Assembly (NCBI GenBank): GCA_036446035.1 | Contig: JAZFSG010000078.1 | Location: 2,674-66,673 of the forward strand | Direction of reading: 5' to 3' | Origin: Acidimicrobiia bacterium | GTDB taxonomy: Bacteria; Actinomycetota; Acidimicrobiia; Spongiisociales; JAOTWH01 | Length of the DNA stretch: 64,000 nucleotides | In this document: positions 1 through 64,000 of the stretch, in pieces | Layout: the number at the start of each line of letters is the position of its first letter | Numbering within the stretch: the first letter of the stretch is position 1 | The notes under the pieces: model-generated | The model's input: only the letters and a program-made list of their open reading frames with translations | Told to the model about the DNA's origin: nothing | Databases searched by the model: none | Position numbers and translations under genes: made by a program

Positions 1-9
1 CGCAGAGAC

Positions 10-282
10 TCAGACGGCGTCCTGGCGGCGCGTGAACAGCGCGACGTATGTGGAACATGCCGAGACTGCGCAAGTGGTGCAGGCCTCCCCAAAGCTCGAC
101 GGGTCGAGGCTCGTCGTCATGGTCTCGAAGCCGAGGCTGGAGTAGAGATCTACGAGCTCGGCGATCCGGGCGGGATCGGTAACGGTGCGGCGCTCCCAGC
201 CTGCGGCGGCGAGATCCGGCGCGCCCAGGATCTCTAGGCCCTCAGAGCAGTACACCGGTTCGAAGTCACCCGCCTGATTCAT
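10..282 (-). CDS. hypothetical small Cys-containing protein (90 aa), terminal gene of the bcr-like operon
   Basis: ORF track. ATG 282..280 overlaps TGA 281..279 of the upstream gene (ATGA). Cys at 12, 68, 71, 76 (C-x2-C-x4-C). No family recognised. Confidence 0.5.
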   Translation of the reverse strand: MNQAGDFEPVYCSEGLEILGAPDLAAAGWERRTVTDPARIAELVDLYSSLGFETMTTSLDPSSFGEACTTCAVSACSTYVALFTRRQDAV

Positions 283-1112
283 GCCGCCGTCCCCGCCGCG
301 GCAGAGACACCACCGTCAGCCCGTATCTTCTCCAGCCGCCGCCTGGCAAGGATGGCGCAACCCAGCGCCGACACGAACTGCATCATGTCGCTGTCTGGGA
401 TGTTCACCTCGGCTTCGAGCAGATCGCTGACGGCCTTGCCCATCGTCTCGAATCGGAGGATTCCCCCGATGAGCGTGAACTCGGGTTCGGCCTGCACCCG
501 CTTCATCAGCTGTACAGAACGACCGGTTAGCGACTCGATGGCACCCTGCATGATGTCCGCCGGCGCGGTACCCAGCGACAGGTGGTTGATCACCTCGGAC
601 TCGGCGAAGACGGCGCAAACGCCCGAGATCGGAACGGGCTCCTTCGAGGTTGTCATCAGTACGCTGATCTCTTCGATGGCATAGCCCATGTAGCGCGCCG
701 TCTTCTCCAGGAAGGCGCCCGTCCCCGCCGCACACTTGTCGTTGAGACGGAAGGAGAGGACGTTGGCCAGCTGGTCAACGCGGCTCGCCTTCATAGTCTG
801 ACCGCCGATGTCCAAGATGGTGCGCGTGCCGGGGAACAGAAAGCTCGCCCCGCGGGCGCTTGCGGTGAGGTCGGTCACGTGGAGATTCTTGAAGTCGACC
901 TGGTGGCGACCGCCGCCGGTAGCGATGACGTACGCCACGTCATCTTTTGGCACCCCGGCGTCCTCGAGCGCCTGCTCGTAGATCTTCTTCGCGACTTCAC
1001 GGAGACGGAAGCCGGTTGGCCCAACCGCCTTGCCGAGGATCTCACCGTCATCCGCCTGGATGATGGCCTTGGTGTACGTAGATCCGACATCCAGTCCGGC
1101 GGTGATAGTCAC
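279..1112 (-). CDS. BcrD/BadG/HgdC-type ATPase subunit (BCR/HAD activase family)
   Basis: Track ORF 279..1403 trimmed to GTG 1112..1110. GGAGG lies 7 nt upstream, and GTGA overlaps the stop of the upstream gene. Motifs [24 protein letters not shown]. Confidence 0.85.
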
Positions 1113-1960
1113 GATGTCGCCTCCGCGATGCTTGCGACCGGAGCGCGGCCGGTCATGACGTAATCGAGAGCGAACAGGGCGGCCCCGAGCGCCCCCATGT
1201 AGTGGCAGTCGTCGCTGATGTTGAGGGGCTTCTCGAGACGCTCTTCCAGCGCCTTGACCATGCCGTCGTTCAGGGAGACACCACCGGTGAAGGTGATCTC
1301 GTCGTTGATCCCGACCCGGCGCATCAAGGCCACCGAACGAGAAGCGATGGACTTGTGAACGCCCCAGAGGATGTCCTCGATCTTCTTGTCCTTGCCGATC
1401 CACGCCAGTACCTCGGACTCGGCGAAGACGGTGCAGGTGGTGCTGATCTTGATCGGCCTATCGCTCTTGAGCGATAGCGGACCCAGGTCGTCGAGCGGGA
1501 TCTCGAGGGCCGCGGCCGCAGCCTGTAGGAAGCGCCCTGTCCCCGCGGCGCACTTGTCGTTCATGCAGAAGTCGGTGATCTCGCCTTGAGGGTTCACGGA
1601 GATCGCCTTGGTGTCCTGGCCGCCCATATCAACGACCGTCCGCGTGTTGGGGAAGAGGTGCACCGCACCCCGCCCGTGACAGCTGATCTCGGTGACCTGG
1701 CTATTGCCGAACGTCACCCGGTACCGCCCGTAGCCCGTGCCGACGATGTACTCGACCTCCTCCTCGTCGACGTTTCCCTGGCTGAGGGCAGCGACGAAGG
1801 ATGACTCCGCGGCCTTGATGACGTTGGCGCCGGTATCGACGAGCGAACGACCGATGATGGCGCCCTTCTCGTCGATGATGACGGCCTTGGTTTGGGTCGA
1901 GCCAACGTCAACTCCGGCTGCGTATGCCACGCCGATCACCTCACTCAGTCGCGCCGGCAT
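1109..1960 (-). CDS. BcrA/BadF/HgdC-type ATPase subunit (second, distinct activase-family ATPase)
   Basis: 283-aa ORF. Motifs [27 protein letters not shown]. An alternative GTG start at 1939 is possible. Confidence 0.85.
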
Positions 1961-3239
1961 CGGCTTGTTGCCGGCGAGTGGCCAGGCCTTCGAAGAAGGC
2001 GTCGATCCGATTCTTCATCTGAGCTTCCGAGACGACACGCCGGTCCATCATGTCCGACTCGATGAACAGGCTCGGGATGCCGAGCTTCTCGGTCAGGTGC
2101 CGCCTGCCGTCGGCGAGCCCGGTAGAGACGGTGCGACAGCTCTTGATGGGGTGGTAGATGACGCCGTCTGCGCCAAAGTCCTCGACCATCGGTATCAAGA
2201 CATCGTTCTGGTGGAACATGGCGTCCATGGCGTCGCGGACGCTGACCAGCACCCCCTCGGCGAGGCTGGCCAACGGGTCGGCGAGGTCGTACTGGAAGCC
2301 GCTATTGGTGCCGCCGGATGCGAACCACAGATAGGTCGAGTTGACGAAGGTGCCGCCCCAATCGGTGAACAGCTCGTTGAACCGGCGGAAGATGGGATAG
2401 CAGGGAACCCCAACGAACAGCAGGCGGTATTGCTCTTCCATGGTTTGGCCGATCCCGTTGGCCGCCTTGTACTCCATCTCCTCGACGAGACGTTCGAAGT
2501 AGCGAGCACCAGCCTCGGTGCCTCTGAGGCCGTTGCCGACACCGAGGAAGATCGTGCCGTCTGTGAGTGCGTTGAACAGGGATGGTCTGGCACGGTTGAG
2601 TTCGAGGATCCGGTTCCAGGAGCGGCTCATCGTGTTGGCGTGGGTGAGGACCTCACGGAACTTGTCGATATCGAATTTCTTCCCGGTTACCTCCTCGCAC
2701 AGCGTGATCAGCTCGCCGAGCTGAACCTCGACATAACGGCGGTCGGCCTCGAAGTCACCGTCACCCTTCCACGTCTGGGCGCCAGCCTGGCGCGTACCGG
2801 GAATGTCGATGGTGAACGTTGGTGTTCCGTACATGCGCTCCCAGATCTCGGCCCACTTGATGTAGGTGTTGCAGGCGTTGGTGAGCACCGAGATGCCTGG
2901 CTTCGGTATCTGTCCCATCGGGTGCTCTCCCCCACGCAGCTGGGTGCCGACATCTGCCTTGACGTATCCACAAATGTCCGGCGAGTACCCGTAGTCCTCG
3001 GCCTCTTCGAGATACTCGTGGGCGACGCGACGGACCGCGGTCTGGAGGGAGTTGATCTCGGGAAAGACGACGGGTAGATCGAACGTCTTCAAGATCTCGT
3101 TGATGCTCCCCATGACGAAGACGTATGCGGACAGGCCGCCGCTGCTCGCAGTGTTGTCGAGTTCGGCAAACCACTCCCGGAATAGGGCGGCTCCCTCCCG
3201 GTTGCCGCGGCCAACGAGTTCGGCTTGCAGCGTGGTCAT
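1941..3239 (-). CDS. benzoyl-CoA reductase / 2-hydroxyacyl-CoA dehydratase family subunit (BcrB/BadE-like)
   Basis: Track ORF 1941..3638 trimmed to ATG 3239..3237 with GGGAGG upstream. At 432 aa the size and Cys-containing segments ([24 protein letters not shown]) fit the HGD-D family. Confidence 0.8.
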
Positions 3240-3267
3240 GTCAACCTCCCGAAGACGATGTGCCTCA

Positions 3268-4443
3268 TCATGCGAAGAGCAGGTTCTCGACGAATGTCTC
3301 GACTTGCAGCTCGAGCTGATCGAATGACGACATGTTCTCCTCGAACTCGCTGACGAAGTAGGCGACTCCCTCGGCGTCGAGGGCGTGCGTATACGTGACC
3401 TGCTCCTCGAGGCCGGGCTCGCACATCTTGGCGGCGGCAACGATGGCGGCGTCGGCCTTGGAGGCGAGGATCCGCTCGATGAGCATCCTCTCCTTGGGCT
3501 TGCGCAGATCGTGCTGCACCGGGCTGTACGAAGAGCGCTCTGTGTAGGCCTCGGCCAGGTTCTCGAGGGGGTCACCTTCTGGAGAAACATCCTCGGTGAG
3601 CCAGCGCAACCCGATGTGGAAGTCGTCGTCAACCACATAGCAGGTGCGCCCCAGCATTCGGATGAGATCGAATGGAGGCTGCTCGCAGAAGCCCCCCTCG
3701 AACACCACGCGAATGCGGTCCTCTTCCTTGGCAGAGCGCTCCCGGATGGTCGGGAGCAGCGTCGCCAGGAGATCGTTGTGCTCCTCGCGAGGGATCATCC
3801 CGGCAAGGGCCAGCAATGCATATGAGTCCTCGGCGGCAATGAGCCAAGGGGTCTCCCGCTTGATCTCGTACAGCTCACGCAGGAGCCGGCGATTCTCGTT
3901 GAACACAGTGATCGAGTTCCGGAGATCGTCGTCGGTGATGTCTCGCCCTGCAACGTCCTCGGCGACCCTTCGCATTCGATCGTATTCGTGACGCAGGTAG
4001 TCGATGCTGCCAGTCGAGTTCGGGTTCTGGGGCAGGTACAGGATCTGGCAGGGGTAGTCGAAGTTGCGGCCCCAGATCGCCGCCAGGTTCCGAGCAGCAT
4101 CGCAGATCGGGTGCGATACGAACATATCCAGCTGGACGCGATCGCTCAGCACAAGCTCGAGCGACGTCTTGAGAATCGAGCAGAGGTAGGAGCCGAAGTG
4201 CGAATCGGCCTGGTTCGTCTCCAAAGGGGCGCCTCGCACCTTGAAAGGGAGCATGCCGGCGGCGTGAACGATCTCCTCGGGAAAGTAGACCTGGAAGTGA
4301 CCGGCGACCTTTCCTCCGGCGTCGCGCCAGCGACGCACCGTTTCGAATTCCGGGGATTCGACCATGTCCCGGCACTCCGCCAGCGCATCGTCGAGTGAAG
4401 CACCGCGCCATTCGTCGAAGGTCCTCGTGGCCGCCAGCGTCAT
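3268..4443 (-). CDS. benzoyl-CoA reductase / 2-hydroxyacyl-CoA dehydratase family subunit (BcrC/BadD-like)
   Basis: Track ORF 3268..4581 trimmed to ATG 4443..4441, which overlaps the TGA of the TetR gene (ATGA). 391 aa, HGD-D-like. Confidence 0.8.
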   Translation of the reverse strand: MTLAATRTFDEWRGASLDDALAECRDMVESPEFETVRRWRDAGGKVAGHFQVYFPEEIVHAAGMLPFKVRGAPLETNQADSHFGSYLCSILKTSLELVLSDRVQLDMFVSHPICDAARNLAAIWGRNFDYPCQILYLPQNPNSTGSIDYLRHEYDRMRRVAEDVAGRDITDDDLRNSITVFNENRRLLRELYEIKRETPWLIAAEDSYALLALAGMIPREEHNDLLATLLPTIRERSAKEEDRIRVVFEGGFCEQPPFDLIRMLGRTCYVVDDDFHIGLRWLTEDVSPEGDPLENLAEAYTERSSYSPVQHDLRKPKERMLIERILASKADAAIVAAAKMCEPGLEEQVTYTHALDAEGVAYFVSEFEENMSSFDQLELQVETFVENLLFA

Positions 4444-5069
4444 ACTTTGCGACCAGTCGGCTCTGCAGCGGCCCCTTTGAAGAACAGGTCCAGAACGTAG
4501 TCGAGATGGGCGTCGGTGCTTCCAAGGACGCGATCGGCATATCGCCCGATCACGACCTCGACGAGGGCAACGAAGGACCACGAAAGGACCCGGGCATCCC
4601 CAGGGGCCAGCTCGCCATCTCTGATCCCGTCGCTGATGATGGCTTCGATCTGCTCGGGCAAGGCCTTCTGGTAGGCACGTACCAGGCGGTCTCGCTCCGC
4701 GCCCGAGAACGTGTTGATGTCGCGCCGAACGAGACGAGTTAGCTCACGTTCCTCGTCGGGGAGCTCGAGGAAATCCCTGGTCAGTCTCGCCAGGCGGTCG
4801 CGACAACTTCCGGTCGCCGCCACCGCCTGGCCGAAGAGGCGACGCTTGTTGTCGAGATCGTCGAGCATCATCGAGACGTACAGGTCTTCTTTGCTGGCGA
4901 AATGGTGGTATAGGCCTCCCTTGGTCACTTGGGCCGCCCGCGCGATCATGTCCACTTTGACGTCTGCGTAGTTGCTCGCCACGAACAGCCCTCTCGCCGC
5001 GGCCACGATTCGAGCTGCAGTTGCCTGTGATCTCGTGGGAAGGTCTGTCAGATGTTGCGACATACTCAC
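4440..5069 (-). CDS. TetR/AcrR family transcriptional regulator
   Basis: N-terminal HTH (VKVDMIARAAQVTKGGLYHHFASKEDL). Start is GTG 5069 or ATG 5063. Translationally coupled to the bcrC-like gene. Confidence 0.9.
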   Translation of the reverse strand: MSMSQHLTDLPTRSQATAARIVAAARGLFVASNYADVKVDMIARAAQVTKGGLYHHFASKEDLYVSMMLDDLDNKRRLFGQAVAATGSCRDRLARLTRDFLELPDEERELTRLVRRDINTFSGAERDRLVRAYQKALPEQIEAIISDGIRDGELAPGDARVLSWSFVALVEVVIGRYADRVLGSTDAHLDYVLDLFFKGAAAEPTGRKV

Positions 5070-5071
5070 CT

Positions 5072-5089
5072 ACCGACTGTCCGGTCGGT
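5072..5089. promoter_or_regulatory. candidate TetR operator (inverted repeat ACCGAC-N6-GTCGGT)
   Basis: Perfect 6-bp arms immediately upstream of the TetR start codon. Function is inferred only. Confidence 0.3.
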
Positions 5090-5274
5090 TTGAGCGTACC
5101 CAACTCCCCCTGCCATGTCAACGGCCTCGGTGAGCCCACGGCCGAAAACCCCACCGTTCGGCTCTTCAGTTGCCAAGCCGGCGTCCGCTGGCGGATGCTC
5201 CTCCATGGCCGAGGGAAGGCAGGTCAGGGGTGATCAAGGGCGCCCGGCCGCGGCACAGTCGAGCGAAGACCTCG

Positions 5275-5928
5275 TCATCCCGGCAGCTTGGAGTCGTCCA
5301 CCTTCCATGTCAGCGAGCTGTCAACTCTCACAACACCTTCGAGGCGCCTAGTGAGTTCCTCGAGGATGCGCGCGTCTGTCTTGGTCGGAAGTTCCCCTGC
5401 GATGTCGACGATGCCGTCCTTGACGGTCAGGTCGAGGGATTCGGGGTCGACGAACAAGACCCTGCGGCTGATGTCCTCTCGGATCTCGTCATCGATGAGC
5501 TCGTCGGGACGAGCGAAGGCAGCAACGATGTCTGCTCGACTGATGACCCCGATCACCGAACCCTCTTGGTCGACTATGGGGAGCCGCTTGACGCCGTTCG
5601 CAGCCAGCACGCGAGCCGCCTCGGCCAGCGTGGCATCGGGCGCCACAGTGACGACGTTGGTGCTCATCACCTCTCCGACGGAAACCGCCTCGGAGTGGGA
5701 TGACTCCTGGCCGAAGACGGCGCCCAGCAAACCGCCGCTCGGCGCCTCCTTGTCCAGCTCCCGCTCGAGGAAGTCGGCCTCGGTCACGATGCCTATCAGA
5801 GCGCCCGTGTCATCAACTACGGGCAGGCCGGAAACACGATTGGCGACCATCAGGCGGGCGGCCTCTTTGATGGTCTCGGTGGGGCGAATGGTTACAACAT
5901 CGGTCGTCATCAGGTCGATGACTCTCAT
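5275..5928 (-). CDS. CBS-pair + BON domain protein (hypoxic-response-protein-like)
   Basis: Two CBS repeats (MTTDVVTI..., VMSTNVVTV...) and a C-terminal BON-like segment. ATG directly abuts the USP stop (TGA-ATG). Confidence 0.8.
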   Translation of the reverse strand: MRVIDLMTTDVVTIRPTETIKEAARLMVANRVSGLPVVDDTGALIGIVTEADFLERELDKEAPSGGLLGAVFGQESSHSEAVSVGEVMSTNVVTVAPDATLAEAARVLAANGVKRLPIVDQEGSVIGVISRADIVAAFARPDELIDDEIREDISRRVLFVDPESLDLTVKDGIVDIAGELPTKTDARILEELTRRLEGVVRVDSSLTWKVDDSKLPG

Positions 5929-6360
5929 TCAGGCGGCCTCCTTGACGACGAGTAGATCGCATTCGGCGATATGGATCAGCCGATGACTGGTACTACCCAG
6001 TACCAACGAAGCTACTGCGCCGCGACCCCTACTCCCCACCACGATCATGTCTGCCTCGTGCTCGTTGGCGTACTTCACGACGGCGTCCGCCGGGTACCCC
6101 TCGAGATCTACCTGCTTCGAGTCGACCCCCTCCAGGATGGGCCCGATCCGCTCCCAGACGGCATCTCGCTCCAGCCGCATGATCTCGGCTGAGGCGTCAG
6201 GGACTGCTCCCATTGCCGCGTACACGGTGGCCGGAATGTGGACCGCATGGACGGCATGCACGGACGTGCTCAGGCGCTTGGCCAAAGAAACTGCCTTGTG
6301 GGCCGCGACCTCGGAACCGGTTGAGGCGTCGACGGCTACAACGATCATCTTTCCTCCCAT
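5929..6360 (-). CDS. universal stress protein (UspA family)
   Basis: IVVAVD...GSRGRG...GSTS motifs. An alternative start at ATG 6348 gives an ATGA overlap with the response-regulator stop. Confidence 0.85.
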   Translation of the reverse strand: MGGKMIVVAVDASTGSEVAAHKAVSLAKRLSTSVHAVHAVHIPATVYAAMGAVPDASAEIMRLERDAVWERIGPILEGVDSKQVDLEGYPADAVVKYANEHEADMIVVGSRGRGAVASLVLGSTSHRLIHIAECDLLVVKEAA

Positions 6361-7010
6361 GACTCGGGCGGCATGCGGTGATCGTTTTCTGCATTACGGC
6401 GAGCCGCATAGGCCGCGACCTCGCTGCGTCGGCTCATTCCGAGCTTGGCGAGGACATTCGACACGTAATTCTTGACTGTCTTCTCTGCAAGGAACATGCG
6501 CTCAGCGATCTGGCGGTTGGTGAGGCCCTCGGCCAGGTTCTCGAGGATGTTTCGCTCCTGGGGCGACAGCCGCGCCAGGAGTGGATCGTCCTTCTCGCCG
6601 CGGATACGGCGGAACACGCTGTCGACCAATACCGGGTCGAGGAGCGATTCCCCGCTGCCGACCTTTCGAATGTTCTCGACGAGCTCGTCGCCGGCGACTC
6701 TCTTCAGGACGTACCCGGAGGCCCCAGCCATGATCGATGCATACAGCGCCTCATCATCGGCGAACGAGGTGAGCATGAGCACCTTGATGTCGGGCCACTG
6801 CTCCTTGATCTGACGACAGGCGTCAACTCCGCTGCCGTCGGGAAGCCGAACATCCACCACGACAACGTCGGGCGCCTTGTACCCGACGACCCTGACGGCG
6901 TCGAAGACCGTGCCGGCCTCGCCAACAACTTCCATGTCATCTTGAGACCCGACGAGGGCGGATAGCCCTGCTCGGACCACCTCATGGTCATCAACAAGTA
7001 CAACCTTCAT
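6345..7010 (-). CDS. devR: NarL/LuxR-family response regulator, DevR/DosR-like
   Basis: REC domain (LVDDHEVVR, DVRLPDGSG) plus an HTH segment (IAERMFLAEKTVKNYVSNVLAKLGM) nearly identical to M. tuberculosis DevR as I recall it. Confidence 0.85.
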   Translation of the reverse strand: MKVVLVDDHEVVRAGLSALVGSQDDMEVVGEAGTVFDAVRVVGYKAPDVVVVDVRLPDGSGVDACRQIKEQWPDIKVLMLTSFADDEALYASIMAGASGYVLKRVAGDELVENIRKVGSGESLLDPVLVDSVFRRIRGEKDDPLLARLSPQERNILENLAEGLTNRQIAERMFLAEKTVKNYVSNVLAKLGMSRRSEVAAYAARRNAENDHRMPPESWEER

Positions 7011-7038
7011 TCAGGGTCAGGCTACCCATGGTGCGCCC

Positions 7039-7061
7039 TGGTCATCACGGCCTTATGACCC
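7039..7061. promoter_or_regulatory. inverted repeat TGGTCA-N11-TGACCC in the devR / kinase divergent promoter
   Basis: Read directly from the sequence. It shares GGTCA/TGACC half-sites with 7014..7019 and 7071..7084. Confidence 0.3.
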
Positions 7062-7070
7062 TGTCGAGCC

Positions 7071-7084
7071 TGGTCAAATGACCC
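7071..7084. promoter_or_regulatory. 6-2-6 palindrome TGGTCA-AA-TGACCC, candidate DevR-type box
   Basis: GGTCA-NN-TGACC arms are perfect. Lies 17 nt upstream of the kinase ATG. Confidence 0.35.
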
Positions 7085-7100
7085 TGTAGCCTCGGCAGCG

Positions 7101-8189
7101 ATGGATCGACTTCCGGCAACCGTTCGTCAGCTCGTCGAGGCCGCGGCCCTAGTCGCTGGCCAGGCCGACCTCTCCGATGTATTGCGCACGACGATACGCA
7201 CGGCGATGGAGTTGACGGGAGCCGCTTACGGTGCGCTCGGGGTCATCGGGAGTCACGGCGTATTGACCGACTTCATTTTCGAAGGCATGGACCGCGAGAC
7301 CGCGGACCGGATCGACCACCTGCCGGTCGGCAAAGGGGTGTTGGGGGCCATGGGCGAGATCCCCCTCAGGCTCGAGGACCTCACCACCCACCCGGACGCC
7401 GTTGGCATGCCGGCCAACCACCCGCCGATGACGTCGTTCCTCGGTGTCGCTGTCAGGTTGGGCTCCGACACGATCGGCAACCTCTACCTGACGAACAAGG
7501 CGGACGGTCCATTCTCCGAGGAGGACGAACTCCTGGTGCAGGCACTGGCAGTCATCGCCGGCTCCGCAGTGTCACGGGCCCGTTTGGAGCGTCGCCTGGA
7601 GCGGGCGGCCCTCATCGAGGACAGAGAGCGGATCGCTCGCGACATCCATGACGGCGTCATCCAGGAGCTGTTCGCAGTCGGACTGGCCCTGCAGGCCACC
7701 AGAGGTACCGACTCGGCAGAAGCGAGTGAGCGCATTGATCAAGCCGTTGACAGCATCGACGATGCGATGACCAGCTTGCGCGACTACATCTTCGACCTGC
7801 AATCGCAGACCCCCGATTTCGAGGCCCGCCTCCGCGCCGTGCTGTCGACAGCGGCGAGCGAGGCCGACGTGCGAATCGAACTGACCGGCCGGTTCGTAGA
7901 TCTCGACCGACCGATAGCGGACAACCTCACTCACTTCGTCCGTGAGGCTGTCTCTAACGCCGTCCGTCACGCTAGGCCGTCGAAGGTCACCGTCTTCGCC
8001 ATTAACGACGGTGATACCGTGACCGTCGAGGTTGTCGACGACGGCTCGGGTTTCGACCCCACGATGCAGAGCGAAGGCATGGGCCTGGCCAACATGCGCG
8101 AACGCGTCAGCGTCCTTGGCGGGACTTGCGAGATTCGCAGCGAGGTCGGAAACGGCACCACTGCCATAGGTAGTGTCCCCCTGGAGTAG
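7101..8189 (+). CDS. GAF-domain sensor histidine kinase (HisKA_3 / DosS-DosT-like, soluble)
   Basis: N-terminal GAF, H-box RIARDIHDGVIQ, HATPase (DDGSGF, GMGLANMRER). No TM segment. Confidence 0.9.
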   Translation: MDRLPATVRQLVEAAALVAGQADLSDVLRTTIRTAMELTGAAYGALGVIGSHGVLTDFIFEGMDRETADRIDHLPVGKGVLGAMGEIPLRLEDLTTHPDAVGMPANHPPMTSFLGVAVRLGSDTIGNLYLTNKADGPFSEEDELLVQALAVIAGSAVSRARLERRLERAALIEDRERIARDIHDGVIQELFAVGLALQATRGTDSAEASERIDQAVDSIDDAMTSLRDYIFDLQSQTPDFEARLRAVLSTAASEADVRIELTGRFVDLDRPIADNLTHFVREAVSNAVRHARPSKVTVFAINDGDTVTVEVVDDGSGFDPTMQSEGMGLANMRERVSVLGGTCEIRSEVGNGTTAIGSVPLE

Positions 8190-8203
8190 AAAGGACCGAG
8201 CGC

Positions 8204-8665
8204 ATGGAAGAGATGACCCGCGAAGACGCCCTCGCTTTTCTCACCGAGCAGCTCCTCGGTCACCTCGCCGTGATAGATGGCGACGAGCCCTACGTGAGTC
8301 CGATTTCCTATGTCGTCACCGACAACACGCTGTACTTTCGGACCCGACCGGGACGGCGCCTTTCAGTGCTCAAGACGAATCCTCGGATCTGTGTCGAAAC
8401 ATCGCTCGTCGACGATGCCGGGGGCATGTGGTCGTCCGTGTGTGCGTGGGGCAACGCCACGACCGTTGAAGACCCCCAGGTCGGTGCCACTGTGGTTTCC
8501 ATGCTCCTCGAGAAATACGCGGACTCCTCGGAATCAGTCTTGTCCTACGCGAAGGGGCCCAACCTCGGCGTGGAGGCGTCAATAGTTGAGGTGCCGTTGG
8601 ACGAGGTAACCGGCCGGGCGTCGGGCGGCGAGCTCGGAACACACGTCCGTCCGGGGCGTCTCTAA
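8204..8665 (+). CDS. pyridoxamine 5'-phosphate oxidase family (flavin/deazaflavin-binding split barrel) protein
   Basis: 153 aa. N-terminal pattern (ALAFL...GHLAVIDGDEPYVSPISYV...LYFRT) is typical of PNPOx-like proteins. Confidence 0.75.
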   Translation: MEEMTREDALAFLTEQLLGHLAVIDGDEPYVSPISYVVTDNTLYFRTRPGRRLSVLKTNPRICVETSLVDDAGGMWSSVCAWGNATTVEDPQVGATVVSMLLEKYADSSESVLSYAKGPNLGVEASIVEVPLDEVTGRASGGELGTHVRPGRL

Positions 8666-11385
8666 CCTCTGCTGGCGGAAGCGGGAACGTCTTTGCGCGA
8701 TGGGACCCACGGCCCCTCGAATGTGCGCACCCGAACCCTGGCGTCGACGACCCGTATGCCCTGGCCGGGCTCAAGCACCTTCACCGGGTTGAGGTCCATC
8801 TCGGAGATCTCGGGAATCTCGTCAACAAGCTGCGACAGGCGTTGCATAGCTACCTTCAGCTCGGCGATGTCGCCGGCCGGGTTCCCTCGGTAGCCCTCGA
8901 GCAAGCGCGCCGACTTCACTCCAGCGATCATCTCCTCGATGTCACTGTCGGTTACCGGATGGATCCTGAAGGCAACGTCGCCGATGAGCTCGACGAAGAT
9001 GCCCCCAAGGCCGAAGGCAAGGAGCGGTCCGAAGGATGGGTCTTCGGTCATTCCCAGGATCACTTCGTGTCCCCCGACAACGAACTCCTGGACGAGCGCA
9101 CTCGAAGCGTCCTCGACGACGGCGGTGACCCGCTCGAACGCCGCCGCGATCTCGTCTGCGCCAACGATGTCCAACTCAACTCCGCCGATATCCGACTTGT
9201 GCAGCGCCTTGTCCGAGATGACCTTCAGAACGACTGGCCCGTCGATGTCAGAGGCGATCGCGACCGCTTCGGCTGCGGTGGCGGCGACCCCCGACTTAGC
9301 CAAGCCGAGGCCATAGGCGCCGAGGACCGCCTCCACCTCAGCGGGCTCGAGCCATCCGCCGCCGTCCCCCATACGCGCCAGCGCCTCCTCGACCACCTTC
9401 TGCGCTTGCTTCCTCGAGACGTCCTCGAAGTGAGCGATCGTGCCCTCGGGGCGGCGACGCCATTCGCCATATGCCGCGGCGCGGGCCAGGGCCTGGGCAG
9501 CCGGCTCGGGAAACAGGTAGGTCGGCACCTGGACTCCCCCGCCCACCAACTCGGCGGGAGCACCCGATGCGTCCATGAAGACGGCGAGCATCGTCTTGGA
9601 AGAATGCTCGGCTGCCGCACGGATGGCGGCGGCGATCTCGTCGCTGCCTGTTGGTGCCGCCGGTATGTGGATGGCGATCACCGCGTCGAGTTCTTCGGAG
9701 GCGACGAGCTCGTTGAGACAGGCCGCGTACTGGCTGGCTCCGGCTGACGCGATCATGTCGACAGGATTGCGGGTAGATGCCTCAGCAGACAGGTGCCCGC
9801 GCAGCCGTGCCTGGAGCTCTGAGGAGAACTCAACGACCTCAAGGCCTTGCGACTCCAGGGCGTCTGCGGCCAGGATCCCAGGGCCGCCGGCATTGCTGAG
9901 AATGGCGACACGCCGCCCCTCCGGCACGGGCTGGTTGGCCAGGAGGGAGGTCACGTCGAAGAGCTCCTCCAAGGTCGTCGTTCGGATGACACCCGCCTGA
10001 TGGAAGAGCGCGTCGACGGCAACGTCGAGACTTGCCAGCGATCCGGTGTGGCTGGAGGCCGCCCTCGCCCCGGAGGCGGTCCTCCCCGACTTCACCGCAA
10101 CGATGGGCTTGGTACGACCGATACGCCGAGCGATACGGGCGAAGCGGCGCGGGTTGCCGAACGACTCGAGGTAGAGGAGGATGACGTCCGTGCGCGGGTC
10201 GTCCTCCCAATAGAGCAGAACATCGTTACCCGAAATGTCTGCCTTATTGCCCATCGAGATGAAGGTCGAGATACCGATGTTGAGCTGGCGGGCATAGTCG
10301 AGGATGGCGATGCCAAGGGCACCTGATTGCGACGACATGGCAACGTTGCCGGGTGGCGGATAGCGGGGTCCAAACTGTCCATCGAGGCTGATGGCTGGAT
10401 CGGTGTTGAGCACCCCCATGCAGTTGGGACCGACCATGCGCATGCCTGCGGACCTCACTACCTCGAGGAGCTCATCCTCGAGAACCTCTCCCTCGTCGCC
10501 GGTCTCGGAGAAGCCTGCGGTGATCATCACGATGCCCTTGACACCGGCAGCGGCGCATTGCCTGACAGCTTCGGTGGCAACGGCGGCGGGTACCACTATG
10601 AACGCCAGGTCAACGCTCCCCGGAACATCTCCGATACTTGGGTAGGCCTTGACGCTGGCAACAACCTCGGCCGAGGGATTCACGGGATAGATCGGGCCGG
10701 TGAACTCTCCTCCGAGCAGGTTGCGAAACAGCCGGCCGCCGATGGAGGTCTCGTTCCTGCTGGCACCGACCACCGCCACCGAGTGTGGATAGAAGATCGG
10801 CATGATCGAGGCGGCGACGGCCCGCTTCTCTCGCTCCCACTCCGCGGCGACGTGCTCGCCGGACTCAGCCGTCGGCAACTCGACCGTGTAGACGCCGGCC
10901 GAGGCCTCGTCGCGGGTGACCCCGAAGCCGGAGTTGCGGAATACGCGCAGCATGGCGTGATTGTCCGCGAGGACATATGCCTTGAAGGCCACTATGTTCC
11001 GCTGCCTGGCGTAGTCCGCGAGGCGATCGAGCAGAAGAGAGCCGACACCCCGACCCTGATGGGCGTCCTCGACCAGGAAGGCGACTTCGGCGGCGGCGGG
11101 CTCGTCCTCGAGCACGTCGTAACGGCCAATCCCGATGATCGTGCCGTCGACGATGGCAGCGAAGGCCATTCGCTTGTCGTAATCGAGGACCGTGAAGTAC
11201 TCGACTTCCTCGGGCGACAGATCGTCCTTGTCCCTCATGAAGCGCTGGTAGATGCTGCGGGGCCCTGACCTCTTGAGCAGGGCGCGCAGCTCTTCACCAT
11301 CATCGGGGCGCACCGGCCGAACGCGCATGACGCCGCCGTCCTTGAGGACGAGATCGAACTCCCAAGCCTGCGGATAGTCGCTCAT
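8662..11385 (-). CDS. GNAT acetyltransferase fused to ADP-forming acyl-CoA synthetase-like domains (Pat-type protein acetyltransferase)
   Basis: Track ORF trimmed to ATG 11385. N-terminal GNAT (HQGRGVGSLLL), then CoA-binding (VAVVGAS), ligase-CoA and a C-terminal ATP-grasp. Confidence 0.85.
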   Translation of the reverse strand: MSDYPQAWEFDLVLKDGGVMRVRPVRPDDGEELRALLKRSGPRSIYQRFMRDKDDLSPEEVEYFTVLDYDKRMAFAAIVDGTIIGIGRYDVLEDEPAAAEVAFLVEDAHQGRGVGSLLLDRLADYARQRNIVAFKAYVLADNHAMLRVFRNSGFGVTRDEASAGVYTVELPTAESGEHVAAEWEREKRAVAASIMPIFYPHSVAVVGASRNETSIGGRLFRNLLGGEFTGPIYPVNPSAEVVASVKAYPSIGDVPGSVDLAFIVVPAAVATEAVRQCAAAGVKGIVMITAGFSETGDEGEVLEDELLEVVRSAGMRMVGPNCMGVLNTDPAISLDGQFGPRYPPPGNVAMSSQSGALGIAILDYARQLNIGISTFISMGNKADISGNDVLLYWEDDPRTDVILLYLESFGNPRRFARIARRIGRTKPIVAVKSGRTASGARAASSHTGSLASLDVAVDALFHQAGVIRTTTLEELFDVTSLLANQPVPEGRRVAILSNAGGPGILAADALESQGLEVVEFSSELQARLRGHLSAEASTRNPVDMIASAGASQYAACLNELVASEELDAVIAIHIPAAPTGSDEIAAAIRAAAEHSSKTMLAVFMDASGAPAELVGGGVQVPTYLFPEPAAQALARAAAYGEWRRRPEGTIAHFEDVSRKQAQKVVEEALARMGDGGGWLEPAEVEAVLGAYGLGLAKSGVAATAAEAVAIASDIDGPVVLKVISDKALHKSDIGGVELDIVGADEIAAAFERVTAVVEDASSALVQEFVVGGHEVILGMTEDPSFGPLLAFGLGGIFVELIGDVAFRIHPVTDSDIEEMIAGVKSARLLEGYRGNPAGDIAELKVAMQRLSQLVDEIPEISEMDLNPVKVLEPGQGIRVVDARVRVRTFEGPWVPSRKDVPASASRG

Positions 11386-11440
11386 CCCCCGATTGTGCCA
11401 CGAGAACCGGGGTTCCCTACTAGGGGCTAACGTCGCTGTC

Positions 11441-12148
11441 ATGGCAAGGACTTTCACCACAAGTGGGGCACTACTCCTCGGCTTGGTGATGCTGACAACG
11501 GCTTGTGGTGACAGCGCCACCACAACTTCGGTACCACAGACGGCAGCGCCTGTCCCGCAGGGGACAACCGCGACCACACAACCTGTCGCAACGACGACCC
11601 CAATGACCACCGTTCCGGCCACCACTCAACCACCGGCCACCGAGGCCGAGCCCCCCGAGAACGCGGCGCCGGCCTTCGCCATCACCGCGGTGACCTTCGG
11701 TGACGGTGGGTTCGTGCAGATCACCAACACCGGTAACGGCGCCGGCAACCTCGATGGGCACTGGCTATGCCAGTTCCCCGCCTACCTCGAGGTGCCGTCT
11801 ACAGAGCTCGGACCGGGTGAATCTGTTTGGGTCGCTGCCAGCGGGAGCGACCTCCAGTTCGTCGGCTCCGTGGTCGGCGTCGTCGATGCCGAGGGCCGCC
11901 TTGGATCCTTCTCACTGACGACCGGCGAAATGGCCCTGTACGCGAGTCGTGACTTCGGCAGTGCCGCAGCCATCGTCGACTACGTGGAGTGGGGCGCCTC
12001 AGGACACGGCCGCTCCAGCGTTGCCGTCGAGGCCGCCATCTGGCCCGAAGGTGGCTTCGTTGAGATCCCCGACGGAACCATCTCCATCACAGCCGGCAGC
12101 GCCGGAGCGAATGACCCGGCAGCCTGGTCGCCAGATATCGGCGTCTAG
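11441..12148 (+). CDS. lipoprotein with lamin-tail-domain (LTD)-like C-terminal region
   Basis: Track ORF trimmed to ATG 11441. Signal peptide ends ...LTTAC, followed by a Thr/Pro linker. LTD-like pattern (VQITNTGNGAGNLDGHWL). Confidence 0.65.
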   Translation: MARTFTTSGALLLGLVMLTTACGDSATTTSVPQTAAPVPQGTTATTQPVATTTPMTTVPATTQPPATEAEPPENAAPAFAITAVTFGDGGFVQITNTGNGAGNLDGHWLCQFPAYLEVPSTELGPGESVWVAASGSDLQFVGSVVGVVDAEGRLGSFSLTTGEMALYASRDFGSAAAIVDYVEWGASGHGRSSVAVEAAIWPEGGFVEIPDGTISITAGSAGANDPAAWSPDIGV

Positions 12149-12151
12149 CGC

Positions 12152-12874
12152 TCAGCTGGGCTTGACGGCTCGAACCGTGATGCTGTAGACGCCACCTTCC
12201 CCCGCATTGCCGCTCTCCAGCATCTCCGGCTTGGCGAAGCCGGACTTCTCCAACCCCCCGAGATACTGCGCTTCAGGTATGGCTCCGTCAATGCACGATG
12301 CCCAGCTGTCGGGATCGGGATCGATCGGCTGTGCGTTGGTTCCGGAGACGATGTCGGAGACGACCAGACGGCCACCAGGCGCCAACACGCGGAAGGCTTC
12401 GGCGAATACGGCGCTCTTGTCGGGCGCCAGGTTGATGACGCAATTGGATAGCACGACATCGATGGAATCGTCGTCAACCGGCAGTTGCTCGATCAGCCCT
12501 TGGCGGAACTCAACGTTGCCTGCACCAACCTTGTCGGCGTTGGAGCGTGCCCGCTCGATCATGGCGGGAGTCATATCGACTCCGATGACCTGGCCGGTAT
12601 CGCCAACTTCTCGGGCCGCCAAGAAGACGTCTATGCCGGCGCCGGATCCGAGGTCCAGAACACGCTCTCCAGGCGCCAGTTCGGCCAGGCGGACGGGGGC
12701 ACCACAGCCGAGGCTCATATCGGCGCCTTGCGGTATCTGCGCCAGATCCTCAGCCGAGTAGCCCAGTTTCACACTGTCTGTGCAGCCGTCGTCGCTGCAG
12801 CATGCCGAGCCCGTCACGGCCAGGCGGCCGTAGCGATCTGCGACGACGGTCCGGATGTCCTCTGCGGATTTCAT
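12152..12874 (-). CDS. arsM: arsenite S-adenosylmethionine methyltransferase
   Basis: SAM motif VLDLGSGAGID. Conserved Cys set (CC near the N-terminus, GCG, SNCVINL, SWASC). GGAGG RBS. Confidence 0.85.
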   Translation of the reverse strand: MKSAEDIRTVVADRYGRLAVTGSACCSDDGCTDSVKLGYSAEDLAQIPQGADMSLGCGAPVRLAELAPGERVLDLGSGAGIDVFLAAREVGDTGQVIGVDMTPAMIERARSNADKVGAGNVEFRQGLIEQLPVDDDSIDVVLSNCVINLAPDKSAVFAEAFRVLAPGGRLVVSDIVSGTNAQPIDPDPDSWASCIDGAIPEAQYLGGLEKSGFAKPEMLESGNAGEGGVYSITVRAVKPS

Positions 12875-12894
12875 GAATCCTCCTATTGATGGAT

Positions 12895-12936
12895 ATCAAT
12901 ATGTTGCCATATGTATCGATATATGTCAATATGTTG
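12895..12936. promoter_or_regulatory. AT-rich arsM/arsR divergent control region with direct repeat TCAATATGTTG x2 (30-bp spacing) and central imperfect palindrome ATGTATCGATATAT
   Basis: Repeats at 12896..12906 and 12926..12936. Strongly AT-rich in a GC-rich genome. Confidence 0.4.
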
Positions 12937-12939
12937 TTT

Positions 12940-13260
12940 ATGGACCAATGTTGCCCACCCGTGTTCGGACCGAAGCTTGAGGACGGGGACGCCTCCGACC
13001 TGGCGCAGATCCTCAAGGCGGTTGCCGATCCCAATCGGCTGAAGCTGCTCCATCTCATCGCCGCCTCCGGCGAGGTCTGTGGCTGTGACCTAACGGAACC
13101 GCTCGGGCTCTCCCAGCCAACGGTCAGCCACCACCTCAACGTTCTCGCCAAGGCCGGCTTCCTCGAACGATCCCAGCGCGGCAAGTGGGCGCACTATCGA
13201 GTGGTCCCCGAGCGACTCGATCAAATCGTCGCCGCGTTCGCGTTTTCCGCTTCAGTCTGA
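12940..13260 (+). CDS. arsR: ArsR/SmtB family metalloregulator
   Basis: Track ORF trimmed to ATG 12940 (MDQCCPP...). wHTH (LSQPTVSHHLNVLAKAGF). Cys pairs CC and C-G-C at the canonical As(III) site. Confidence 0.85.
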   Translation: MDQCCPPVFGPKLEDGDASDLAQILKAVADPNRLKLLHLIAASGEVCGCDLTEPLGLSQPTVSHHLNVLAKAGFLERSQRGKWAHYRVVPERLDQIVAAFAFSASV

Positions 13261-13298
13261 CTCCACGAAGCCGATGGCTTTGGGAGAAAGGAAGAGAA

Positions 13299-13604
13299 GT
13301 GGAAGAGTTCTCACTCGACAGCATCGACCCATCACAGGGCCCGCACGCCGCAGCCGGCCTCACCGATGAAGAAGTCGAGTTCCTTTCCGGAATGCTCATC
13401 TGGGAACTCGGGATCAGGTTCTCCAAGGAGGAATACCTCGAACTCCTGGAGCGGGCGGGCAGCGCTCGAGAGCGCCTCGACGAGGAGATCGAGTTCACCC
13501 GCAACGAGCGGGAGCAGATGAGGTTCGAGATCGAAGTGCTCGATGACATCGAGTCGCTGCCGACGATCGAACACCCAAGCCCCCCGACCGGCCTCTACCT
13601 CTAA
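13299..13604 (+). CDS. hypothetical acidic protein (101 aa)
   Basis: GTG 13299 follows a purine-rich GGGAGAAAGGAAG. GC3-rich frame. No family recognised. Its TAA overlaps the stop of the convergent ABC-F gene. Confidence 0.35.
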   Translation: MEEFSLDSIDPSQGPHAAAGLTDEEVEFLSGMLIWELGIRFSKEEYLELLERAGSARERLDEEIEFTRNEREQMRFEIEVLDDIESLPTIEHPSPPTGLYL

Positions 13605-15199
13605 GCGAGCGCCACCAGGTCCAGCATCGACTCGTCGAAGAAGCGAGTCAACCCGTCCGGCATCAGCACAGCACGATCGGGCTGCACCTGTGCCACGAAC
13701 TCCGTGTCGTGGCTCACAAGGATCATCGTTCCCGGGTACGCGGTCACCGCGGCGAGCAACGCCTCCTTGGCCTGCGGGTCGAGGTTGTTGGTGGGCTCGT
13801 CCAACAGCAGCAGGTTGTGCTTGCCGGCGACGATCTGGGCTAGCGCCAGTTTCGTCTTCTCACCGCCGGACAGTGTCGCGGCGTTCTGTTCGATCTTGTC
13901 GGCGAGCAAGAAATGCCCCAGCAGGCTGCGCAGCATCTTGTCCGGCTCTCTGCTCACTTGACGCATGTGGTCCAGGACCGATCGCCCAGAGATGATCTGC
14001 TCGTGTTCCTGGGCGTAGTAGCCAAGCGACGCCTTGTAGCCCATCTCCACCTCGCCGAGGTCGGCGGTCTCCTCACCGGCGAGGATGCGCAGCAGGGTCG
14101 TCTTGCCGGCGCCGTTGAGGCCCATGATGACAACGCGCTCGCCTCTTTCGAGTAGCAGATCGACGTCCAGGAAGACGACCTCGTCGTCGAACGCCTTGGC
14201 CAGACCGGTGGCCCTGAGCGGGATGCGGCCGGAGGGTTCGGGCTCAGGGAAGGCAACGGCGACCCTGCGTGACGACCCGGCGATCTCGACGAGCTCGCCC
14301 TTCATCCGTTCCACCCTCGTTTCCCATGACCGGGCTTGTTTGGCCTTCTTTTCCGACGAGTGCTTGAAGCGCGCGATGTTCGCTTCCAGCCGATCGATCT
14401 CGCCCACTTGATGGCGGCGCTCTCGCTCCTTGCGCGCCCGACGCTCCTCGCGTTCCTTGAGGTAGTGCGAGTAGTTGCCCCGATAGTGCTCGAGGGTGCG
14501 GTCCTCGACGGCGAGCACCGTGGTGATGGCCTCGTCCAAGAGTGGCAGGTCGTGGCTGACAACGAGCAGGCCTCCCGAGAAGGACGCCAGGTAGTTCATG
14601 AGCCAGGCCTTGGCGTCGAGGTCGAGGTGGTTCGTCGGCTCGTCGAGCAGCAGGATGTCGGTGCTGGCAAACAGGATGCGCGCCAGCTCCACCCGACGAC
14701 GCTGACCACCCGACATCGTGGAGACGGGCTGGGACAGGTCGGCGTTGCCGATGCCGACAGATGCTGCGAACTTCTTGGCCTCGGCCTCGGCCACGTAGCC
14801 GCCCTTGGCCTTGAATTCGTCTTCGAGCCGGCCGAACTGGAGGATGAGACGATCTCTTTCGTCTCCGGTCTCCGCCTCCATCTTGAGCCGGACCTGCTCC
14901 ATGCGCCGCTGCATGGATCCGATGTCTCGTGCCATGAGAACTCGCTCCAGGGCGGTGACACCCGGCTCGTCGAGTTCGGGAAGCTTGCTCTCCTGGGAGA
15001 GATAGCCGATTACTCCAGAACGGGCGAGCTTGCCCTCGTGGGGAGCGGTTTCACCTGCCAGGCACTTCATGAGAGTTGTCTTGCCGGCGCCATTGGGGCC
15101 CACGAGACCGACCTTGTCGCCGGGATGAACGGCGAAGGAAGCGTCTTGGAGGAGGGTCTTGATACCCGCCTCTATAGAGAGGTTTCGCGCGATGAGCAT
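13601..15199 (-). CDS. ABC-F family ATPase (two ABC cassettes, no TM domain)
   Basis: Two Walker A motifs (GPNGAGKTT, GLNGAGKTT), two LSGG signatures and a charged inter-domain linker. Confidence 0.9.
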   Translation of the reverse strand: MLIARNLSIEAGIKTLLQDASFAVHPGDKVGLVGPNGAGKTTLMKCLAGETAPHEGKLARSGVIGYLSQESKLPELDEPGVTALERVLMARDIGSMQRRMEQVRLKMEAETGDERDRLILQFGRLEDEFKAKGGYVAEAEAKKFAASVGIGNADLSQPVSTMSGGQRRRVELARILFASTDILLLDEPTNHLDLDAKAWLMNYLASFSGGLLVVSHDLPLLDEAITTVLAVEDRTLEHYRGNYSHYLKEREERRARKERERRHQVGEIDRLEANIARFKHSSEKKAKQARSWETRVERMKGELVEIAGSSRRVAVAFPEPEPSGRIPLRATGLAKAFDDEVVFLDVDLLLERGERVVIMGLNGAGKTTLLRILAGEETADLGEVEMGYKASLGYYAQEHEQIISGRSVLDHMRQVSREPDKMLRSLLGHFLLADKIEQNAATLSGGEKTKLALAQIVAGKHNLLLLDEPTNNLDPQAKEALLAAVTAYPGTMILVSHDTEFVAQVQPDRAVLMPDGLTRFFDESMLDLVALA

Positions 15200-15254
15200 G
15201 GTGGGAAAGCGTACCGGCCTACAGACAACAGGCGTGGGTGCCGATAACTGGCTG

Positions 15255-15455
15255 ATGCACGTACGAAACGTCTTCGCCGCCGCCGTTATCGCCCTCGCCG
15301 CATCGGCATGTGGCGGCGGCAGCGACAGCGACGTCCCGGTGACCGATTCCGCGGATCCGGTAACGCCCTACGGAATCGTGGTCGACAAGGCCAACACCGT
15401 TGCCGACCAGGTAAACCAGAGAACCGCAGACCTGGAGAGCCAGCTCCAGCCCTAG
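15255..15455 (+). CDS. small lipoprotein (66 aa)
   Basis: Track ORF trimmed to ATG 15255. Signal peptide with ...LAASAC lipobox. Confidence 0.5.
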   Translation: MHVRNVFAAAVIALAASACGGGSDSDVPVTDSADPVTPYGIVVDKANTVADQVNQRTADLESQLQP

Positions 15456-15482
15456 AAGGCGTGTCGGGTGGCTTCGAGCTAG

Positions 15483-15941
15483 TTACCGCGTCGCCGGCAA
15501 CCTGTCCTCGGCCAACCGCCAGCCCAGGACACGCGAGGCCGGAGCGGCGACGCCCAGGATCTCGAGCGCGTCGTGGCGCCACTCGTAGATCGCGCTCTGA
15601 CCGAACCGGTGCCCAACGGCGATGGCGGTTTCCCGGGGAAGGCCAGCCACAAGCAGCCCGGGCTCGGGTATCGACCCGTCCGACGCGCTGCCGATTGTCT
15701 CAAGGGTCTCAACGCCAAGAGTTCGCACGACATCGACCAGCGACCGGTGCCGGTCAGCATTGGCAGCAGCATCACTCACCACTCCGCCAGGGTTGTAGGC
15801 GGTCACGATGTGGACGGCCCGGCGGAAAGGAAAGCTCGAACCGACATCTCCTGTCGGCTGCGGATGCAGAACGCGGGTGCCGTCCTCGAAGGAGATCGTG
15901 ACCACGGCGCGGGCGAAACAGTCAACCAGCTCGTTTTCCAC
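15483..15941 (-). CDS. DUF3293-like protein
   Basis: Conserved pattern VHIVTAYNPG ... EPGLLVAGL ... FGQSAIYEW. The start (GTG 15941 or TTG 15968) is uncertain. The long N-terminal extension in the track overlaps the PPOX pseudogene. Confidence 0.55.
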   Translation of the reverse strand: MENELVDCFARAVVTISFEDGTRVLHPQPTGDVGSSFPFRRAVHIVTAYNPGGVVSDAAANADRHRSLVDVVRTLGVETLETIGSASDGSIPEPGLLVAGLPRETAIAVGHRFGQSAIYEWRHDALEILGVAAPASRVLGWRLAEDRLPATR

Positions 15942-15976
15942 GGAAGGGACCCTAAGGGAATCGTTCAAGGGGGGCT

Positions 15977-16377
15977 TCAGCCCCAGTGGCGGAGTCGGGT
16001 CACTGTCACTCGTAGCGGCGTGGAGAACTCGGCGTCGTACGCAGCGAGCGACGAGAACAACCGAGCCATCTCGTCTGTGTACTTGGCGAAGTAAGGCGCG
16101 TTCTCGCTGGGTGGAGGCATCTTCATGTCCACTGCGGCGGGCCTTCGAGAGTGACCATGGTGTCGCCCCTGAAGTCACCCCGAGGGTTGAAGGCGGCGCG
16201 TGGGTTGATCGCAAGATTCGCCATGCGGGACGCGGTGGGGCTCGAGTAGACGACGAGGTCGTCATCTTCGCGGATGAACCAGATCGCCGAGTTCTGTGGC
16301 TGATCCGACGGTGCGACCGTCGTTAGCCAGCCGATGAACTCATGCTCCATGAGTTCGAGAACACGCGACTGCGGCAT
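15977..16377 (-). pseudogene. frameshifted PPOX-class (F420/FMN-dependent) pyridoxamine-phosphate-oxidase family gene
   Basis: The N-terminal 85 aa (track ORF 16123..16380) end at TGA. The C-terminal half (AAVDMKMPPPSENAPYFAKYTDEMARLFSSLAAYDAEFSTPLRVTVTRLRHWG*) continues in another frame down to TGA 15979..15977. The frames join at the GGG run 16139..16141. Confidence 0.7.
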
Positions 16378-16460
16378 CAATGAAGCCTGGGGAGGCCTTT
16401 CGCCTCTGGTGCGGCCTTTGTGGAGCGAACAGGCTCGAAGTCGATGTCAAGGGAGGAAGC

Positions 16461-16736
16461 ATGAAGAAGTGGTTGATTCTCGCCGCGTTCGTGGCTGGAG
16501 CCGTCGGCCTGGCACGCCTGGCGAGCCGTCGGGAGGCCGAAGGCAGCCGTCCGACGATATGGGACAAGCTCGGAGCCCAGATGGAGGAGATGCCTGAGGG
16601 CTTTCCGCCTCGGGTGATGTTCGACAATGTGGCCAAGACCAACGAGACGACACAGAAGATTCTCAACATCCTCGAGGAAAAGGGCGCTGCGGAAGAGCTC
16701 GACCTGACAGTGGCAGGGAAGAGCGGCAATGACTGA
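16461..16736 (+). CDS. small membrane-anchored protein (91 aa)
   Basis: Track ORF trimmed to ATG 16461 (GGGAGGAAGC upstream). One N-terminal TM and an acidic tail. Confidence 0.55.
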   Translation: MKKWLILAAFVAGAVGLARLASRREAEGSRPTIWDKLGAQMEEMPEGFPPRVMFDNVAKTNETTQKILNILEEKGAAEELDLTVAGKSGND

Positions 16737-17151
16737 CCTGCGCCCTTCCGAGACTGCCGCTCCGAAGGATCGTCTCACAGAGAAACAGCGGAGAGAACAA
16801 GTCTGGGAAGACTGGTGGACAAGTGATCGGCTGGACGGATTTGGCTGGGCGGCACTCTTCCTCTGGGGCGCACTTGTGCTCATATCCCAGTTCACCAGTT
16901 TCAAGGATGACTACGACCGGTGGGAAGGCTGGGGGGTCTTCTTTGTCGGAGCCGGCGTGATCGTGCTCGTTGAGGCGGCTGTTCGACTGCGTATGCCCAA
17001 GTACCGCTCCAAGTTCGGGTGGACGCTGTTCTGGGGTACCGCCTTTCTCGCCATCGGATTGGGTGAGTTGGTGAGCCCTATTTGGTACGCCTTGCCCTTG
17101 GTCGCCATCGCTGTCGTCATCTTGAAGGACACGCTCACCCGCCGCGAGTGA
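16729..17151 (+). CDS. integral membrane protein (140 aa, 3-4 TM, Trp-rich)
   Basis: ORF track. An 8-nt overlap with the upstream gene. Hydrophobic segments. Confidence 0.6.
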   Translation: MTDLRPSETAAPKDRLTEKQRREQVWEDWWTSDRLDGFGWAALFLWGALVLISQFTSFKDDYDRWEGWGVFFVGAGVIVLVEAAVRLRMPKYRSKFGWTLFWGTAFLAIGLGELVSPIWYALPLVAIAVVILKDTLTRRE

Positions 17152-17198
17152 TCAAGCCCTCAAGCTGAGTGAAGAGCGAGGATCAAGGAGGTTCAAGC

Positions 17199-17363
17199 AT
17201 GACAGCCCTGGCTACACGGATCACGAGCACTGTCGACACGCACCCCCGGATGATCGCTGGAGTGCTGGGAGGAGTGGTCCTGGTGTTCCCAGCCGCCTGC
17301 CTGCTCCACGATGTCATCCCCATCTGCCACTGGGTCTTCAGATGTGATCACCGGATGCACTGA
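17199..17363 (+). CDS. small membrane protein with Cys/His-rich C-terminus (54 aa)
   Basis: AAGGAGG lies 7 nt upstream of ATG 17199. One TM, then C-x2-H-x5-CH-x4-C-x-H-x2-H. Confidence 0.5.
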   Translation: MTALATRITSTVDTHPRMIAGVLGGVVLVFPAACLLHDVIPICHWVFRCDHRMH

Positions 17364-17469
17364 TCGGATAACGCCGCCACTCGGCGTTCCCGTGCAGCCG
17401 GGTCGTACTTACGCTGAGCTCCTCGGTCCGCTTAGAACCACCATCGGTGTCTGGGGATAGCCGCCCCAA

Positions 17470-18204
17470 TCACGGGTTGCGGCGAAAGAGGCCTCTTAGG
17501 GCGCGGAACGGCGCTCCGAGTGCATACATCCCTGACCTGATGGCGGCGTTGTGGCGAAGGTTCTTGGTCTGTGACCATTGGCGCTTGGGGTCAACGCACA
17601 CGACCTCCTGGGAGACCTGTCCGTCGCTTCCGAAGTGAGCTGCGACAGATCGCAGGGTGTACTGCCACATCTTGTCTTCCTTCCGACCGGCGAACAGCGC
17701 GAACGCTGCCTCGTAGATCGGATCACCTGTCCTCATCAGCACCTGTACTTGAGCCTTGGTGGCATCTTCGTCCTCGAAGGCGCTGAACGTGATCCAGCCC
17801 GCGAAAGGATGGCCTTGCGGCGTCATAAAGGTGAACGAGCGCTGGTCTGCGAAAACCACCATCACCCCGGTAGACAGCTTCACCCCACCCTGGGAGGAGT
17901 TGATGACCGCGACGTCACCCGCGTTCAGTTTGCTGAAAGGCGTGTACAGATTGTCTTTTGGCGGCCAGAACGAGGAGTAGTTCTCCTTCCAGGACCCAAT
18001 GACTTCCTCGGGAGTTGCCGATTCGCTGACCTGTACGCGGTACGTCTTCTGCCACATCTTCCCGAAGCCCTGGAGGGCACCTGCCAGCTGCCGGCCCTCC
18101 ACATTGAGATTGAGCGCCTCCGCGGGGAGGCCCGAAACCTCCAGACCCTCTGTCGGCTTGGCCCACCCCTCGTCCGGTTGTGCGTTGTCCTCTTCGTTGC
18201 TCAT
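17470..18204 (-). CDS. conserved hypothetical protein (244 aa), distal gene of the STAS operon
   Basis: ATG 18204 lies 23 nt after the STAS stop, with GGAGG 11 nt upstream. No family confidently recognised. Confidence 0.6.
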   Translation of the reverse strand: MSNEEDNAQPDEGWAKPTEGLEVSGLPAEALNLNVEGRQLAGALQGFGKMWQKTYRVQVSESATPEEVIGSWKENYSSFWPPKDNLYTPFSKLNAGDVAVINSSQGGVKLSTGVMVVFADQRSFTFMTPQGHPFAGWITFSAFEDEDATKAQVQVLMRTGDPIYEAAFALFAGRKEDKMWQYTLRSVAAHFGSDGQVSQEVVCVDPKRQWSQTKNLRHNAAIRSGMYALGAPFRALRGLFRRNP

Positions 18205-18226
18205 CTGGCGCTTGTCCTCCTTGCGG

Positions 18227-18574
18227 TCAACCGGCACTCAGCGCTTCGGCCTCGCTGCCGTAAACGACTATCGCTTCATCGATTCTCGTCAGCTGAAAAA
18301 TCTCCCGGTAGTGGTCTGTGAGTCCGTAGGCGCATAGCCGTTGCTTGTTGCGGTTGGCTCGGATCAACATCGTGACCAGCAAGCCGATCCCAGAGCTGTT
18401 CATGTACTCAAGGCCGGTGAAGTTCAAGATCACTGAAACCACCCCGTCGGCGCTGGCCTCTTCATAGGCCGCAACCAGTGCCTGGTCGGCGGTGGCGTCG
18501 ACCTCTCCGTTGATATCGATGACGGCGGCCGACTCACTCGGTCGCCGCACCGCCAGGATCAGTTTTTCAGTCAT
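18227..18574 (-). CDS. STAS-domain anti-sigma-factor antagonist (RsbV/SpoIIAA-like)
   Basis: 115 aa. Phosphorylatable-Ser motif LEYMNSSGIGLL. GGGAGGG RBS. Confidence 0.9.
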   Translation of the reverse strand: MTEKLILAVRRPSESAAVIDINGEVDATADQALVAAYEEASADGVVSVILNFTGLEYMNSSGIGLLVTMLIRANRNKQRLCAYGLTDHYREIFQLTRIDEAIVVYGSEAEALSAG

Positions 18575-18689
18575 TCATCCCTCCCTTTCTGAGAGCGAGC
18601 TCTCGCGAGCTACCGTCATTGAGCTGCGTTGGGTCGAAGCGTCGTCGCAGTACGGCCCGAAAGCGTCGAGGTTGCCGAGCATCAGCGAA

Positions 18690-21482
18690 CTATCCATGAA
18701 GATGCACCACTAGTTCGACTGTCGTATGGGTCTCGCCTGCGATGGTGCGCACCTCATCGACCATGTTCTCGATGAGTAGAAGACCCCAGCCGCGCGGGCT
18801 CCGCTCCCCGCTGAGACGCTCTTCTAGATCGGGCGATTGGGACTCGAGCACCTCCTCGAGATGGCCGGTATCTGTGATCGAGACGAACAGCCGCCCGGGT
18901 GCGGTCGCCACCAGGAAGTGGACGGGTAGCTCCGGTCGGTTCTTGTTGCCGTGCTCGACCGCGTTGAGCGTCGCTTCGGCAACCGCTGTCTCGAGGCGTT
19001 CTCTTTGCCGGTCGTCGATCAGCGCGCCGACGACGCTACCGACTCGCTGTGAGGCGATCCGATCTGCTCCAGCCTCACTGCTCAGCGTGAACTCGTCCAC
19101 CACCACTCGACCTGGCGGTGGTGCGGGGCCAGTTGCCGCGCTGAGGCGCCGCAAGGCGACCAATGTGACATCGTCCTCGAGGCCGTTGGCGGGCGCGGTG
19201 AACTCTGCCAGTTCCGCCATCAGATCGCCGAGCAAGCCTTGAGTGACGCGTCGATCTCGGATCCACGTCATCAGGCGTGGCTTGCCGAACATCTGCCCAG
19301 CCAGATCGTGAGCCTCGGTGAGACCGTCGCTATAGAGCAGCAGGCTCTCGCCCGGTTGGATCACCACCTCCACCTCTTCGTACTTCATCCCAGGCATCAG
19401 CCCGAGAGGCATTCCGGTTGCCTTGACCTCCCGAATCTCGTCCGACCAGATGAGCGGGAGGTTGTGGCCCGCGTTGGCGTAGGAGAGGACACCGCTCACG
19501 GGATCGACCACCGCGTATAGGCACGTTACGAACATGCTCTCCGGAGTATCCGGCACCAACAGATCGTTGACGCGTTCTAGCACGCGCCCCGGCTCGCGAG
19601 TGCCCGACGCGGTGGCAACGCCGCGCAGCATGCTCCGACAGGTTGCCATCACCATGGCGGCAGGGACCCCCTTGCCGGAGACGTCCGCGACGACAACCGC
19701 CCACCTGCCATCGGGGAGCTCGATGAAGTCGTAAAGGTCTCCGCTGACCTCGCGCGCCGGCTGATAGTGCGCGGCAAGCTCCCAGCCTTCCAGCTGGGGC
19801 AGATCCTTGGGCAGGAGGTCGCGTTGGATGCTCTCGGCCAGCTGCAATTCCTGCTGCAGGCGTTGCCTCTCCGCGGCCTGCTCAGCCTGTTGCTCAACGA
19901 GCTGGGCATAGCGAATGACCGGGGCTGCACTCTCGGCAAGCCGGCGGAGAAGTTGATGGTCAAGGCCCGAGTAGGCCCGATCGCCCAGCCGTGGACCCAG
20001 TTGGAGGACGCCAACCAGCTCCTTGTGGCTGACGAGAGGAACCACGAGGTCGACCCCCTTGGTCACGAGAGCGATCGCCGCAGCATGGCTTTGGGCAGCC
20101 AGGGGAATCGGACTATTCCCGGCATCTAGATAGACATCGGCCAGAGCGTCATGCTCGGCGGAAGCCCCCTCATCCACCAGTTCGAGATAGAGGTCCACCG
20201 CCGAAGGGCTGAGTGTCTCTCCAACCACATCGATGAGATCCCGCTCGAGCTCCGCCACATCAGACTGATCTCTGATCCGCTCGGCGAAGGCATCGACCGT
20301 GCGGTCAGCGTCGTACTTCTGGCGATAGAACCGCCTGTCGACCTGCGATTGCACTCTGGTTCGCAGCGGCTGGAAGAGGCCAACCATGAGCATGCCGGTC
20401 AGAGCCACGCCGAATCCTGGGCCGAGAGTGCTCTCGGCGAGGTTGCCGGCGATGACGGCGGCGACGACGAGCGCCAGGCCGATGACTCCCGTCAAAGTGC
20501 CGTAGACAAGGGCCCTGTTGAGGATCAAGTCCATGTCCCACAACCGGTACCGAGTTACCGACACGACGATCGACACCGGGAAGAGGACGACCGCCAGCGT
20601 AAGAAGGCTCAGCAGGTTGAGATCGTAGATGGCTTGAAGGCGGGGGGTTACCACCACAAGGCCGAGGTCGAAGTTCTGAGAGAGATCCGGGTCGATGATC
20701 CAGATGAGACCAAAGACCGCGACCACAGTGAAGAGCGAGATCACTACCAGACGAGTCTGACTTCTCACGTGTGTGCTCGAAACCCTGAAGTAGCGGTAGA
20801 CCTGCGCTACAACCACCGCCAATGCCAGGCCCAACGTCCACACCACCTGAAGGCTCTCGGGCCACTCGGCGACGTCGAAGACTGCAATGCCCGGAAAGAT
20901 GGCCCACAGAACAACCTCAGCGCTGAAGAGGACCGCGACCACGCGCATCCATTTAGCGGCGAACCGGCCTTCAGGGAACAGGAAGGCGAAGAGAACGATG
21001 GCGACTCCGGCGATGGAACGCCAGAACTCGGGGCCGGCGTCGAACACGCCCAAGGAGTGGACGGCCACCTCCCAGTCAGGCCTGGTCTGAGCAAGGACGC
21101 TGGACGGCGCGAACAACGCTGCCCCTGCGGCGAGCAGGGTTGCCGAACTGAGGGTCGCCACCCAATCGCGAGACTTCCTCAGGAAGAGAAGCGCGCCGGT
21201 GACAAAGAACAAGACAAATCCGGTTACGTGCACAGCGATCTGCCCTGCTTTGAGCACACCGGCGCCGAGGAGCCGCTCCTCGAGTTGTCGCGCCAACTCT
21301 GGCTGAACGGCAAGGGCTCCCTGAGACTCCACAAGTCCGAGATCTCCCCCGAAGAAGGCGTCGAAACTGGCGGCCGCGACGGCGGTTACCAGAGCCGCCA
21401 GTGCAAACCATCCGGCCCTCACCAACCACAGGCTGGGTCCCTCGAGCGTGGTCGCTCGATCAACGACTAGGGAGGTGGTCAT
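18690..21482 (-). CDS. polytopic membrane sensor - GAF-like - PP2C (SpoIIE) phosphatase - RsbW-like HATPase fusion protein
   Basis: 930 aa with about 10 N-terminal TM segments. PP2C motifs (REVSGDLYDF, VADVSGKGVPAA, LYSDGLTE). C-terminal HATPase_c_2-like segment (EATLNAVEHGN...GWGLLLI). ATG overlaps the TGA of the upstream gene. Confidence 0.85.
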   Translation of the reverse strand: MTTSLVVDRATTLEGPSLWLVRAGWFALAALVTAVAAASFDAFFGGDLGLVESQGALAVQPELARQLEERLLGAGVLKAGQIAVHVTGFVLFFVTGALLFLRKSRDWVATLSSATLLAAGAALFAPSSVLAQTRPDWEVAVHSLGVFDAGPEFWRSIAGVAIVLFAFLFPEGRFAAKWMRVVAVLFSAEVVLWAIFPGIAVFDVAEWPESLQVVWTLGLALAVVVAQVYRYFRVSSTHVRSQTRLVVISLFTVVAVFGLIWIIDPDLSQNFDLGLVVVTPRLQAIYDLNLLSLLTLAVVLFPVSIVVSVTRYRLWDMDLILNRALVYGTLTGVIGLALVVAAVIAGNLAESTLGPGFGVALTGMLMVGLFQPLRTRVQSQVDRRFYRQKYDADRTVDAFAERIRDQSDVAELERDLIDVVGETLSPSAVDLYLELVDEGASAEHDALADVYLDAGNSPIPLAAQSHAAAIALVTKGVDLVVPLVSHKELVGVLQLGPRLGDRAYSGLDHQLLRRLAESAAPVIRYAQLVEQQAEQAAERQRLQQELQLAESIQRDLLPKDLPQLEGWELAAHYQPAREVSGDLYDFIELPDGRWAVVVADVSGKGVPAAMVMATCRSMLRGVATASGTREPGRVLERVNDLLVPDTPESMFVTCLYAVVDPVSGVLSYANAGHNLPLIWSDEIREVKATGMPLGLMPGMKYEEVEVVIQPGESLLLYSDGLTEAHDLAGQMFGKPRLMTWIRDRRVTQGLLGDLMAELAEFTAPANGLEDDVTLVALRRLSAATGPAPPPGRVVVDEFTLSSEAGADRIASQRVGSVVGALIDDRQRERLETAVAEATLNAVEHGNKNRPELPVHFLVATAPGRLFVSITDTGHLEEVLESQSPDLEERLSGERSPRGWGLLLIENMVDEVRTIAGETHTTVELVVHLHG

Positions 21483-22939
21483 GGACCTACTCCTTGAGGT
21501 CGGGTGAGGCTCACGAGGCGCGCCATGTCATCTTCATCGAGAGCGAACATCTCAGGGTGGTCCTGTCTGAAACCGTCGGACATGGCATAGTCGCCAAACG
21601 ACACTGCCGAGTCGCCGGCGGCCTCGAATGCCGGTTGTACCGTCGGGAGATCGTGGCACTCGCCGCAGAACGGAGAAAAATGGCGGACAGGGTATGCGTT
21701 GTGGGTGAACGGATCGATCACCGGGGCCTCTTCATCGCCGGTGCCGTGACATTCGAGGCAGCTGCCCTGCGATGCCGATTCGATGCTGTGAGGGACCGGC
21801 GGCGCGATCGAGTCGGCAAGGCCGGTGCTACAGACGCCGAGCAGCAAGGCAAGACCGAGCGCCGGTGCCATGGCTGCGACGCGTGTCCGTCGCTTCGCCA
21901 AGGCCGGGGAAACCACACCGGTAGGCGCAGCAGCGATGTCGCCGGCAGCCTCCAGCGGGATACGAACCCAGAGGACGATGTAGTAAAGAAGGCCCACCAG
22001 GAAGAAAGCGCTCAGAACGAAGAGGATTCGTACGAACAGGACCGTTACTCCGAGATAGCGGGCAACTCCGGCGGCCACTCCGCCGATGAGGCGGCCACGG
22101 CGTGCCCGCCGCAGCTCTGGAGCAACGGGCGTGTCCGCGCTTGTTCCTGGCACGGACACCACTGGGCTGCGAGCTTCCCGGAGACGAGCCCGTTCCGCTG
22201 TCACCAACCAGGCGACCGCCCACATCAGCACGAGGACGCCACCCACGTAGGGACGCGCTGACGCATCGAAACGGAACCGCAACGACGCTATCCCGTAGAC
22301 CACCATCGACAAACCCGTGGTCCATGCCGCGAGGGGCCACCCCCTCACCCGCAACGCAGCGAGGTAGCCGGTGGCCAGCAGCGCCAGACCGAAAGCAGCC
22401 ATTCCCCCCCAGTGGCTTTGGTGGAAGCGCACGTTGTTGGCGGCCTTGTCGAACTCTTCGGAGAACGCGATGAGGGCAGGGAGGGTCAACATCACCATGA
22501 GGAAGAGGAGTCCGCCGGCCGGACTCACCCGGGGTCGAAAGATCTCCTGCCGCGACGGATGCAGCATCGCGATCGTCACTGCCGGAACCAGATAGATCAG
22601 CGTCGTCCACTCCCATCCGGTTGAGGCGGTCACTACGACCGTGAGAATCAAGACGACGGCAACCGCCTGCTGCATGCCTGCGATGTGGCGTTCGGGCGAT
22701 CGCAACTGGACGATCACACCCACCAGCACCATCGCCAACAGCATGCCGAAAGTGATCTCGTGCACACGATGCGAGATGTTGTCGTCGAAATCGACGAACC
22801 ATCCCAGGAACAGAGAGCTGAAAGGACTGAACAGATAGAGGAAGGCCGCGAAGGCCACAGTCAACGACACGAAGGCCGTACGCCGTCGGCCCCCGCTGCC
22901 GCGTCCCGGCGCCTGCGCAGCTATCGGCTGTGGCTCCAT
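21479..22939 (-). CDS. polytopic membrane protein with PspC domain and C-terminal di-CXXCH (putative dihaem c-type) domain
   Basis: 486 aa with about 8 TM. PspC-like RRARRGRLIGGVAAGVARYLGV plus a long TM, then a signal-like TM. CLECH at 21746..21760 and CGECH at 21653..21667. Confidence 0.75.
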   Translation of the reverse strand: MEPQPIAAQAPGRGSGGRRRTAFVSLTVAFAAFLYLFSPFSSLFLGWFVDFDDNISHRVHEITFGMLLAMVLVGVIVQLRSPERHIAGMQQAVAVVLILTVVVTASTGWEWTTLIYLVPAVTIAMLHPSRQEIFRPRVSPAGGLLFLMVMLTLPALIAFSEEFDKAANNVRFHQSHWGGMAAFGLALLATGYLAALRVRGWPLAAWTTGLSMVVYGIASLRFRFDASARPYVGGVLVLMWAVAWLVTAERARLREARSPVVSVPGTSADTPVAPELRRARRGRLIGGVAAGVARYLGVTVLFVRILFVLSAFFLVGLLYYIVLWVRIPLEAAGDIAAAPTGVVSPALAKRRTRVAAMAPALGLALLLGVCSTGLADSIAPPVPHSIESASQGSCLECHGTGDEEAPVIDPFTHNAYPVRHFSPFCGECHDLPTVQPAFEAAGDSAVSFGDYAMSDGFRQDHPEMFALDEDDMARLVSLTRPQGVGP

Positions 22940-22960
22940 GGTTTGGGCGATACTCCCCTG

Positions 22961-23377
22961 CTACTCGACAATGATCGCTATTTCGTCCGTCAGGTCCAGA
23001 GCCGTGTGGCTACCGTCGGCCACCTGCAGGCACAACGTATGTTCACCAGGTTCGAGCTCGAGAAGCGCTGTCTCTTGACCCCCTCCGAAGTGGAGATGTT
23101 CACCATCGGCTCCGACTGTCAGGCGGGGCTGCACACACGGCCGATCGATGATGATGTGGAAGTGCCCACGCCCATCACCCACTCCCTCGCTTGCCGGCTC
23201 GATTATGAACCCCTCGGCCCCCATGACGACCGGGACCGGACTAACGACTACCGCCTCATCGCGGGGCTCCTCGAAGAATACCCTTCCCTCGGCATCGGAT
23301 GCACAGGCCGCAGTCGCCATCGCTAGCAAGACTGCCGCAAAGACGTACCGAGCCGCAGATCGTTTACCGATTCCCAT
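22961..23377 (-). CDS. lipoprotein, DUF4399-like
   Basis: Track ORF trimmed to ATG 23377 (GGGAGG 5 nt upstream). Signal peptide ...ATAAC. GHFHIIID motif. Confidence 0.65.
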   Translation of the reverse strand: MGIGKRSAARYVFAAVLLAMATAACASDAEGRVFFEEPRDEAVVVSPVPVVMGAEGFIIEPASEGVGDGRGHFHIIIDRPCVQPRLTVGADGEHLHFGGGQETALLELEPGEHTLCLQVADGSHTALDLTDEIAIIVE

Positions 23378-23536
23378 CGACGCCTCCCTGGTTTCTGAGC
23401 CCACTATCCGCTAACAGCGTCCGCCAGGCGTTACGAAAGTCGGTCATTCCGAATTTGGCGCGCCTAGCTGTACCGTTACCTGCATGCAGATATCCAGTTT
23501 TCGTCACGCAACCGAGCCCCCGCCAGCGAGGCCAGC

Positions 23537-26410
23537 ATGGCGGGACTGACGATCAATCTGCTGGGCCCCCCTGTGGTCGAGTCCGATGGGATCCCGATCG
23601 AGGTTGACACCCGCAAGGCCGTGGCACTGCTGGCCTACTTAGCTGTCACCGGCAGGGCTGAGACACGCGACAGCCTCTCCGTGCTGTTGTGGCCCGACAA
23701 CGACCACTCACGGGGTCGCGCCGCTCTTCGTCGCACCTTGTCAGTGCTGCGCAAAGCCCTCGATCATCGCTGGCTCGTGATCGAGGGTCAGACTGTGGCG
23801 CTCCCGATTGGCAGCGATATGCGGATCGACGTCCGGCTGTTTGAGGATCGGCTCGCCGCCACCAAGCTGCACCCTCATCCAGCTTCCGCTGTCTGCAACC
23901 AGTGCCTGCAGTTTCTCGAGGAGGCCGTTGCCCAATACCGCGGTGACTTCCTCACCGGCTTCACGCTGCGGGATAGCGCGAACTTCGACGACTGGCAGCT
24001 CGCGCAGGGTGAGCACCACCGAAGAGAATTCACGGGTGCGCTCAGAGACCTGACCGATTCGTACAGGCGTCTCGGAAGATCTGATGACGCCATCGCGGCT
24101 TTGAGCAGATGGCTCGAAGCCGATCCACTCGTGGAGTCGGCTCATCGCTCACTCATGGAGGTCTACGCGTCAGCAGGTGATCGATCGCGCGCTCTAGAGC
24201 AATACCAGAAGTGCATACGGGTCCTCGACCGAGAACTCGGAGTCTCTCCACTAGAGGAGACCGTCGACCTGTACCACGAGTTGAAAGTCGGACGGATCCC
24301 CGTCCGGGCCAAGGCGCAGCCGACCAAAGTGGAGTCACTTGTAGACAGCGAGGCTCGCCCGCCATCTCGTCTCCGAGCTCCCCTCGTTGGCCGAGCGAGC
24401 GATCTCGAAACAGTCTCCGTCGAGCTTGCTAGAGGCAATCGGCTGATCGCCATCGAGGGCGAAGCCGGAATCGGCAAGACTCGCCTCGCAGAGGAGGTCC
24501 TCGCCGCGGCGGCGGCACAGGGAATCACAGTCATCGCGGCGCACTGCCATCAAGGAGAGGAGGATCTCGCGTTCGGAGTCCTCGCCGAGTTGCTAACGAT
24601 CGGTGGCCGTGCCGAGGACGCCCGGACGCGTCTCGCCTCGATTCCCTCCTTTGCCGTTGGCGAGGCGTCATCGCTGGCTCCGTCACTCGGTGACCTCGTC
24701 CCCGCCATGCCACCGCACGTGCCTCTCTCTGGAGCGGCGGCCGATGCTCGGCTGCTTGATGGGGTTGCGGAGGCGTTGCGAGCCCTCTGCGGCGAAGGCG
24801 GAGTTCTCTTCATCGATGACGTCCAATGGGCCGACGCGGCGTCCCTCAAGGTCTTGGGATACATGGTTCGTCGCCTGCCTGAAAGCGGGCCCTCTATCCT
24901 GGTGACGTCACGAACCGAGGCGCTGCGAGCAGACCACCCGCTGCACGAGATGCTGCATACGGCTCGCCGCAATGGAGCATCCGCCTCTCTGTCTCTGGCC
25001 CGACTCGACAGAGATGAGGTCGCCGAGCTGGTTACGGCAGCTTCGCCGCACGCAGCGGCACAACCCGACCTCGACATACTGTTCGAAGAGACAGAGGGAG
25101 TTCCCTTCTTCGTCGTCGAGTATCTGGATGCCTTTCGGCTCGATGGCGAAATCGATAGTGGTCGACTCCCAGTCTCCGTTCGCGACTTGCTCTCGTCGAA
25201 GCTGGCGGGACTAACCGAGATGGGGCGCCAAGTCGCGGCAACGGCTTCTGTGGTCGGACGAGCCTTCGACCTGGATCTGGTCCGGGAGGTAAGCGGGCGA
25301 AGCCCGGAGGAGGTCGTGGAGGCGGTAGAGGAGCTCTGCCAACGCGGAGTCCTAGGAGCGCCCAGCGGGGACTCCTCCTCGTTCGACTTCGCCCACGACA
25401 AGCTCAAGGAAGTCGTCTACGAGGACACGAACCCAGCGCGCCGCCGACTCCTCCATCGCCGAGTCGCCTCTGCTCTGGTGGGTGTCACCCGATCCGGCAC
25501 CGCTGCTCCGTCCGCCGAGGTTGCGCGGCACTACCAACTCGCTGGTGACGACGCAGAGGCTGCCGCTCACTATCTCGAGGCCGGCCGTCGCGCTTTCGCC
25601 ATGCATGCCAACACTCAAGCCAAGGAATATCTGCTAACTGCATTGGCACTTGGTCACACCGAAGAGGGCTCTATTCACAGAGAGATCGGTGACATCGAAT
25701 TGCTCGCAGGCGACTACCAGGCAGCGCTGTCCAGCTACGAGCGTGCCGCCGCCATGAGTAGCCCGGACGCAAGGCCCGATGTCGAGCGTCGGCTGGGTGC
25801 CCTGCATCATCGCACAGGTCAGTTCGACTCCGCTCGCGCCTATTTCCAAACTGCCCGCGACTCGCTTGTTGCTGGGGAGCGAACCGCCGCTGCCTCCATG
25901 ACCTCTGCCGACTGGGCATTGACCGAAATCAAGGTCGGCAACCTAGGCCGTGCCCGCTTTCTTGCGGAGGAGGCGATGGAGTTGGCCCTTCTCAGCGAGG
26001 ACTCCGGCGCCCTGGCCCAGGGACACAACACGCTCGGCATCCTGGCGACGGAAGAAGGCGACTATCCGGGAGCTGCGCACCATCTCGAGCAGGGCCTGGC
26101 GATGGCGGATGAGGTTGGTGGCGGTGCCATCAGGGTGGCTGCTCTGAACAACCTTGCTCGTGCCACTGCACGAATCGGCGATCTCGATCGTGGACGGGCA
26201 TTGGCCGAGGCAGCACTTGAAGAGAGCGTTGCCATCGGCGACCGTCATCGCGAGGCTGCTCTCCACAACAACCTTGCAGACCTACTCCACGCGACAGGCG
26301 ACGTCGACGAATCTATGAAGCATCTCAAGAAGGCACTTCAGGGCTTCGCAGAGATCGAGCTCGGCGCCGATCTGTCGCACCCCGAGATATGGAAGCTGGC
26401 CCAGTGGTGA
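23537..26410 (+). CDS. AfsR/SARP-family regulator (OmpR-type wHTH + BTAD + P-loop NTPase + TPR)
   Basis: 957 aa. N-terminal wHTH/BTAD, Walker A GEAGIGKTRL, TPR-like C-terminal repeats. Confidence 0.85.
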   Translation: MAGLTINLLGPPVVESDGIPIEVDTRKAVALLAYLAVTGRAETRDSLSVLLWPDNDHSRGRAALRRTLSVLRKALDHRWLVIEGQTVALPIGSDMRIDVRLFEDRLAATKLHPHPASAVCNQCLQFLEEAVAQYRGDFLTGFTLRDSANFDDWQLAQGEHHRREFTGALRDLTDSYRRLGRSDDAIAALSRWLEADPLVESAHRSLMEVYASAGDRSRALEQYQKCIRVLDRELGVSPLEETVDLYHELKVGRIPVRAKAQPTKVESLVDSEARPPSRLRAPLVGRASDLETVSVELARGNRLIAIEGEAGIGKTRLAEEVLAAAAAQGITVIAAHCHQGEEDLAFGVLAELLTIGGRAEDARTRLASIPSFAVGEASSLAPSLGDLVPAMPPHVPLSGAAADARLLDGVAEALRALCGEGGVLFIDDVQWADAASLKVLGYMVRRLPESGPSILVTSRTEALRADHPLHEMLHTARRNGASASLSLARLDRDEVAELVTAASPHAAAQPDLDILFEETEGVPFFVVEYLDAFRLDGEIDSGRLPVSVRDLLSSKLAGLTEMGRQVAATASVVGRAFDLDLVREVSGRSPEEVVEAVEELCQRGVLGAPSGDSSSFDFAHDKLKEVVYEDTNPARRRLLHRRVASALVGVTRSGTAAPSAEVARHYQLAGDDAEAAAHYLEAGRRAFAMHANTQAKEYLLTALALGHTEEGSIHREIGDIELLAGDYQAALSSYERAAAMSSPDARPDVERRLGALHHRTGQFDSARAYFQTARDSLVAGERTAAASMTSADWALTEIKVGNLGRARFLAEEAMELALLSEDSGALAQGHNTLGILATEEGDYPGAAHHLEQGLAMADEVGGGAIRVAALNNLARATARIGDLDRGRALAEAALEESVAIGDRHREAALHNNLADLLHATGDVDESMKHLKKALQGFAEIELGADLSHPEIWKLAQW

Positions 26411-26441
26411 GGTTGAAGCCGGCCTGATACTGGGTCCATTT

Positions 26442-26459
26442 CGTAACGGTCGCGTAACG
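26442..26459 (+). promoter_or_regulatory. tandem heptamer CGTAACG x2 with 11-bp period (candidate SARP box)
   Basis: CGTAACG at 26442..26448 and 26453..26459, 48-65 nt upstream of ATG 26507. The region also forms the palindrome GTCGCG-TAA-CGCGAC. Confidence 0.3.
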
Positions 26460-26506
26460 CGACGATGTCATCCTGTCCTCATGAACGGATCCGAGGAGGC
26501 GAGGAC

Positions 26507-27151
26507 ATGTTGACACAGAGCATCACCCGGTGGAGAGGAGAGACTGATCGAGAGCGATCTGCGCTGCTGCTCGCACTCTTGGTGGGGTTCCCTCTCTTCG
26601 CGACGTTGAACGGCCTGTTTCTCTTCACCCCCGTCGTCGGCATCGTGGGGATGGCGATACTCGTGGCAGTTGGGGTCAATGCTCTGATCCACGTCCGACG
26701 GGCACCTCGGTTGGTGCTGTCGGGATTGGCTGGAGGGGGCATAGCCGGACTTGTCGCTCTAGGGGCGGGCTCTCGCCTCGCGATGCGGGTCGTGTCTATC
26801 ACCGGCGGCAGGCGGGAAGTGAGTGCCGACGGCACGATGTTCCTCCTCATCGCCGGCGCCATGTTGGGAGCGATTATCGGCCTGTCCCTGGCCGGCGTTC
26901 TCCGCCTGTGGCGGGTGCGCGGTTGGGTCGTCGGCACCATCCTGATGGTGTTCTTCGGTTCGTTGTTGCTGGTCGGGTCCGATACGCGAAGCGAGTTGTT
27001 CGATGAGGGGCTGGGCATCTGGTTGAACCTGCCCATGTTCCTCGGCGTCTTCGTCCTGTACGGAGTCCTGGCCGTCCAGTCGATCGGTTGGGTCGATGCC
27101 AGGCTGCCGACTATCGGAATGGCTCGATATCCCATGCCTGAGCGGCCTTGA
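26507..27151 (+). CDS. integral membrane protein (214 aa, about 6 TM)
   Basis: Track ORF trimmed to ATG 26507 (GAGGAGG upstream). Gly/Ala/Leu-rich TM segments. Confidence 0.6.
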   Translation: MLTQSITRWRGETDRERSALLLALLVGFPLFATLNGLFLFTPVVGIVGMAILVAVGVNALIHVRRAPRLVLSGLAGGGIAGLVALGAGSRLAMRVVSITGGRREVSADGTMFLLIAGAMLGAIIGLSLAGVLRLWRVRGWVVGTILMVFFGSLLLVGSDTRSELFDEGLGIWLNLPMFLGVFVLYGVLAVQSIGWVDARLPTIGMARYPMPERP

Positions 27152-27171
27152 GGCGAGTGGCAAGGCCAACT

Positions 27172-28704
27172 ATGCGCACAACTGCTGCTCGCACCTCCGG
27201 CATGGTCTTGTTGGCGTTGGCTGCCGCCGCCTGTACCCCAGGACGGGCCGACATCTCGACTCCTGGCCCAGAAGGACCAGCGGCGTCGTCCACGCTGACG
27301 ACCGACCCTCCGCCTGCCACGACGACCAGCCAGGCCCCGACCGATGACCGACGGCCGGTGATCCTCGATTACTCGCCAACCGTCTCCGACCTGGGTGCGT
27401 TGGCACTCCTCGCAGCTCACCCTGACATACGCCTCATCGCCGTCACACTGCCCGGAACCGGTGAGTCCTACTGCGAGCCCGGGGTCGCACACACCAGAGG
27501 CGTCCTCGTTCAGCTGGATCAGAAGGACATCCCGGTCGCCTGCGGTCCCGACGATCCTCTGTCAGGATGGAACGCCTTCCCGACCTCTTGGAGGATCGCT
27601 TCCAACGAGATGGAGCTCCCGATCGCCGAGCCGAACGAGACGCGCTCCGCGCCTGATCTGATCGTCGATCTGGTGCGCTCATCCGACGTTCCAGTCGAGA
27701 TCGTTGCGGTCGGACCACTCACCAACGTGGCCATCGCTCTCCAGTCCGCACCCGATATGACGTCGAATGTGGCCGGGATAACCATCATGGGTGGCGCCGT
27801 AGACATCGCTGGAAACGTCTTCAGAAACGAGGTCGCCGAGTGGAACATCTGGGTGGATCCGACCGCCGCCGGTGTGGTCCTCGCCTCAGGAGCGCCGGTC
27901 ACCTTGGTTCCCCTGAACGCCACCAACCACACCCCGACCGGACGGATCTTCTACGACGCGCTCCTAGCTGCCGAGAGCACACCTGAGTCAAGCCTCGTCA
28001 GCGGCATATGGAGGGCCGCCGAGGAGCAGGTGACCAATCCCGACGGTTTCTGGTTCTTCTGGGACGAGTTGGCGGCGGCCGTGCTGGTAGACAGCTCCAT
28101 CGTCAGCTTTGAGACTCGCACCCTCGTGGTCGACGATGACCTTCGCGAGAACAAAGGCTGGACCAGAGAAGACCCGTCGGGCACTGCAGTGAGAGTGGCA
28201 GTGAGCTCGAATCGCCTTGCCTTCGAGACCCTCTTTCTCGAGACGCTCGTCGGCGGTCCCGTCGACCTCGGCTATCTCGAGGCGACTCCCGCTGAGATCA
28301 CCTATCTAACCGAAGTCGCTGCGATCGCAGATGAAACGCAGGTGGCGATCGACGATCTGTTCGAAGCTGCAGCTGCCGACATCGATCCGAGCCAGGACGA
28401 TGACGAAGGATTCTTCCTGCTCCTCCTGACGATCCTGTCCCAGGCCGTCGACGGCCCACTCGCCGAGCAGTTGATGGGCCTGGCGGCGCTCGACGTTCCA
28501 CCAAGCCTGGCAGAGAATCACCGGCAATACCTCGCGGCCTTGAGCGGCTTGATCGATTCGCGCGACGAGATGATGGCCGTGCTTGAAGCTGATGGCACCA
28601 TCGATGCCTTCGAACAGTTCCTAGAGCCATCAACGGAGGCATGTCTCGCGATTCAGCGGGAAGCCGACGTCCGTCTCCTTGACATCGATGCCATGTGCTT
28701 CTGA
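27172..28704 (+). CDS. nucleoside hydrolase (IUNH)-like lipoprotein with C-terminal helical extension
   Basis: Signal peptide ...LAAAAC and a Thr/Pro linker. IUNH-like core (GPLTNVAIAL, AEWNIWVDPTAA). The N-terminal Asp cluster is degenerate (DYSPTVSD). Confidence 0.7.
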   Translation: MRTTAARTSGMVLLALAAAACTPGRADISTPGPEGPAASSTLTTDPPPATTTSQAPTDDRRPVILDYSPTVSDLGALALLAAHPDIRLIAVTLPGTGESYCEPGVAHTRGVLVQLDQKDIPVACGPDDPLSGWNAFPTSWRIASNEMELPIAEPNETRSAPDLIVDLVRSSDVPVEIVAVGPLTNVAIALQSAPDMTSNVAGITIMGGAVDIAGNVFRNEVAEWNIWVDPTAAGVVLASGAPVTLVPLNATNHTPTGRIFYDALLAAESTPESSLVSGIWRAAEEQVTNPDGFWFFWDELAAAVLVDSSIVSFETRTLVVDDDLRENKGWTREDPSGTAVRVAVSSNRLAFETLFLETLVGGPVDLGYLEATPAEITYLTEVAAIADETQVAIDDLFEAAAADIDPSQDDDEGFFLLLLTILSQAVDGPLAEQLMGLAALDVPPSLAENHRQYLAALSGLIDSRDEMMAVLEADGTIDAFEQFLEPSTEACLAIQREADVRLLDIDAMCF

Positions 28705-28875
28705 TCGCTGGGCAGGCAGTCTTCGCTCCGAACACAAGGTCCCCCTACCGGCTTGCCAACCAGCGGCCCCAGTCCCGGAGTCTCAGTAGCACTTGGGTAA
28801 CAATTGCCCATCGGAGCCGAAGTAGGTCAGTGGCACAACAAGACCACCACCAAAAGGTCACCGGCGCCTCTCAAG

Positions 28876-28959
28876 TGCCCGGGGCAGGGCTCGAACCTGC
28901 ACGCCCCGAAGGGCCGCGGATTTTAAGTCCGCTACGTCTGCCAATTCCGTCACCCGGGC
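28876..28959 (-). tRNA. tRNA-Leu (anticodon TAA)
   Basis: Manual fold: acceptor GCCCGGG/CCCGGGC, anticodon loop CTTAAAA, long variable arm, T-loop GGTTCGAGCCC. CCA is not encoded. Confidence 0.9.
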
Positions 28960-28991
28960 AGCCCCAGAAGCTTACGGTTCATGGCCCGCAG

Positions 28992-29479
28992 CTACGGGAG
29001 GGGCGGCTCCCGCCACTCGGCGTTCACCGATCCGTCGGAGAGAACGCAGGGCGCCGTGCAGTCGAGTGGCTCGACTCTTGGCGCGGTCCACTCCCCTGCC
29101 GGGTTGTCGCCGCCCGCCGCGTAGTCGGCGTAATGAGCGTGCAGGCATTTGAGGCCCGCACCCTTGATGCCGGCGACACCCCCTGCGTCATCGCCGCGGT
29201 CAGCCGCGTACCTGACGTGGGCGTCTCGCATGCGCTGTGCAAGCTCAGGAGTCTCGTCGAGCAGCCGCTGCGCTTCCACCACCCCTCCGGCAGCCTCTAC
29301 TCGACCAATCCGTGCCACGGCGAGCGGGCAGGTCAGCCAGTACCGCGTCGGGAACGGCGTCCCATCTTCGAGGGCCGGCGGCATCCTCGCCACAACGGGG
29401 AGGCGGAGATGACAGCGGACGACAACATCGGCCTCGGCGCGAGAAGGCCGTCCTATCTGGGCGGAGATGACCGCCCGCG

Positions 29480-29483
<4 letters not shown>
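28992..29483 (-). CDS. DUF501 domain protein
   Basis: Track ORF trimmed to GTG 29483 (GTGA overlap with the ftsB stop). Sits in the conserved actinobacterial eno-ftsB-DUF501 neighbourhood. Confidence 0.75.
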
Positions 29484-32581
<3,098 letters not shown>

Positions 32582-32582
<1 letters not shown>

Positions 32583-33490
32583 CAGCCATCAGCGGGAGGT
32601 GAGATACCCGCAGCGTCGCTGTTCCAAGTCCCGATCTCTGATGCCACCGTGACGTCGGCGCCGCGCACCGTGTCGTTGAACCAGGTCGACCACAGTGACG
32701 AGGCCAGCTCCACTGGGAGGTAGGCCTCGGGATCGGCCTCAACGTCTTCCAGAGTTGGTGCGGTGCGATCGTCAACGATGAGAAGATGGAAGCCGAATTG
32801 GGTCTCAACGGGCCCGAACAGTGTGCCGATGGGGGCGACCAGCGACGCGTCCGCGAACTCGGTTACATAACGCGCCGCCAGGCTGCACCCCAGATCGCCG
32901 CCGGGGGTCCCGGTGTCGAGGGAAACCTCCGTGGCAACGGCTGCGAAGTCTTCTCCCCCATCGAGTCGAGCGGCAACATCCTGCGCCTCGCCCTGTGTTG
33001 CCACGAGGACATGACGCATGCACACCTCTGTTATCTCTTGTGGTCGGTTGTCGACAAGGTCGGCTAGATCCTGTGTTCGCAGCAACTCGGCGATGCCTGC
33101 ACTTCGCATCTCGAAGGTCTTCGCCTCTCGTCGCAGCAACTCGTCACTTGCCCCGTCGATGCCGAGCGTCTCGTCCAAGGTGGTGTTGTTGGCGGCAAGC
33201 GCCTCGTTGAACTGCTCGACCCTGGAGTCGATGAGGGCCGGCTCTATCTCGACTCCGAACTCGTTGGCGAGGCCCTGGGCGATGGCCTCCTGGAAGATCA
33301 CCCGTGACAGGTCGTCGCGGAAGTACTCGGCGATGATCGCATCCCCGCCGTAGGAAGTACGCAGCGCCAGGATGTCCGTCACGAGGATGTCCTGGCCATT
33401 GACGGTCGCGGCGACAGTGTCGTTAGCTGACGAACACGACGCTGCCACGATCAGGGCGACAACGAATATCGGCAGACGGCGCAGATTCAC
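32582..33490 (-). CDS. peptidyl-prolyl cis-trans isomerase, parvulin/SurA-like lipoprotein
   Basis: GTG 33490 forms a GTGA overlap with the mfd stop. Signal ...VAASC. Parvulin motif FGFHLLIV. Confidence 0.8.
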
Positions 33491-36400
33491 TCCTCGGAGG
33501 GAGGCCACAGTGTACGAAGAAGCTCGTGTAGGCGGCCAACGACCGGCGAGTCGGGCAACGGCAGGAAGAGCTCGGAGCCTCGGTAGACATGGCGGGGGGC
33601 CAGCCGTTGCAGTCGGACCTCGCCCGACGTGCTGAGGTGGACAGGACTGAGCTTGACTTCCCGCTTCAGCCCGACGATCTCAGCCAACCCGATCCGCTTG
33701 GCATCGACCCGCAGGCGGGCGACATCGAGCAACAGCGTGACCTCAGGCGGTAGCGGCCCATATCGATCGTGCCACTCCGTTGCGACGTCGGCGATGGCCT
33801 CCTCGGACGAAGCAACTGCCAACCGGCGATAGGCCTCCAACCGCGACCCTTGATCGCTCACGTAGTCCTCGGGGAGGTGAGCGTCGACGGCCAGGTCGAT
33901 GCGCACCTGCGGCTCAGGGGGCGGCTCGGGCGGACGGCTCTGCAGTTCGGCCACTGCCTCGGCGACCAGCTCGGCATACAGGTCGAGGCCAACTGCGTCG
34001 ACGTGACCCGATTGCATCTCCCCGAGGATGCTCCCCGCTCCCCGTATCTGGAGATCTCGGTACGCCAGCTCGAAGCCCGACCCGAGGTCGGTGGCCTGGC
34101 CGATCGCCTCGAGCCGACGGTACGCCTCGTCCGTCAGTCCGCGCTCGGGGGCGTGGAAGAGGTAGGCATAGGCGCGCTGCGACGACCGGCCGACCCTCCC
34201 CCGCAACTGATATAGCTGAGCAAGGCCGAGCATCTCCGACCGTTCGATGATGAGCGTGTTGACGGCCGGAAGGTCGAGCCCCGACTCGATGATCGTTGTG
34301 GCGACCAAGACGTCGTACTCGCCGGCCCAGAAATCGAGCATCACCTGTTCCAGCTGACCCTCTGACATCTGGCCGTGGGCAACTGCGTACCTGGCGTCGG
34401 GAACTAGCGACCGCAGTCGCTCGGTTGCATGCTCGATCGACTGAACTCGATTGTGCACGTAGAACACCTGCCCCTCGCGCAGCAGCTCTCGTCTGATGGC
34501 TGCAGAGACCGTCGGCGAGTCGTATGGCCCGACGTAGGTGAGAATCGGGTGGCGATCCTCGGGAGCGGTCCGGATGTGGCTCACCGGCCGAATGCCGGAC
34601 AAGGCCATCTCCAACGTCCTCGGGATCGGCGTCGCCGTTAGCGTCAGCACGTCGACGTCGGTGCGCAGCTCCTTGATCCTGTCCTTGGCAGTCACGCCGA
34701 AGCGCTGCTCCTCGTCGATCACCAGCAGGCCAAGCTTGCTGAAGGCGATATCGCCGGACAGCAGGCGATGGGTGCCGACGACCACATCGACGTCTCCGGA
34801 GGCAAGGCCCACCAACACCTCCTTCTGCTGCCGCCCGGTCAGGAAGCGGCTGAGAACCTCGACCCTTACCCCGAAGCGCCCGAACCGCTCCGAGAAGGTC
34901 TCGAAGTGCTGCTGTGCGAGCAGCGTCGTCGGCACGAGGACGGCCACCTGGCTGCCCTGCTCCGCAACCTTGAAGGCAGCTCGCATCGCCACCTCGGTCT
35001 TGCCGAACCCGACGTCCCCGAAGATCAAGCGATCCATCGGCGTTACAGACTCGAGGTCTTCCTTGACGTCGGCGATGGCCGTGATCTGATCAGGCGTCTC
35101 CTCGAATGGGAAGGCCAACTCGAACTCGCGCTGGAAGGGCGTGTCGCCCGGGTACGCCACCCCGACTGCGGCCGCTCGTTCCTGAGCCAGCCTGACCACC
35201 CGCTCGGCGATAGCGGCCAGCTCCTGCTTCACCCTCCCCCTGGTGTTCGACCAGTCGGTCCCCCCCATCCGGGACAATCGTGGCGCCTCGCCTCCGCTGT
35301 ATCGCCTGACGGCGGCCAGCTGGTCGGTGGGGACATAGAGCCGATCCTTGCCGGCGTAGGCGACAATGAGGTAGTCCCTCTCGATACCAGCGACCGTCTG
35401 GGTGGTGAGGCCCTCGAAGCGACCGATGCCGTGATGGTGGTGAACGACGTAGTCGCCGGCCCGCAGGTCGTTGTAGCCGGCTCCGACCTCACTTGCCCGT
35501 GCCGTGACGCGACGGTGTGCCCGCTGACGACCGGCGATCTCCCTCTCGCCGAGAACGGCGAGGCTCTCGCTGACGAAGCCCAGGTGGATACCACTCGAAA
35601 TCACCACCGACTCCACCGAGTCGAGCTCGTGGCGCCGCGGCAGTGAGAAGCCTGCTTCCTCGAGCACGGCGGCGGCCCTGTCGGCTGCGGCCTCGCCATC
35701 CATGGCGATCACGACCTCGATGTCGTCGGCTCGGAGCTTCGCCAGAGCAGCTGCCAGCGATGGGGCGTCTCCGGGCACAGCATCAAGGCCTGCCGCTTCC
35801 AGCGCCTTGTCCTCCGGTCGGGTCGGCGCGGGCGGTGCCAGCAACGCTCCTTCGACCGAGAGATCGAGGTAGAGCGCGGGATGGTCGCCTGCTTCAGGCG
35901 CTTCAGGCCCCCAGGTCGAAGCCAGCGCCGATGCCAGCTCGGCTTCCTCCTTGGTCAGCTCCGTGCTCCTATCGGCGGCCCGAGCCGGATCGAAGACAAC
36001 AACCGGAACTCTCACTTCCGAGAGAAGGGAGAGTGGGGGCGCCAGCCACGGCAACCACGACTCGATCCCGGCGAACGTCACTCCCTCGGCGATGCGATCC
36101 CAAGTCGATGCCGCCCACGGCTCGCTAGCCAAGAGGTCTGCTGCCAGCAGCTGGACGTCTGGATCTGGCCGGAGCTCCCGCGCCGGGTAGGCAACGAGGC
36201 GTTCGACATCCATGGTCGAACGTTGGGTCACGGTCGAGAAAATCCTCAGCTCATCTACGACATCACCGAAGAAGTCGAGCCTCACCGGGTCGAACGCCTG
36301 GGCCGGGAACACATCGATGATGCTCCCCCGTACCGCGAACTCGCCCCTGGCCTCGACTCGATCTGTTCTGGTGTATCCGGCTGCGGCCAGCGCCTGCTCG

Positions 36401-36861
36401 ATGCCCTCTCTGTCGACCTCCGCTCCGGCCTCCACAACAAATGGGCTGTAGTCCGAGGGCGATAGCCGCTGAGCAACGGCTCGCACCGACCCCACGACAA
36501 CGAGGCCGGGTTCGCCAATCGCCAGCCGGTGCCTGGCCACACTCCGGGCGGCCATGGTCGTCACGTTTGGCGAGACATGCTCGAAGGGCAGCGTTTCCCA
36601 TGCAGGCAACAGCGCGACGGTGTCGGTGAAGAGCGCCAAGTCGTCGGCGAGCTGCTCGGCGTCACGCTCGCTGGGTACGACGGCCAGCAAACCGTCCAAT
36701 CGGCTGGCGGTCGCCGCCAGGCTGATGGCGCGCAGCGACGGCGGCACGGCTATCCGACCGGGGGGGTCGGGGAGCGGCCGCCACCTATTAATGAGCGGGG
36801 CGAGTGGCGCCGCCAAGAGAGTCAGACTACAGCGGCGGTTCGGCGATCCGCCTGTCGACAA
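33487..36861 (-). CDS. mfd: transcription-repair coupling factor
   Basis: Helicase motifs (GDVGFGKTEV, VIDEEQRFGV, TATPIPRT) and a TRCF C-terminal domain. The start is uncertain (ATG 36861 overlaps the upstream gene; TTG 36816 is an alternative). Confidence 0.9.
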   Translation of the reverse strand: MSTGGSPNRRCSLTLLAAPLAPLINRWRPLPDPPGRIAVPPSLRAISLAATASRLDGLLAVVPSERDAEQLADDLALFTDTVALLPAWETLPFEHVSPNVTTMAARSVARHRLAIGEPGLVVVGSVRAVAQRLSPSDYSPFVVEAGAEVDREGIEQALAAAGYTRTDRVEARGEFAVRGSIIDVFPAQAFDPVRLDFFGDVVDELRIFSTVTQRSTMDVERLVAYPARELRPDPDVQLLAADLLASEPWAASTWDRIAEGVTFAGIESWLPWLAPPLSLLSEVRVPVVVFDPARAADRSTELTKEEAELASALASTWGPEAPEAGDHPALYLDLSVEGALLAPPAPTRPEDKALEAAGLDAVPGDAPSLAAALAKLRADDIEVVIAMDGEAAADRAAAVLEEAGFSLPRRHELDSVESVVISSGIHLGFVSESLAVLGEREIAGRQRAHRRVTARASEVGAGYNDLRAGDYVVHHHHGIGRFEGLTTQTVAGIERDYLIVAYAGKDRLYVPTDQLAAVRRYSGGEAPRLSRMGGTDWSNTRGRVKQELAAIAERVVRLAQERAAAVGVAYPGDTPFQREFELAFPFEETPDQITAIADVKEDLESVTPMDRLIFGDVGFGKTEVAMRAAFKVAEQGSQVAVLVPTTLLAQQHFETFSERFGRFGVRVEVLSRFLTGRQQKEVLVGLASGDVDVVVGTHRLLSGDIAFSKLGLLVIDEEQRFGVTAKDRIKELRTDVDVLTLTATPIPRTLEMALSGIRPVSHIRTAPEDRHPILTYVGPYDSPTVSAAIRRELLREGQVFYVHNRVQSIEHATERLRSLVPDARYAVAHGQMSEGQLEQVMLDFWAGEYDVLVATTIIESGLDLPAVNTLIIERSEMLGLAQLYQLRGRVGRSSQRAYAYLFHAPERGLTDEAYRRLEAIGQATDLGSGFELAYRDLQIRGAGSILGEMQSGHVDAVGLDLYAELVAEAVAELQSRPPEPPPEPQVRIDLAVDAHLPEDYVSDQGSRLEAYRRLAVASSEEAIADVATEWHDRYGPLPPEVTLLLDVARLRVDAKRIGLAEIVGLKREVKLSPVHLSTSGEVRLQRLAPRHVYRGSELFLPLPDSPVVGRLHELLRTLWPPSEE

Positions 36862-37633
36862 CAGCGTCTGGGCGTGCTGCGAACCACTCGCTGGCGGCGA
36901 CCAGCACCCCTTGACCCGCCCGCAGGGCTAGCTCGACGGCTTGGGGATCGTCCCTGTTGGCGCACGCCGCCAGAGCAGCGGCGAAGTACTGCACCGCCGC
37001 GGCCGTGACGTCGGCAAGCGACAAGTGCTCTTCGGCGAAGGCCAGCAATCCGGTTCGGTTGAGCGACCACGCCCTCTCCGGCCGACCGGTCCACACAGAC
37101 GCTGCCCGATAGAGCGCCGGAGGGAACAGGGACCGCACAGACCTTAGGTATGGCCAGAGCTCCGCGTCGGATAAGCCGAGCACGTCGTAGGAAACTCTGG
37201 CGGCGTCGGCGGCGGCGCCGGCGAGTCCATATCTATCTCGTTCCAACAGCCGGCTCGTCGACGGCACGGTTGTCGGTGGCTCTCCCCCATGCATCACCTC
37301 GTAGGTCCCGGGCAGGATCGTCCACCACTCGGGGAGCGTTGTCGTGTCGAGAACCAGCAGCTGCAGTGGCGTGTCGAATGGGACGGGTCCGCCGGCGTCC
37401 AGCACCGCGCGCCGCAGACCCCACGGCTCGTCGAGAGCACCATTCCGGTAGACGTGTATGTCGATGTCCGAGAGACCGGGAAGGAAGTCGAACGGGCCAT
37501 CCCACGGCTTGTGGGTCGACCCCTTCCAGATGATGCTCGAATAGCCGGGCAGCCGTTCGGCGGCGGCGTCGGCGATCTTGACCGCGAACTCGCCGATGAG
37601 CGCTCGGTCTCCGGAGCTCGACGGGCCGGTCAT
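36827..37633 (-). CDS. nucleotidyltransferase-fold protein (ANT/KNTase-like with helical C-terminal domain)
   Basis: ATG 37633 forms an ATGA overlap with the upstream stop. G-S ... SDIDIHV minimal NTase motif. Confidence 0.55.
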   Translation of the reverse strand: MTGPSSSGDRALIGEFAVKIADAAAERLPGYSSIIWKGSTHKPWDGPFDFLPGLSDIDIHVYRNGALDEPWGLRRAVLDAGGPVPFDTPLQLLVLDTTTLPEWWTILPGTYEVMHGGEPPTTVPSTSRLLERDRYGLAGAAADAARVSYDVLGLSDAELWPYLRSVRSLFPPALYRAASVWTGRPERAWSLNRTGLLAFAEEHLSLADVTAAAVQYFAAALAACANRDDPQAVELALRAGQGVLVAASEWFAARPDAVVDRRIAEPPL

Positions 37634-38631
37634 CCCGCCGGACCAGTTTCGATGAAACCGAATTCCCACAACCACTCGACTGTCCGTCGCAGCGTCGTTG
37701 GCAACGGGAGATAGGTGATGCCAAGCTCTCGCTCAGCCCGCGAGCCGTCGTAGCGATGGCCATGAAGCAGTGTGCGCACCATGTCCTTGCACATCGGCGA
37801 CTCCGACTTGCGCAAGCGCGCCACCCCGGAGGCGGCCCGGCCGGCCGCCATCGCCGCCCAGCCGGGCAGCGATATGACCTTGCGGCGGACACCCGTGATC
37901 TCGGACAGGATGTCAAGGGCTTCGGTGACGGTGGCGGTTGCGCCGCTCAGGATGTAGCGCTCGCCTGGTCGCCCCTTGTGCAGTGCCGCCATGTGACCTT
38001 CGGTGCAGTCGGCGATGTCGATTATGGAGAGCCGGGTATCGACCATGGCTCGCAACTTGCCGTTTAGGTAACCGATGAGGATCTTGGTCGAGCCGCCGGC
38101 GCGGCCGGGTCCTTGAACGGACGACGGGTTCACCGAAACCACCTCGACTCCGGAACTCTCCGCCGCTGCGAATACCGCGATTTCGCCCTCGTGCTTGGAG
38201 CGCTCGTACGACGAGAGGTAGGAGCCGCGGTGGGGCGACGTCTCGGACCCGACCGTTCCCTCCGCCTCCCCGATCGCAGCAGCAGACGAGGTGTGGACCA
38301 CCCGTTTGACCCCGGCGGCAGCCGCCGCCTCGACGACGTTTACCGAGCCGGTTACGTTGGCCTGGAACAGCGGCGACGGATCGCGCAGGCACATGGCGTT
38401 GAGACCGGCGACGTGGAACACCTGGTCGCAACCCTCCATGGCTTCGCGCAGAACGGCGACGTCCGAGAGGTCGCCCATGACCGGGTCGGCTCCGGCAGCG
38501 ATGAGCAGTTCTCCACCGGTCCGCGTCCTTGTCAGGGCCCTGACCGGCCCCAGGTCAGGCTCCAGCTGCAGCCTTGAGAGGATGGCGCCGCCAAGGAAGC
38601 CCGTTCCTCCTGTCACGAAAGTGCCGCTCAT
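37630..38631 (-). CDS. NAD-dependent epimerase/dehydratase (extended SDR)
   Basis: VTGGTGFLGGAI Rossmann motif and YxxxK (YERSK). Confidence 0.85.
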   Translation of the reverse strand: MSGTFVTGGTGFLGGAILSRLQLEPDLGPVRALTRTRTGGELLIAAGADPVMGDLSDVAVLREAMEGCDQVFHVAGLNAMCLRDPSPLFQANVTGSVNVVEAAAAAGVKRVVHTSSAAAIGEAEGTVGSETSPHRGSYLSSYERSKHEGEIAVFAAAESSGVEVVSVNPSSVQGPGRAGGSTKILIGYLNGKLRAMVDTRLSIIDIADCTEGHMAALHKGRPGERYILSGATATVTEALDILSEITGVRRKVISLPGWAAMAAGRAASGVARLRKSESPMCKDMVRTLLHGHRYDGSRAERELGITYLPLPTTLRRTVEWLWEFGFIETGPAG

Positions 38632-38635
38632 CGCA

Positions 38636-39172
38636 TCAACGGGCAGCCAGGGAGCGAATCACCTTCGCCGACTTGGCCAGGTAGTCGATGCCCGATGCCA
38701 CGGTGATCACGACTGCGAACAGCATCACCCACTCGTCTGGATAGAAAGCGCCCCACTCACCTGAGGTTCGCAGGATGGCAACGAAGATGGCCACGAACTG
38801 CACGGTGGCCTTGATCTTGCCGAGCATGCTTGGCGGCACCTTCGAGCCGTCGAGAGCAACGATGCCACGCAGGCCCATGATGGCGATCTCTCTGCCGACG
38901 ATGACAAAGGCCGCCCATGCCCAAGCCCGGTCAACCTCGACGAGGGCGAAGAGGGTCCCGGCAACCAGCAGCTTGTCTGCGATCGTGTCGAGGAAGGCAC
39001 CGAGGATCGTCGTCTGCTCCCAACGCCGAGCCAGGTAGCCGTCAAGAAAGTCGGTAGTGGCGGCAACGGCGAAGACGATCGAGGCCAGAACGTAGACGTC
39101 GGTGAGGACCAAAGCCATGATGATGGGCACAAGAACCACTCGTGTCCAGGCGATGCGATCTGGAACAGAGAT
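38636..39172 (-). CDS. CDP-alcohol phosphatidyltransferase (PgsA-like)
   Basis: DFLDGYLAR...GAFLDTIADK motif. The track ORF (GTG 39139) lacks the conserved N-terminal VPDRIAWTRVVLVP segment. Extended to ATC 39172..39170 behind GAGGAGG; an in-frame TAG lies at 39196..39194. Confidence 0.7.
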   Translation of the reverse strand: MSVPDRIAWTRVVLVPIIMALVLTDVYVLASIVFAVAATTDFLDGYLARRWEQTTILGAFLDTIADKLLVAGTLFALVEVDRAWAWAAFVIVGREIAIMGLRGIVALDGSKVPPSMLGKIKATVQFVAIFVAILRTSGEWGAFYPDEWVMLFAVVITVASGIDYLAKSAKVIRSLAAR

Positions 39173-39211
39173 ACGGCCTCCTCGAGGGCGATGCTACCCG
39201 GGGTCCGTGCG

Positions 39212-40678
39212 CTAGGTCGCCCAGCCGAAGCTGCGTTCCACAGCCTGATGCCACCTCGCCGCAAGGCGTTCGCGATCTACGGCCGATTGCTGTGGCAGCC
39301 AGCGCTCGTCCTCTTCCCACATGGCGGCCAGTTCGTCCTTGCTCTCCCAGAAACCGACGCCGAGGCCGGCCGCGTATGCGGCACCCAGCACGGTGGTCTC
39401 GGTCTTGCGCGGCCGAACCACCGGCATACCCAACGCGTCGGCCTGCATCTGCATGAGAAGGCTGTTCGCTGTCATCCCTCCATCGACGCGCAGTTCGGCA
39501 AGGTCTGTCGATTGAGCCATGGCGGCGAGGACGTCTGCGGCCTGAAACGCCGTCGACTCGAGCGTTGCCCTGGCGATGTGTGCCGCCGTGGTGTAGCGAG
39601 TGATGCCGACGATGACCCCCCTTGCATCGGGCCGCCAGTAGGGAGCAAAGAGTCCGTTGAAGGCAGGGACCACAAAGACGTCGCCGGTGTCGTCGACGGA
39701 AGCTGCCAGCGCCTCGACCTCCGGGGCCGAATCGATGAGACCGAGACCGTCACGCAGCCACTGCACCGCGGCCCCGGCGATCGCCACAGATCCCTCGAGC
39801 GCGTAGACAGGAGCTTCCCCCTCGATGTGGTAGCCGACCGTCGAGAGCAAGCCACTGGTCGACTGGACGACATCAGTACCGGTGTTGACGAGCAAAAAGC
39901 AACCCGTGCCGTATGTGTTCTTGGCGGCGCCAAGAGCGAACCCGGCCTGGCCGAACAGAGCAGCTTGTTGGTCACCCAGGATCGCCGCCAAAGGGACACC
40001 ATCGAGCACGCCGCGGCACTCGCCGAGACTGCCACTCGAGGTAACGATGGTGGGCAGAGCTCTGGCGGGAACTCCGAAGGCATCGCACAGCTCCGGCTCC
40101 CAACTGAGGGATCGCAGGCCCATCAGCATGGTGCGCGAGGCGTTCGTCGGATCGGTGATGCTTTCCCCCGTGAGGTTCCACGCCAGCCAGGCGTCGATCG
40201 TCCCGAGATGGGCTCTCTCCTTTGCGTCACGAAGCCCGGCGACGTTGTCAAGCAGCCATCGCATCTTTGGCGCTGAGAAGTACGTTGACAAGGGCAAGCC
40301 GGTCGCCTCACCGAACCGATCCGGCCCCTCCTCTCCTCCGAGCTCCCGGCACAGCTCGTCGGTGCGGGTGTCCTGCCACACGATCGCAGGCGCCAACGGC
40401 GTGCCCGAGTCGTCCCATGCCACCGTGGTCTCTCGCTGGTTGGTGATGCCGACGGCAGCCAGGTCGGTGGCGGCAAGACCCGCTGTCGCCAGCGCATCCG
40501 ATATCACCGCCTCGCAGTTGGACCAGATCTCGGCGGCGTCGTGCTCGACCAGACCCGGTGCAGGGAACGACTGACCATGCTCGCGCTGTTCCATGGCAAC
40601 GATGGCCCCCGAGTGATCGACGACAACGAACCGGGTTGAAGTCGTCCCCTGGTCGAGTGCGCCGACGAACTCGCTCAC
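39212..40678 (-). CDS. glpK: glycerol kinase
   Basis: DQGTTSTRF and the FGGY-family pattern throughout. GTG start forms a GTGA overlap with the pth stop. Confidence 0.95.
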
Positions 40679-41253
40679 AGCGGTCCCTGATCCCCCGACA
40701 GTTGCCGTGCTGCCTCGGGACCTTCCGAGATGAAGGCCTCGACACTGTCGGCGGCCTCTTCGACCAATACGCCGACGCTTGGGACCTCTCTCGAGGTGAA
40801 GCGGCGGAGCACGAAGGCGGCTGGGTCCATAGCGCCGGGCGGTCGACCGACGCCGATCTTGAGTCGCCAGAATTCAGGCGATCCCAGCGATCCGATGACC
40901 GAGGTGACTCCGTTGTGACCACCTGCTCCCCTGCCGAACTGCACACGCAGCTTGGCGAAGGGGAGGTCGATGTCGTCGTGGACAACGAGCAGTTGATCCT
41001 CGGTGATGCCGAAATAGTTCAGCAGCGGTGCGACGACCTGGCCTGAGTGGTTCATGGCAACGTTGGGAAGGACCAGCTGAGCCGATTCGTCCCCTGCACC
41101 GAGCTGCGCTACGAGCGCTCGGATCCCGCGGCGAGCTCTCCTGAACCTGAGGTCGTTGCGGTGGGCGACTCGAGCAACGGCTTCAGCACCGACGCTGTGA
41201 CGCGTGCCTTCGAATTCGGCCTCAGGATTGCGGAGCCCAACGACGAGGCGCAG
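40675..41253 (-). CDS. pth: peptidyl-tRNA hydrolase
   Basis: The track ORF starts at the internal MNHSG (the conserved YMNxSG). The in-frame upstream sequence encodes [22 protein letters not shown] (the conserved N-terminus). The only possible start is CTG 41253..41251, directly after the L25 TAG, with GGAGG 5 nt upstream. Confidence 0.8.
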
Positions 41254-41955
41254 CTAACCCTCCCCTTCGGGTTCGGCGGCTTCTTCGCCCTCGTCTGCCT
41301 CGACGGGCTCGATCGGCAGGCCCTCTTCGTCGAGCTCGACGGGCTCGATCGGCAGGCCCTCTTCGTCGAGCTCGACCTCAACTTCGGGCTCGGCTTCGAT
41401 GCGGGGCGCCTGCACCGTGAAGAGCGTTGTGCCCGGGTCGTCCACGAAGGTGACGCCTTCGATGGCCTCAAGGCTGTCGAGACTCATCGAATCACCAATG
41501 TGGAGGCCGGTGATGTCGATCTCGATGGCGGGCGGGATAGCAGTCGGCAATGCCTCAACGGTGATCTGGGTCCGGACCGACTCCAAGATGCCACCGTCCT
41601 CGCGAACGCCGATGGGAACACCGACAGGCTGGATGGCGACCTCGGCCTGGATGGTTTCGGTGAGTGAGATCTTGACGAAGTCGAGGTGAATGATGTCGCC
41701 GCGAACGGGGTGGCGCTGTAGTCCTCGGGCGACCGTGAGAACCGAGGTGCTGCCGACCTCGAGGTCGATCAGAGCGTTGAGCCCTGCGTCGCTGTGCAGC
41801 GCCGCGTATAGATCGCGCTCGCTGATGGTGACAGGCAGATTCGCCTGATCGCGGCCATAGACGACCGCGGGCACCTGGCCCAGCCGGCGCATACGCCGCG
41901 CCACCCGACTGCCGCTATCGCCGCGCTCTTCAGCGCGAAGTGTTACCCGTTCCAT
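41254..41955 (-). CDS. rplY: 50S ribosomal protein L25 / general stress protein Ctc
   Basis: N-terminal L25 domain (RRMRRLGQVPAVVYG) and an acidic C-terminal tail. AGGAG RBS. Confidence 0.9.
   Translation of the reverse strand: MERVTLRAEERGDSGSRVARRMRRLGQVPAVVYGRDQANLPVTISERDLYAALHSDAGLNALIDLEVGSTSVLTVARGLQRHPVRGDIIHLDFVKISLTETIQAEVAIQPVGVPIGVREDGGILESVRTQITVEALPTAIPPAIEIDITGLHIGDSMSLDSLEAIEGVTFVDDPGTTLFTVQAPRIEAEPEVEVELDEEGLPIEPVELDEEGLPIEPVEADEGEEAAEPEGEG
41299..41376. repeat. perfect 36-bp in-frame tandem duplication (2.2 copies) inside the rplY tail
   Basis: 41299..41334 equals 41335..41370, with 6 further matching nt. Encodes the repeated LDEEGLPIEPVE. Confidence 0.95.
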
Positions 41956-42036
41956 CGAAAGACTCCTGGCGAACGCCTGAGGACTGCATTATCGCAACAG
42001 AGACGGCACCTGACCAAACGGCTCGGCCAGGCCCTC

Positions 42037-43011
42037 CTAGATGTTCTCCCCCATGAAGATCTCGCTCACCGACTCGTCTGTGAAGATGGCTCGCAGCGTG
42101 TCGGCGATGAGTGGGGCGGAGGACAGCACTGTGATCTTGTCGAGGTCCCGAGCATCCTCGGGCGTTGGCAGCGTGTTCGTTACGACCACTTCCTCGATCA
42201 GGGCGTTCTTGATCCGATCGATGGCCGGCGGCGAGAATACGCCGTGGGTAGCCATCACGGTCACCGATAACGCCCCTCTTTCTCGCAACAGTTCGGCCGC
42301 GGCCACGACGGTTCCGCCGGTGTCAATGATGTCGTCGACGATGACGGCATGCCTGTCCTTGACATCGCCGATGATCTCGAGGGCAGCGGCGACATTGTGC
42401 TCGTCTGGCGATCGGCGCTTGTGCACGAAGGCGACCTGAGAGTTGTCGAGGTGGCGGGCGTACTTCTCCGCCAACTTGACGCGACCGGAGTCTGGCGACA
42501 CAACGGTGATCTTCCCGGTCACGATCGATGCCAGGTACTCGACGAAGACGGGGAGAGCCGTGAGGGCATCGAACGGTTTGGAGATGAAGCCCTGGATCTG
42601 GCCGGTATGAAGGTCGACAGAGACGATGCGGTCGGCACCGGCTACGCCGAAGAGGTCACTGACCAGCCGAGCGCTGATCGGCTCGCGTGCCAGAACCTTC
42701 TTGTCCTGTCTGGCGTATCCGAAGTAGGGCACGACGGCCGTGATCCGCTGAGCCGAGGCCCGGCGCAGCGCGTCGATCATGAGCAGCTGCTCCATGACGT
42801 GGAAATTGACCGGCCGGCTGTGGGACTGGATAACGAAGCAGTGCGCTCCGCGAACGCTCTCTGTGAAGCGGACGTAGATCTCGCCGTTGGCGAACACCGA
42901 TCGCTGTACGCCGCCGAGCTCGGTTCCAAGGATCTCGGCAACGTCTTCGGCCAGCGGCACATTGGCCGAACCCGAGAACAGCATCATCCGCTTGTCGCTG
43001 GGCAGCTTCAC
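42037..43011 (-). CDS. prs: ribose-phosphate pyrophosphokinase
   Basis: DLHTGQIQGF and a PRPP-binding loop (VIVDDIIDTGGT). GTG start forms a GTGA overlap with the glmU stop. Confidence 0.95.
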   Translation of the reverse strand: MKLPSDKRMMLFSGSANVPLAEDVAEILGTELGGVQRSVFANGEIYVRFTESVRGAHCFVIQSHSRPVNFHVMEQLLMIDALRRASAQRITAVVPYFGYARQDKKVLAREPISARLVSDLFGVAGADRIVSVDLHTGQIQGFISKPFDALTALPVFVEYLASIVTGKITVVSPDSGRVKLAEKYARHLDNSQVAFVHKRRSPDEHNVAAALEIIGDVKDRHAVIVDDIIDTGGTVVAAAELLRERGALSVTVMATHGVFSPPAIDRIKNALIEEVVVTNTLPTPEDARDLDKITVLSSAPLIADTLRAIFTDESVSEIFMGENI

Positions 43012-44378
43012 TCGTCGCTCTCGGCTCGCTTGCTCCTGCGGTCAGCGTAGCCCGGAATCTCCTTCTGCGACGACCGCTCGATGCCCAATGCTCCCGGCGA
43101 CACATCCCTGGAGATGACGGAGCCGGCACCCGTCCAGCCATCCTCCCCGATCTCGACCGGGGCCACCAGCATCGTGTCGGAGCCGATGCGAGCACGAGCG
43201 CCGATCTCGGTGTGGTGCTTGTCGTATCCATCCCAGTTGCAGGTGATCGAGCCAGCTCCGATATTGGCGTCCTCGCCGACGGTGGCGTCCCCGATGTAGG
43301 AGAGGTGAGGAACCTTGGCGCCGGCCGCCAGGGTCGTGTTCTTCAGCTCGACGAAGGATCCGGCTTTGGAGTCGGGACCCAGCACTGCCCCGGGCCGGAG
43401 ACTGGCATATGGGCCAACGTTGGCTCTTGATTGGACGTCGGCGCCGTCCAGAACCGAGTATCTGACAACGGCATCCTCACCGATGTTGCTGTCGCGGACA
43501 TGGGTATCGGGTCCGACCTGGGCCCCGGCCCCGATCGTCGATGCCCCCTCGATGTGGACCCCCGGATAGATGCTGGCACCGGCCGACAACACCGCGGCGG
43601 CGTCGACGTAGGTGCGCGCCGGGTCGAGCATCATCACCCCCTGGCGCATCCACTCGCGGTTGATCCGCATGCGTATGACTTCGGCCGCTTCGGCCAACTG
43701 ACCGAAGCTGTTGACTCCGACGACCAGCAGATCTACAGCAACCGCGCCGACGGGCTCGCCATCTCCGACCAGGAGACCGACGGCGTCTGTCAGGTATTGC
43801 TCGCCCTGGGCATTGTCCGAACCGATGCGGTCGAGCGCACCTTTGAGATGCTGCGCAGAGAAGGCATAGATCGAGGTCCCAACCTCGGTGATGGCGAGCT
43901 CGGTGGGGCTGGCATCGGGATCCTCGACGATGGCTTCGACACCCGCGCCACCGCGGACGATGCGGCCGTAGCCGGCTGGGTTATCGAGGTGAGTTGTCGC
44001 GAGAGTGACGGCGTTGCCGGCGTGTTGGCCAACGAGGTTGCCGACCATGTTGGCGGTTACCAGCGGAGCGTCACCAGGCAGGATGACGATCGTGTCTCCA
44101 TCGGCTGGACCGAGGGCGGCCATCGCGACGGAGGTGGCGTGCCCCGTACCAAGCTGCTCGGGTTGCAGGACAGTCTCGACGCCAGCGGGCAGGGTGGCCA
44201 CCACGGCCTCGGCGTCGTGGCCAACGACCACAGCGGTCGTGTCGGGGGTGGCACCGTCAGCGGCGTCCAGCACCCAACTCAGCATCGCCTTACCCGCCAC
44301 CTCTTGCAACACCTTGGGCCGCCCCGATTTCATACGGGTGCCCTCGCCGGCAGCGAGGATGATGACGTGAACGCTCAT
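43008..44378 (-). CDS. glmU: bifunctional UDP-N-acetylglucosamine diphosphorylase / glucosamine-1-phosphate N-acetyltransferase
   Basis: LAAGEGTRMKS plus a C-terminal left-handed beta-helix with hexapeptide repeats. Confidence 0.95.
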   Translation of the reverse strand: MSVHVIILAAGEGTRMKSGRPKVLQEVAGKAMLSWVLDAADGATPDTTAVVVGHDAEAVVATLPAGVETVLQPEQLGTGHATSVAMAALGPADGDTIVILPGDAPLVTANMVGNLVGQHAGNAVTLATTHLDNPAGYGRIVRGGAGVEAIVEDPDASPTELAITEVGTSIYAFSAQHLKGALDRIGSDNAQGEQYLTDAVGLLVGDGEPVGAVAVDLLVVGVNSFGQLAEAAEVIRMRINREWMRQGVMMLDPARTYVDAAAVLSAGASIYPGVHIEGASTIGAGAQVGPDTHVRDSNIGEDAVVRYSVLDGADVQSRANVGPYASLRPGAVLGPDSKAGSFVELKNTTLAAGAKVPHLSYIGDATVGEDANIGAGSITCNWDGYDKHHTEIGARARIGSDTMLVAPVEIGEDGWTGAGSVISRDVSPGALGIERSSQKEIPGYADRRSKRAESDE

Positions 44379-44398
44379 TGACGCCTACTTACCTTCGA

Positions 44399-44473
44399 TG
44401 GCTGGGGGGACAGGACTCGAACCTGTACTAATGGGACCAAAACCCACCGTGCTGCCAATTACACCACCCCCCA
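44399..44473 (-). tRNA. tRNA-Gln (anticodon TTG), CCA encoded
   Basis: Manual fold: U1-A72 acceptor TGGGGGG/CCCCCCA, G73, anticodon loop TTTTGGT, T-loop GGTTCGAGTCC. Confidence 0.9.
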
Positions 44474-44489
44474 CCGAGCCGGGGCGATT

Positions 44490-45329
44490 CTACCCCGGCA
44501 CCTCTTTCCATCCCTGTGGGCTCGGGACCGCGGCATGAGTGGCCCGCAGCCCCGGAGGCACGTCGCGCAGGGCCGACTCGGCCTCCTCGATATCGACGAA
44601 GAAAGCGAACAACGACGGCCCGCTCCCGGTGAGGCCGACGGTCCGGCCCCACCGTTTGGCGAGCTCGGCCCGCCATTCGTCGAGCTCGGGACGGATGCTC
44701 ACGGCCGCCGGGTACAGGTCGTTGCGCAGCGGCGTGTAACCGCGCAGATCTGGCGGCAGGCTCGCCGCCGGCAGGATGGGACCTTGCGGCCCGTCGGCGT
44801 CGTCCCAGGCTCGATAGACGGCGGCGGTCTGTAGTTCGAATGGCGGCACTGCGATGGCGACTGCGAATCCCGTCGGAGTCGGCAGCCTTGTGACGCGCTC
44901 CCCGACGCCTTCCACAGTGGCGAGGCCTCCTTCGAGGCAGAACGGGACATCCGACCCGAGGCCAGGCGCCAGGGACCGCAGCTCGTCAAGTTCGACACCC
45001 AGCAGTCGGCCGGTCGCCGCCAGGGCGCCTGCGGCATCGGCGCTTCCGCCTCCGAGTCCGGCAGCCGTCGGGATGTGCTTGCGCAGCGTGAGACGAAGCG
45101 GGTCCGCAGCGCCGCCGCGGGCGGCTACAACCGCTTGCCACGCCAGGTTGGCGTGATCGGTCGGCACGTTGCCGTCGATGTCTTGGGAGTCCTCGTCCGC
45201 CAACTCGACCGACAACCGGTCGGGCCAGGTCACCGAGAGATTGAGCGCACTGAGGCGGTGCAGTGGCCCGTCGCCGGGCGGGTCGACCACGAGACCGAGA
45301 TTGATCTTGGCGTAGGCCTCAAGCTGCAT
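44490..45329 (-). CDS. ispE: 4-diphosphocytidyl-2-C-methyl-D-erythritol kinase
   Basis: KINLGL... and the GHMP motif PTAAGLGGGSADAA. Confidence 0.9.
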   Translation of the reverse strand: MQLEAYAKINLGLVVDPPGDGPLHRLSALNLSVTWPDRLSVELADEDSQDIDGNVPTDHANLAWQAVVAARGGAADPLRLTLRKHIPTAAGLGGGSADAAGALAATGRLLGVELDELRSLAPGLGSDVPFCLEGGLATVEGVGERVTRLPTPTGFAVAIAVPPFELQTAAVYRAWDDADGPQGPILPAASLPPDLRGYTPLRNDLYPAAVSIRPELDEWRAELAKRWGRTVGLTGSGPSLFAFFVDIEEAESALRDVPPGLRATHAAVPSPQGWKEVPG

Positions 45330-46131
45330 CGGCGATCTCCAGGAACGAGGTTGGGGGCAGGTCTTCGGGTCGGGCCGTCGGCTCGATGCCGGCTCGCGTC
45401 AGGACTGAGATCGGGTCATCGAGTGCGCCACGCAGCGACGACCGCAACATCTTGCGGCGCTGCGAGAAGGCCGCCGCGGCCAGGTCGGCAGCCTGACGGC
45501 GCCTGGCGGATGGCGGCGACGTGCGCGCCAGTCGGATCACGGCGGAATCGACATTGGGCGCCGGTACGAAGACCTGCGGCCCGACGGCGAATCCGAACTC
45601 GATATCGCAGAAGAGGCCGGCAACAACAGAGGGCAAGCCGTAGGTCTTCGAACCGGGCGAGGCCAGCAGGCGGTCGGCTACCTCTCGCTGGACCATCACG
45701 ACGAATGACTCGATCTGGCCGGCGTCCGTGACGGCATCGAGAAGCACGGTGGTGCCCACCTGATATGGCAGGTTGGCAACCATCGTCCACGGACCGCCCT
45801 CCAACGCTTCTGCGAGGTCGACTTGCGCCGCGTCCTTGTATCTGATCTCGGCGAGATCGCCAACCTCGGAGTCGAGCAGCGGGCGCATCCGATCGTCCAC
45901 CTCGTAGGCGACCACCCGGGCGCCGGCGGCGGCCAGCGCCTTGGTGAGCGTTCCGGTTCCGGCACCGATCTCAACCACCAGATCGCCGACTCCGACCCCC
46001 GCAAGGGCAACGATGCGCTGGGTGATGTTGGGGTCGGCGAGGAAGTTCTGGCCAAGCACCTTGCGCGGTGACAGCCCGAAGCGATCGAGGAGGCCCACGA
46101 TCTCGGACCTGGACTGCGGGCCATCACCCAC
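45319..46131 (-). CDS. rsmA: 16S rRNA (adenine1518/1519-N6)-dimethyltransferase
   Basis: Track ORF 45319..46794 trimmed to GTG 46131 (overlaps the tatD stop). LGQNFL, VEIGAGTGTLT, NLPY. Confidence 0.9.
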   Translation of the reverse strand: MGDGPQSRSEIVGLLDRFGLSPRKVLGQNFLADPNITQRIVALAGVGVGDLVVEIGAGTGTLTKALAAAGARVVAYEVDDRMRPLLDSEVGDLAEIRYKDAAQVDLAEALEGGPWTMVANLPYQVGTTVLLDAVTDAGQIESFVVMVQREVADRLLASPGSKTYGLPSVVAGLFCDIEFGFAVGPQVFVPAPNVDSAVIRLARTSPPSARRRQAADLAAAAFSQRRKMLRSSLRGALDDPISVLTRAGIEPTARPEDLPPTSFLEIADAA

Positions 46132-46876
46132 GGAACACCCGCTCAGCGTTGGCCGTCGTGAGGGCTGCCACTTCTTCGACCGGCTCGCCCCAAACTTGTG
46201 CGAGGGCAGCACCGACGAGGGCGACCCGGGCTGGTTCATTGTCCTCGCCACGATGCGGTGGTGGCGACAGGTAGGGCGTATCTGTTTCCACCATCGTGCG
46301 GTCTCGTGGCGCCACCGCCGCCGCCAGGCGCACCGTTTCGCCCTTGGGGTACGCGATCGGGCCGGCGAAGCTGAACGCAGCTCCGAGATCATCGAAGCGC
46401 TTCGTCCACTTCGGCCCCCCAGTCCAGCAGTGAAGGACCGTTCGCTCGCCAGCGCCCGTCGTCTCGAGCGCCTCGTACACCTCGGCGAAGGCATCGCGGC
46501 AATGCGCGATGATCGGTTTGTCGAGATCGACTGCAAGCGAGAGCTGATCGGAGAAGGCGTCGAGCTGGGCCTGGCGCGGCGCCAGGTTCCGATAGAAGTC
46601 GAGGCCACACTCTCCGATGGCAACTGCCTCTGCCGCCAGCTCGGCGATGGCGTCTCGCTGCCGGGGCCAGCGTTCGGCGTAGTGCGGGTGCAGGCCGGCG
46701 GCGGCCAGCACCGTGCCGGCGTGCTCGGCGGTGAGGGCCACGGCCGTGCGCGAGGTCTCCTCGTCGACCCCGGGACAGACCACCCACTCGACACCAGCCG
46801 CCCGGGCCCGATCGAGCAACGGGCCGGCCGGTTCGGAGGACCCGAACAGGTGGCAATGGCTATCGACCCAGGTCAC
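46124..46876 (-). CDS. TatD family metal-dependent hydrolase
   Basis: Trimmed to GTG 46876 (GTGA overlap with the metG stop). VDSHCHL, GECGLDF, HCW motifs. Confidence 0.85.
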   Translation of the reverse strand: MTWVDSHCHLFGSSEPAGPLLDRARAAGVEWVVCPGVDEETSRTAVALTAEHAGTVLAAAGLHPHYAERWPRQRDAIAELAAEAVAIGECGLDFYRNLAPRQAQLDAFSDQLSLAVDLDKPIIAHCRDAFAEVYEALETTGAGERTVLHCWTGGPKWTKRFDDLGAAFSFAGPIAYPKGETVRLAAAVAPRDRTMVETDTPYLSPPPHRGEDNEPARVALVGAALAQVWGEPVEEVAALTTANAERVFRG

Positions 46877-48405
46877 TCGCTCAGCCGGGGGAACAACGAG
46901 TCGCCTTTGGTGACCGCGGTGTCCGGGGCCAGGCCGCCCCACGAGGCGGCGGCCGGGAGGCGCTGCGCCTCTAGCGGTTCGCCGATCCCCAGGTCGGCCC
47001 ACAGGCGCTCCATGGCCGCCGGCATGATCGGATAGAGCATCACAGCCAGCACCCGCAGCGACTCGGCGGCGACGTAGAGGACCGTCGCCAGCACATCAGC
47101 GTTGGCGTCATCTTTGGCGAGCTTCCATGGCTCCTCGTCGACGAGGTACTCGTTGGCGCGCCCCACGATCTCCCACACCGCCGCCAGCGCCGGTGTCAGC
47201 TCCAGCGCCAGCATGTGGTCGTCGTAACGGCCGGCGACGTCGGCGACCAGCTCGGGTAGCCCTCCGTCGTGACCGTCTGTGATTGGCGCCGGAACCTGGC
47301 CGTCGAAGTAGCTCCCGATCATCGCCAGCACTCGAGCGGCCAGATTGCCGAGGCCGTTGGCGAGGTCGGCTGTATAGCGGGCCTCCATGCCCTCCCACGA
47401 GAAGCTGCCGTCCTTGCCGAACGAGATCTCCCGCAGGAAGTAGTAGCGGTAGGCATCGACGCCGAAGTGATCTGTGAGCTCGAAGGGATGAATCCCGGTG
47501 AGGTTGGTCTTGGACATCTTCTCGCCGCTGACCAGCAAGTAGCCATGAGCCCACACCTGCTTGGGCGGCTCGACGCCAGCAGCCATCAGCATGGCCGGCC
47601 AGTAGACAGCGTGCTGGCGGATGATGTCCTTGGCCATCAGATGCACGTCTACAGGCCAATACCGCGCGAAGCGTTCCGGGTCGTCGGCATAACCAGCAGC
47701 GGTTATGTAATTGGTCAAGGCGTCGAACCACACATAGGTGACGTGCTCGGGATCCCACGGCAGCGGGATCCCCCAGTCGAACGTGGTGCGGGAGATCGAG
47801 AAGTCTCGCAAACCACCGTTGATGAGCGCCAGCACTTCGTTCCGCCGTATGGCCGGCTCGATGGCTTCGGGCTGGGCTTCGTAATGCGCCCGCAGGCGGT
47901 CCTCATACGCCGACAGCCGGAAGAAGTAGTTCTCTTCCGACATCAGCTCAACGGGACGCCCGTGCACGGGACAGTTGCCGTCGACGAGATCACCCTCGGC
48001 GTAATACAACTCACAGGAAACGCAGTACAGGCCTTCATAGCGGTCCAGATAGATGTCGTTGCGCCCGTTGTCGTAGACGGCCTGCAACAGCTTGGCGACG
48101 GAGGTGGCGTGGCGGGGCTCGGTGGTGCGAATGTAGTCGTCGTTGGAGAGGTCGAGACGCTGCCACACCTCCTTCCACTTCCCCTCGATCTGGTCGACGA
48201 ACTCCTGTGGTGGCAGCCCGGCATGGTCCGCCGCCTGGAGCATCTTCTGGCCGTGCTCATCGGTCCCGGTCAGGAAGAAAGTGTCGTCGCCACGTAGCCG
48301 GTGGTAGCGGGCAATGAAGTCGGCGGCGACCGAGGTGTACGTGTGACCGATGTGGGGAACGTCATTGGGGTAGTAGATCGGCGTTGTGATGTAGAAGGTG
48401 CCCAT
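46873..48405 (-). CDS. metG: methionine--tRNA ligase
   Basis: HIGH variant (PHIGHTYT), KMSKT, and a Zn-knuckle-like CVSC...CPVHG. Confidence 0.95.
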   Translation of the reverse strand: MGTFYITTPIYYPNDVPHIGHTYTSVAADFIARYHRLRGDDTFFLTGTDEHGQKMLQAADHAGLPPQEFVDQIEGKWKEVWQRLDLSNDDYIRTTEPRHATSVAKLLQAVYDNGRNDIYLDRYEGLYCVSCELYYAEGDLVDGNCPVHGRPVELMSEENYFFRLSAYEDRLRAHYEAQPEAIEPAIRRNEVLALINGGLRDFSISRTTFDWGIPLPWDPEHVTYVWFDALTNYITAAGYADDPERFARYWPVDVHLMAKDIIRQHAVYWPAMLMAAGVEPPKQVWAHGYLLVSGEKMSKTNLTGIHPFELTDHFGVDAYRYYFLREISFGKDGSFSWEGMEARYTADLANGLGNLAARVLAMIGSYFDGQVPAPITDGHDGGLPELVADVAGRYDDHMLALELTPALAAVWEIVGRANEYLVDEEPWKLAKDDANADVLATVLYVAAESLRVLAVMLYPIMPAAMERLWADLGIGEPLEAQRLPAAASWGGLAPDTAVTKGDSLFPRLSE

Positions 48406-48551
48406 GGAGCAAGCGATGGTACCGGGCCACCACTTCTCGTCGACAGAGCCGCCACCCCACGGCCACCCTGGGCCTGCCTATCCTGGCCCCGGAAGCCCGA
48501 CCTCCTATTGGGGATTCTCAGGGGGGCTCCACCGGCGTAAGGAGGATCAGT

Positions 48552-48785
48552 TTGAACACCGGAATGGTGCGCAAGATCGACGACCTGGGCCGCATCGTGG
48601 TGCCGGCAGAAACCCGCCGACTTTTCAATATCCGAGAAGGCGATCCGCTGACGATCTCGACGGAGGGCGACTCCATCGTCCTTCGCAAGCTGGAAGCGAC
48701 CTGCACCTTTTGTGGGTCGACCCACGATGTAAGCGCTTTCAAGGGCAAGGGAATCTGCGCCACCTGCAAGGGCGAGCTGAACTAG
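48552..48785 (+). CDS. AbrB/SpoVT-family DNA-binding protein with C-terminal CxxC...CxxC zinc-ribbon-like tail
   Basis: TTG 48552 lies 6 nt after GGAGG. GMVRKIDDLGRIVVPAETRR swapped-hairpin motif. CTFC-x14-CATC. Confidence 0.8.
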   Translation: MNTGMVRKIDDLGRIVVPAETRRLFNIREGDPLTISTEGDSIVLRKLEATCTFCGSTHDVSAFKGKGICATCKGELN

Positions 48786-49606
48786 ACGTCCCTGCGGCGC
48801 AGCGCCTCTTCGTAGAGGCCACGCCGAGGAACGCCGTCAGTCTCTGCTATCTCTCTCACAGCCTCGGCAAACGCCTCGCCGCCGGCAACGAGATCGAGAA
48901 CCCTCGCTGCAGACGCTTCCAGATCGGCCGCCTCCTCGGGATGGCCCGCGATCACAACCGTGAATTCGCCACGGCCGCCCTCAGCCCAATGAGCTGCCGC
49001 TTCTGCCGCCGACCCCCGCCACACCTCCTCGTACATCTTGGTGAGTTCTCTGGCAACGACCACGTTGCGGTCAGGGTCGATAGCCGCGATGTCGGCGAGG
49101 TCGCGGCCGATTCGCGATGGCGAGGCGAACAGCACCGTCGTCTCTGTCCGCGGCGCGACGGCGGCTAGGCGCTTTCGGCGCGCAGAGCCTCTCCGCGGCA
49201 GGAAGCCCTCGAAGGTGAAGCGCTCGGCGGGGAGGCCGGCGACCGCGAGCGCCGCCGTCACCGCGCTCGGTCCCGGAACCACCGTGACCGTGGCCCCTGC
49301 CTCGATCGCGCTCTTCACGGCAAGGAAGCCGGGGTCCGACAGTGCCGGGGTTCCGGCGTCTGTCAGCAAGGCAACGGTTTCCCCCGACTCCAGCCTCTCC
49401 CTGATCTCGGTGCTCCGCTGCTCCTCGTTGCCGGCGAAGAACGAGCGCATGGTCGGATTCGCTCCGAGGTGCTTGGCCAGCGCACTCGAGCGCCTGGTGT
49501 CCTCGGCATAGACGACATCGGCAGTTCGCAGGGCCTCGCCGAGACGCGGTGGAGCATCACCCAGGTTCCCGATGGGAGTGGCGCACAGGATGAGTGTCCC
49601 GGTCAT
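48782..49606 (-). CDS. rsmI: 16S rRNA (cytidine1402-2'-O)-methyltransferase
   Basis: LCATPIGNLGD, AEDTR, TDAGTPALSDPG. Confidence 0.9.
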   Translation of the reverse strand: MTGTLILCATPIGNLGDAPPRLGEALRTADVVYAEDTRRSSALAKHLGANPTMRSFFAGNEEQRSTEIRERLESGETVALLTDAGTPALSDPGFLAVKSAIEAGATVTVVPGPSAVTAALAVAGLPAERFTFEGFLPRRGSARRKRLAAVAPRTETTVLFASPSRIGRDLADIAAIDPDRNVVVARELTKMYEEVWRGSAAEAAAHWAEGGRGEFTVVIAGHPEEAADLEASAARVLDLVAGGEAFAEAVREIAETDGVPRRGLYEEALRRRDV

Positions 49607-49947
49607 CCTGCAACGATAGGAAACAGACGTAGCGCGCTCCCGAGCGCAGGGGCAGAAGCCTCCAGGGGAAGCTCCACGATGTAGCGGGCTCCCTCGAGCC
49701 GCCGAAACGTCCCCGGCAACAGGACAACCGAGCTAACAACGTGCCCAGCGTCGGAAACTCCGATCAGCCTCAGCGGTTCTTGCATGCCTCTTCCATGGAC
49801 GGAGGAGCCCGCCAGCAACAGCCCCCTGCCCGAGGGGCGGGGTCGCAGGCCCCGCCACCGTCGCAACCTGGATCTGGCGACAACCAACGGTGGAGATGCC
49901 CACCTGTGGCCCTCCACCTCGGCGCGGACTACCCTGTCGGTCTTCAT
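49603..49947 (-). CDS. DUF192 (COG1430)-like protein
   Basis: The C-terminal 100 aa fit the DUF192 pattern (RGL...HGRGMQEPL...YIVELP). The stop overlaps the rsmI ATG (ATGA). The start is uncertain (ATG 49947 or GTG 50034). Confidence 0.5.
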   Translation of the reverse strand: MKTDRVVRAEVEGHRWASPPLVVARSRLRRWRGLRPRPSGRGLLLAGSSVHGRGMQEPLRLIGVSDAGHVVSSVVLLPGTFRRLEGARYIVELPLEASAPALGSALRLFPIVAG

Positions 49948-50077
49948 GGCAAAGAAAGCACGACGCAGACGACGCGCCCGCCGCAGCAAGGCAAACCACG
50001 GGCGCCGTCCGAACGCCGGCAGGCGTTGAATCACCGCGCCACCGTAGAGGTGGCGCCCCGCTCCTTCTAGACCTTCG

Positions 50078-51430
50078 TTACGGCGGGTTGAGGGCGCCCG
50101 CCGCCGCCTCGCCGGCTGCCGGGTCGGAGGCAGCGACGAAGACAACGGAATCACCGGACACCTCGACAAAGGCGAAGTCCTCTCCGCTGAATGTTGTAGA
50201 CGAGTCCTCGCCGTCGGTCGGATCGCCGGCGTCCATCGAGTTCGTGGCCAGATCGACGAACGCCTCGGCGACCTCGGTGGCGTCACGATCGGTATCGGCT
50301 CTATACGAGAACAGGAAGATGACGTCCGAGCCGTTGTACAGAACGCGGTAGGTGTCGCCGCCCCAGCCGCCGCCGATCTGAGAGGCTGCTCCCTCGCCGA
50401 TCACCTGGCCGAAGGTCGCCAGCAAACCCAACTCGCCCCATGTTGACTCCTCAACGACCTCGTATCCAGGAGCGACGATCGAGGGCAAGACGACCTGAAC
50501 CGCCGGCTCCTCGTCGAAGTAGGCGGCGGGATGCGCGACGTGCTCCGTCGTCAGCGGCGGCGAGCGCAGGGCTTCGTTGATGCCTTCTATCCCCAGATCC
50601 TCAATGATGTCCAGCACCAACTGGAAGCCAGCCTCATACCTGAAGAGCAACGGCTCAGAGATGACGAACGGTGTTCGATCCAGGACGGTCGAGTCGGACC
50701 CGATGATCTCGGTTCCAAGGGCAACGGCCTCGGAAGGACTGAGGTGGTCGGCGATGTAGACGAACTGGAAGTAGGTCGCCTCGCCCTCGAGCAGCGAGAT
50801 GTAGGCGGAGGCCTCGTCGAGGTGGTCCTCCTCTACCAGCGCCTCCAGACGCTCGCCGACACCGAAGTGCTGGTCGGAGAGAGCATGGATCATCTCATGG
50901 ACGACCGTCGTCTTGGAGAACACTGACAGATTCGCGGTGTCAGCCCGTACCAGGAGCTCCTTTGTCTCGGGCTCATACACGCCAACGACCTGTTCGCTGA
51001 GCAGGTCGGCGTAGACCTCGGCCAGTGGTTGCATGTCGGGGTCGAGCAACCCAAGGAGGTCGAACCAGGCTTCTGTCCACTCCAGCTCCCCGGGCTCCAG
51101 TTCGGCCTCGAAGTCGGCAACGATCCGGGCCGCCAGCTCGGTTTCCGTCAGAAAGACCACGGTCGGTTCTTCGATGAAGGCCAGGCCGCGGATCTCCTCG
51201 GCTATACGGGAGAGAGCATCCACCTCGGCGCGCAGGCTCTCGACCAGTTCCGGGTCGAGTCCGGTGCCCGGCTCAGTCGTCCCGTTCGGTGGCAGAGTCG
51301 TCGCCGACGGAGTCGTCGGGGCCGAAGTTGTGCTCGGCGGCGAAGTCGAGGTCGTCGGTAAAGTCGACGACGAGCATGCCGAGCTCACGACGACGATGAC
51401 CACGAACATGGCAGGGAGACGCCGCAACAT
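50078..51430 (-). CDS. secreted lipoprotein with HExxH metalloprotease-like motif
   Basis: Signal ...VSSAC and a Ser/Thr/Pro linker. VVHEMIHAL. No precise family recognised. Confidence 0.6.
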   Translation of the reverse strand: MLRRLPAMFVVIVVVSSACSSSTLPTTSTSPPSTTSAPTTPSATTLPPNGTTEPGTGLDPELVESLRAEVDALSRIAEEIRGLAFIEEPTVVFLTETELAARIVADFEAELEPGELEWTEAWFDLLGLLDPDMQPLAEVYADLLSEQVVGVYEPETKELLVRADTANLSVFSKTTVVHEMIHALSDQHFGVGERLEALVEEDHLDEASAYISLLEGEATYFQFVYIADHLSPSEAVALGTEIIGSDSTVLDRTPFVISEPLLFRYEAGFQLVLDIIEDLGIEGINEALRSPPLTTEHVAHPAAYFDEEPAVQVVLPSIVAPGYEVVEESTWGELGLLATFGQVIGEGAASQIGGGWGGDTYRVLYNGSDVIFLFSYRADTDRDATEVAEAFVDLATNSMDAGDPTDGEDSSTTFSGEDFAFVEVSGDSVVFVAASDPAAGEAAAGALNPP

Positions 51431-51504
51431 CGAGGCAGGGTAGGAAGCAGCGGTCCCGATCCTGGGCAGGGACGTTGAGTCAGGTAGCAGTTACACTGCT
51501 GCGA

Positions 51505-51596
51505 CGCATTCATCCAGAGCGGTGGAGGGACAGGCCCCTTGAAGCCGCGGCAACCGGTGGGCGACACACGGTGCCAATGCCTGAACGATGAGCTGC
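51505..51596 (+). promoter_or_regulatory. SAM riboswitch (S-box / SAM-I clan) in the metH leader
   Basis: ATCCAGAGCGGTGGAGGGACAGGCCCCTTGAAGCCGCGGCAACC...GGTGCCAATGCC...GATGAG matches the SAM-I core. P1 pairs TTCATC (51509..51514) with GATGAG (51587..51592). Confidence 0.8.
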
Positions 51597-51650
51597 CGAC
51601 GGCGGACTCCGCTCGCGGCGCTCTGAAGCGCGAGAACGACGGAGGTCAGC

Positions 51651-55139
<3,489 letters not shown>

Positions 55140-55180
55140 GCCTGTGACAAAGGGCCCTATTGGCAATCGTCGATGATGGC

Positions 55181-55214
55181 GATACTGCTTGTGAAAAGAT
55201 TCACAAGCAGTATC
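55181..55214. promoter_or_regulatory. perfect 34-bp palindrome (15-4-15) with core TGTGA-N6-TCACA
   Basis: GATACTGCTTGTGAA-AAGA-TTCACAAGCAGTATC. Lies 42 nt after the metH stop and 12 nt before ATG 55226. Confidence 0.6.
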
Positions 55215-55225
55215 CGAGGCCAGCA

Positions 55226-55573
55226 ATGAACGAGCCACGACCACCAGCTTGCAGCGAAGCTGACCTACCGGAGCCCCTGCCCCTCAACGAGGAGCGGCTA
55301 GCAGCGATCGCCAAGGGGTTGGCCCACCCGGCGCGCATCAAGATCATCGAACAGTTCCGGGAGGCCCGGCCCCATATGGCACATGAGGTCTTTGAGGGCT
55401 GCGATCTCGCCCAGTCAACGGTCTCGGAGCATCTACGCATCCTCCGCAAGGCCGACATCCTCTTCGCCACCAAGGACGGGTCCCGAACCTGGTATTGCCT
55501 GCGGCGTTCAGTACTGCGGCAGTTCGCCGATGCCGTGGCGGATCTCACTACCGAATGGGTGATGATCAGCTAG
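55226..55573 (+). CDS. ArsR-family winged-helix transcriptional regulator
   Basis: Track ORF trimmed to ATG 55226. HTH LAQSTVSEHLRILRKADIL. Confidence 0.8.
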   Translation: MNEPRPPACSEADLPEPLPLNEERLAAIAKGLAHPARIKIIEQFREARPHMAHEVFEGCDLAQSTVSEHLRILRKADILFATKDGSRTWYCLRRSVLRQFADAVADLTTEWVMIS

Positions 55574-55604
55574 CCGTAGGGCCCGGAGCCTCCAGGATCA
55601 CTGC

Positions 55605-55622
55605 TTGTGATTGCTTTCACAA
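55605..55622. promoter_or_regulatory. palindrome TTGTGAT-TGCT-TTCACAA (imperfect copy)
   Basis: 6 of 7 arm positions match. The left flank CACTGC resembles site 55181. Confidence 0.45.
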
Positions 55623-55631
55623 CATACCGTG

Positions 55632-55659
55632 CCTACTTGTGAATGTATTCACAAGTAGG
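55632..55659. promoter_or_regulatory. perfect 28-bp palindrome (12-4-12) with core TGTGA-N6-TCACA
   Basis: CCTACTTGTGAA-TGTA-TTCACAAGTAGG. Confidence 0.6.
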
Positions 55660-55714
55660 GCCTTTCGACCCTACCCCGTCCTTCGACGATTGCCGATACT
55701 GCGCTTATTGGACT

Positions 55715-55732
55715 TTGTGAAAGAGTTCACAA
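55715..55732. promoter_or_regulatory. perfect 18-bp palindrome TTGTGAA-AGAG-TTCACAA
   Basis: Lies 30 nt upstream of ATG 55762, whose RBS is AAGGAGG. Confidence 0.55.
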
Positions 55733-55761
55733 GCTTTCCAACATAGGCAAGGAGGCCTTAA

Positions 55762-56472
55762 ATGATGAATCGTCTCAGGATCGTCGGGATCATCCTTCTG
55801 GTCATCGGCGTTCTGTTCATGGTCGGAGGCGGCGTCGCCTTCTCCAAGGTGCAAGACGGCTACGGATCACTGGCAGCATTCAGCGAGGCGCAGGGCGTCG
55901 AACTGAGCTACAACGAAGATGGGCAACTGATTGACCGCGGCACCACCGAAGCTGCCGACGCCATCATGACACTGCTCACCGATGACTGGGGATTCAAGCC
56001 CGTCAGCGGGGATCTTGATCCCAACGACCCGTTGGTCAACACGGCCACCGAGTTCATGTTCCAGATGGCAATAGTCAACTACCACGTGCTGCACGGCACA
56101 CAGAATGTGACGCTCGCCGAAGACGTTGAGTACGAAGGCGAAGTCTTCGCAGCTGGAACGTACGAGGTCGAGGTCGACGGTCGTTACTGGACCGATTTCA
56201 ACCGCAGCCACCCGCTCGAGGGACCGGCACGAGGCCAGGCATGGACCGGCACCGTCCACGGACTCGTCGGTGAACTCGGTGTCGGCACCGTCACCCACTC
56301 AGTCCTACAGATCGGCCTTGGCATCGCAGCCATCCTTGCCGGCATCGGCTTCCTGTCGATCCTGACCGGCGGTGGCCTGGTGTGGGCCAGTCGCTCCAAG
56401 GACACGGGCGTGCCGGGAGTACCCGACACGATCCCCGAGTCGATGAGCAAGTTCGCCAGCACGGAGGCATAA
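55762..56472 (+). CDS. membrane protein with N- and C-terminal TM helices and a ~170-aa extracytoplasmic domain
   Basis: ORF track. AAGGAGG RBS. No family recognised. Confidence 0.6.
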   Translation: MMNRLRIVGIILLVIGVLFMVGGGVAFSKVQDGYGSLAAFSEAQGVELSYNEDGQLIDRGTTEAADAIMTLLTDDWGFKPVSGDLDPNDPLVNTATEFMFQMAIVNYHVLHGTQNVTLAEDVEYEGEVFAAGTYEVEVDGRYWTDFNRSHPLEGPARGQAWTGTVHGLVGELGVGTVTHSVLQIGLGIAAILAGIGFLSILTGGGLVWASRSKDTGVPGVPDTIPESMSKFASTEA

Positions 56473-56588
56473 GACTCCTTGCCGGAGGACGGAAGCCACG
56501 GCTTCCGTCGCAGAGGCCCCTTCGGGGGCCTCTGCCGCGTCTGGGACCAGGCCGCGGTGGGGCACCAGCGGTACACTCTCCCGCCTCC

Positions 56589-56662
56589 GGGGGTGTAGCT
56601 CAGCCCGGCAGAGCACTACGTTCGCAACGTAGGGGTCAGGGGTTCAAATCCCCTCACCTCCA
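56589..56662 (+). tRNA. tRNA-Ala (anticodon CGC)
   Basis: Manual fold: acceptor GGGGGTG/CACCTCC with G3:U70, anticodon loop TTCGCAA, T-loop GGTTCAAATCC. CCA is not encoded. Confidence 0.9.
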
Positions 56663-56664
56663 CA

Positions 56665-56792
56665 GAAACAGAGCCGTCCTTGCGCAGCAGGGACGGCTTC
56701 TTGTCTCTCCCCCCAGAGGGGGGGAGTCCCGGGCCGAAGGCCCGTGGGAGGGGGGCTTGGAAACAGAGCCGTCCTTGCGCAGCAGGGACGGC
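56665..56792 (+). repeat. 33-bp direct repeat x2 (period 95 bp), each containing a GCCGTCC/GGACGGC hairpin
   Basis: 56665..56697 equals 56760..56792 (GAAACAGAGCCGTCCTTGCGCAGCAGGGACGGC). The spacer holds two G/C-rich hairpins. Confidence 0.9.
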
Positions 56793-56799
56793 CTTTTTT
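56768..56799 (+). terminator. rho-independent terminator (second hairpin copy + T6)
   Basis: GCCGTCC-loop-GGACGGC followed by CTTTTTT. Confidence 0.6.
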
Positions 56800-56853
56800 C
56801 TGCTCGGACTCTGCCTTGGGAAGCGTTCTTATGGCGGCGATGTTGCAGAGAGC

Positions 56854-58035
56854 GTGAAGTCCTTCGCCGTGATCGCAGTCCTGGCCGGTGTCGTGATCCT
56901 GGCGGCCTGCAGCGATACGACTTCGACAACAACGGCGCCGACGACAACTACTACTACTACTACCACCACACCGCCACCAGCGCCGGAGCCGGCACGAGCT
57001 CCTTTGCCGCCGCCAGTCGATCTCTCAGTCCACATCGTGGCATTAGAGGACGTCTACCTCGACACGTTCGGCTCCGGTGCGCTGCCGCTCTCGGAGTCGA
57101 ACCTGGAGATACGCGAGGCGCTTATCGACGCCATCCCCCCGCTCGACCGCCCTGTCTACGAGTCGGCGGCAGAAGCGTTTTGGCTCGCCGACGATGACCT
57201 CGTCCTCGGATACCTCGGCGACCGGGCATACGCGTACCCGATCCGGATCCTCAACTTCCACGAGATCGTCAACGATGAGATCGACGGGGTGCCGGTGCTT
57301 GTCAGCTATTGCCCACTGTGCCGGAGCGGCGTCGTCTTCGATCGCCGACTCGGCGACCAGGTGCTGACCTTCGGCAACACCAGCGCCCTCTACGACTCAG
57401 ATCTAGTGATGTTCGACCGCCAGACGGGGACCTATTGGTGGCAGGTGCCCGGAAGGGGAATCGTTGGCACACTTAGCGGTGAGGAATTGACCGCACTTCC
57501 CTCGGTTACAACTACCTGGGCGGTGTGGAAGACGACCTACCCCGACACCGTTGTCCTGAGCAGAGAGACTGGATTCACTCGACCCTACGACCGCGACCCG
57601 TTCGTGGGCTACGCCGAGAGTCTCGATAGCGGAAGCTTCCCATTCCCAGTGTCCGCCGCAGCCACCGACGACCGCCTTCGAGCCGCTGAGGTGGTTCTTG
57701 GTGTCGCCATCGCCGGCAGCCATCGCGTCTATCCGCTCGGCATCCTCGGCGACGCTGCTTTCAACGACGAGATCGAGGGAACGCCGCTGGTCATTCTCTC
57801 CCGCCTCGCCGGACCGTCCGGGGCTGCCTACTCGGCTGTGATCGGCAACCGCCAGTTGACGTTCGAGACCCGAGACGGTGAGGTCTTCGACCTAGAGACG
57901 GACAGCCGCTGGACCTTCGGTGGACTCGCAGTTGAAGGCGAACTGGCTGGAGAAACGCTGGAGGCCCTCCCTAGCCGCACGACCTTCTGGTTCGCATACG
58001 TGGCCGCCTTCCCCGAGGCGACGATCGGGGGTTGA
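56854..58035 (+). CDS. DUF3179 domain lipoprotein
   Basis: Trimmed to GTG 56854. Signal ...ILAAC and a poly-Thr/Pro linker. AYPIRILNFHEIVND...SYCPLCRSG...LYDSDLVMFDRQTGTYW. Confidence 0.75.
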   Translation: MKSFAVIAVLAGVVILAACSDTTSTTTAPTTTTTTTTTTPPPAPEPARAPLPPPVDLSVHIVALEDVYLDTFGSGALPLSESNLEIREALIDAIPPLDRPVYESAAEAFWLADDDLVLGYLGDRAYAYPIRILNFHEIVNDEIDGVPVLVSYCPLCRSGVVFDRRLGDQVLTFGNTSALYDSDLVMFDRQTGTYWWQVPGRGIVGTLSGEELTALPSVTTTWAVWKTTYPDTVVLSRETGFTRPYDRDPFVGYAESLDSGSFPFPVSAAATDDRLRAAEVVLGVAIAGSHRVYPLGILGDAAFNDEIEGTPLVILSRLAGPSGAAYSAVIGNRQLTFETRDGEVFDLETDSRWTFGGLAVEGELAGETLEALPSRTTFWFAYVAAFPEATIGG

Positions 58036-58081
58036 TCAAGGAGCCTCGCTCCTCTCGGCGCCTCTTGCTACTTTGGTTCCG

Positions 58082-59185
58082 ATGTCACGCCGAATCGACA
58101 GGCTCCGCCCTGTTCTCCTGCTTCGGGGCCTGCGGGCAAGACGGGAACAGCCCGATCTCGCCGGGCTTGCCGCCGAGACCGACCCTCAGGCCTTCGTGTG
58201 GCAGATCCTGCCCCACGCCGCCCGCAGTTTCGCCACCAGCATCGTTGTGCTGCCGAAGGCACACGCTCTGGCAGCTGCTGTCGCCTACCTGTACTGCCGC
58301 ATGCTCGACACATACGAGGACCTGCTTCCCTCCAAGACGGCGAGACCGGAGGCGCTCCGTCTTTTCGCTCGCCGCTTCGAGCTCGATCCCATTCCAGCCG
58401 CCTCCCCGATAGATGACACTTTGGCGCGAGACGAAAGGGATCTGCTTGGCTTGCTCCTCGTGAATCGTTGCCACCTCGTCGACGAGGTACTGGACACACT
58501 TCCCGTTGCTACCAGGGAGTCCATCGCTCGGCTGGTCTCTTCCATGGCCGAGGGCATGGCGCAGTCTGTTGACACCTTCGAGCGCCAGGGCGGTGTGCTG
58601 ATCGATGCCGAGCAGGTCGCTCAGTACAGCCATCACGTCATCGGCAACCCAGCCCTCTTCGTTCTGACGCTCCTGAGTGAGGGGACGCCCACCCCCGCTC
58701 AGGAAGGGGATGCGCTGATGGTGAGCGAGATGATCCAACTGGCCAACATCACTCGGGACATCGAGAAGGATCTCCACCGGGGCGTCGGCTACCACCACAC
58801 TCTCAAGCCGTTTCTCAACGCCACCGGCGACGCCACCCAGCGACGAGAGGTGGTCCGACGAGTGCGGGAGGAGTACCTCGGCCACGCCCTGGCGGCTGTT
58901 CCCGCCTACCGGCGCCTCTTCGATGGGTCGTCGGCACGTTTGACTCCCGGGACGAGAATGGCGGCAGTTCTGATGATGCTGCACACCGACCAGCACTATC
59001 AGCGATGCGCCGTCATGACAGGCCATGAGACGTGGGGCCGGCGGCGCGGCAAGGTGCGCACGACGGCAGCCGCCCTGCCCGCCCTCCTGTCTGTGGCCGG
59101 GGCGCGCCGGACGCTGTTGAGAATCGAGAACGACTTCCTCGAGGCCGCAGCAAGACAGCGGGCACGAGCCGGGGCCGCTACCTAG
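58082..59185 (+). CDS. squalene/phytoene synthase family protein
   Basis: Trimmed to ATG 58082. Asp-rich motifs YCRMLDTYED and ANITRDIEKD. Confidence 0.75.
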   Translation: MSRRIDRLRPVLLLRGLRARREQPDLAGLAAETDPQAFVWQILPHAARSFATSIVVLPKAHALAAAVAYLYCRMLDTYEDLLPSKTARPEALRLFARRFELDPIPAASPIDDTLARDERDLLGLLLVNRCHLVDEVLDTLPVATRESIARLVSSMAEGMAQSVDTFERQGGVLIDAEQVAQYSHHVIGNPALFVLTLLSEGTPTPAQEGDALMVSEMIQLANITRDIEKDLHRGVGYHHTLKPFLNATGDATQRREVVRRVREEYLGHALAAVPAYRRLFDGSSARLTPGTRMAAVLMMLHTDQHYQRCAVMTGHETWGRRRGKVRTTAAALPALLSVAGARRTLLRIENDFLEAAARQRARAGAAT

Positions 59186-61350
59186 CGCAACAGGCGCTCC
59201 AGTATCCGTCCGGCGAGGGACGGCCGCCTGCCGAGCTCGTGAGTCCTCACCAGTAGCAATGGGGCGTCGACACGATCACGGATGCTGTCTGCGAGGTCGG
59301 TAAGGAACCGGAATCGCGAACGGAGGGCTCCCATGATCACGAGATCGGCGCCACGCGACCGTTGCGCCAGTTCAGCAACGAGTGCGTCGCTCTGAGCGAT
59401 CTCACCAACGGTGGGGACCCCGACCACGGCACCGAGTTCCTCGTGGTAGGACCGCAGGGAGTGCACCTGGCGGCCGCTGGCATTGGCCGAGAGGACGTGC
59501 ACTAGTCGAATCGTTGCGTCTTCGGCGGCCGAGATGCGGCCCGCGATGTTGATCTTGATCGGATCGAGAGGTCCACCGGAACCAAGCACCACAACGTCGT
59601 CGATGTCACCGAGATACCGGCCGCCCAGGAAGGCGAAATCGCAGAGCACCCTGTCACCGAGCCATTCCATGTCTCCCGAGAAACTACGCTCCTCCGCGCC
59701 CAAATCGGTTAGCACCAGATCAACGGCGTTGTCTGTGACAGTTGCCTCCAGCTCGGCCCGGCGATGCCGACCGGCTATCCGAACGACCGAGATGTCAAGG
59801 CCCTCGCGAGTGGCTAACGCGGCGAGGCTCCGCTCAGGCTCGCGGTCTTCATCACCGCCTGCCGAGCGGGACACAACAGCGAACTGGATGGACGCCTGCT
59901 GTGCGGCAACGGTTGATGCCGCGCGCAACAGGTCACTCAGTCTCCGCTCGTTGGTGTTGGGTCGGACCGGAATCAGAATGCGACGCTTGCCTGGGCCAGA
60001 CAGCTCGTCACGTGACTCCAGCACCAGTCGTTTCATGGCCCTCACCCTGAGGGCATCCGACCAAGCGCTTTCGGGGTTGGTCCGGGAGCGAGCGAAGACG
60101 CGGTACCAGCCAACGCCAGCGACAACGATCAGCACTGCGCCGACGATGGGCACGACGCCCATCTGGCTCAGAAAGATGAGCGGGGCGACGATCCCAACAA
60201 TCTGTATCCACGGATAGAGAGGGCTCTTGAAAGCTGGGCGATACCAGTCGAGCCGGCTCTCTCTGAAAGCGATCAGAGCCACATTCTCCATGGCGAAGAC
60301 GAGAAGCAGAAAGGCCGACGCCAGTTTCGCCAGCTCGAGGATCGGGAAGACGATGATCAGGACAAGAAGCACGCTGCCGGTAAGCACCACCGAGGCGACC
60401 GGAGTTCCGCGCGGCCCGATGCGGCCGAGAGCGCTGGGGGCCAGTGCATTGCGCGCCATCGCCATCGGGTACCGCGATGACGCCAGGATTCCCGCGTTGG
60501 CCATCGAGAGGAGGGCAAGCACGGCGACAATGCTGATGGCGAACTCGGCACCGTTGCCGGCGACGGCTTTTGTGGCAAGGGCGACCGGCGTCGCGCTCTT
60601 GTCGAGATCGCTGGCTGGAGTGACCCCAACGATCACGAAGGCGATCGCCGGGTAGAGGAACAGCATGATCATGATGCTGGTGAGGATTCCCCGGGGAATG
60701 TTGCGAGCGGGTCGGCGGACCTCTTCGGCAATGCTGGCGATATTGGTGACTCCGGCGTAGGAAACGAACACGATCCCCGTCGCCGCCAAGAGCCCGCCAT
60801 AGCCCTTTGGCAGGAAGGGTTCGAAACGGTCGGTGTCGATGTCGCCGACACCAACGAACACGAAGATGGCAAGCGCGATGAGGACAGCGGACACGATCAC
60901 CGTCTGGAAACGCCCCGAGTGACGGACGCCGTACACGTTCACAACTATGAGGGCCGCACCAAGCCCAAGCGCGATCATCTTCACCGGGGCACCCTCGAAA
61001 CCGAGCTTGAGGTATTCGCTTAGCCCCTCAAGCGCGAACGCCGACTTGAAGACGAGAGAGAACCACACGCCGAAGCCGGCGATCGTTCCCAGCAACGGGC
61101 CCATGGCCCTGTCGATGTAGAGGTAGGTGCCGCCGGCGTGCGGCATCGCGGTGGCCATTTCCGACTTGCTCAAGGCGGCCGGCAGGACGATGAGCCCGGC
61201 GAGGGCATAAGCCACAACGATTGCCGGGCCGGCAACGGAGGCGGCCAATCCGGGGAGGACGAAGATGCCGCTTCCCACCATCGCACCGATGCTGATGGTG
61301 AGTACGGCGTATAACCCGAGGTCGCGCTTCAGATCCAGAGGCGGCTCCAA
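59182..61350 (-). CDS. APC-superfamily amino acid permease fused to C-terminal tandem USP-like domains
   Basis: About 12 TM N-terminal region (SIGAMVGSGIF...) plus a ~280-aa cytoplasmic region with two USP-like halves (ILIPV..., VVVLGSGG...VIMGA). Confidence 0.85.
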   Translation of the reverse strand: MEPPLDLKRDLGLYAVLTISIGAMVGSGIFVLPGLAASVAGPAIVVAYALAGLIVLPAALSKSEMATAMPHAGGTYLYIDRAMGPLLGTIAGFGVWFSLVFKSAFALEGLSEYLKLGFEGAPVKMIALGLGAALIVVNVYGVRHSGRFQTVIVSAVLIALAIFVFVGVGDIDTDRFEPFLPKGYGGLLAATGIVFVSYAGVTNIASIAEEVRRPARNIPRGILTSIMIMLFLYPAIAFVIVGVTPASDLDKSATPVALATKAVAGNGAEFAISIVAVLALLSMANAGILASSRYPMAMARNALAPSALGRIGPRGTPVASVVLTGSVLLVLIIVFPILELAKLASAFLLLVFAMENVALIAFRESRLDWYRPAFKSPLYPWIQIVGIVAPLIFLSQMGVVPIVGAVLIVVAGVGWYRVFARSRTNPESAWSDALRVRAMKRLVLESRDELSGPGKRRILIPVRPNTNERRLSDLLRAASTVAAQQASIQFAVVSRSAGGDEDREPERSLAALATREGLDISVVRIAGRHRRAELEATVTDNAVDLVLTDLGAEERSFSGDMEWLGDRVLCDFAFLGGRYLGDIDDVVVLGSGGPLDPIKINIAGRISAAEDATIRLVHVLSANASGRQVHSLRSYHEELGAVVGVPTVGEIAQSDALVAELAQRSRGADLVIMGALRSRFRFLTDLADSIRDRVDAPLLLVRTHELGRRPSLAGRILERLLR

Positions 61351-61407
61351 ATGGAGGATGTGATTGAAGGAGCCTAGAGGGGTGGCGCCTACGACACGGG
61401 TAGCGGC

Positions 61408-61905
61408 CTAGAAGTCGAAGGGGAACCCATGGACCTCAACGCCTTCCTTCCAGGTCGGCTGGTTCTCTCTCAGATCCATGAACATGTCGATGTGTCCAAG
61501 GATGTTGAACCCGGCTCGATGGAAGGCCCGGATGGCATCAACATTGCGAGCCACCGGCCGAATTGTGAGATGAGCAACACCTCTCGCCAGCGCCTCCCGG
61601 CGCAACTCCTCGAGCAACCTGGCACCGACACCGCGAGAACGGTGCTGCTCTGTGACAACGATGGGCTCAACCTCTGCCTCGCCGCCGTCAAGCAGCAACC
61701 CGGCCATGCCAACCACTTGCCCATCCACCTCGGCGAGCCAGATTCCTGCCAGGCGAGAGTCGGCCAGAAGGGAATCGAAATCAGCCGCCGGGTCGGAGCC
61801 GCCAATAGACGGCGACTCGTAGATGAGGCGGTGGCGCTCCGTGAGTTCCACCCACAGGGCACGGCACACCGCTTCGTCCGCTGGTCCGAACATCCGAATC
61901 GGCAC
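61408..61905 (-). CDS. GNAT family N-acetyltransferase
   Basis: Motif A, QHRSRGVGARLL. Confidence 0.85.
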   Translation of the reverse strand: MPIRMFGPADEAVCRALWVELTERHRLIYESPSIGGSDPAADFDSLLADSRLAGIWLAEVDGQVVGMAGLLLDGGEAEVEPIVVTEQHRSRGVGARLLEELRREALARGVAHLTIRPVARNVDAIRAFHRAGFNILGHIDMFMDLRENQPTWKEGVEVHGFPFDF

Positions 61906-61969
61906 GCCACGAAGGTAGCGGGCAATACAGCGGTGAATGGTGCCGCGGCAACCGCTGTGACGGGCCCGT

Positions 61970-62443
61970 CTAGCCGGCTACGACGCGGACTTCGCTCTGA
62001 GTTACCGGCTCGCTGACGGAAGTGGCAACGGCCTGTGACTGCTGCTTGACCTGCAAGAGAAGGGCGATGTATGCCGCTAGAACGGCGTCAACGATGAGGC
62101 TGGTGGAAAGCCATACCCAGCTACCCGTGTACAGCGCCATGCCCAGGGTGGCGACGGCAAGTATGCCGAGACCGATGAGGATCTGTCGGCGCCGTGCCTT
62201 GGCTCGTGAACGGCCCGCCTGCGCTTCGGCATTCACGGCTCGCACCGCTGCCAATTTGGCTGTCGATCGGGCAAAATTCTCCGTCGTGTTGATCGGCGCC
62301 TCACGTCGCGATGTCACGAGCGACGGTATGAGGAGTGCCGCCCAAACACCTGCCAGCAAGATGAAAAGGACGATTTCTATGATTCTGCCTCCGCTTGTTG
62401 GCGAGGGTATGCCCCTTGACGCGCGCCTACAAGTATTCAGCAA
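61970..62443 (-). CDS. membrane protein (3 TM), function unknown
   Basis: ORF track (TTG start). The start is doubtful; see the finding at 61970..62467. Confidence 0.45.
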   Translation of the reverse strand: MLNTCRRASRGIPSPTSGGRIIEIVLFILLAGVWAALLIPSLVTSRREAPINTTENFARSTAKLAAVRAVNAEAQAGRSRAKARRRQILIGLGILAVATLGMALYTGSWVWLSTSLIVDAVLAAYIALLLQVKQQSQAVATSVSEPVTQSEVRVVAG

Positions 62444-62679
62444 GCGCGAAAAGCGACACTGAGTCGCGAATTCAATCTAACTGTGCCTCGGAACCTCCGC
62501 CACTCTCACTCGGTGGTTACTGGCTACGAACCAGCCAGCACCGGCCGTCGCCACCGCCATGCCCGCTTCCGGACCCCAAGCAACAGCAGCAAGGAACGCC
62601 GCGACGCTGAGCCAAGGAACCACGTATCCGCCGCTGACGACCGGGGTTTCGAGCTCTTGCCCCAAGGAACGCCGTTGGC

Positions 62680-63258
62680 TCAGCCGACCCGGCGTTCCTT
62701 CCCCATCGCCAGTCGCCTGATGTTCTCGTGATGTCGGGCCAGGACAAGGAGAGCGATCGCCGCTGCCAGCACGAGGGACCACCCGCGTTCGCCCGCGATC
62801 GCCAGGGCCGGGACCCAGGCGACTGCAAGGATCAGAGAGCCCGCTGACGCCACCTTGGTGACCGCCAGCTGAGTGCCCCATAAGACCAGCGACCCAATCC
62901 CAACCCACGGGGACGTGACGAGAAATACCCCGATGGCCGTCGCCACACCCTTGCCGCCACCCAGGGGCCGCCACACCGGAAAACAGTGGCCGAGGACCGC
63001 AGCCAGCCCGGCGGCGTAGGCGACGGTGTCGGCGTCACCGAGCCACAGCCCAACGGCCGCCGCCAACGATCCCTTGGCGATGTCGCCGAGGACGGTGAGC
63101 AGAGCACGCTGCTTGCCGACGGTGCGGGCGACGTTGGCCGTGCCCGGATTGCCGCTTCCTACGGAGTAGATGTCGACACCGGCGAACCTGGGGACGATCA
63201 CGCCGAACAGCGCACTTCCCAGCAGGTATCCGACGACGACGGCTGCGAATGTTCCCAC
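62680..63258 (-). CDS. plsY: glycerol-3-phosphate acyltransferase PlsY
   Basis: Track ORF 62680..63606 trimmed to GTG 63258. GSGNPGTANV and FPVWRPLGGGKGVAT motifs. Confidence 0.85.
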   Translation of the reverse strand: MGTFAAVVVGYLLGSALFGVIVPRFAGVDIYSVGSGNPGTANVARTVGKQRALLTVLGDIAKGSLAAAVGLWLGDADTVAYAAGLAAVLGHCFPVWRPLGGGKGVATAIGVFLVTSPWVGIGSLVLWGTQLAVTKVASAGSLILAVAWVPALAIAGERGWSLVLAAAIALLVLARHHENIRRLAMGKERRVG

Positions 63259-63306
63259 TAAGTCGCGAATCTTAGGTTGTACGCTCCAGCCGCGACGAGG
63301 AGGTAG

Positions 63307-63960
63307 ATGGGCACCGAGTTTCCCCAGACCGACCGCACGGCCTTCGGGCGACTGCCGGAGCGCGGCTCGCACGATGTCGACGCGGCCTACGCAATCTTGG
63401 ACGAAGCCCTCTTCTGTCACGTCGGCTTCGTGTTCGACGGCAAGCCTGCCGTCATTCCCACCATCCACGCCAGGGACGGCGACCGCTTGGTGCTGCATGG
63501 TTCGGTGGCATCTCGCATGCTGCGCACCCTCAAACAGGGCGTTGAAGTTTGCGTTGTGGTGACGATCCTGGACGCGCTGGTCATGGCACGGTCGGCCTTC
63601 CATCACTCCATGAACTACCGATCAGTGGTTGTTTACGGCCAGGCCCGCCTTGTTGAAGACCTCGAGGACAAGCTCGCAGCGATGGCGGCGGTAACCGAGC
63701 ATGTCGCGCCGGGACGCTGGTCCGATGCTCGCCAGCCCAACCGCAAGGAGATACAGGCGACCATGATCATCGAGGTCCCGCTCGCCGAGGCTTCTGTGAA
63801 GATGAGGAGCGGTCCCCCTGAAGACGACGCCGAGGACATGGAGCTCGATGTCTGGGCCGGCCTCATCCCGGTGTCGACCGAGTTCGGAACGCCCATCGCC
63901 GCGCCCGACCTCATGGAATCGGTCGACCTCCCCGATTACCTCAGGGACTACACCCGCTAA
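63307..63960 (+). CDS. pyridoxamine 5'-phosphate oxidase family (Pyridox_ox_2-like) flavoprotein
   Basis: 217 aa. Split-barrel pattern (CHVGFVFDGKPAVIPTIHARDGDRLVLHGS). Confidence 0.75.
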   Translation: MGTEFPQTDRTAFGRLPERGSHDVDAAYAILDEALFCHVGFVFDGKPAVIPTIHARDGDRLVLHGSVASRMLRTLKQGVEVCVVVTILDALVMARSAFHHSMNYRSVVVYGQARLVEDLEDKLAAMAAVTEHVAPGRWSDARQPNRKEIQATMIIEVPLAEASVKMRSGPPEDDAEDMELDVWAGLIPVSTEFGTPIAAPDLMESVDLPDYLRDYTR

Positions 63961-64000
63961 CAGGTCTCTTCACCTGGCTCCCGGCATCGCTTACGTTGCG

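Follow-up and report, generated by a model that had tools for sequence, protein, structure and literature searches.

An operon on the DNA analysed here may well encode a partner-switching-type serine phospho-relay that ends in a START-fold protein and not in a sigma factor. It occupies positions 17470-23377 of the window, i.e. the whole 64-kb stretch that was analysed, and consists of five ORFs, all on the minus strand. As judged by comparison of about 100 related loci, its conserved core is the GAF-like-PP2C-RsbW-like kinase protein together with the STAS proteins and a 244-aa protein, here termed X250, and not the PspC/di-CXXCH membrane protein encoded upstream. The module is widespread in Actinomycetota and Chloroflexota, and no published account of it was found in the literature searched.

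The five co-directional genes of the initial annotation all exist as described. They encode a DUF4399 protein (22961..23377; 138 aa from the ATG at 23377, with the RBS AGGGAGG), a polytopic di-CXXCH membrane protein (21479..22939; 486 aa), a TM10-GAF-like-PP2C-kinase protein (18690..21482; 930 aa), a STAS protein (18227..18574; 115 aa) and X250 (17470..18204; 244 aa, RBS AAGGAGG), whose start is located 22 nt downstream of the STAS stop. The mechanical ORF of the DUF4399 gene runs on to 23404. The noted overlap of the start ATG of the 930-aa gene with the stop of the 486-aa gene is present (ATGA, 21479-21482), and the 115-nt intergenic gap at 18575..18689 is real. No terminator-like site was found in this gap, its 3′ end contains the RBS of the STAS gene, and the gene for a first STAS paralogue (S1) stands at this place in most relatives. 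Compared with one near-twin contig, all genes of the operon are under strong purifying selection, with dN/dS of 0.075-0.24 (0.075 for X250, 0.11 for STAS and 0.24 for the DUF4399 gene).

Pfam profile searches bore out the domain calls made earlier for the operon (DUF4399, PspC, SpoIIE, HATPase_c_2 and STAS). In the 930-aa protein, a sensor domain with about 10 hydrophobic segments, TM10 (residues 1-370; 20373..21482, minus strand), is followed by a linker and GAF-like region (residues ~411-560; 19803..20252), a PP2C/SpoIIE phosphatase (residues 590-779; 19146..19715; Pfam SpoIIE, 9.8e-54) and an RsbW/SpoIIAB-type HATPase, i.e. a serine kinase (residues 820-925; 18708..19025; HATPase_c_2, 2.5e-18), all on the same strand. 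The wording "GAF-like" was appropriate, since GAF_2 matched at only 8e-4, below the Pfam cut-off; the region is kept in related loci, and relatives give weak matches to GAF, GAF_2 and GAF_3. Among 63 family members the PP2C motifs SGDxYD, DVSGKG, NAGH, SDG and DDxT are conserved, as are the HATPase motifs ExxxNAxEHG (N-box), DxG and GWGL. Among PDB sequences, the C-terminal 400 aa matched Rv1364c best (3KE6, 1.8e-16), over both domains, and SpoIIAB and RsbW followed at about 2e-5 to 5e-5, so that the suggested RsbW/SpoIIAB-like character of the C-terminus holds in both types of search. On sequence grounds, the phosphatase and kinase domains are intact.

TM10 is fused to the phosphatase-kinase in the window, whereas in most lineages it is separate; its homologues are encoded by genes of about 400 aa, in one to five tandem copies, at 49 of 59 related loci (median E, 1e-19). 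No Pfam model covers this family, and its homologues showed no consistent Pfam match. A weak match of TM10 to the membrane region of PrsK was seen. TM10, rather than the PspC/di-CXXCH protein, is the candidate for the general input of the module.

The STAS protein of the window matched Pfam STAS at 2e-11 and scored above the cut-off of TIGR00377 (anti-sigma-factor antagonist). It carries an NSSG motif with Ser60 (codon 18395-18397) as the predicted phospho-acceptor. At least two STAS genes are present in 61 of 64 relatives, and the acceptor serine is conserved in both paralogues, S1 and S2. The single copy in the window is of the S2 type, with mean identities of 53% to S2 versus 40% to S1 and HMM scores of 167.6 versus 122.6 bits. 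S1 is absent from the window and from the related locus L005, and is degenerate in L001. Most relatives also have a CrtI-family FAD oxidoreductase, and because both this flavoenzyme and S1 are missing from the window, the local system is a reduced version.

X250 had been described as a protein of no recognised family, and no Pfam or NCBIfam match, DUF1990 included, was obtained for the copy in the window. Its AF2 model (pLDDT 76, pTM 0.73) retrieved SRPBCC proteins by Foldseek at about 4e-6, with TM of about 0.4-0.6 and 10-18% identity. DUF1990 (PF09348) was matched weakly in 17 of 39 relatives (best 7.7e-5), and tandem X250-X250 proteins carry precomputed PF09348 matches. X250 thus adopts a START/Bet v 1 fold in its model, and its similarity to DUF1990 is distant. 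The loop motifs STG and PQGH in the beta-sheet region are conserved, as are extensions of about 45 aa at both the N- and the C-terminus. The family comprises 4482 homologues, and X250-TM-cupredoxin fusions exist, which we counted in favour of membrane association.

The genomic context of X250 was determined at the 64 informative loci, i.e. those where 3 kb or more of sequence precedes the gene. PP2C was found upstream in 63 of them and HATPase likewise in 63, and at 63 of the 64 loci X250 was the last gene, downstream of the PP2C-kinase and STAS genes. Natural STAS-X250 fusions were present in 51 of 150 representative X250 clusters, and the fused STAS domain was of the S2 type, the same as the sole STAS of the window, in 146 of 149 cases. 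At four of four distinct loci, the fusion gene and a CrtI-family flavoenzyme gene formed a unit of two genes, and neither a kinase nor a phosphatase was encoded within 9 kb. The acceptor position of the fused STAS is Gly in about 45% of fusions, which fits constitutive STAS-X250 pairing after loss of the kinase. As for sigma factors, a jackhmmer search of the 64-kb window retrieved no sigma-70-family ORF, in agreement with the earlier observation, and of the 80 X250 genome loci (L005-L084) only three had such an ORF within 10 kb, in each case on the opposite strand. The conserved context, the STAS fusions and the near-absence of sigma factors together indicate that X250 is very probably the effector of the switch, and it probably acts as a STAS-X250 pair. 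Its earlier nomination as the output candidate is thus strengthened.

A direct role of the kinase, in which X250 is held by the RsbW-like domain in the way a sigma factor is held by its anti-sigma factor, and unphosphorylated STAS frees X250 by competing for that domain, is unlikely, although it is the best of the alternatives. The order of kinase, STAS and target mirrors rsbV-rsbW-sigB and spoIIAA-AB-sigF of the classical partner switches, X250 stands last as the sigma gene does there, and the kinase domain itself is RsbW/SpoIIAB-like. In a mirror-tree comparison of 66 loci, both STAS paralogues covaried with HATPase (partial r 0.22-0.25), again in line with the classical wiring. However, the partial r of X250 and HATPase was -0.03, indicating no covariation, and STAS-X250 fusions without a linked kinase are common, which is not expected if STAS were purely a competitor for the kinase. 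Specific covariation of X250 with S2 was not seen in this comparison either (partial r 0.04), which counts against the STAS-X250 pairing favoured above.

The same comparison bears on whether X250 may stand at the input side, as a START receptor gated by a ligand that the flavoenzyme makes or destroys; it would dock on the PP2C and control it. Plant PYR/PYL/RCAR receptors control clade-A PP2Cs in this manner, and PYL1, PYL2 and PYL10, some of them in complex with PP2Cs, were among the Foldseek matches of X250. The conserved STG and PQGH loops and the near-constant co-occurrence with PP2C agree with such a role, and the X250-PP2C pair had the highest partial correlation (0.35 ± 0.07 after equalising alignment lengths), although mirror-tree values are not a significance test. 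Nevertheless, the fold match is generic to the SRPBCC superfamily, STAS-X250 and flavoenzyme units exist without PP2C nearby, and the fusion partner of X250 is STAS, never PP2C. We therefore regard an input role as improbable. The parallel with the plant abscisic acid module lies in the genetic link between a START-fold protein and a PP2C, but X250 shows no detectable sequence similarity to the receptors, bears the terminal extensions and also occurs away from PP2C; the likeness is a resemblance only.

Slightly less probable still is that the target is a sigma factor whose gene lies elsewhere in the genome, X250 being just a co-transcribed enzyme. Actinomycetota often scatter partner-switching components over the genome, and a distant homologue of the di-CXXCH/PP2C pair adjoins an ECF sigma gene. 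In addition, the closest solved relative, Rv1364c, belongs to the SigF network (PMC7693655). Against this stand the paucity of sigma-70-family ORFs described above, none of the three neighbouring ones being co-directional, and the linkage of X250 to the module at nearly all loci and its fusion to STAS, both of which would be left unexplained.

Next to the operon lies a BTAD-AAA_16-TPR regulator of the AfsR/SARP-LAL type (23537..26410, plus strand; BTAD 4.4e-24, AAA_16 1.6e-19, and TPRs), and beyond it a 228-aa protein (26465..27151, plus strand) that has no Pfam or NCBIfam match and is homologous to the operon-opening gene of L091, L092 and L093 (phmmer, 1.9e-34 against L092 7844-8494). That this regulator is the output or phosphorylation target of the switch and X250 one gene of its regulon is very improbable. 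In favour, it is found within 10 kb at 29 of 50 related loci, all close relatives (L002, L003, L005, L085, L091 and L092) have it in divergent orientation to the operon, and AfsR-type regulators are under Ser/Thr phosphorylation control in Streptomyces. However, 21 of the 50 loci with enough upstream flank lack it, as do all STAS-X250 fusion loci examined, SARPs are not known as substrates of RsbW-type kinases, and more probably the regulator just controls transcription of the operon.

The initial annotation had placed the input at a PspC-cytochrome protein, and this was upheld in part. The 486-aa protein is predicted to have an N-terminal 8-helix domain, then an inserted PspC-like hairpin, a final TM segment and an extracytoplasmic di-CXXCH tail. 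The 8-helix domain (pLDDT >90) has conserved His, Glu and Asp residues predicted to face outward, and no fold relative was found for it in PDB (best E, 0.12). The PspC segment (residues 275-329; 21953..22117, minus strand) is above the Pfam cut-off (2.7e-15), but the protein is far below that of the PspC equivalog model and no psp genes are nearby. Among the aligned homologues and precomputed Pfam matches, the segment occurs only in the clade of the window, P0125 and P0127, and is replaced or absent elsewhere; in the structure model the segment has low confidence. P0147, a weak outlier outside the alignment, also has a PspC match. Judged from this distribution, the hairpin is an incidental, non-conserved linker insertion. 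The label "cytochrome", and with it haem attachment to the CXXCH motifs, was not supported by Pfam, as no cytochrome family reached threshold (best Cytochrome_C7, 0.0033, a weak match at the second motif), although the tail has two CXXCH motifs and two further conserved histidines, as in c7/c3-type multihaem cytochromes.

Across 19 homologues, the CXXCH motifs are nearly invariant: in CLECH (residues 394-398; 21746..21760, minus strand) C394 is invariant and C397 and H398 are at least 90% conserved, and in CGECH (residues 425-429; 21653..21667) C428 is invariant and C425 and H429 at least 90% conserved. H173, H176, W177 and F224-S227 are also invariant, and H57, H60, E61 and H384 at least 90% conserved. 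These motifs, the extra histidines and the outward-facing His cluster support a cofactor site. The family is tiny (27 homologues in 5.8 billion proteins), and its gene occurs at only 2 of 59 X250 loci. Nevertheless, it is directly upstream of a membrane-PP2C gene in all seven distinct contexts with such a downstream gene, counting L092 and L093 as one locus, and stop and start overlap in six of the seven, L005 being 3 nt short. Because of the near-invariant CXXCH motifs and this gene arrangement, a lineage-specific extracytoplasmic haem or metal input stays plausible. The DUF4399 protein (Pfam DUF4399, 4.6e-21) carries a hydrophobic segment at its N-terminus that ends in AAC, its mature part is acidic, and it is a probable lipoprotein or secreted protein. 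Its gene is also upstream of the di-CXXCH gene in L005, L085, L091 and L092/L093. Co-conservation of all five genes, as proposed, was thus seen in the close relatives (L005, L091 and L092/L093), whereas the wider family keeps only three of them. The two accessory proteins are confined to a handful of genomes and, from their distribution, are a narrow Acidimicrobiia-specific input accessory.

We compared the module with known systems. Rv1364c of M. tuberculosis (PAS-PP2C-RsbW kinase-STAS) has the PP2C and RsbW-type kinase fused in the same order as the 930-aa protein, and in both systems the STAS substrate is in cis. However, in Rv1364c the sensor is a soluble PAS domain, the STAS domain is fused and the protein is tied to SigF, whereas the window has a 10-TM and GAF-like sensor, a separate STAS, no linked sigma and a co-conserved START-fold protein. 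RsbU/RsbV/RsbW-SigB and SpoIIE/SpoIIAA/SpoIIAB-SigF of B. subtilis use the same families (PPM phosphatase, HATPase_c_2 kinase and STAS with a conserved serine), but here there is no sigma, phosphatase and kinase are on one polypeptide, X250 is a conserved fourth component, and most relatives have two distinct STAS paralogues. Partner switches whose output is not a sigma bound by the kinase are described for Vibrio fischeri SypE/SypA, Pseudomonas HsbR/HsbA, Bordetella BtrU/V/W and Rhodobacter RbaV/W/Y (PMC8256260, PMC10120452, PMC6482189, PMC3999984). SypE combines kinase and PP2C domains on one protein as the 930-aa protein does, and direct contact between the STAS protein and the effector occurs in several of these switches. 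They differ in their receiver-domain sensors, as opposed to TM10 plus GAF-like, and belong to other phyla; as described, they have no START-fold or DUF1990-like partner, no STAS-effector fusions of this kind and no linked CrtI-family flavoenzyme. As for DUF1990, chloroplast OEP23 (PF09348) was reported to be an ion channel in the outer envelope of plastids (PMC4331141), and the searched literature mentioning DUF1990 contained no link to STAS or PP2C.

Based on these results, we propose that the kinase domain phosphorylates Ser60 of STAS and the PP2C domain strips the phosphate, with the balance of the two set by the membrane domain. Unphosphorylated STAS would form a complex with X250, the state hard-wired in the STAS-X250 fusions, and this complex would switch the activity of X250 on the cytoplasmic side of the membrane. 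The ligand of X250 is expected to be hydrophobic, and in most relatives X250 may work with the CrtI-family oxidoreductase. In the Acidimicrobiia clade, the di-CXXCH protein, whose gene is probably translationally coupled to the 930-aa gene through the overlapping stop and start, and the DUF4399 lipoprotein would feed the membrane sensor from outside, and for this reason the signal is probably a redox, haem or metal state outside the cytoplasm. The module would thus be a non-sigma partner switch whose end-point is a START-fold protein of lipid-binding type instead of a transcription factor.

The five co-directional minus-strand ORFs recognized in the initial annotation (17470-23377; G+C content of the window approximately 64%) were all present. 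Their junctions were real as well, namely an overlap of ATGA at 21479-21482, a gap of 115 nt, and a spacing of 22 nt between the STAS gene and the gene for the 244-aa protein. Ribosome binding sites were found upstream of the STAS, 244-aa and DUF4399 genes. A near-twin contig from an uncultured Acidimicrobiia MAG (L005) shows 97% identity across the match to the 244-aa protein, hereafter X250, and comparison of the window with this contig gave dN/dS values of 0.075-0.24 for these operon genes, with the minimum at the X250 gene. Therefore, the ORFs are real genes under constraint. The 115-nt gap was also considered as the site of a second STAS gene, for which it is far too short; the only recognizable feature in it is a ribosome binding site. 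A scan for terminators and promoters gave nothing exceeding chance, and an exact look-up of the 930-aa protein returned no identical record. In Pfam and NCBIfam profile searches, the expected DUF4399, PspC, SpoIIE, HATPase_c_2 and STAS assignments held, but the GAF_2 and cytochrome models stayed below threshold.

The 930-aa protein joins a membrane sensor region of about ten transmembrane (TM) helices (TM10) to a GAF-like region, a PP2C/SpoIIE phosphatase (Pfam SpoIIE, 9.8e-54) and an RsbW-type kinase (HATPase_c_2, 2.5e-18). The PP2C motifs SGDxYD, DVSGKG, NAGH, SDG and DDxT are conserved, leaving the metal-binding motifs of a SpoIIE-type phosphatase intact, and the kinase retains an N-box together with DxG and GxGL; throughout the family, both domains keep their catalytic motifs and the STAS protein keeps its serine. 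GAF_2 reached only 8e-4, under the Pfam threshold, and TM10 had no consistent Pfam or NCBIfam identity among 30 members, the sole match being a weak one to the membrane region of PrsK. The assignment of the C-terminus as RsbW-like was borne out by PDB alignments of its last 400 residues, the best of which was Rv1364c (3KE6; residues 30-395, E = 1.8e-16), with SpoIIAB and RsbW aligning also. As in the 930-aa protein, PP2C is followed by an RsbW-like kinase on the single polypeptide of Rv1364c, which differs in having a PAS sensor and a fused C-terminal STAS domain; here the STAS protein is encoded separately, TM10 and the GAF-like region are N-terminal, and Pfam gave no PAS match in the 930-aa protein. 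The STAS protein was recognized by Pfam (2e-11) and by TIGR00377 (55.6 against a cut-off of 53.45). Its Ser60, within NSSG, is the predicted phospho-acceptor and lies in a column conserved in both STAS paralogues of the relatives, S1 and S2. The mean identity of the window protein is 53% to S2 and 40% to S1.

X250 matched nothing over threshold by sequence in Pfam, NCBIfam or a PDB profile search. Its family is large, with 4482 homologue matches, more than 579 matches among species-representative genomes and 1372 clusters at 50% identity, and members from Actinomycetota and Chloroflexota are about 55% identical. Cultivable carriers are Kribbella antiqua VKM Ac-2541 (L041) and Rubrobacter. When the AlphaFold2 model (pLDDT 76, pTM 0.73) was compared with the PDB, 224 matches were obtained at E ≤ 1e-3, and the best 50 of these were all of SRPBCC type with probability 1.0, including Ara h 8, MSMEG_0129, Ms6760, PYL receptors and the ZhuI cyclase (E approximately 4e-6). 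The matching core spans about 150 residues, with a conserved extension of about 45 residues on either side. The model thus places X250 in the SRPBCC/START/Bet v 1 superfamily, with a predicted helix-grip fold in which a beta-sheet surrounds a long C-terminal helix. DUF1990 (PF09348) did not match the window X250; weak matches came from 17 of 39 relatives, with 7.7e-5 as the best value, and the only studied DUF1990 protein we found is plastid OEP23 (PMC4331141).

We scored the ORFs of 84 related loci for the domains of the window, counting in each case the loci with enough flanking sequence. PP2C and HATPase domains were each found in 63 of the 64 loci with at least 3 kb upstream, and two or more STAS genes in 61 of 64. 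TM10 homologues occurred in 49 of 59 loci (median E = 1e-19), usually as one to five tandem genes encoding proteins of about 400 aa. The PspC segment was seen in only 2/59 loci and DUF4399 in 1/59. According to these counts, the conserved module consists of TM10, the GAF-like-PP2C-kinase protein, S1, S2 and X250. A CrtI-family FAD oxidoreductase (flavoenzyme) gene immediately downstream (43/67 loci) and a BTAD-AAA-TPR regulator gene within 10 kb (29/50 loci) appear as frequent additions. Judged from its gene content, the window is a derived version of the module, in which TM10 has been fused to the enzyme and S1 has been lost. The flavoenzyme is absent from its 64 kb; the place that it takes downstream of X250 in most relatives is occupied by a DUF3293 gene (15483-16265, minus strand) and two small ORFs (16380-17151, plus strand), one with a weak LiaF-TM-like match (0.0016). 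Clustering of further recurrent genes in 80 loci yielded lineage-specific ones only, namely cupredoxin, small SRPBCC proteins, disulfide reductase, and MsrB with photolyase.

Natural fusions of X250 gave the decisive evidence on its role. An N-terminal STAS domain was fused to X250 in 51 of the best 150 representative clusters, and 8 of the 51 carried a class-I pyridine-nucleotide disulfide reductase further upstream. The fused STAS was of S2 type in 146 of 149 cases, and the phospho-acceptor position was occupied by Ser 61 times and by Gly 67 times. At four distinct loci, a STAS-X250 gene was followed directly by the flavoenzyme gene, and neither PP2C nor kinase lay within 9 kb. Taken together, the fusions, their S2 type and the flavoenzyme units indicate that S2-type STAS and X250 probably form a functional pair. 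On the same comparative evidence, the flavoenzyme is the probable usual partner of X250, and the kinase-phosphatase, S1 and TM10 are best regarded as a regulatory layer added onto S2-X250/flavoenzyme. The proposal that the 244-aa protein is the output candidate thus proved right, given the STAS-X250 fusions and its co-conservation with the module. A second flavoenzyme partner was also observed, a class-I disulfide oxidoreductase similar to LpdA, MerA and RclA, which is fused in front of STAS-X250 in two proteins of about 880-900 aa (P0185 and P0207) and adjoins the cluster at 5108-6562 of L027 and in four other loci. Other fusions join X250 to about five TM helices and a C-terminal, extracytoplasmic, type-1-copper-like cupredoxin domain with an H...C...H...M pattern (L034, 2595-4013; L038, 9947-11419; P0151), which places X250 at the membrane. 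Separate cupredoxin genes lie in the clusters of L003 and L057.

The 486-aa protein, a polytopic membrane protein with two CXXCH motifs and a PspC segment, has a 100%-identical copy in an Acidimicrobiia MAG record (P0121) and belongs to a family of 27 members, in which the N-terminal membrane domain and the C-terminal tail are conserved. H173, H176, W177 and F224-S227 of the membrane domain are invariant, and H57, H60 and E61 are almost invariant. The tail conserves its two CXXCH motifs (invariant or ≥90%) and another two histidines. All these residues fall on the outer face of the membrane in a simple analysis of hydropathy and charge, and the tail is predicted to be extracellular because it is acidic and follows KRRTR and a TM segment. 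The CXXCH motifs are putative haem-attachment sites in a predicted extracytoplasmic domain; no cytochrome c family model exceeded its threshold, the best being Cytochrome_C7 (0.0033; 17.6 bits, cut-off 24.8). The eight-helix domain was modelled confidently (pLDDT above 90), and a fold search gave no significant PDB match, so that a known cytochrome b or transporter fold is unsupported. The PspC domain was clear in Pfam (2.7e-15, 56.3 bits against a cut-off of 25), and the PspC equivalog TIGR02978 scored 32.9 against 104. This segment is confined to the sub-clade of the window and is replaced or missing in most homologues, so the label says little about function; no psp genes were annotated among the ORFs near the operon.

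In all seven retrieved contexts with a downstream membrane-PP2C gene (the window, L005, L001, L085, L091, L092/L093 and L094, the last at 28% identity), the di-CXXCH gene directly precedes it, overlapping its start in six and ending 3 nt short in L005. The gene for DUF4399 (PF14347; full-length match, 4.6e-21, 75.4 bits against a cut-off of 28) usually lies just upstream of the di-CXXCH gene. The initial annotation had assigned the probable input to the PspC/di-CXXCH protein; its coupling to the PP2C gene is indeed conserved, but only within a narrow clade. This reading of the input was too narrow, and the PspC label is misleading. In L094 (7038-11596) and L090 (8629-10903), an ECF sigma gene lies upstream of distant di-CXXCH homologues (28-33% identity), indicating that the pair of cytochrome-like protein and PP2C predates its link to X250. 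The sigma gene and the di-CXXCH homologue of L094 are separated by a 203-aa gene, and the homologue is followed by a TM-SpoIIE protein that lacks the kinase domain. An extracytoplasmic redox protein was rejected as a universal part of the module, since cupredoxin or di-CXXCH proteins occur in only about seven related loci. Four other loci have cupredoxin genes or domains, a hint that redox or metal proteins outside the cytoplasm recur as optional accessories of the module.

Some neighbours may be related to light. A heliorhodopsin gene lies within two genes of the Dehalococcoidia-type STAS-X250 and flavoenzyme unit in L095 (7297-8073, plus strand) and L097 (12072-12842, minus strand), and none was found in L096, L098 or the window. 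As a general neighbour it was rejected: of the four distinct fusion loci just two have it, and the 80 PP2C-type loci all lack it. Genes for MsrA and DegV lie between and beside the heliorhodopsin gene and the unit in L095, and a photolyase-like 182-aa gene follows the flavoenzyme gene in L096. In four Rubrobacter loci (L020, L026, L030 and L035), MsrB and DNA photolyase genes (3019-3435 and 3517-4974 in L026) precede the TM10 and phosphatase-kinase genes on the same strand, possibly reflecting a light or photo-oxidative theme. Elsewhere in the window, a 987-aa protein (8662-11625, minus strand) combines GNAT, CoA-binding, succinyl-CoA-ligase-like and ATP-grasp domains in the architecture of a Pat-type protein lysine acetyltransferase, and a tetrapyrrole-methylase-like protein fused to MazG nucleotide pyrophosphohydrolase (31161-32582, minus strand) is encoded directly upstream of enolase (29845-31182). 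The window also encodes a soluble GAF-HisKA_3-HATPase histidine kinase (7101-8189, plus strand); kinases of this type usually have NarL-family regulators as partners.

The arrangement suggests the following mechanism. The kinase domain would phosphorylate S2 (Ser60 in the window) and the PP2C domain would dephosphorylate it, with TM10 setting the balance; in the clade of the window, the di-CXXCH protein and DUF4399 may inform TM10. Unphosphorylated S2 would then pair with X250, switching its activity at the membrane. Domain identities, catalytic residues, the serine, co-conservation and fusions are read directly from the sequences, and from them we infer the mechanism. In mirror-tree comparisons of 66 loci, whose values carry no proper significance measure, the partial correlation of X250 was 0.35 ± 0.07 with PP2C, 0.04 with S2 and -0.03 with HATPase, and that of the STAS paralogues with HATPase was 0.22-0.25. 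As to the contact partner of X250, the result is suggestive for PP2C and null for S2 and HATPase, without being decisive. These values keep open a PYL-like arrangement, in which X250 contacts PP2C, or an S2-X250 complex as the true substrate of the phosphatase. An extended version, which we consider rather improbable, would have X250 as a ligand-gated START receptor that docks with S2-type STAS on PP2C, a prokaryotic counterpart of the hormone switch that PYL and PP2C form in plants, with the flavoenzyme making or removing the hydrophobic ligand. In responding to light or photo-oxidative stress, the Dehalococcoidia unit beside heliorhodopsin genes would then act as a downstream partner of that photoreceptor.

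The classical wiring, in which the kinase sequesters X250, is less well supported than control through S2: the enzyme has the RsbW-like domain for it, and the X250-HATPase value is the null one just given. A remote sigma factor as the target would suit the usual role of such modules and is also less well supported. The absence of a sigma factor stood up to a jackhmmer search with three probes, namely an ECF sigma, a fragment of SigA and a sequence approximating RpoD region 2-4, in which no sigma-70-family ORF was found in the entire 64-kb window; only 3 of 80 X250 genome loci had one, all on the opposite strand and none co-directional, and Pfam detected no sigma or anti-sigma gene among the likely genes annotated in 7-32 kb of the window. 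The BTAD regulator as output, a frequent neighbour, is less well supported too. The large SARP/AfsR-type regulator of the window has BTAD (4.4e-24), AAA_16 (1.6e-19) and TPR_12 (9.9e-20) domains, and no N-terminal winged-helix domain was detected by Pfam. Just downstream of its gene lies a 228-aa gene (26465-27151, plus strand) without a family match, homologous (1.9e-34) to the operon-opening gene of L091, L092 and L093 and moved to this position in the window.

Partner switching is a textbook means of sigma-factor control, and each of the few non-sigma cases gave a new type of output. Switches with like logic are SypE/SypA, HsbR/HsbA, BtrUVW and RbaVWY (PMC8256260) and that of a 2026 Anabaena preprint; as far as the relevant parts of these sources describe them, none has a START-fold partner, STAS-effector fusions or a flavoenzyme, whereas all three are seen in the present family. 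No published description of a TM10/PP2C-kinase/STAS/X250 module was found in the literature searched, and a 2026 review of bacterial START proteins makes no mention of STAS, anti-sigma factors or PP2C. The module would thus represent a widespread non-sigma partner switch with a new class of output. It extends across Actinomycetota and Chloroflexota, where it occurs in at least 579 genomes at species level and in 1372 protein clusters formed at 50% identity. It corrects the automatic annotation of hundreds of proteins as "anti-anti-sigma factor" or "hypothetical protein" and gives entry to three families for which neither Pfam nor NCBIfam has a model, namely those of X250, of the TM10 sensor and of the His-rich membrane protein with two CXXCH motifs. 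Its link to heliorhodopsin and photo-oxidative-stress genes is directly testable. The START-fold end-point, often fused to STAS and paired with a flavoenzyme, points to control other than gene regulation, in which a membrane- or lipid-facing activity would be governed directly and post-translationally by a serine phospho-switch.

Follow-up and report, generated by a model that had tools for sequence, protein, structure and literature searches.

The open reading frame at 21479..22939 on the minus strand of the window (the whole 64,000-nucleotide stretch of Acidimicrobiia DNA analysed here) encodes a 486-aa membrane protein of an undescribed kind. Because the dihaem-tailed protein always adjoins, or in its family is fused to, a membrane PP2C phosphatase, it probably provides a little-studied signalling system with its redox input. 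In the reading that we favor, with a probability of about 0.55, it would be a co-sensor that follows redox state through haem c on the outer side of the membrane and drives a partner switch of the PP2C/RsbW-like/STAS kind.

Domain architecture and the C-terminal tail

The domain composition of the protein is established here, and the original observation that a polytopic domain, a PspC domain and a two-CXXCH tail share one reading frame holds. Its features are the following:

21479..22939, minus strand: whole gene (8-TM five-His domain, PspC hairpin, signal-anchor, NapB-like dihaem cytochrome c, acidic C-terminal extension)
22169..22939, minus strand: N-terminal 8-TM domain (aa 1-257), N-terminus inside, from hydropathy, K/R distribution and AF2
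22757..22771, minus strand: H57-R-V-H60-E61 motif at the outer end of TM2, invariant in alignment A3
22556..22564, minus strand: L126-H127-P128 motif at the inner end of TM4 (superfamily conservation: H 88-99%, P 96-100%)
22409..22423, minus strand: H173-Q-S-H176-W177 motif at the outer end of TM6, invariant in alignments A1 and A3
22259..22270, minus strand: F224-D-A-S227 motif in the outer TM7-TM8 loop, invariant in alignment A1 and confined to the dihaem-tailed group
21953..22117, minus strand: PspC domain (aa 275-329), Pfam PF04024, E=2.7e-15, 56.3 bits against a cut-off of 25
21824..21895, minus strand: KRRTR and last TM helix (aa 349-372), a predicted signal-anchor exporting the tail, with an equivalent in every member
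21644..21808, minus strand: putative NapB-like dihaem cytochrome c module (aa 378-432) with PPVPH384, CLECH398, TH413 and CGECH429, from the tail profile
21482..21643, minus strand: acidic C-terminal extension (aa 433-486) with a weakly conserved terminal amphipathic helix, D-x3-[VIL]A-x-LV (alignment A1 columns about 545-575), which AF2 draws at 469-478 with low pLDDT

The two haem-attachment motifs had been located correctly: CLECH lies at residues 394-398 (21746..21760, minus strand) and CGECH at residues 425-429 (21653..21667, minus strand), their first cysteines 31 residues apart. At the local amino-acid composition about 5.6e-4 CxxCH motifs are expected per 110 residues, only three are present in all window frames open from stop to stop over at least 100 aa, two of them in the 486-aa protein, and both are kept in nearly every homologue, even at identities as low as 28%. 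Given this low expectation, the rarity in the window and the conservation, the pair is not explained by chance. Among 85 homologues collected as tailed (at least two CXXCH motifs and a length above 330 aa), every one bears CXXCH near its C-terminus, with exactly two in each individually listed member.

The expectation that the tail would resemble known multihaem proteins and retain its ligands in homologues is likewise borne out. A profile of 21 homologous tails (A2) matches the NapB structures 1OGY_B, 1JNI_A and 3ML1_B (E=8e-8 to 9e-7) over PPxPH, CxxCH, the distal His and the second CxxCH, with other c-type cytochromes following at E 3e-4 or weaker. H12, C22, C25, H26, C53, C56 and H57 are invariant in A2, and two extra axial His are conserved family-wide together with both CXXCH motifs. 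Judged from these alignments, the CXXCH pair is neither random nor a zinc site, and the tail belongs with the NapB-type dihaem cytochromes c. It has in common with NapB (PF03892), the dihaem subunit of periplasmic nitrate reductase, the order and spacing of the four elements over about 55-65 residues, which by analogy suggests an extracytoplasmic electron-transfer module with two bis-His haems c, both expected to be covalently attached. Unlike NapB, a soluble subunit with a signal peptide, it is tethered to a polytopic membrane protein, its genomic partner is a PP2C phosphatase and neither napA nor napC lies near the family gene. The likeness emerges at the profile level: single-sequence scores of the tail against Pfam NapB, Cytochrome_C7 and Paired_CXXCH_1 all fall below the gathering thresholds (for NapB, 13 bits against 25.1, with a best E among relatives of 5.5e-4), and the AF2 model of the tail has low confidence. 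Neither in the window nor across 374 kb of related loci was a cytochrome c maturation gene of the CcsA/ResC type (WWD motif) found, which speaks against the haem reading; haem attachment is predicted from the conserved ligands.

The PP2C partner and the eight-helix domain

The gene is embedded in an operon with the following neighbors:

22961..23404, minus strand: DUF4399 secreted His-rich protein, 147 aa (Pfam E=4.6e-21), first operon gene in the closer clade
18690..21482, minus strand: coupled partner, 930 aa, with a 10-TM N-terminal domain, a GAF-like region, a SpoIIE PP2C domain and HATPase_c_2 (RsbW-like kinase)
18227..18574, minus strand: STAS protein, 115 aa (Pfam STAS E=2e-11)
17470..18237, minus strand: conserved 255-aa protein, last operon gene, occurring with STAS and HATPase in loci L001, L003, L009 and L024
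23537..26410, plus strand: divergent BTAD-AAA_16-TPR (SARP/AfsR-type) regulator, from Pfam

The stop codon of the family gene overlaps the start of the partner (Pfam SpoIIE E=9.8e-54, HATPase_c_2 E=2.5e-18) in the sequence ATGA, with AAGGAG 7 nt upstream. The association between both proteins, originally proposed on the grounds of translational coupling, proves to be stronger than that. A homologue of the partner's 440-aa membrane domain adjoins the family gene in every locus with enough flank, about 20 in all, at identities down to about 31%, and in P0081 and P0215 the 8-TM domain is fused directly to a TM-GAF-SpoIIE(-HATPase) protein, a fusion seen in three of five cluster members (1031-1191 aa), each on a separate contig. 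In all loci with enough flank, adjacency to or fusion with the PP2C protein is obligatory. In the fusion lineage the cytochrome tail is gone, so at least one version of the system can do without the haems, a point against the haem-based reading.

The STAS gene is conserved downstream in the closer clade, and its product is likely to be the phospho-substrate of the phosphatase/kinase; the 255-aa protein has no match in Pfam. In L001-L004 the DUF4399 gene is conserved upstream and the SARP/AfsR-type regulator is divergent, while in L024 the latter lies on the opposite strand, upstream of a rearranged cluster. No sigma factor or other output target was identified in the operon.

It seems plausible to envisage an 11-helix membrane protein, with eight helices in the five-His domain, two in an in-in PspC hairpin and a final signal-anchor that would export the small NapB-type domain. 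The redox state of the tethered haems would mirror the extracytoplasmic milieu or the respiratory chain and might be passed on to the 8-TM domain, which would pair in the membrane with the N-terminal domain, of 10 helices, of the PP2C phosphatase/RsbW-like kinase translated along with it. Being bifunctional, this phosphatase/kinase would in turn set STAS phosphorylation and hence the partner-switching output. Physical contact between the 8-TM and PP2C proteins, and redox as the signal, are both presumed in this scheme.

The 8-TM domain itself, for which AF2 yields eight long helices (10-residue block mean pLDDT of about 79-97 in the TM2-TM8 core), has no match among Pfam families, PDB sequences or PDB folds. 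Its superfamily comprises 765 representative clusters, mostly stand-alone proteins, and the five His are conserved throughout: those of the TM2 HxxH motif at 92-94% even among stand-alone relatives, and those of the TM6 motif at 94-99% superfamily-wide. The two HxxH motifs would bring four of the five His to the outer membrane surface. D225, on the other hand, is present in 100% of the tailed group and is not conserved in stand-alone forms. In some relatives a cupredoxin (PF00127, E=1.3e-8) takes the place of the cytochrome behind a single anchor helix (8+1 layout); these adjoin a TetR gene, and at one of the loci an FTR1 iron permease is encoded close by as well. No PP2C neighbor was seen for the two stand-alone and two cupredoxin-fused relatives with readable contigs, which are short. 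Since the superfamily is mostly stand-alone and its readable relatives have no such neighbor, the primary role of the 8-TM domain may be other than signalling.

These same observations invite a different explanation, unlikely in our view but worth serious attention, in which the protein is a redox or metal-handling device: a His-lined metal channel, a metallochaperone or a membrane redox site, for example a cupric or ferric reductase, served by an interchangeable one-electron carrier on the outside (dihaem c or cupredoxin). The neighboring PP2C system would then merely regulate the device or respond to its activity. Apart from the widely conserved His and the exchange of cytochrome for cupredoxin at loci with TetR or FTR1 genes, such a role would agree with NapB being an electron-transfer subunit and, in the closer clade, with the secreted His-rich DUF4399 protein encoded immediately upstream. 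Nevertheless, all dihaem-tailed members with enough flank adjoin the same membrane PP2C, and a lineage that fuses the 8-TM domain to PP2C and dispenses with the redox tail is hard to square with a purely catalytic or transport role. Moreover, the operon has no conserved oxidoreductase or transporter partner, and no similarity to known metal transporters is detected in Pfam, PDB sequences or folds.

The PspC insert and the side of the membrane on which the tail lies

The PspC assignment is that of a true domain, well above the Pfam threshold, with RRARRGRLIGGVAAGVARYLGV at residues 277-298, one residue off the start at 276 first given; matches to the NCBIfam equivalog models for PspC fall well short of the cut-offs. 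The fusion of PspC to a predicted cytochrome is real in this protein, but PspC occurs in only about 15 of the 85 tailed proteins, all in one of two major clades, and appears in the alignments as an optional insert and not as the protein core. As an accessory of that clade, it would plausibly add membrane-stress or pmf sensitivity. The conserved unit of the family, as far as homologue comparison can define it, is the new 8-TM five-His domain with the anchor helix and the dihaem tail. Dihaem-tailed members were found solely in Acidimicrobiia/Actinomycetota MAGs, and some entries of the family, such as P0015 and P0050, are truncated or frameshifted.

The segment KRRTRVAAMAPALGLALLLGVCS (residues 349-371), initially taken as part of an internal signal peptide (349-374), is instead the last TM signal-anchor helix; it is found in every member, and the family shows no sign of a conserved cleavage site there. 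The location of the tail depends on how the preceding helices are counted. The 8-TM domain is N-in by its K/R distribution. Members without the insert have nine helices, non-PspC members have one or three further helices between the 8-TM domain and the tail, and PspC members have PspC plus one or PspC plus three. In the PspC members, the loop that immediately follows PspC and the one ahead of the last helix are rich in K/R. A published account of PspC (PMC11237479) gives it two TM helices with a conserved Arg between them and calls the first of these helices cryptic; for its topology, TOPCONS predicted N-in/C-in (PMC3068692). Here too a conserved Arg, Arg304, lies between a cryptic first and a second helix, suggesting an in-in hairpin. 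If PspC is counted in this way, the number of helices after the 8-TM domain is odd in all members (one or three once the published hairpin is allowed for), which places the tail outside. The charge distribution points in the same direction: KRRTR directly precedes the last helix, and the tail contains 19 D/E against 4 K/R. Bacterial blue-copper domains are extracytoplasmic, and a cupredoxin after the same single anchor would support the outside orientation. Against the proposed co-sensor, AF2 draws the PspC hydrophobic stretch as a single long helix (300-334), and a naive hydropathy count of 10 TM helices puts the tail in the cytoplasm. The extracytoplasmic location first envisaged for the tail is hence not supported by simple counting; what rescues it is the parity of helix numbers across the family, together with the distribution of charge and the two-helix model published for PspC.

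Taken literally, the 10-helix count would make the protein a PspC-type envelope-stress sensor with a cytoplasmic tail whose CXXCH pair binds zinc or an Fe-S cluster. The single AF2 helix, the absence of maturation genes from the window and the name of the identical NCBI entry (MEE8331206.1, 'MAG: PspC domain-containing protein [Acidimicrobiia bacterium]'), which refers to PspC only, would fit this interpretation. We consider it quite improbable, however, since most family members lack PspC and yet keep both tail and PP2C partner, the tail matches NapB at all six haem-binding or ligating positions, and insert-free members and cupredoxin relatives share the 8+1 layout, in addition to the charge pattern and the published two-helix unit mentioned above. 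That assembly or gene calling joined separate genes into a three-part artefact, as the metagenome-assembled source and the defective family entries might suggest, can be given hardly any credence, because the 486-490-aa architecture is repeated in four independently assembled close relatives (84-100% identity), other samples yielded more distant members with PspC, and the frame is unbroken with a plausible start and SD.

Comparison with known signalling systems

The original statement that no PspC-cytochrome c fusion had been described stands, inasmuch as a broad survey of PSP architectures (PMC11237479) contains no occurrence of cytochrome, heme, SpoIIE or PP2C. Among the known actinobacterial PspC fusions compared here (to histidine kinases, LiaF-TM and Toastrack), it resembles the kinase fusions in placing PspC in a multi-TM signalling context with no PspA encoded in the operon. 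In contrast to all of these, PspC is joined here to a five-His 8-TM domain and a putative dihaem cytochrome c, and the output would be a PP2C.

Geobacter haem-c PAS-like chemoreceptors are extracytoplasmic c-type-haem sensors, with which the redox co-sensor postulated above would share a covalent haem c outside the membrane as signalling input. Such sensors, however, carry a single-haem PAS/Cache fold on the output polypeptide (MCP, kinase or cyclase), whereas the predicted dihaem module described here is of the NapB type and belongs to an 8-TM protein distinct from the output, which would be a PP2C/anti-sigma-kinase/STAS switch. A Cache-derived NO-binding domain with an acquired CXXCH motif has likewise been described as an extracytoplasmic haem-c sensor input (PMC12889525).

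With respect to SpoIIE, RsbU/RsbP and SiaA, the 930-aa partner likewise combines a SpoIIE-type PP2C with an RsbW-like HATPase_c_2 and precedes a STAS gene; a literature search found no accessory cytochrome partner for those systems. The N-terminal membrane domain of B. subtilis SpoIIE has roughly 10 helices, as does that of the partner. Scores of the latter against the NCBIfam equivalogs for SpoIIE, SiaA, RssB and RsbW are nonetheless all far below the cut-offs, and its membrane domain, as compared with those of known membrane PP2Cs, makes up a family of its own, found together with the 8-TM/dihaem protein.

Architecture of the family and its eight-helix domain

The open reading frame at 21479..22939 (minus strand) encodes a protein of 486 aa, identical to the NCBI entry MEE8331206.1 ('MAG: PspC domain-containing protein [Acidimicrobiia bacterium]') and without paralogues found within the window. 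The elements from which the original prediction assembled its membrane domain, PspC and double-CXXCH fusion are all present: the PspC signature RRARRGRLIGGVAAGVARYLGV occupies residues 277-298, within a Pfam PspC match (PF04024, residues 275-329, 56.3 bits against a gathering threshold of 25, E=2.7e-15), the hydrophobic stretch KRRTRVAAMAPALGLALLLGVCS follows at residues 349-371, and the motifs CLECH (residues 394-398, nt 21746..21760) and CGECH (residues 425-429, nt 21653..21667) lie 31 residues apart. In frames open from stop to stop over at least 100 aa, CxxCH occurs only three times in the whole window, twice in this protein, against an expectation from local composition of ~5.6e-4 per 110 residues. 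A lipobox reading of LLLGVCS was discarded, since a Val at -1 departs from the canonical lipobox and homologues do not conserve the Cys.

An alignment of 25 relatives reveals that they have in common an N-terminal domain of ~255 aa and the dihaem tail, in which the Cys and His of both motifs are invariant or almost so. By this comparison, the conserved unit of the family is the N-domain plus the tail, and not the PspC fusion. Hydropathy and the AF2 model agree on eight helices for the N-domain (pLDDT means of ~79-97 in 10-residue blocks across the TM2-TM8 core), with the following hallmarks:

H57-x-x-H60-E, outer end of TM2
L-H127-P, inner end of TM4
H173-x-x-H176-W, outer end of TM6
FDAS, outer loop between TM7 and TM8

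The N-domain profile had no matches among PDB sequences and produced noise alone in Pfam (DUF6234, DUF998 and MerC, E>0.02), and Foldseek, given the AF2 model, found no usable fold in the PDB (best E=0.23, TM-scores <=0.3). Judging from these searches, the eight-helix, five-histidine domain represents an apparently new membrane domain family with no Pfam or PDB counterpart. An exhaustive profile search recovered 765 representative clusters (50% identity) at E<=1e-3, 401 of them at E<=1e-10. The top matches longer than ~330 aa all carry two CXXCH motifs; the weaker ones are mostly stand-alone eight-helix proteins of 250-300 aa, which retain the five His at 92-99%, and those examined for context lie on contigs too short to say much about their neighbours. 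In a few relatives a C-terminal cupredoxin (PF00127, E=1.3e-8) replaces the cytochrome. A large unannotated superfamily is thus defined, the cytochrome c and cupredoxin fusions of which point to extracytoplasmic redox chemistry. Its dihaem-tailed members come only from metagenome-assembled genomes of Acidimicrobiia or unclassified Actinomycetota, uncultured organisms; the Acidimicrobiia are widespread in soil and sea, and there is very little experimental work on their signalling biology.

The cupredoxin-tailed proteins P0192 (L027:2793-4166), P0148 (L029:1848-3251) and P0128 consist of the eight-helix domain, one anchor helix and a cupredoxin with the pattern C..PGH..GM. Both of the loci read (L027 and L029) adjoin a divergent TetR gene and have no PP2C gene, and an FTR1 iron permease is encoded close by in L027. 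An ancient 4+4 duplication of the domain (TM1-4 against TM5-8; 22169-22939, minus strand) is hinted at by the HxxH pair, which falls in register, but the match is not significant (hhalign P=0.014, probability 3%) and was set aside as too weak.

A NapB-like tail and its side of the membrane

At least two CXXCH motifs are found in all 85 tailed homologues collected (at least two CXXCH and more than 330 aa), with exactly two, near the C-terminus, in every individually listed tailed member. Across an alignment of 21 homologous tails, H12, C22, C25, H26, C53, C56 and H57 are invariant, and a further His between the two motifs is conserved. As judged from these ligands, two CXXCH motifs and two distal His would be enough for two bis-His haems. 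The original prediction had called for a profile search of the tail and for conservation of the motif pair in homologues, and both come out in its favour: the family profile finds the NapB dihaem cytochromes in the PDB (1OGY_B, 8e-8; 1JNI_A, 7e-7; 3ML1_B, 9.2e-7) over profile positions 6-62, from PPxPH to the second CxxCH, the next matches being other c-type cytochromes at E 3e-4 or weaker. NapB is visible solely with this profile; the single tail gives a weak Pfam match (Cytochrome_C7, E=0.027), and its thioredoxin and RING matches in the PDB were rejected as spurious. The Pfam NapB model (PF03892) stays below threshold on the studied tail (13 bits against 25.1) and matches 17 of the 21 relatives weakly (best E=5.5e-4). 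Neither the window operon nor those related loci whose gene tables were read contain napA or another molybdopterin oxidoreductase gene, and no association with napA (or napC/napGH) is seen. Because of this sub-threshold score and the lack of a nearby napA, we label the tail NapB-like and not a NapB orthologue; it is probably a NapB-type dihaem cytochrome c module, to which haem is presumably attached covalently. Regarding haem-c maturation, System II (CcsBA/ResBC plus CcdA) generally serves QcrC in Actinomycetota. A scan for the CcsA/ResC WWD motif gave nothing in the 64-kb window and nothing in 374 kb from related loci; these scattered flanks, ~0.4 Mb in all, are too small a sample for the absence to carry weight. 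Many members also end in a weakly conserved amphipathic helix of the form D/E-x3-[VIL]-A-x-L-V-R-x-[IL] (residues ~466-478; 21506-21544, minus strand), modelled by AF2 with low confidence, which may be a docking element.

The PspC domain is present in only some of the 25 aligned relatives; in the rest, the place is taken either by one anchor helix or by an insert of two non-PspC helices plus the anchor. Among the 85 tailed proteins, a local PspC HMM and Pfam together recognise PspC in ~15. When the N-domains are placed on a neighbour-joining tree, built without support values, the PspC members are confined to one of two major clades, in which they are mixed with PspC-less ones. This distribution suggests that PspC was gained once and later lost or degenerated, repeated gain being the alternative. 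A degenerate-PspC origin of the two-helix inserts in P0006-P0012 was considered and dropped, the local HMM giving non-significant scores (E=0.4-4). The domain falls short of the Psp-regulon equivalogs (TIGR02978, 32.9 bits against 104; NF007973, 28.9 against 136), and no PspA, PspB, LiaF or Toastrack genes are present in the operon.

A cytoplasmic tail was the main outcome that would have refuted the original prediction, and on this point the evidence is divided. By the positive-inside rule, the eight-helix domain has its N-terminus in the cytoplasm. If the PspC hydrophobic stretch is counted as one helix, the total is ten and the tail falls in the cytoplasm, and AF2 also models one long helix here. 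Against this naive count stand the helix parity of the family and the distribution of Lys and Arg. All non-PspC members have one or three helices from the eight-helix domain to the tail, and every PspC-bearing member has, besides PspC, either one helix (P0001-5, P0007 and P0079) or three (P0072, P0086, P0087, P0090, P0091 and P0095), with K/R-rich loops directly after PspC and ahead of the last helix. In the studied protein, KRRTR precedes that helix, and the tail holds 19 D/E against 4 K/R. The cupredoxin relatives, with one anchor helix, have an 8+1 layout; bacterial blue-copper domains are extracytoplasmic, and these proteins would fit the same outward orientation. The side on which the tail lies therefore hangs on PspC: an even number of crossings puts it outside, an odd number does not. 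The segment itself reads LIGGVAAGVARYLGVTVLFV, then R304, then ILFVLSAFFLVGLLYYIVLWV, that is, two hydrophobic helices around a conserved Arg, and PspC has been described as two helices, the first cryptic, on either side of a conserved arginine (PMC11237479). An even number of crossings also matches earlier N-in/C-in predictions for PspC, a protein whose topology in E. coli is reported to be ambiguous (PMC3068692). Taken together, family-wide parity, K/R distribution, the cupredoxin relatives and the published two-TM PspC make an extracytoplasmic tail well supported, though short of proof. A cytoplasmic tail with CXXCH motifs binding zinc or Fe-S, which the ten-helix count would allow, is at odds with parity and charge distribution and is unlikely, as is a zinc or Fe-S role for the motifs in general. 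By comparison of its members, the family contributes evidence to the long debate over how PspC is inserted in the membrane and, if the outward orientation is true, is a natural topology reporter that reveals an even number of PspC crossings. One relative, P0099, has a zinc-ribbon-like CxxC...CxxC insert (residues ~165-185) in the linker before the anchor helix, which fits a cytoplasmic linker.

The partner-switching operon and the proposed redox input

The genes surrounding the studied one are:

23537..26410, plus strand: BTAD-AAA_16-TPR regulator, divergent, upstream of the operon
22961..23404, minus strand: His-rich DUF4399 secreted protein, upstream of the gene in the operon
18690..21482, minus strand: 10-TM/GAF-like/PP2C/HATPase_c_2 protein of 930 aa, after the gene in the operon
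18227..18574, minus strand: STAS protein (Pfam, 44.1 bits)
17470..18237, minus strand: conserved unknown protein of 255 aa, after STAS in the operon

Translational coupling to the PP2C/kinase gene, as originally proposed, is borne out by a stop/start overlap (ATGA) and an AAGGAG Shine-Dalgarno sequence 7 nt upstream. Behind a long membrane region, the 930-aa protein carries SpoIIE (E=9.8e-54, 182.6 bits) and HATPase_c_2 (E=2.5e-18, 66.8 bits) domains, and by Pfam the partner-switching set is complete, with PP2C phosphatase, HATPase_c_2 serine kinase/anti-sigma domain and STAS antagonist. Neither a sigma factor gene nor another regulated target was identified in the window operon; an ECF-type sigma gene lies upstream in the distant locus L005 only. 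In every locus with enough flank, drawn from separate assemblies and with N-domain identities down to ~31%, the family gene adjoins a homologue of the 440-aa membrane domain of the PP2C protein, mostly directly downstream, at times divergent and occasionally in reverse order. HATPase_c_2 and the 255-aa protein are limited to the closer clade, DUF4399 to L001-L004 and the BTAD regulator to L001-L004 and L024, and a STAS gene is found after that for PP2C in L018 too, a distant locus. In P0081, P0215 and P0216 the eight-helix domain, lacking the cytochrome tail, is fused to a TM-GAF-SpoIIE(-HATPase) protein; this fusion is seen in three of five cluster members, each on its own contig, of which one is 4.3 Mb long. 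Such a Rosetta-stone fusion argues that the two membrane domains cooperate directly.

The 10-TM N-terminal domain of the PP2C protein (residues 1-375; 20358-21482, minus strand) is itself an unannotated family; it conserves the motifs RYRLWD..NRxLVYG and PxRxRxQxxxDRRFYR, and two of its outer loops are ~30-45 aa long. The 255-aa protein has no Pfam match, accompanies HATPase/STAS-bearing versions of the operon in L001, L003, L009 and L024, and is an uncharacterised component of the signalling module. Open-access literature holds only incidental mentions of DUF4399.

The best-supported reading of these data is a redox input to partner switching, in which the tethered extracytoplasmic dihaem c module would signal its redox state to the five-His eight-helix domain, this domain would pair with the PP2C/RsbW-like enzyme inside the membrane, and the enzyme would set STAS phosphorylation and hence the partner-switching output, PspC being an optional membrane-stress input. 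What the data show is which domains are present, that the ligands are conserved, the helix parity and the synteny or fusion; haem attachment, the side of the tail, physical contact and the kind of signal are inferred from these. An assembly artefact as the source of the three-part architecture is unlikely. In the main rival, the eight-helix domain would be a device for handling metal or redox, to which exchangeable carriers bring electrons and which PP2C only regulates. Stand-alone and cupredoxin relatives, and the His-rich DUF4399 protein encoded upstream, speak for such a device, whereas the obligatory PP2C partnership and the tail-less fusion to PP2C speak against it. A bolder version of the redox-input reading, possible but doubtful in our estimate, would make the domain an unrecognised class of membrane sensor or relay that holds a metal or haem site of its own at the outer membrane face and is fed by interchangeable tethered one-electron carriers, NapB-like dihaem c or cupredoxin. 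In the Acidimicrobiia it would assemble with the 10-TM PP2C protein inside the membrane, so that extracellular or respiratory redox state would directly gate the partner-switching cascade; in one clade a PspC hairpin would add a membrane-stress or pmf input, the even crossing of PspC being a by-product.

PspC, NapB-like dihaem cytochromes and PP2C/RsbW/STAS partner switching are each of a known kind, as is the use of haem c outside the cytoplasm as the input of a signalling module, haem-c sensor domains that feed signalling proteins having been described, for instance, in PMC12889525. On the other hand, a published survey of PSP architectures (PMC11237479) does not mention cytochrome, haem, SpoIIE or PP2C among the partners, and the present fusion adds to it a PspC architecture that it does not contain; likewise, among the results listed by a targeted search of open-access text, none pairs a cytochrome c with a PP2C partner switch. 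Given that the inputs of PP2C partner switching are mostly unknown, a conserved, co-translated dihaem partner, the membrane domain of which is sometimes fused to the enzyme, offers redox as a candidate input.

Other features of the window

Elsewhere in the window, an ArsR-family HTH gene (12886-13260, plus strand) is divergent to a SAM methyltransferase gene (12152-12874, minus strand) with an N-terminal Cys-rich stretch, a pair that we take to resemble the ArsR/ArsM arsenic-methylation pair. The 987-aa product of 8662-11625 (minus strand), a GNAT acetyltransferase fused to ADP-forming acyl-CoA synthetase-like domains (CoA_binding, Succ_CoA_lig and ATP-grasp_5), has the architecture of a Pat-type protein lysine acetyltransferase. 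A SAM riboswitch (RF00162, 69.4 bits) lies at 51507-51594 (plus strand), and there are three tRNA genes: Leu-TAA (28875-28959), Gln-TTG (44399-44473) and Ala-CGC (56589-56663). AT skew peaks at 20001-22000 (+0.21), over the studied operon, and at 60001-62000 (+0.19), over the gene for a 722-aa polytopic membrane protein (59182-61350, minus strand); as both peaks cover long minus-strand genes for polytopic membrane proteins, we read them as an effect of codon composition rather than as a replication signal.

What the first reader, a model, noticed from the sequence alone, without database searches (positions are those of the whole stretch)
55181..55732. Four TGTGA-N6-TCACA palindromes bracketing an ArsR-family gene downstream of metH
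Seen in the sequence:
- Site a, 55181..55214, is a perfect 15-4-15 palindrome.
- Site b, 55605..55622, matches 6 of 7 arm positions.
- Site c, 55632..55659, is a perfect 12-4-12 palindrome.
- Site d, 55715..55732, is a perfect 7-4-7 palindrome.
- All four share the core TTGTGAA-N4-TTCACAA and sit in the only AT-rich stretches of this region.
- Site a lies 12 nt before the ArsR-family ATG. Site d lies 30 nt before the gene for an uncharacterised two-TM protein (55762..56472).

Established knowledge: TGTGA-N6-TCACA is the CRP/GlxR consensus in E. coli, Mycobacterium and Corynebacterium. ArsR/SmtB operators are also TGAA/TTCA-type inverted repeats.

Inference: this is either a four-site CRP/GlxR-type regulatory hub or the operator array of the local ArsR-family repressor. 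The very long perfect arms of sites a and c could additionally act as RNA hairpins, for example as a metH 3' end.
Basis: partly seen in the sequence, partly recalled or inferred. Interest (0 to 1): 0.6.

Follow-up and report, generated by a model that had tools for sequence, protein, structure and literature searches.

The report
Rex redox-repressor operators, not CRP/ArsR sites
The four palindromes are real and are almost certainly binding sites of the NADH-sensing repressor Rex, a well-known kind of switch. In this uncultured Acidimicrobiia bacterium they control a small regulator gene and a widely conserved membrane protein of unknown function, together with a hypoxia (DevR/DosR-type) box.

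Summary
In detail: four TTGTGA-N6-TCACAA sites lie at 55189, 55605, 55637 and 55715, against 0.05 expected by chance. The whole 2-Mb MAG holds only eight such sites (at most one mismatch), at five loci.

The motif equals the footprinted Rex operator, TTGTGAA-N4-TTCACAA.
- The genome encodes Rex. The other sites precede rex itself, the atp operon and a sigma-70-family gene.
- In relatives the same motif precedes whiB-like, nosZ and ndh-like genes.
- In 77 orthologous loci the motif lies 20-125 nt upstream of the two-TM gene at about 230 times background density, with or without an ArsR neighbour.

The CRP reading fails. The only CRP-family regulator is Cmr-like, and no true CRP/GlxR orthologue was found in 61 relatives.

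The ArsR-operator reading fails for this motif. A different palindrome (TATCG-N3-ATCG[A/T]CGAT-N3-CGATA) tracks the ArsR gene (18/21 against 6/55 loci).

A third element is a DevR/OsdR-type box, AGGGNC-N4-GNCCCT. It sits about 44 nt upstream of the predicted start sites, and a DevR orthologue lies in the same window.

This is a known mechanism in a new setting. All binding is inferred, none was measured.

The parts
55189..55206 (.). Rex operator (ROP) a, TTGTGAAAAGATTCACAA. The extended perfect palindrome is 55181-55214. It covers the predicted start site of the ArsR-family gene, at about -5 to +13.
   Evidence: It is conserved, arms included, in the same-genus genome. Orthologous ArsR genes of other genera carry a ROP at the same place.
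55605..55622 (.). Rex operator b, TTGTGATTGCTTTCACAA (one mismatch to the 14 specified positions). It lies about -94 from the predicted two-TM gene start site and 32 bp from site c.
   Evidence: It is conserved in the same-genus genome.
55637..55654 (.). Rex operator c, TTGTGAATGTATTCACAA (palindrome 55632-55659). It abuts the DevR-type box with a 2-nt gap.
   Evidence: The core is retained with one change in the same-genus genome, but the outer arm is not conserved.
55715..55732 (.). Rex operator d, TTGTGAAAGAGTTCACAA, at about +9 to +26 of the predicted two-TM gene promoter. This is the phylogenetically conserved site.
   Evidence: 53 of 77 orthologous loci have a site with at most two mismatches 20-125 nt upstream of the gene. 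The density is 7.35 per kb against 0.032 per kb elsewhere.
55143..55158 (+). Weak DevR/OsdR-type box TGTGAC-AAAG-GGCCCT upstream of the ArsR-family gene. The right half is perfect; the left half has two mismatches.
   Evidence: The same GTGAC/GGGAC-N4-GNCCC element lies upstream of ArsR orthologues. The consensus comes from PMC5069765.
55158..55184 (.). Second palindrome (M2), TATTG-GCA-ATCGTCGAT-GATGG-CGATA. It is the candidate operator of the ArsR-family protein. It overlaps the putative -10 hexamer GATACT (55181-55186).
   Evidence: ATCG[AT]CGA upstream of the two-TM gene tracks an adjacent ArsR gene: 18/21 against 6/55 loci, Fisher p = 1e-9.
55226..55573 (+). ArsR/SmtB-family regulator gene (115 aa). 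It has no classic metal site. Cys9 and Cys91 are nearly invariant.
   Evidence: Pfam HTH_20/HTH_5 and NCBIfam NF033788. The PDB relatives are 8qkf and Rv0081. The cysteines are conserved in 21/23 and 22/23 orthologues.
55657..55672 (+). DevR/OsdR-type box AGGGCC-TTTC-GACCCT, one mismatch to AGGGCCGATCGGCCCT. Its centre is 42.5-43.5 nt upstream of the predicted start site.
   Evidence: GGGAC-N4-GTCCC (at most one mismatch) is 29-fold enriched upstream of the two-TM gene orthologues. The consensus is, and the -43.5 rule is.
55682..55700 (.). Degraded copy of M2 (TTCGACGAT-TGC-CGATA) overlapping the putative -10 hexamer GATACT (55695-55700) of the two-TM gene promoter.
   Evidence: Inverted repeat I2 and direct repeat D3. 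The -10 is an inference: the consensus scan found no canonical promoter.
55762..56472 (+). Gene for a 236-aa membrane protein (N- and C-terminal TM helices with a mixed alpha/beta domain of about 120 aa between them). It belongs to an orphan family and is monocistronic.
   Evidence: More than 4,600 homologues exist, all 'hypothetical' and without Pfam. The AF2 model has pLDDT 88.8. No PDB fold match was found; the best E-value is 0.17. tRNA-Ala follows at 56589-56663.
6345..7010 (-). DevR/DosR orthologue (response regulator with LuxR HTH), the likely reader of the GGGNC boxes. It lies 48 kb upstream in the same window, beside a GAF-HisKA_3 kinase gene (7101-8189), a USP gene and a CBS-BON gene.
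   Evidence: Pfam. E = 6e-64 to M. tuberculosis DevR 3c3w, with an identical recognition helix EKTVKNYVS.

Best explanation
The four palindromes are operators (ROP sites) of the redox-sensing repressor Rex.

At low NADH/NAD+, Rex dimers would occupy site a, across the predicted start site of the ArsR-family gene. They would also occupy site d, just downstream of the predicted start site of the two-TM gene. Sites b and c lie 32 bp apart upstream of that promoter, and c abuts the activator box. A rise in NADH, for example under oxygen or electron-acceptor limitation, would release Rex and de-repress both genes.

Both promoters have the same three-part layout: a DevR/DosR(OsdR)-type box about 44 nt upstream of the predicted start, then a separate TATCG...ATCGNCGAT...CGATA palindrome, then the Rex operator. 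The middle palindrome is the more likely operator of the local ArsR-family protein.

Shown here: sequence identity to the Rex consensus, presence of Rex, the regulon content, positional conservation, and absence of a CRP orthologue. Inferred: actual binding, the start sites, repression, and the roles of the DevR box and the ArsR palindrome.
For: 1. The motif is identical to the footprinted Rex consensus 5'-TTGTGAANNNNTTCACAA-3' of Streptomyces (PMC5355995).
2. With only GTGA-N6-TCAC fixed, 62 orthologous sites show T1 90%, T2 78% and A7 84%, which is the TTGTGAA half-site.
3. Rex is encoded in the genome (NF003992 equivalog, 298.7 bits against a cut-off of 226). Rex is present in 42 of 42 good genomes of the order.
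4. The four other sites of the genome lie upstream of rex itself, of atpZ and the atp operon, of a sigma-70-family gene, and of a locus on C72. The rex and atp operons are proven Rex targets.
5. 10 of 30 rex loci in other genera have the motif right before rex.
6. In three near-complete relatives there are only 3-6 sites each, and the reversed-pattern control gives 0. They precede the two-TM gene, the same sigma-factor gene, whiB-like, nosZ and a Pyr_redox_2 flavoprotein gene. wblE and ndh2 are Rex targets in S. avermitilis.
7. 53 of 77 orthologous loci carry the site 20-125 nt upstream of the two-TM gene, about 230-fold above the rest of the loci. 13 of the 14 other sites flank ArsR homologues.
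8. Positions relative to the promoter fit known Rex repression sites (-3 to +25 at cydA1). This uses the DevR box at -43.5 and GATACT as the -10.
Against: - No binding or expression data exist.
- The start sites are inferred. The simple sigma-70 scan found no canonical promoter.
- TGTGA-N6-TCACA is also the CRP core, so a CRP-family protein missing from this 86%-complete assembly, or a Cmr-like protein with changed specificity, cannot be fully excluded.
- 24 of 77 orthologous loci lack a recognisable site, and 20 of 30 rex loci lack one. Control by Rex is therefore lineage-dependent.
- The 15- and 12-nt arms of sites a and c exceed what Rex needs and are not explained by this model alone.
Confidence: 0.85

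Rival explanations
1. The sites are bound by a CRP/GlxR-type cAMP receptor protein, making this a four-site CRP hub as in Mycobacterium or Corynebacterium.
For: The core TGTGA-N6-TCACA equals the CRP consensus (PMC5758884). A cNMP-binding plus HTH_Crp_2 protein exists on contig C20.
Against: - That protein is Cmr-like, not CRP-like (5w5b E 5e-32 against 3h3u 1.5e-12). Its recognition helix is SRQSINE instead of SRETVNK.
- Cmr needs 4C/13G and loses binding on 4G/13C sites. All sites here are 4G/13C.
- No hit to M. tuberculosis CRP exceeds 37% identity in 61 genomes of the order. G048 has none at E <= 1e-5 yet has two sites at its two-TM gene.
- The conserved flanks T1, T2 and A7 are the Rex signature.
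- The regulon is tiny and Rex-like: rex, atp, whiB, ndh, nosZ.
Confidence: 0.06
2. The sites are the operator array of the adjacent ArsR-family repressor (autoregulation plus control of the two-TM gene).
For: - They bracket the ArsR gene.
- Loci with an ArsR neighbour carry the motif more often: 19/21 against 28/55.
- A second site regularly lies upstream of ArsR homologues.
Against: - 28-34 loci have the motif with no adjacent ArsR gene.
- ArsR matches at E <= 1e-10 occur in only 8 of 61 relatives, yet 26 of the 61 have the two-TM gene, nearly all with the motif.
- The same motif precedes rex, atp, sigma-factor, whiB and nosZ genes elsewhere.
- A different long palindrome containing ATCG[AT]CGA is the element that tracks ArsR (p = 1e-9). 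It also resembles the 12-2-12-type ArsR/SmtB operators better.
Confidence: 0.04
3. Beyond or instead of protein binding, the long stems of sites a and c act as RNA hairpins. Site a would be the 3' end or terminator of metH, and site c that of the ArsR mRNA.
For: - The stems are stable as RNA: site a -27.5 kcal/mol (z -6.7) and site c -17.9 kcal/mol (z -4.4).
- Site a starts 42 nt after the metH stop; site c lies about 60 nt after the ArsR stop.
- The fifth exact site lies about 30 nt after glyA.
- The arms of site a are fully conserved in the same-genus genome.
- A few orthologous sites also have 11-14-nt arms.
Against: - There is no U-tract, and no terminator-like hit.
- The outer arm of site c is broken on one side without compensation in the same-genus genome.
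- Most orthologous sites have only 5-8-nt arms.
- Part of the extension is a family-wide GC flank of the operator.
- No Rfam family matches.
Confidence: 0.2

Closest known systems
Rex operators (ROP) and the Rex regulon of Streptomyces coelicolor / S. avermitilis (PMC5355995)
   Same: The 18-bp consensus TTGTGAA-N4-TTCACAA is identical. Autoregulated rex, the atp operon, a whiB-like gene and an ndh-type gene are targets. The operators overlap or follow the start site. The TTGTGCA half-site variant occurs at rex and two other sites, as in the S. avermitilis rex ROP.
   Different: The class is different (Acidimicrobiia). The regulon is very small, at 3-8 strong sites per genome. The most conserved target is an orphan two-TM protein not known from Streptomyces regulons. 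Four operators sit at one 550-bp locus. No cyd or nuo sites were seen in this incomplete genome.
DosR/DevR-activated promoters of Mycobacterium tuberculosis (hspX) and OsdR sites of Streptomyces (PMC13486717, PMC5069765)
   Same: The box AGGGNC-N4-GNCCCT lies about 43.5 nt upstream of the predicted start, with a weak -35 and a decent -10. A DevR orthologue with an identical recognition helix and a GAF kinase is encoded in the same window.
   Different: Here the box is combined with a Rex operator at the start site. I did not find that combination described in the papers I searched. Binding has not been tested.
Rv0081, the ArsR-family regulator inside the mycobacterial DosR regulon
   Same: It is a small ArsR/SmtB-fold regulator without canonical metal sites whose gene sits behind a DevR-type box. 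It is the second-best PDB relative (6jmi, E 1.4e-6).
   Different: The similarity is only distant. The protein here has two nearly invariant cysteines (C9, C91) and is paired with a membrane protein, not a formate hydrogenlyase operon.
CRP/GlxR sites (TGTGA-N6-TCACA) of Mycobacterium and Corynebacterium
   Same: The 5-6-5 core is the same.
   Different: No CRP/GlxR orthologue is present. The flanks are conserved as TTGTGAA. The regulon is tiny and redox-type.

Membership tests
Rex operator (ROP) | 18-bp inverted repeat matching TTGTGAA-N4-TTCACAA | tested here: met
   Three sites are exact and one has one mismatch. The consensus is from PMC5355995. Unbiased flank analysis of 62 orthologous sites gives T1 90%, T2 78% and A7 84%.
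Rex operator (ROP) | The genome encodes a Rex repressor | tested here: met
   C139:13154, 209 aa, NF003992 equivalog at 298.7 bits against a cut-off of 226. PF06971 is present in 58 of 61 relatives.
Rex operator (ROP) | Sites lie in promoter regions of energy or redox genes, including rex itself | tested here: met
   In this genome: rex, atpZ-atp operon and a sigma-factor gene. In relatives: rex (10 of 30 loci), whiB, nosZ, a Pyr_redox_2 flavoprotein gene and the sigma-factor gene.
Rex operator (ROP) | Positional conservation at orthologous promoters | tested here: met
   53 of 77 loci; 7.35 sites per kb against 0.032 per kb.
Rex operator (ROP) | Rex binds the site and NADH releases it | not testable with these tools
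   This needs EMSA or footprinting with and without NADH/NAD+.
CRP/GlxR binding site | A CRP/GlxR orthologue with the RETV(N/G)(K/R) recognition helix is present | tested here: not met
   Only a Cmr-like protein with helix SRQSINE was found. The best hit to M. tuberculosis CRP is 37% identity in 61 relatives, and G048 has none. Caveat: this MAG is 86% complete.
CRP/GlxR binding site | Core TGTGA-N6-TCACA | tested here: met
   The core is shared with Rex sites, so it does not discriminate.
ArsR/SmtB operator of the local regulator | The site co-occurs with the regulator gene across genomes | tested here: not met
   The motif is present in 28-34 loci without an adjacent ArsR gene. An ArsR match at E <= 1e-10 occurs in only 8 of 61 relatives, whereas 26 of the 61 have the two-TM gene. 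The M2 palindrome does co-occur: 18/21 against 6/55.
REP/MITE-like repeat | Many dispersed copies irrespective of promoters | tested here: not met
   There are eight copies in 1.98 Mb, all intergenic and upstream of genes. Relatives have 3-6 copies each.
Intrinsic terminator | G+C-rich stem-loop followed by a U-tract | tested here: not met
   The stems are stable, but there is no T-run and no terminator-like hit. U-tract-less termination cannot be excluded.
DevR/DosR (OsdR) box | A 16-bp palindrome AGGGNC-N4-GNCCCT, plus a DevR orthologue with the K179/K182/N183 helix | tested here: met
   55657-55672 has one mismatch to the OsdR consensus. The element is 29-fold enriched upstream of orthologues. 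The DevR orthologue scores E 6e-64 with an identical helix.
DevR/DosR (OsdR) box | Box centred near -43.5 of a mapped start site; phospho-DevR binds it | not testable with these tools
   Only the distance to a putative -10 (GATACT, within 1 nt of the expected place) could be checked.

The most novel reading that the evidence does not exclude
Across Acidimicrobiia, an orphan two-TM membrane protein (more than 4,600 homologues, no known fold relative) is the most conserved target of a composite promoter. That promoter integrates three redox or hypoxia inputs: a DevR/DosR-type activator box at about -43.5, a Rex operator on the start site, and, where present, the operator of a two-cysteine ArsR-family sensor. 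The protein would then be a core, still unknown effector of the low-oxygen / high-NADH response in this abundant but largely uncultured class.
Probability: 0.4. Interest if true: 0.55.

Novelty: new member of a known kind. Interest (0 to 1): 0.33.

Why it matters
It corrects a plausible mis-annotation. TGTGA-N6-TCACA in a high-GC actinobacterium is not automatically CRP/GlxR.

It gives a first outline of the Rex regulon in Acidimicrobiia, a class with hardly any cultured or genetically studied members.

It attaches clear regulatory logic (high NADH plus a hypoxia/NO/CO-type signal) to a very widespread membrane protein family with no annotation. That makes the family's function testable.

The Rex mechanism itself is well known, so the finding is incremental rather than surprising.

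Tried and rejected
- **Rex presence/absence as a discriminator.** Rex is universal in the order, so this was uninformative.
- **Genome-wide scan for GGGAC-N4-GTCCC in the MAG.** The pattern is GC-rich and hits coding sequence; 95 hits were too noisy to define a DevR regulon.
- **Consensus promoter and terminator scan of 55050-55850.** Nothing was found, so the -10 and start-site assignments rest on the DevR-box distance only.
- **Rfam at E <= 1 over 55050-56700.** Only tRNA-Ala and chance hits appeared.
- **Single-sequence AlphaFold of the two-TM protein.** It failed (pLDDT 45). The alignment-based model is good, but Foldseek against the PDB found no relative.
- **REP-like element.** Rejected on copy number.
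- **Mobile cassette bounded by the 24-nt inverted repeat 55150-55173 / 55683-55706.** Rejected. The arms are two copies of the palindromic M2/box promoter module, which also occurs at single-gene loci.
Considered but not adopted. The genome has a single Rex of the canonical NF003992 type, and M2 tracks the ArsR gene.

Full report
**Observation.**
- Site a, 55181-55214, is a perfect 15-4-15 palindrome.
- Site b, 55605-55622, matches 6 of 7 arm positions.
- Site c, 55632-55659, is a perfect 12-4-12 palindrome.
- Site d, 55715-55732, is a perfect 7-4-7 palindrome.

A search for TTGTGA-N6-TCACAA finds these four and nothing else in 64 kb. The expectation from shuffles is 0.05. The window is contig C78 of a 1.98-Mb, 143-contig, 64% GC assembly, about 86% complete. 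Close relatives are labelled uncultured Acidimicrobiia. Genome-wide there are only five exact TGTGA-N6-TCACA sites and eight sites within one mismatch of TTGTGAA-N4-TTCACAA. No site has two mismatches. This rules out a REP-like element and a large degenerate regulon.

**Identity of the motif.** The other four sites lie in these places:
- between glyA and atpZ, the first gene of the atp operon (C63);
- 19 nt upstream of the start codon of a 209-aa ORF (C139);
- 33 nt upstream of a sigma-70-family gene (C23);
- at a locus on C72.

The C139 ORF is Rex: NF003992 equivalog, 298.7 bits against a cut-off of 226. The literature gives 5'-TTGTGAANNNNTTCACAA-3' as the footprinted Rex operator of Streptomyces. 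Its direct targets include rex-hem, atpIBEFHAGDC, ndh2 and wblE. The S. avermitilis rex operator has a TTGTGCA half-site, as three of my one-mismatch sites do (PMC5355995).

**Comparative evidence.**
- The 236-aa two-TM protein downstream of site d has orthologues at 58-70% identity in 26 of 61 relatives, spread over about ten families. ArsR matches (E <= 1e-10) occur in only 8 of the 61, and six of those relatives carry one beside the two-TM gene.
- In 77 oriented loci from named genomes, sites with at most two mismatches occur at 7.35 per kb in the -125 to -20 window and at 0.032 per kb elsewhere.
- 53 of the 77 loci have such a site, 34 of them without an ArsR neighbour. 13 of the 14 sites outside that window flank ArsR homologues.
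- With only GTGA-N6-TCAC fixed, the flanks are T 90%, T 78% and A 84%. That is the Rex half-site rather than the bare CRP core.
- 10 of 30 rex loci from other genera carry the motif directly before rex and nowhere else in 3 kb.
- Three near-complete relatives have only 3-6 strong sites each, and the reversed-pattern control gives 0. These sites precede the two-TM gene, the orthologous sigma-factor gene, a WhiB-family gene, nosZ, a Pyr_redox_2 flavoprotein gene, a luciferase-like oxidoreductase gene and a nucleoside phosphorylase gene.

**The CRP rival.** The only protein with both cNMP-binding and HTH_Crp_2 domains (C20, 220 aa) is most like M. tuberculosis Cmr (E 5e-32). It is far from CRP (E 1.5e-12). 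Its recognition helix reads SRQSINE where CRP has SRETVNK. Cmr prefers 4C/13G and loses binding when those positions are changed to the CRP-type 4G/13C (PMC5758884). All sites here are 4G/13C. A segment of M. tuberculosis CRP finds nothing above 37% identity in 61 genomes of the order. It finds nothing at all in G048, which nevertheless has two sites at its two-TM gene and has rex.

**The ArsR rival, and a second palindrome.** The Rex-type motif does not depend on an ArsR neighbour, as shown above. Directly upstream of it, many loci carry a second, long imperfect palindrome, TATCG-N3-ATCG(A/T)CGAT-N3-CGA(A/T)A. Its core ATCG[AT]CGA is present upstream of the two-TM gene in 18 of 21 loci with an adjacent ArsR gene and in 6 of 55 without (Fisher p = 1e-9, not phylogenetically corrected). 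In the window the good copy is 55158-55184, before the ArsR gene. A degraded copy is 55682-55700. These two copies explain the inverted and direct repeats around the ArsR gene found. I take this element as the more likely ArsR operator. The protein lacks the classic alpha-3 and alpha-5 metal sites. It has two nearly invariant cysteines, C9 and C91, which suggests a thiol-based sensor. Its PDB relatives include Rv0081.

**A third element.** AGGGNC-N4-GNCCCT is 29-fold enriched upstream of the two-TM gene and is independent of ArsR. Examples are 55657-55672, AGGGCCTTTCGACCCT, and a weaker copy at 55143-55158. It matches the OsdR/DevR consensus AGGGCCGATCGGCCCT and listed sites such as AGGGACCTTCGGCCCC (PMC5069765).

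I confirmed it:
- a response regulator with a LuxR HTH (6345-7010);
- a GAF-HisKA_3 kinase (7101-8189);
- USP and CBS-BON genes.

The regulator scores E 6e-64 to M. tuberculosis DevR and has the identical helix EKTVKNYVS, which carries K179, K182 and N183.

In hspX the DosR box is centred at -43.5, with a weak -35 and a good -10 (PMC13486717). Applying that rule gives the following.
- The two-TM promoter starts near 55707-55708. GATACT at 55695-55700 is within 1 nt of the expected -10. Site d then covers about +9 to +26.
- The ArsR promoter starts near 55193-55194, with GATACT at 55181-55186. Site a then covers about -5 to +13.
- Sites c and b are centred near -62 and -94 of the two-TM promoter. 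Site c abuts the DevR box.

These positions are inference. They fit the known placements of Rex operators.

**Hairpins.** As RNA, site a folds at -27.5 kcal/mol and site c at -17.9 kcal/mol, both far beyond shuffles. There is no U-tract. In the same-genus genome the arms of site a are intact, but the outer arm of site c is broken without compensation. Most orthologous sites have 5-8-nt arms and a few have 11-14. A weak family-wide GC flank explains part of the extension. A secondary role of site a at the metH 3' end remains possible but is unproven.

**The regulated protein.** More than 4,600 homologues exist, all unnamed and without Pfam. A confident model (pLDDT 88.8) shows two long TM helices bracketing a mixed alpha/beta domain. 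It has no PDB fold relative. tRNA-Ala follows at 56589-56663, so the gene is monocistronic and DUF3179 is not part of the unit.

**Verdict.** This is a known mechanism (Rex operators) in a little-studied class, at a locus with an unusually rich promoter. Confidence is 0.85 that these are Rex operators, about 0.5 for the DevR-box reading and about 0.5 for the ArsR palindrome.

Noticed in passing
window 55657-55672 and 55143-55158; L042-L120 about 85-150 nt upstream of the two-TM gene: A DevR/OsdR-type box AGGGNC-N4-GNCCCT is conserved upstream of the two-TM gene. It is 29-fold enriched there and occurs even in loci lacking both the Rex site and ArsR. Some loci have two boxes in tandem.
   Followed up: partly
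window 55158-55184 and 55682-55700: The long palindrome TATCG-N3-ATCG[A/T]CGAT-N3-CGATA tracks the adjacent ArsR gene (18/21 against 6/55 loci). It is the candidate true operator of the ArsR-family protein.
   Followed up: partly
genome contig C72:2037-2090: A Rex site (TTGTGCATATATTCACAA) lies next to a DevR-type box (GGGGCTTTGGTCCC), reading towards a 24-codon ORF (MTTKDIVSAADKFNLAEGGQILFI). About 700 nt of apparently non-coding sequence follow before a DAO-type flavoprotein gene. The promoter layout is the same as at the two-TM gene. The product is unknown: a small peptide, an RNA, or an assembly frameshift.
   Followed up: no
genome contig C130:9793-9828: Two tandem DevR-type boxes (GGGACCAAAGACCC and GGGACTATCGCCCC) lie 22 nt apart in an apparently intergenic stretch. 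This may be another DevR target.
   Followed up: no
genome contig C20:11584-12246 (minus strand; L001 1492-2154): The only CRP-family regulator of the genome is a Cmr (Rv1675c)-type protein. In mycobacteria Cmr overlaps the DosR regulon, so it may also feed into this hypoxia network.
   Followed up: partly
L121, L122, L125, L128, L130, L144, L148 (rex loci of other genera): The Rex site begins 5 nt upstream of the position aligned to residue 1 of my Rex and so overlaps it. In those genera rex is either leaderless or starts further downstream than the alignment suggests.
   Followed up: no
L164, L168 (G019, G048): In two relatives nosZ (nitrous-oxide reductase) is preceded, about 280-310 nt upstream, by a full Rex site plus an extra TTCACAA half-site. 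This suggests NADH-dependent control of N2O respiration in these Acidimicrobiia.
   Followed up: partly
window 55571-55579 compared with L041: The ArsR stop codon TAG of the window is CAG in the same-genus genome, which extends the protein there by two residues to the next TAG.
   Followed up: no
window 7011-7100: The divergent devR-kinase promoter carries AGGGTCA-type half-sites (CTGGTCAAATGACCCT and GGTCA-N11-TGACC). The first sits in the same 16-mer frame as the GGGNC boxes, which is consistent with DevR autoregulation.
   Followed up: partly
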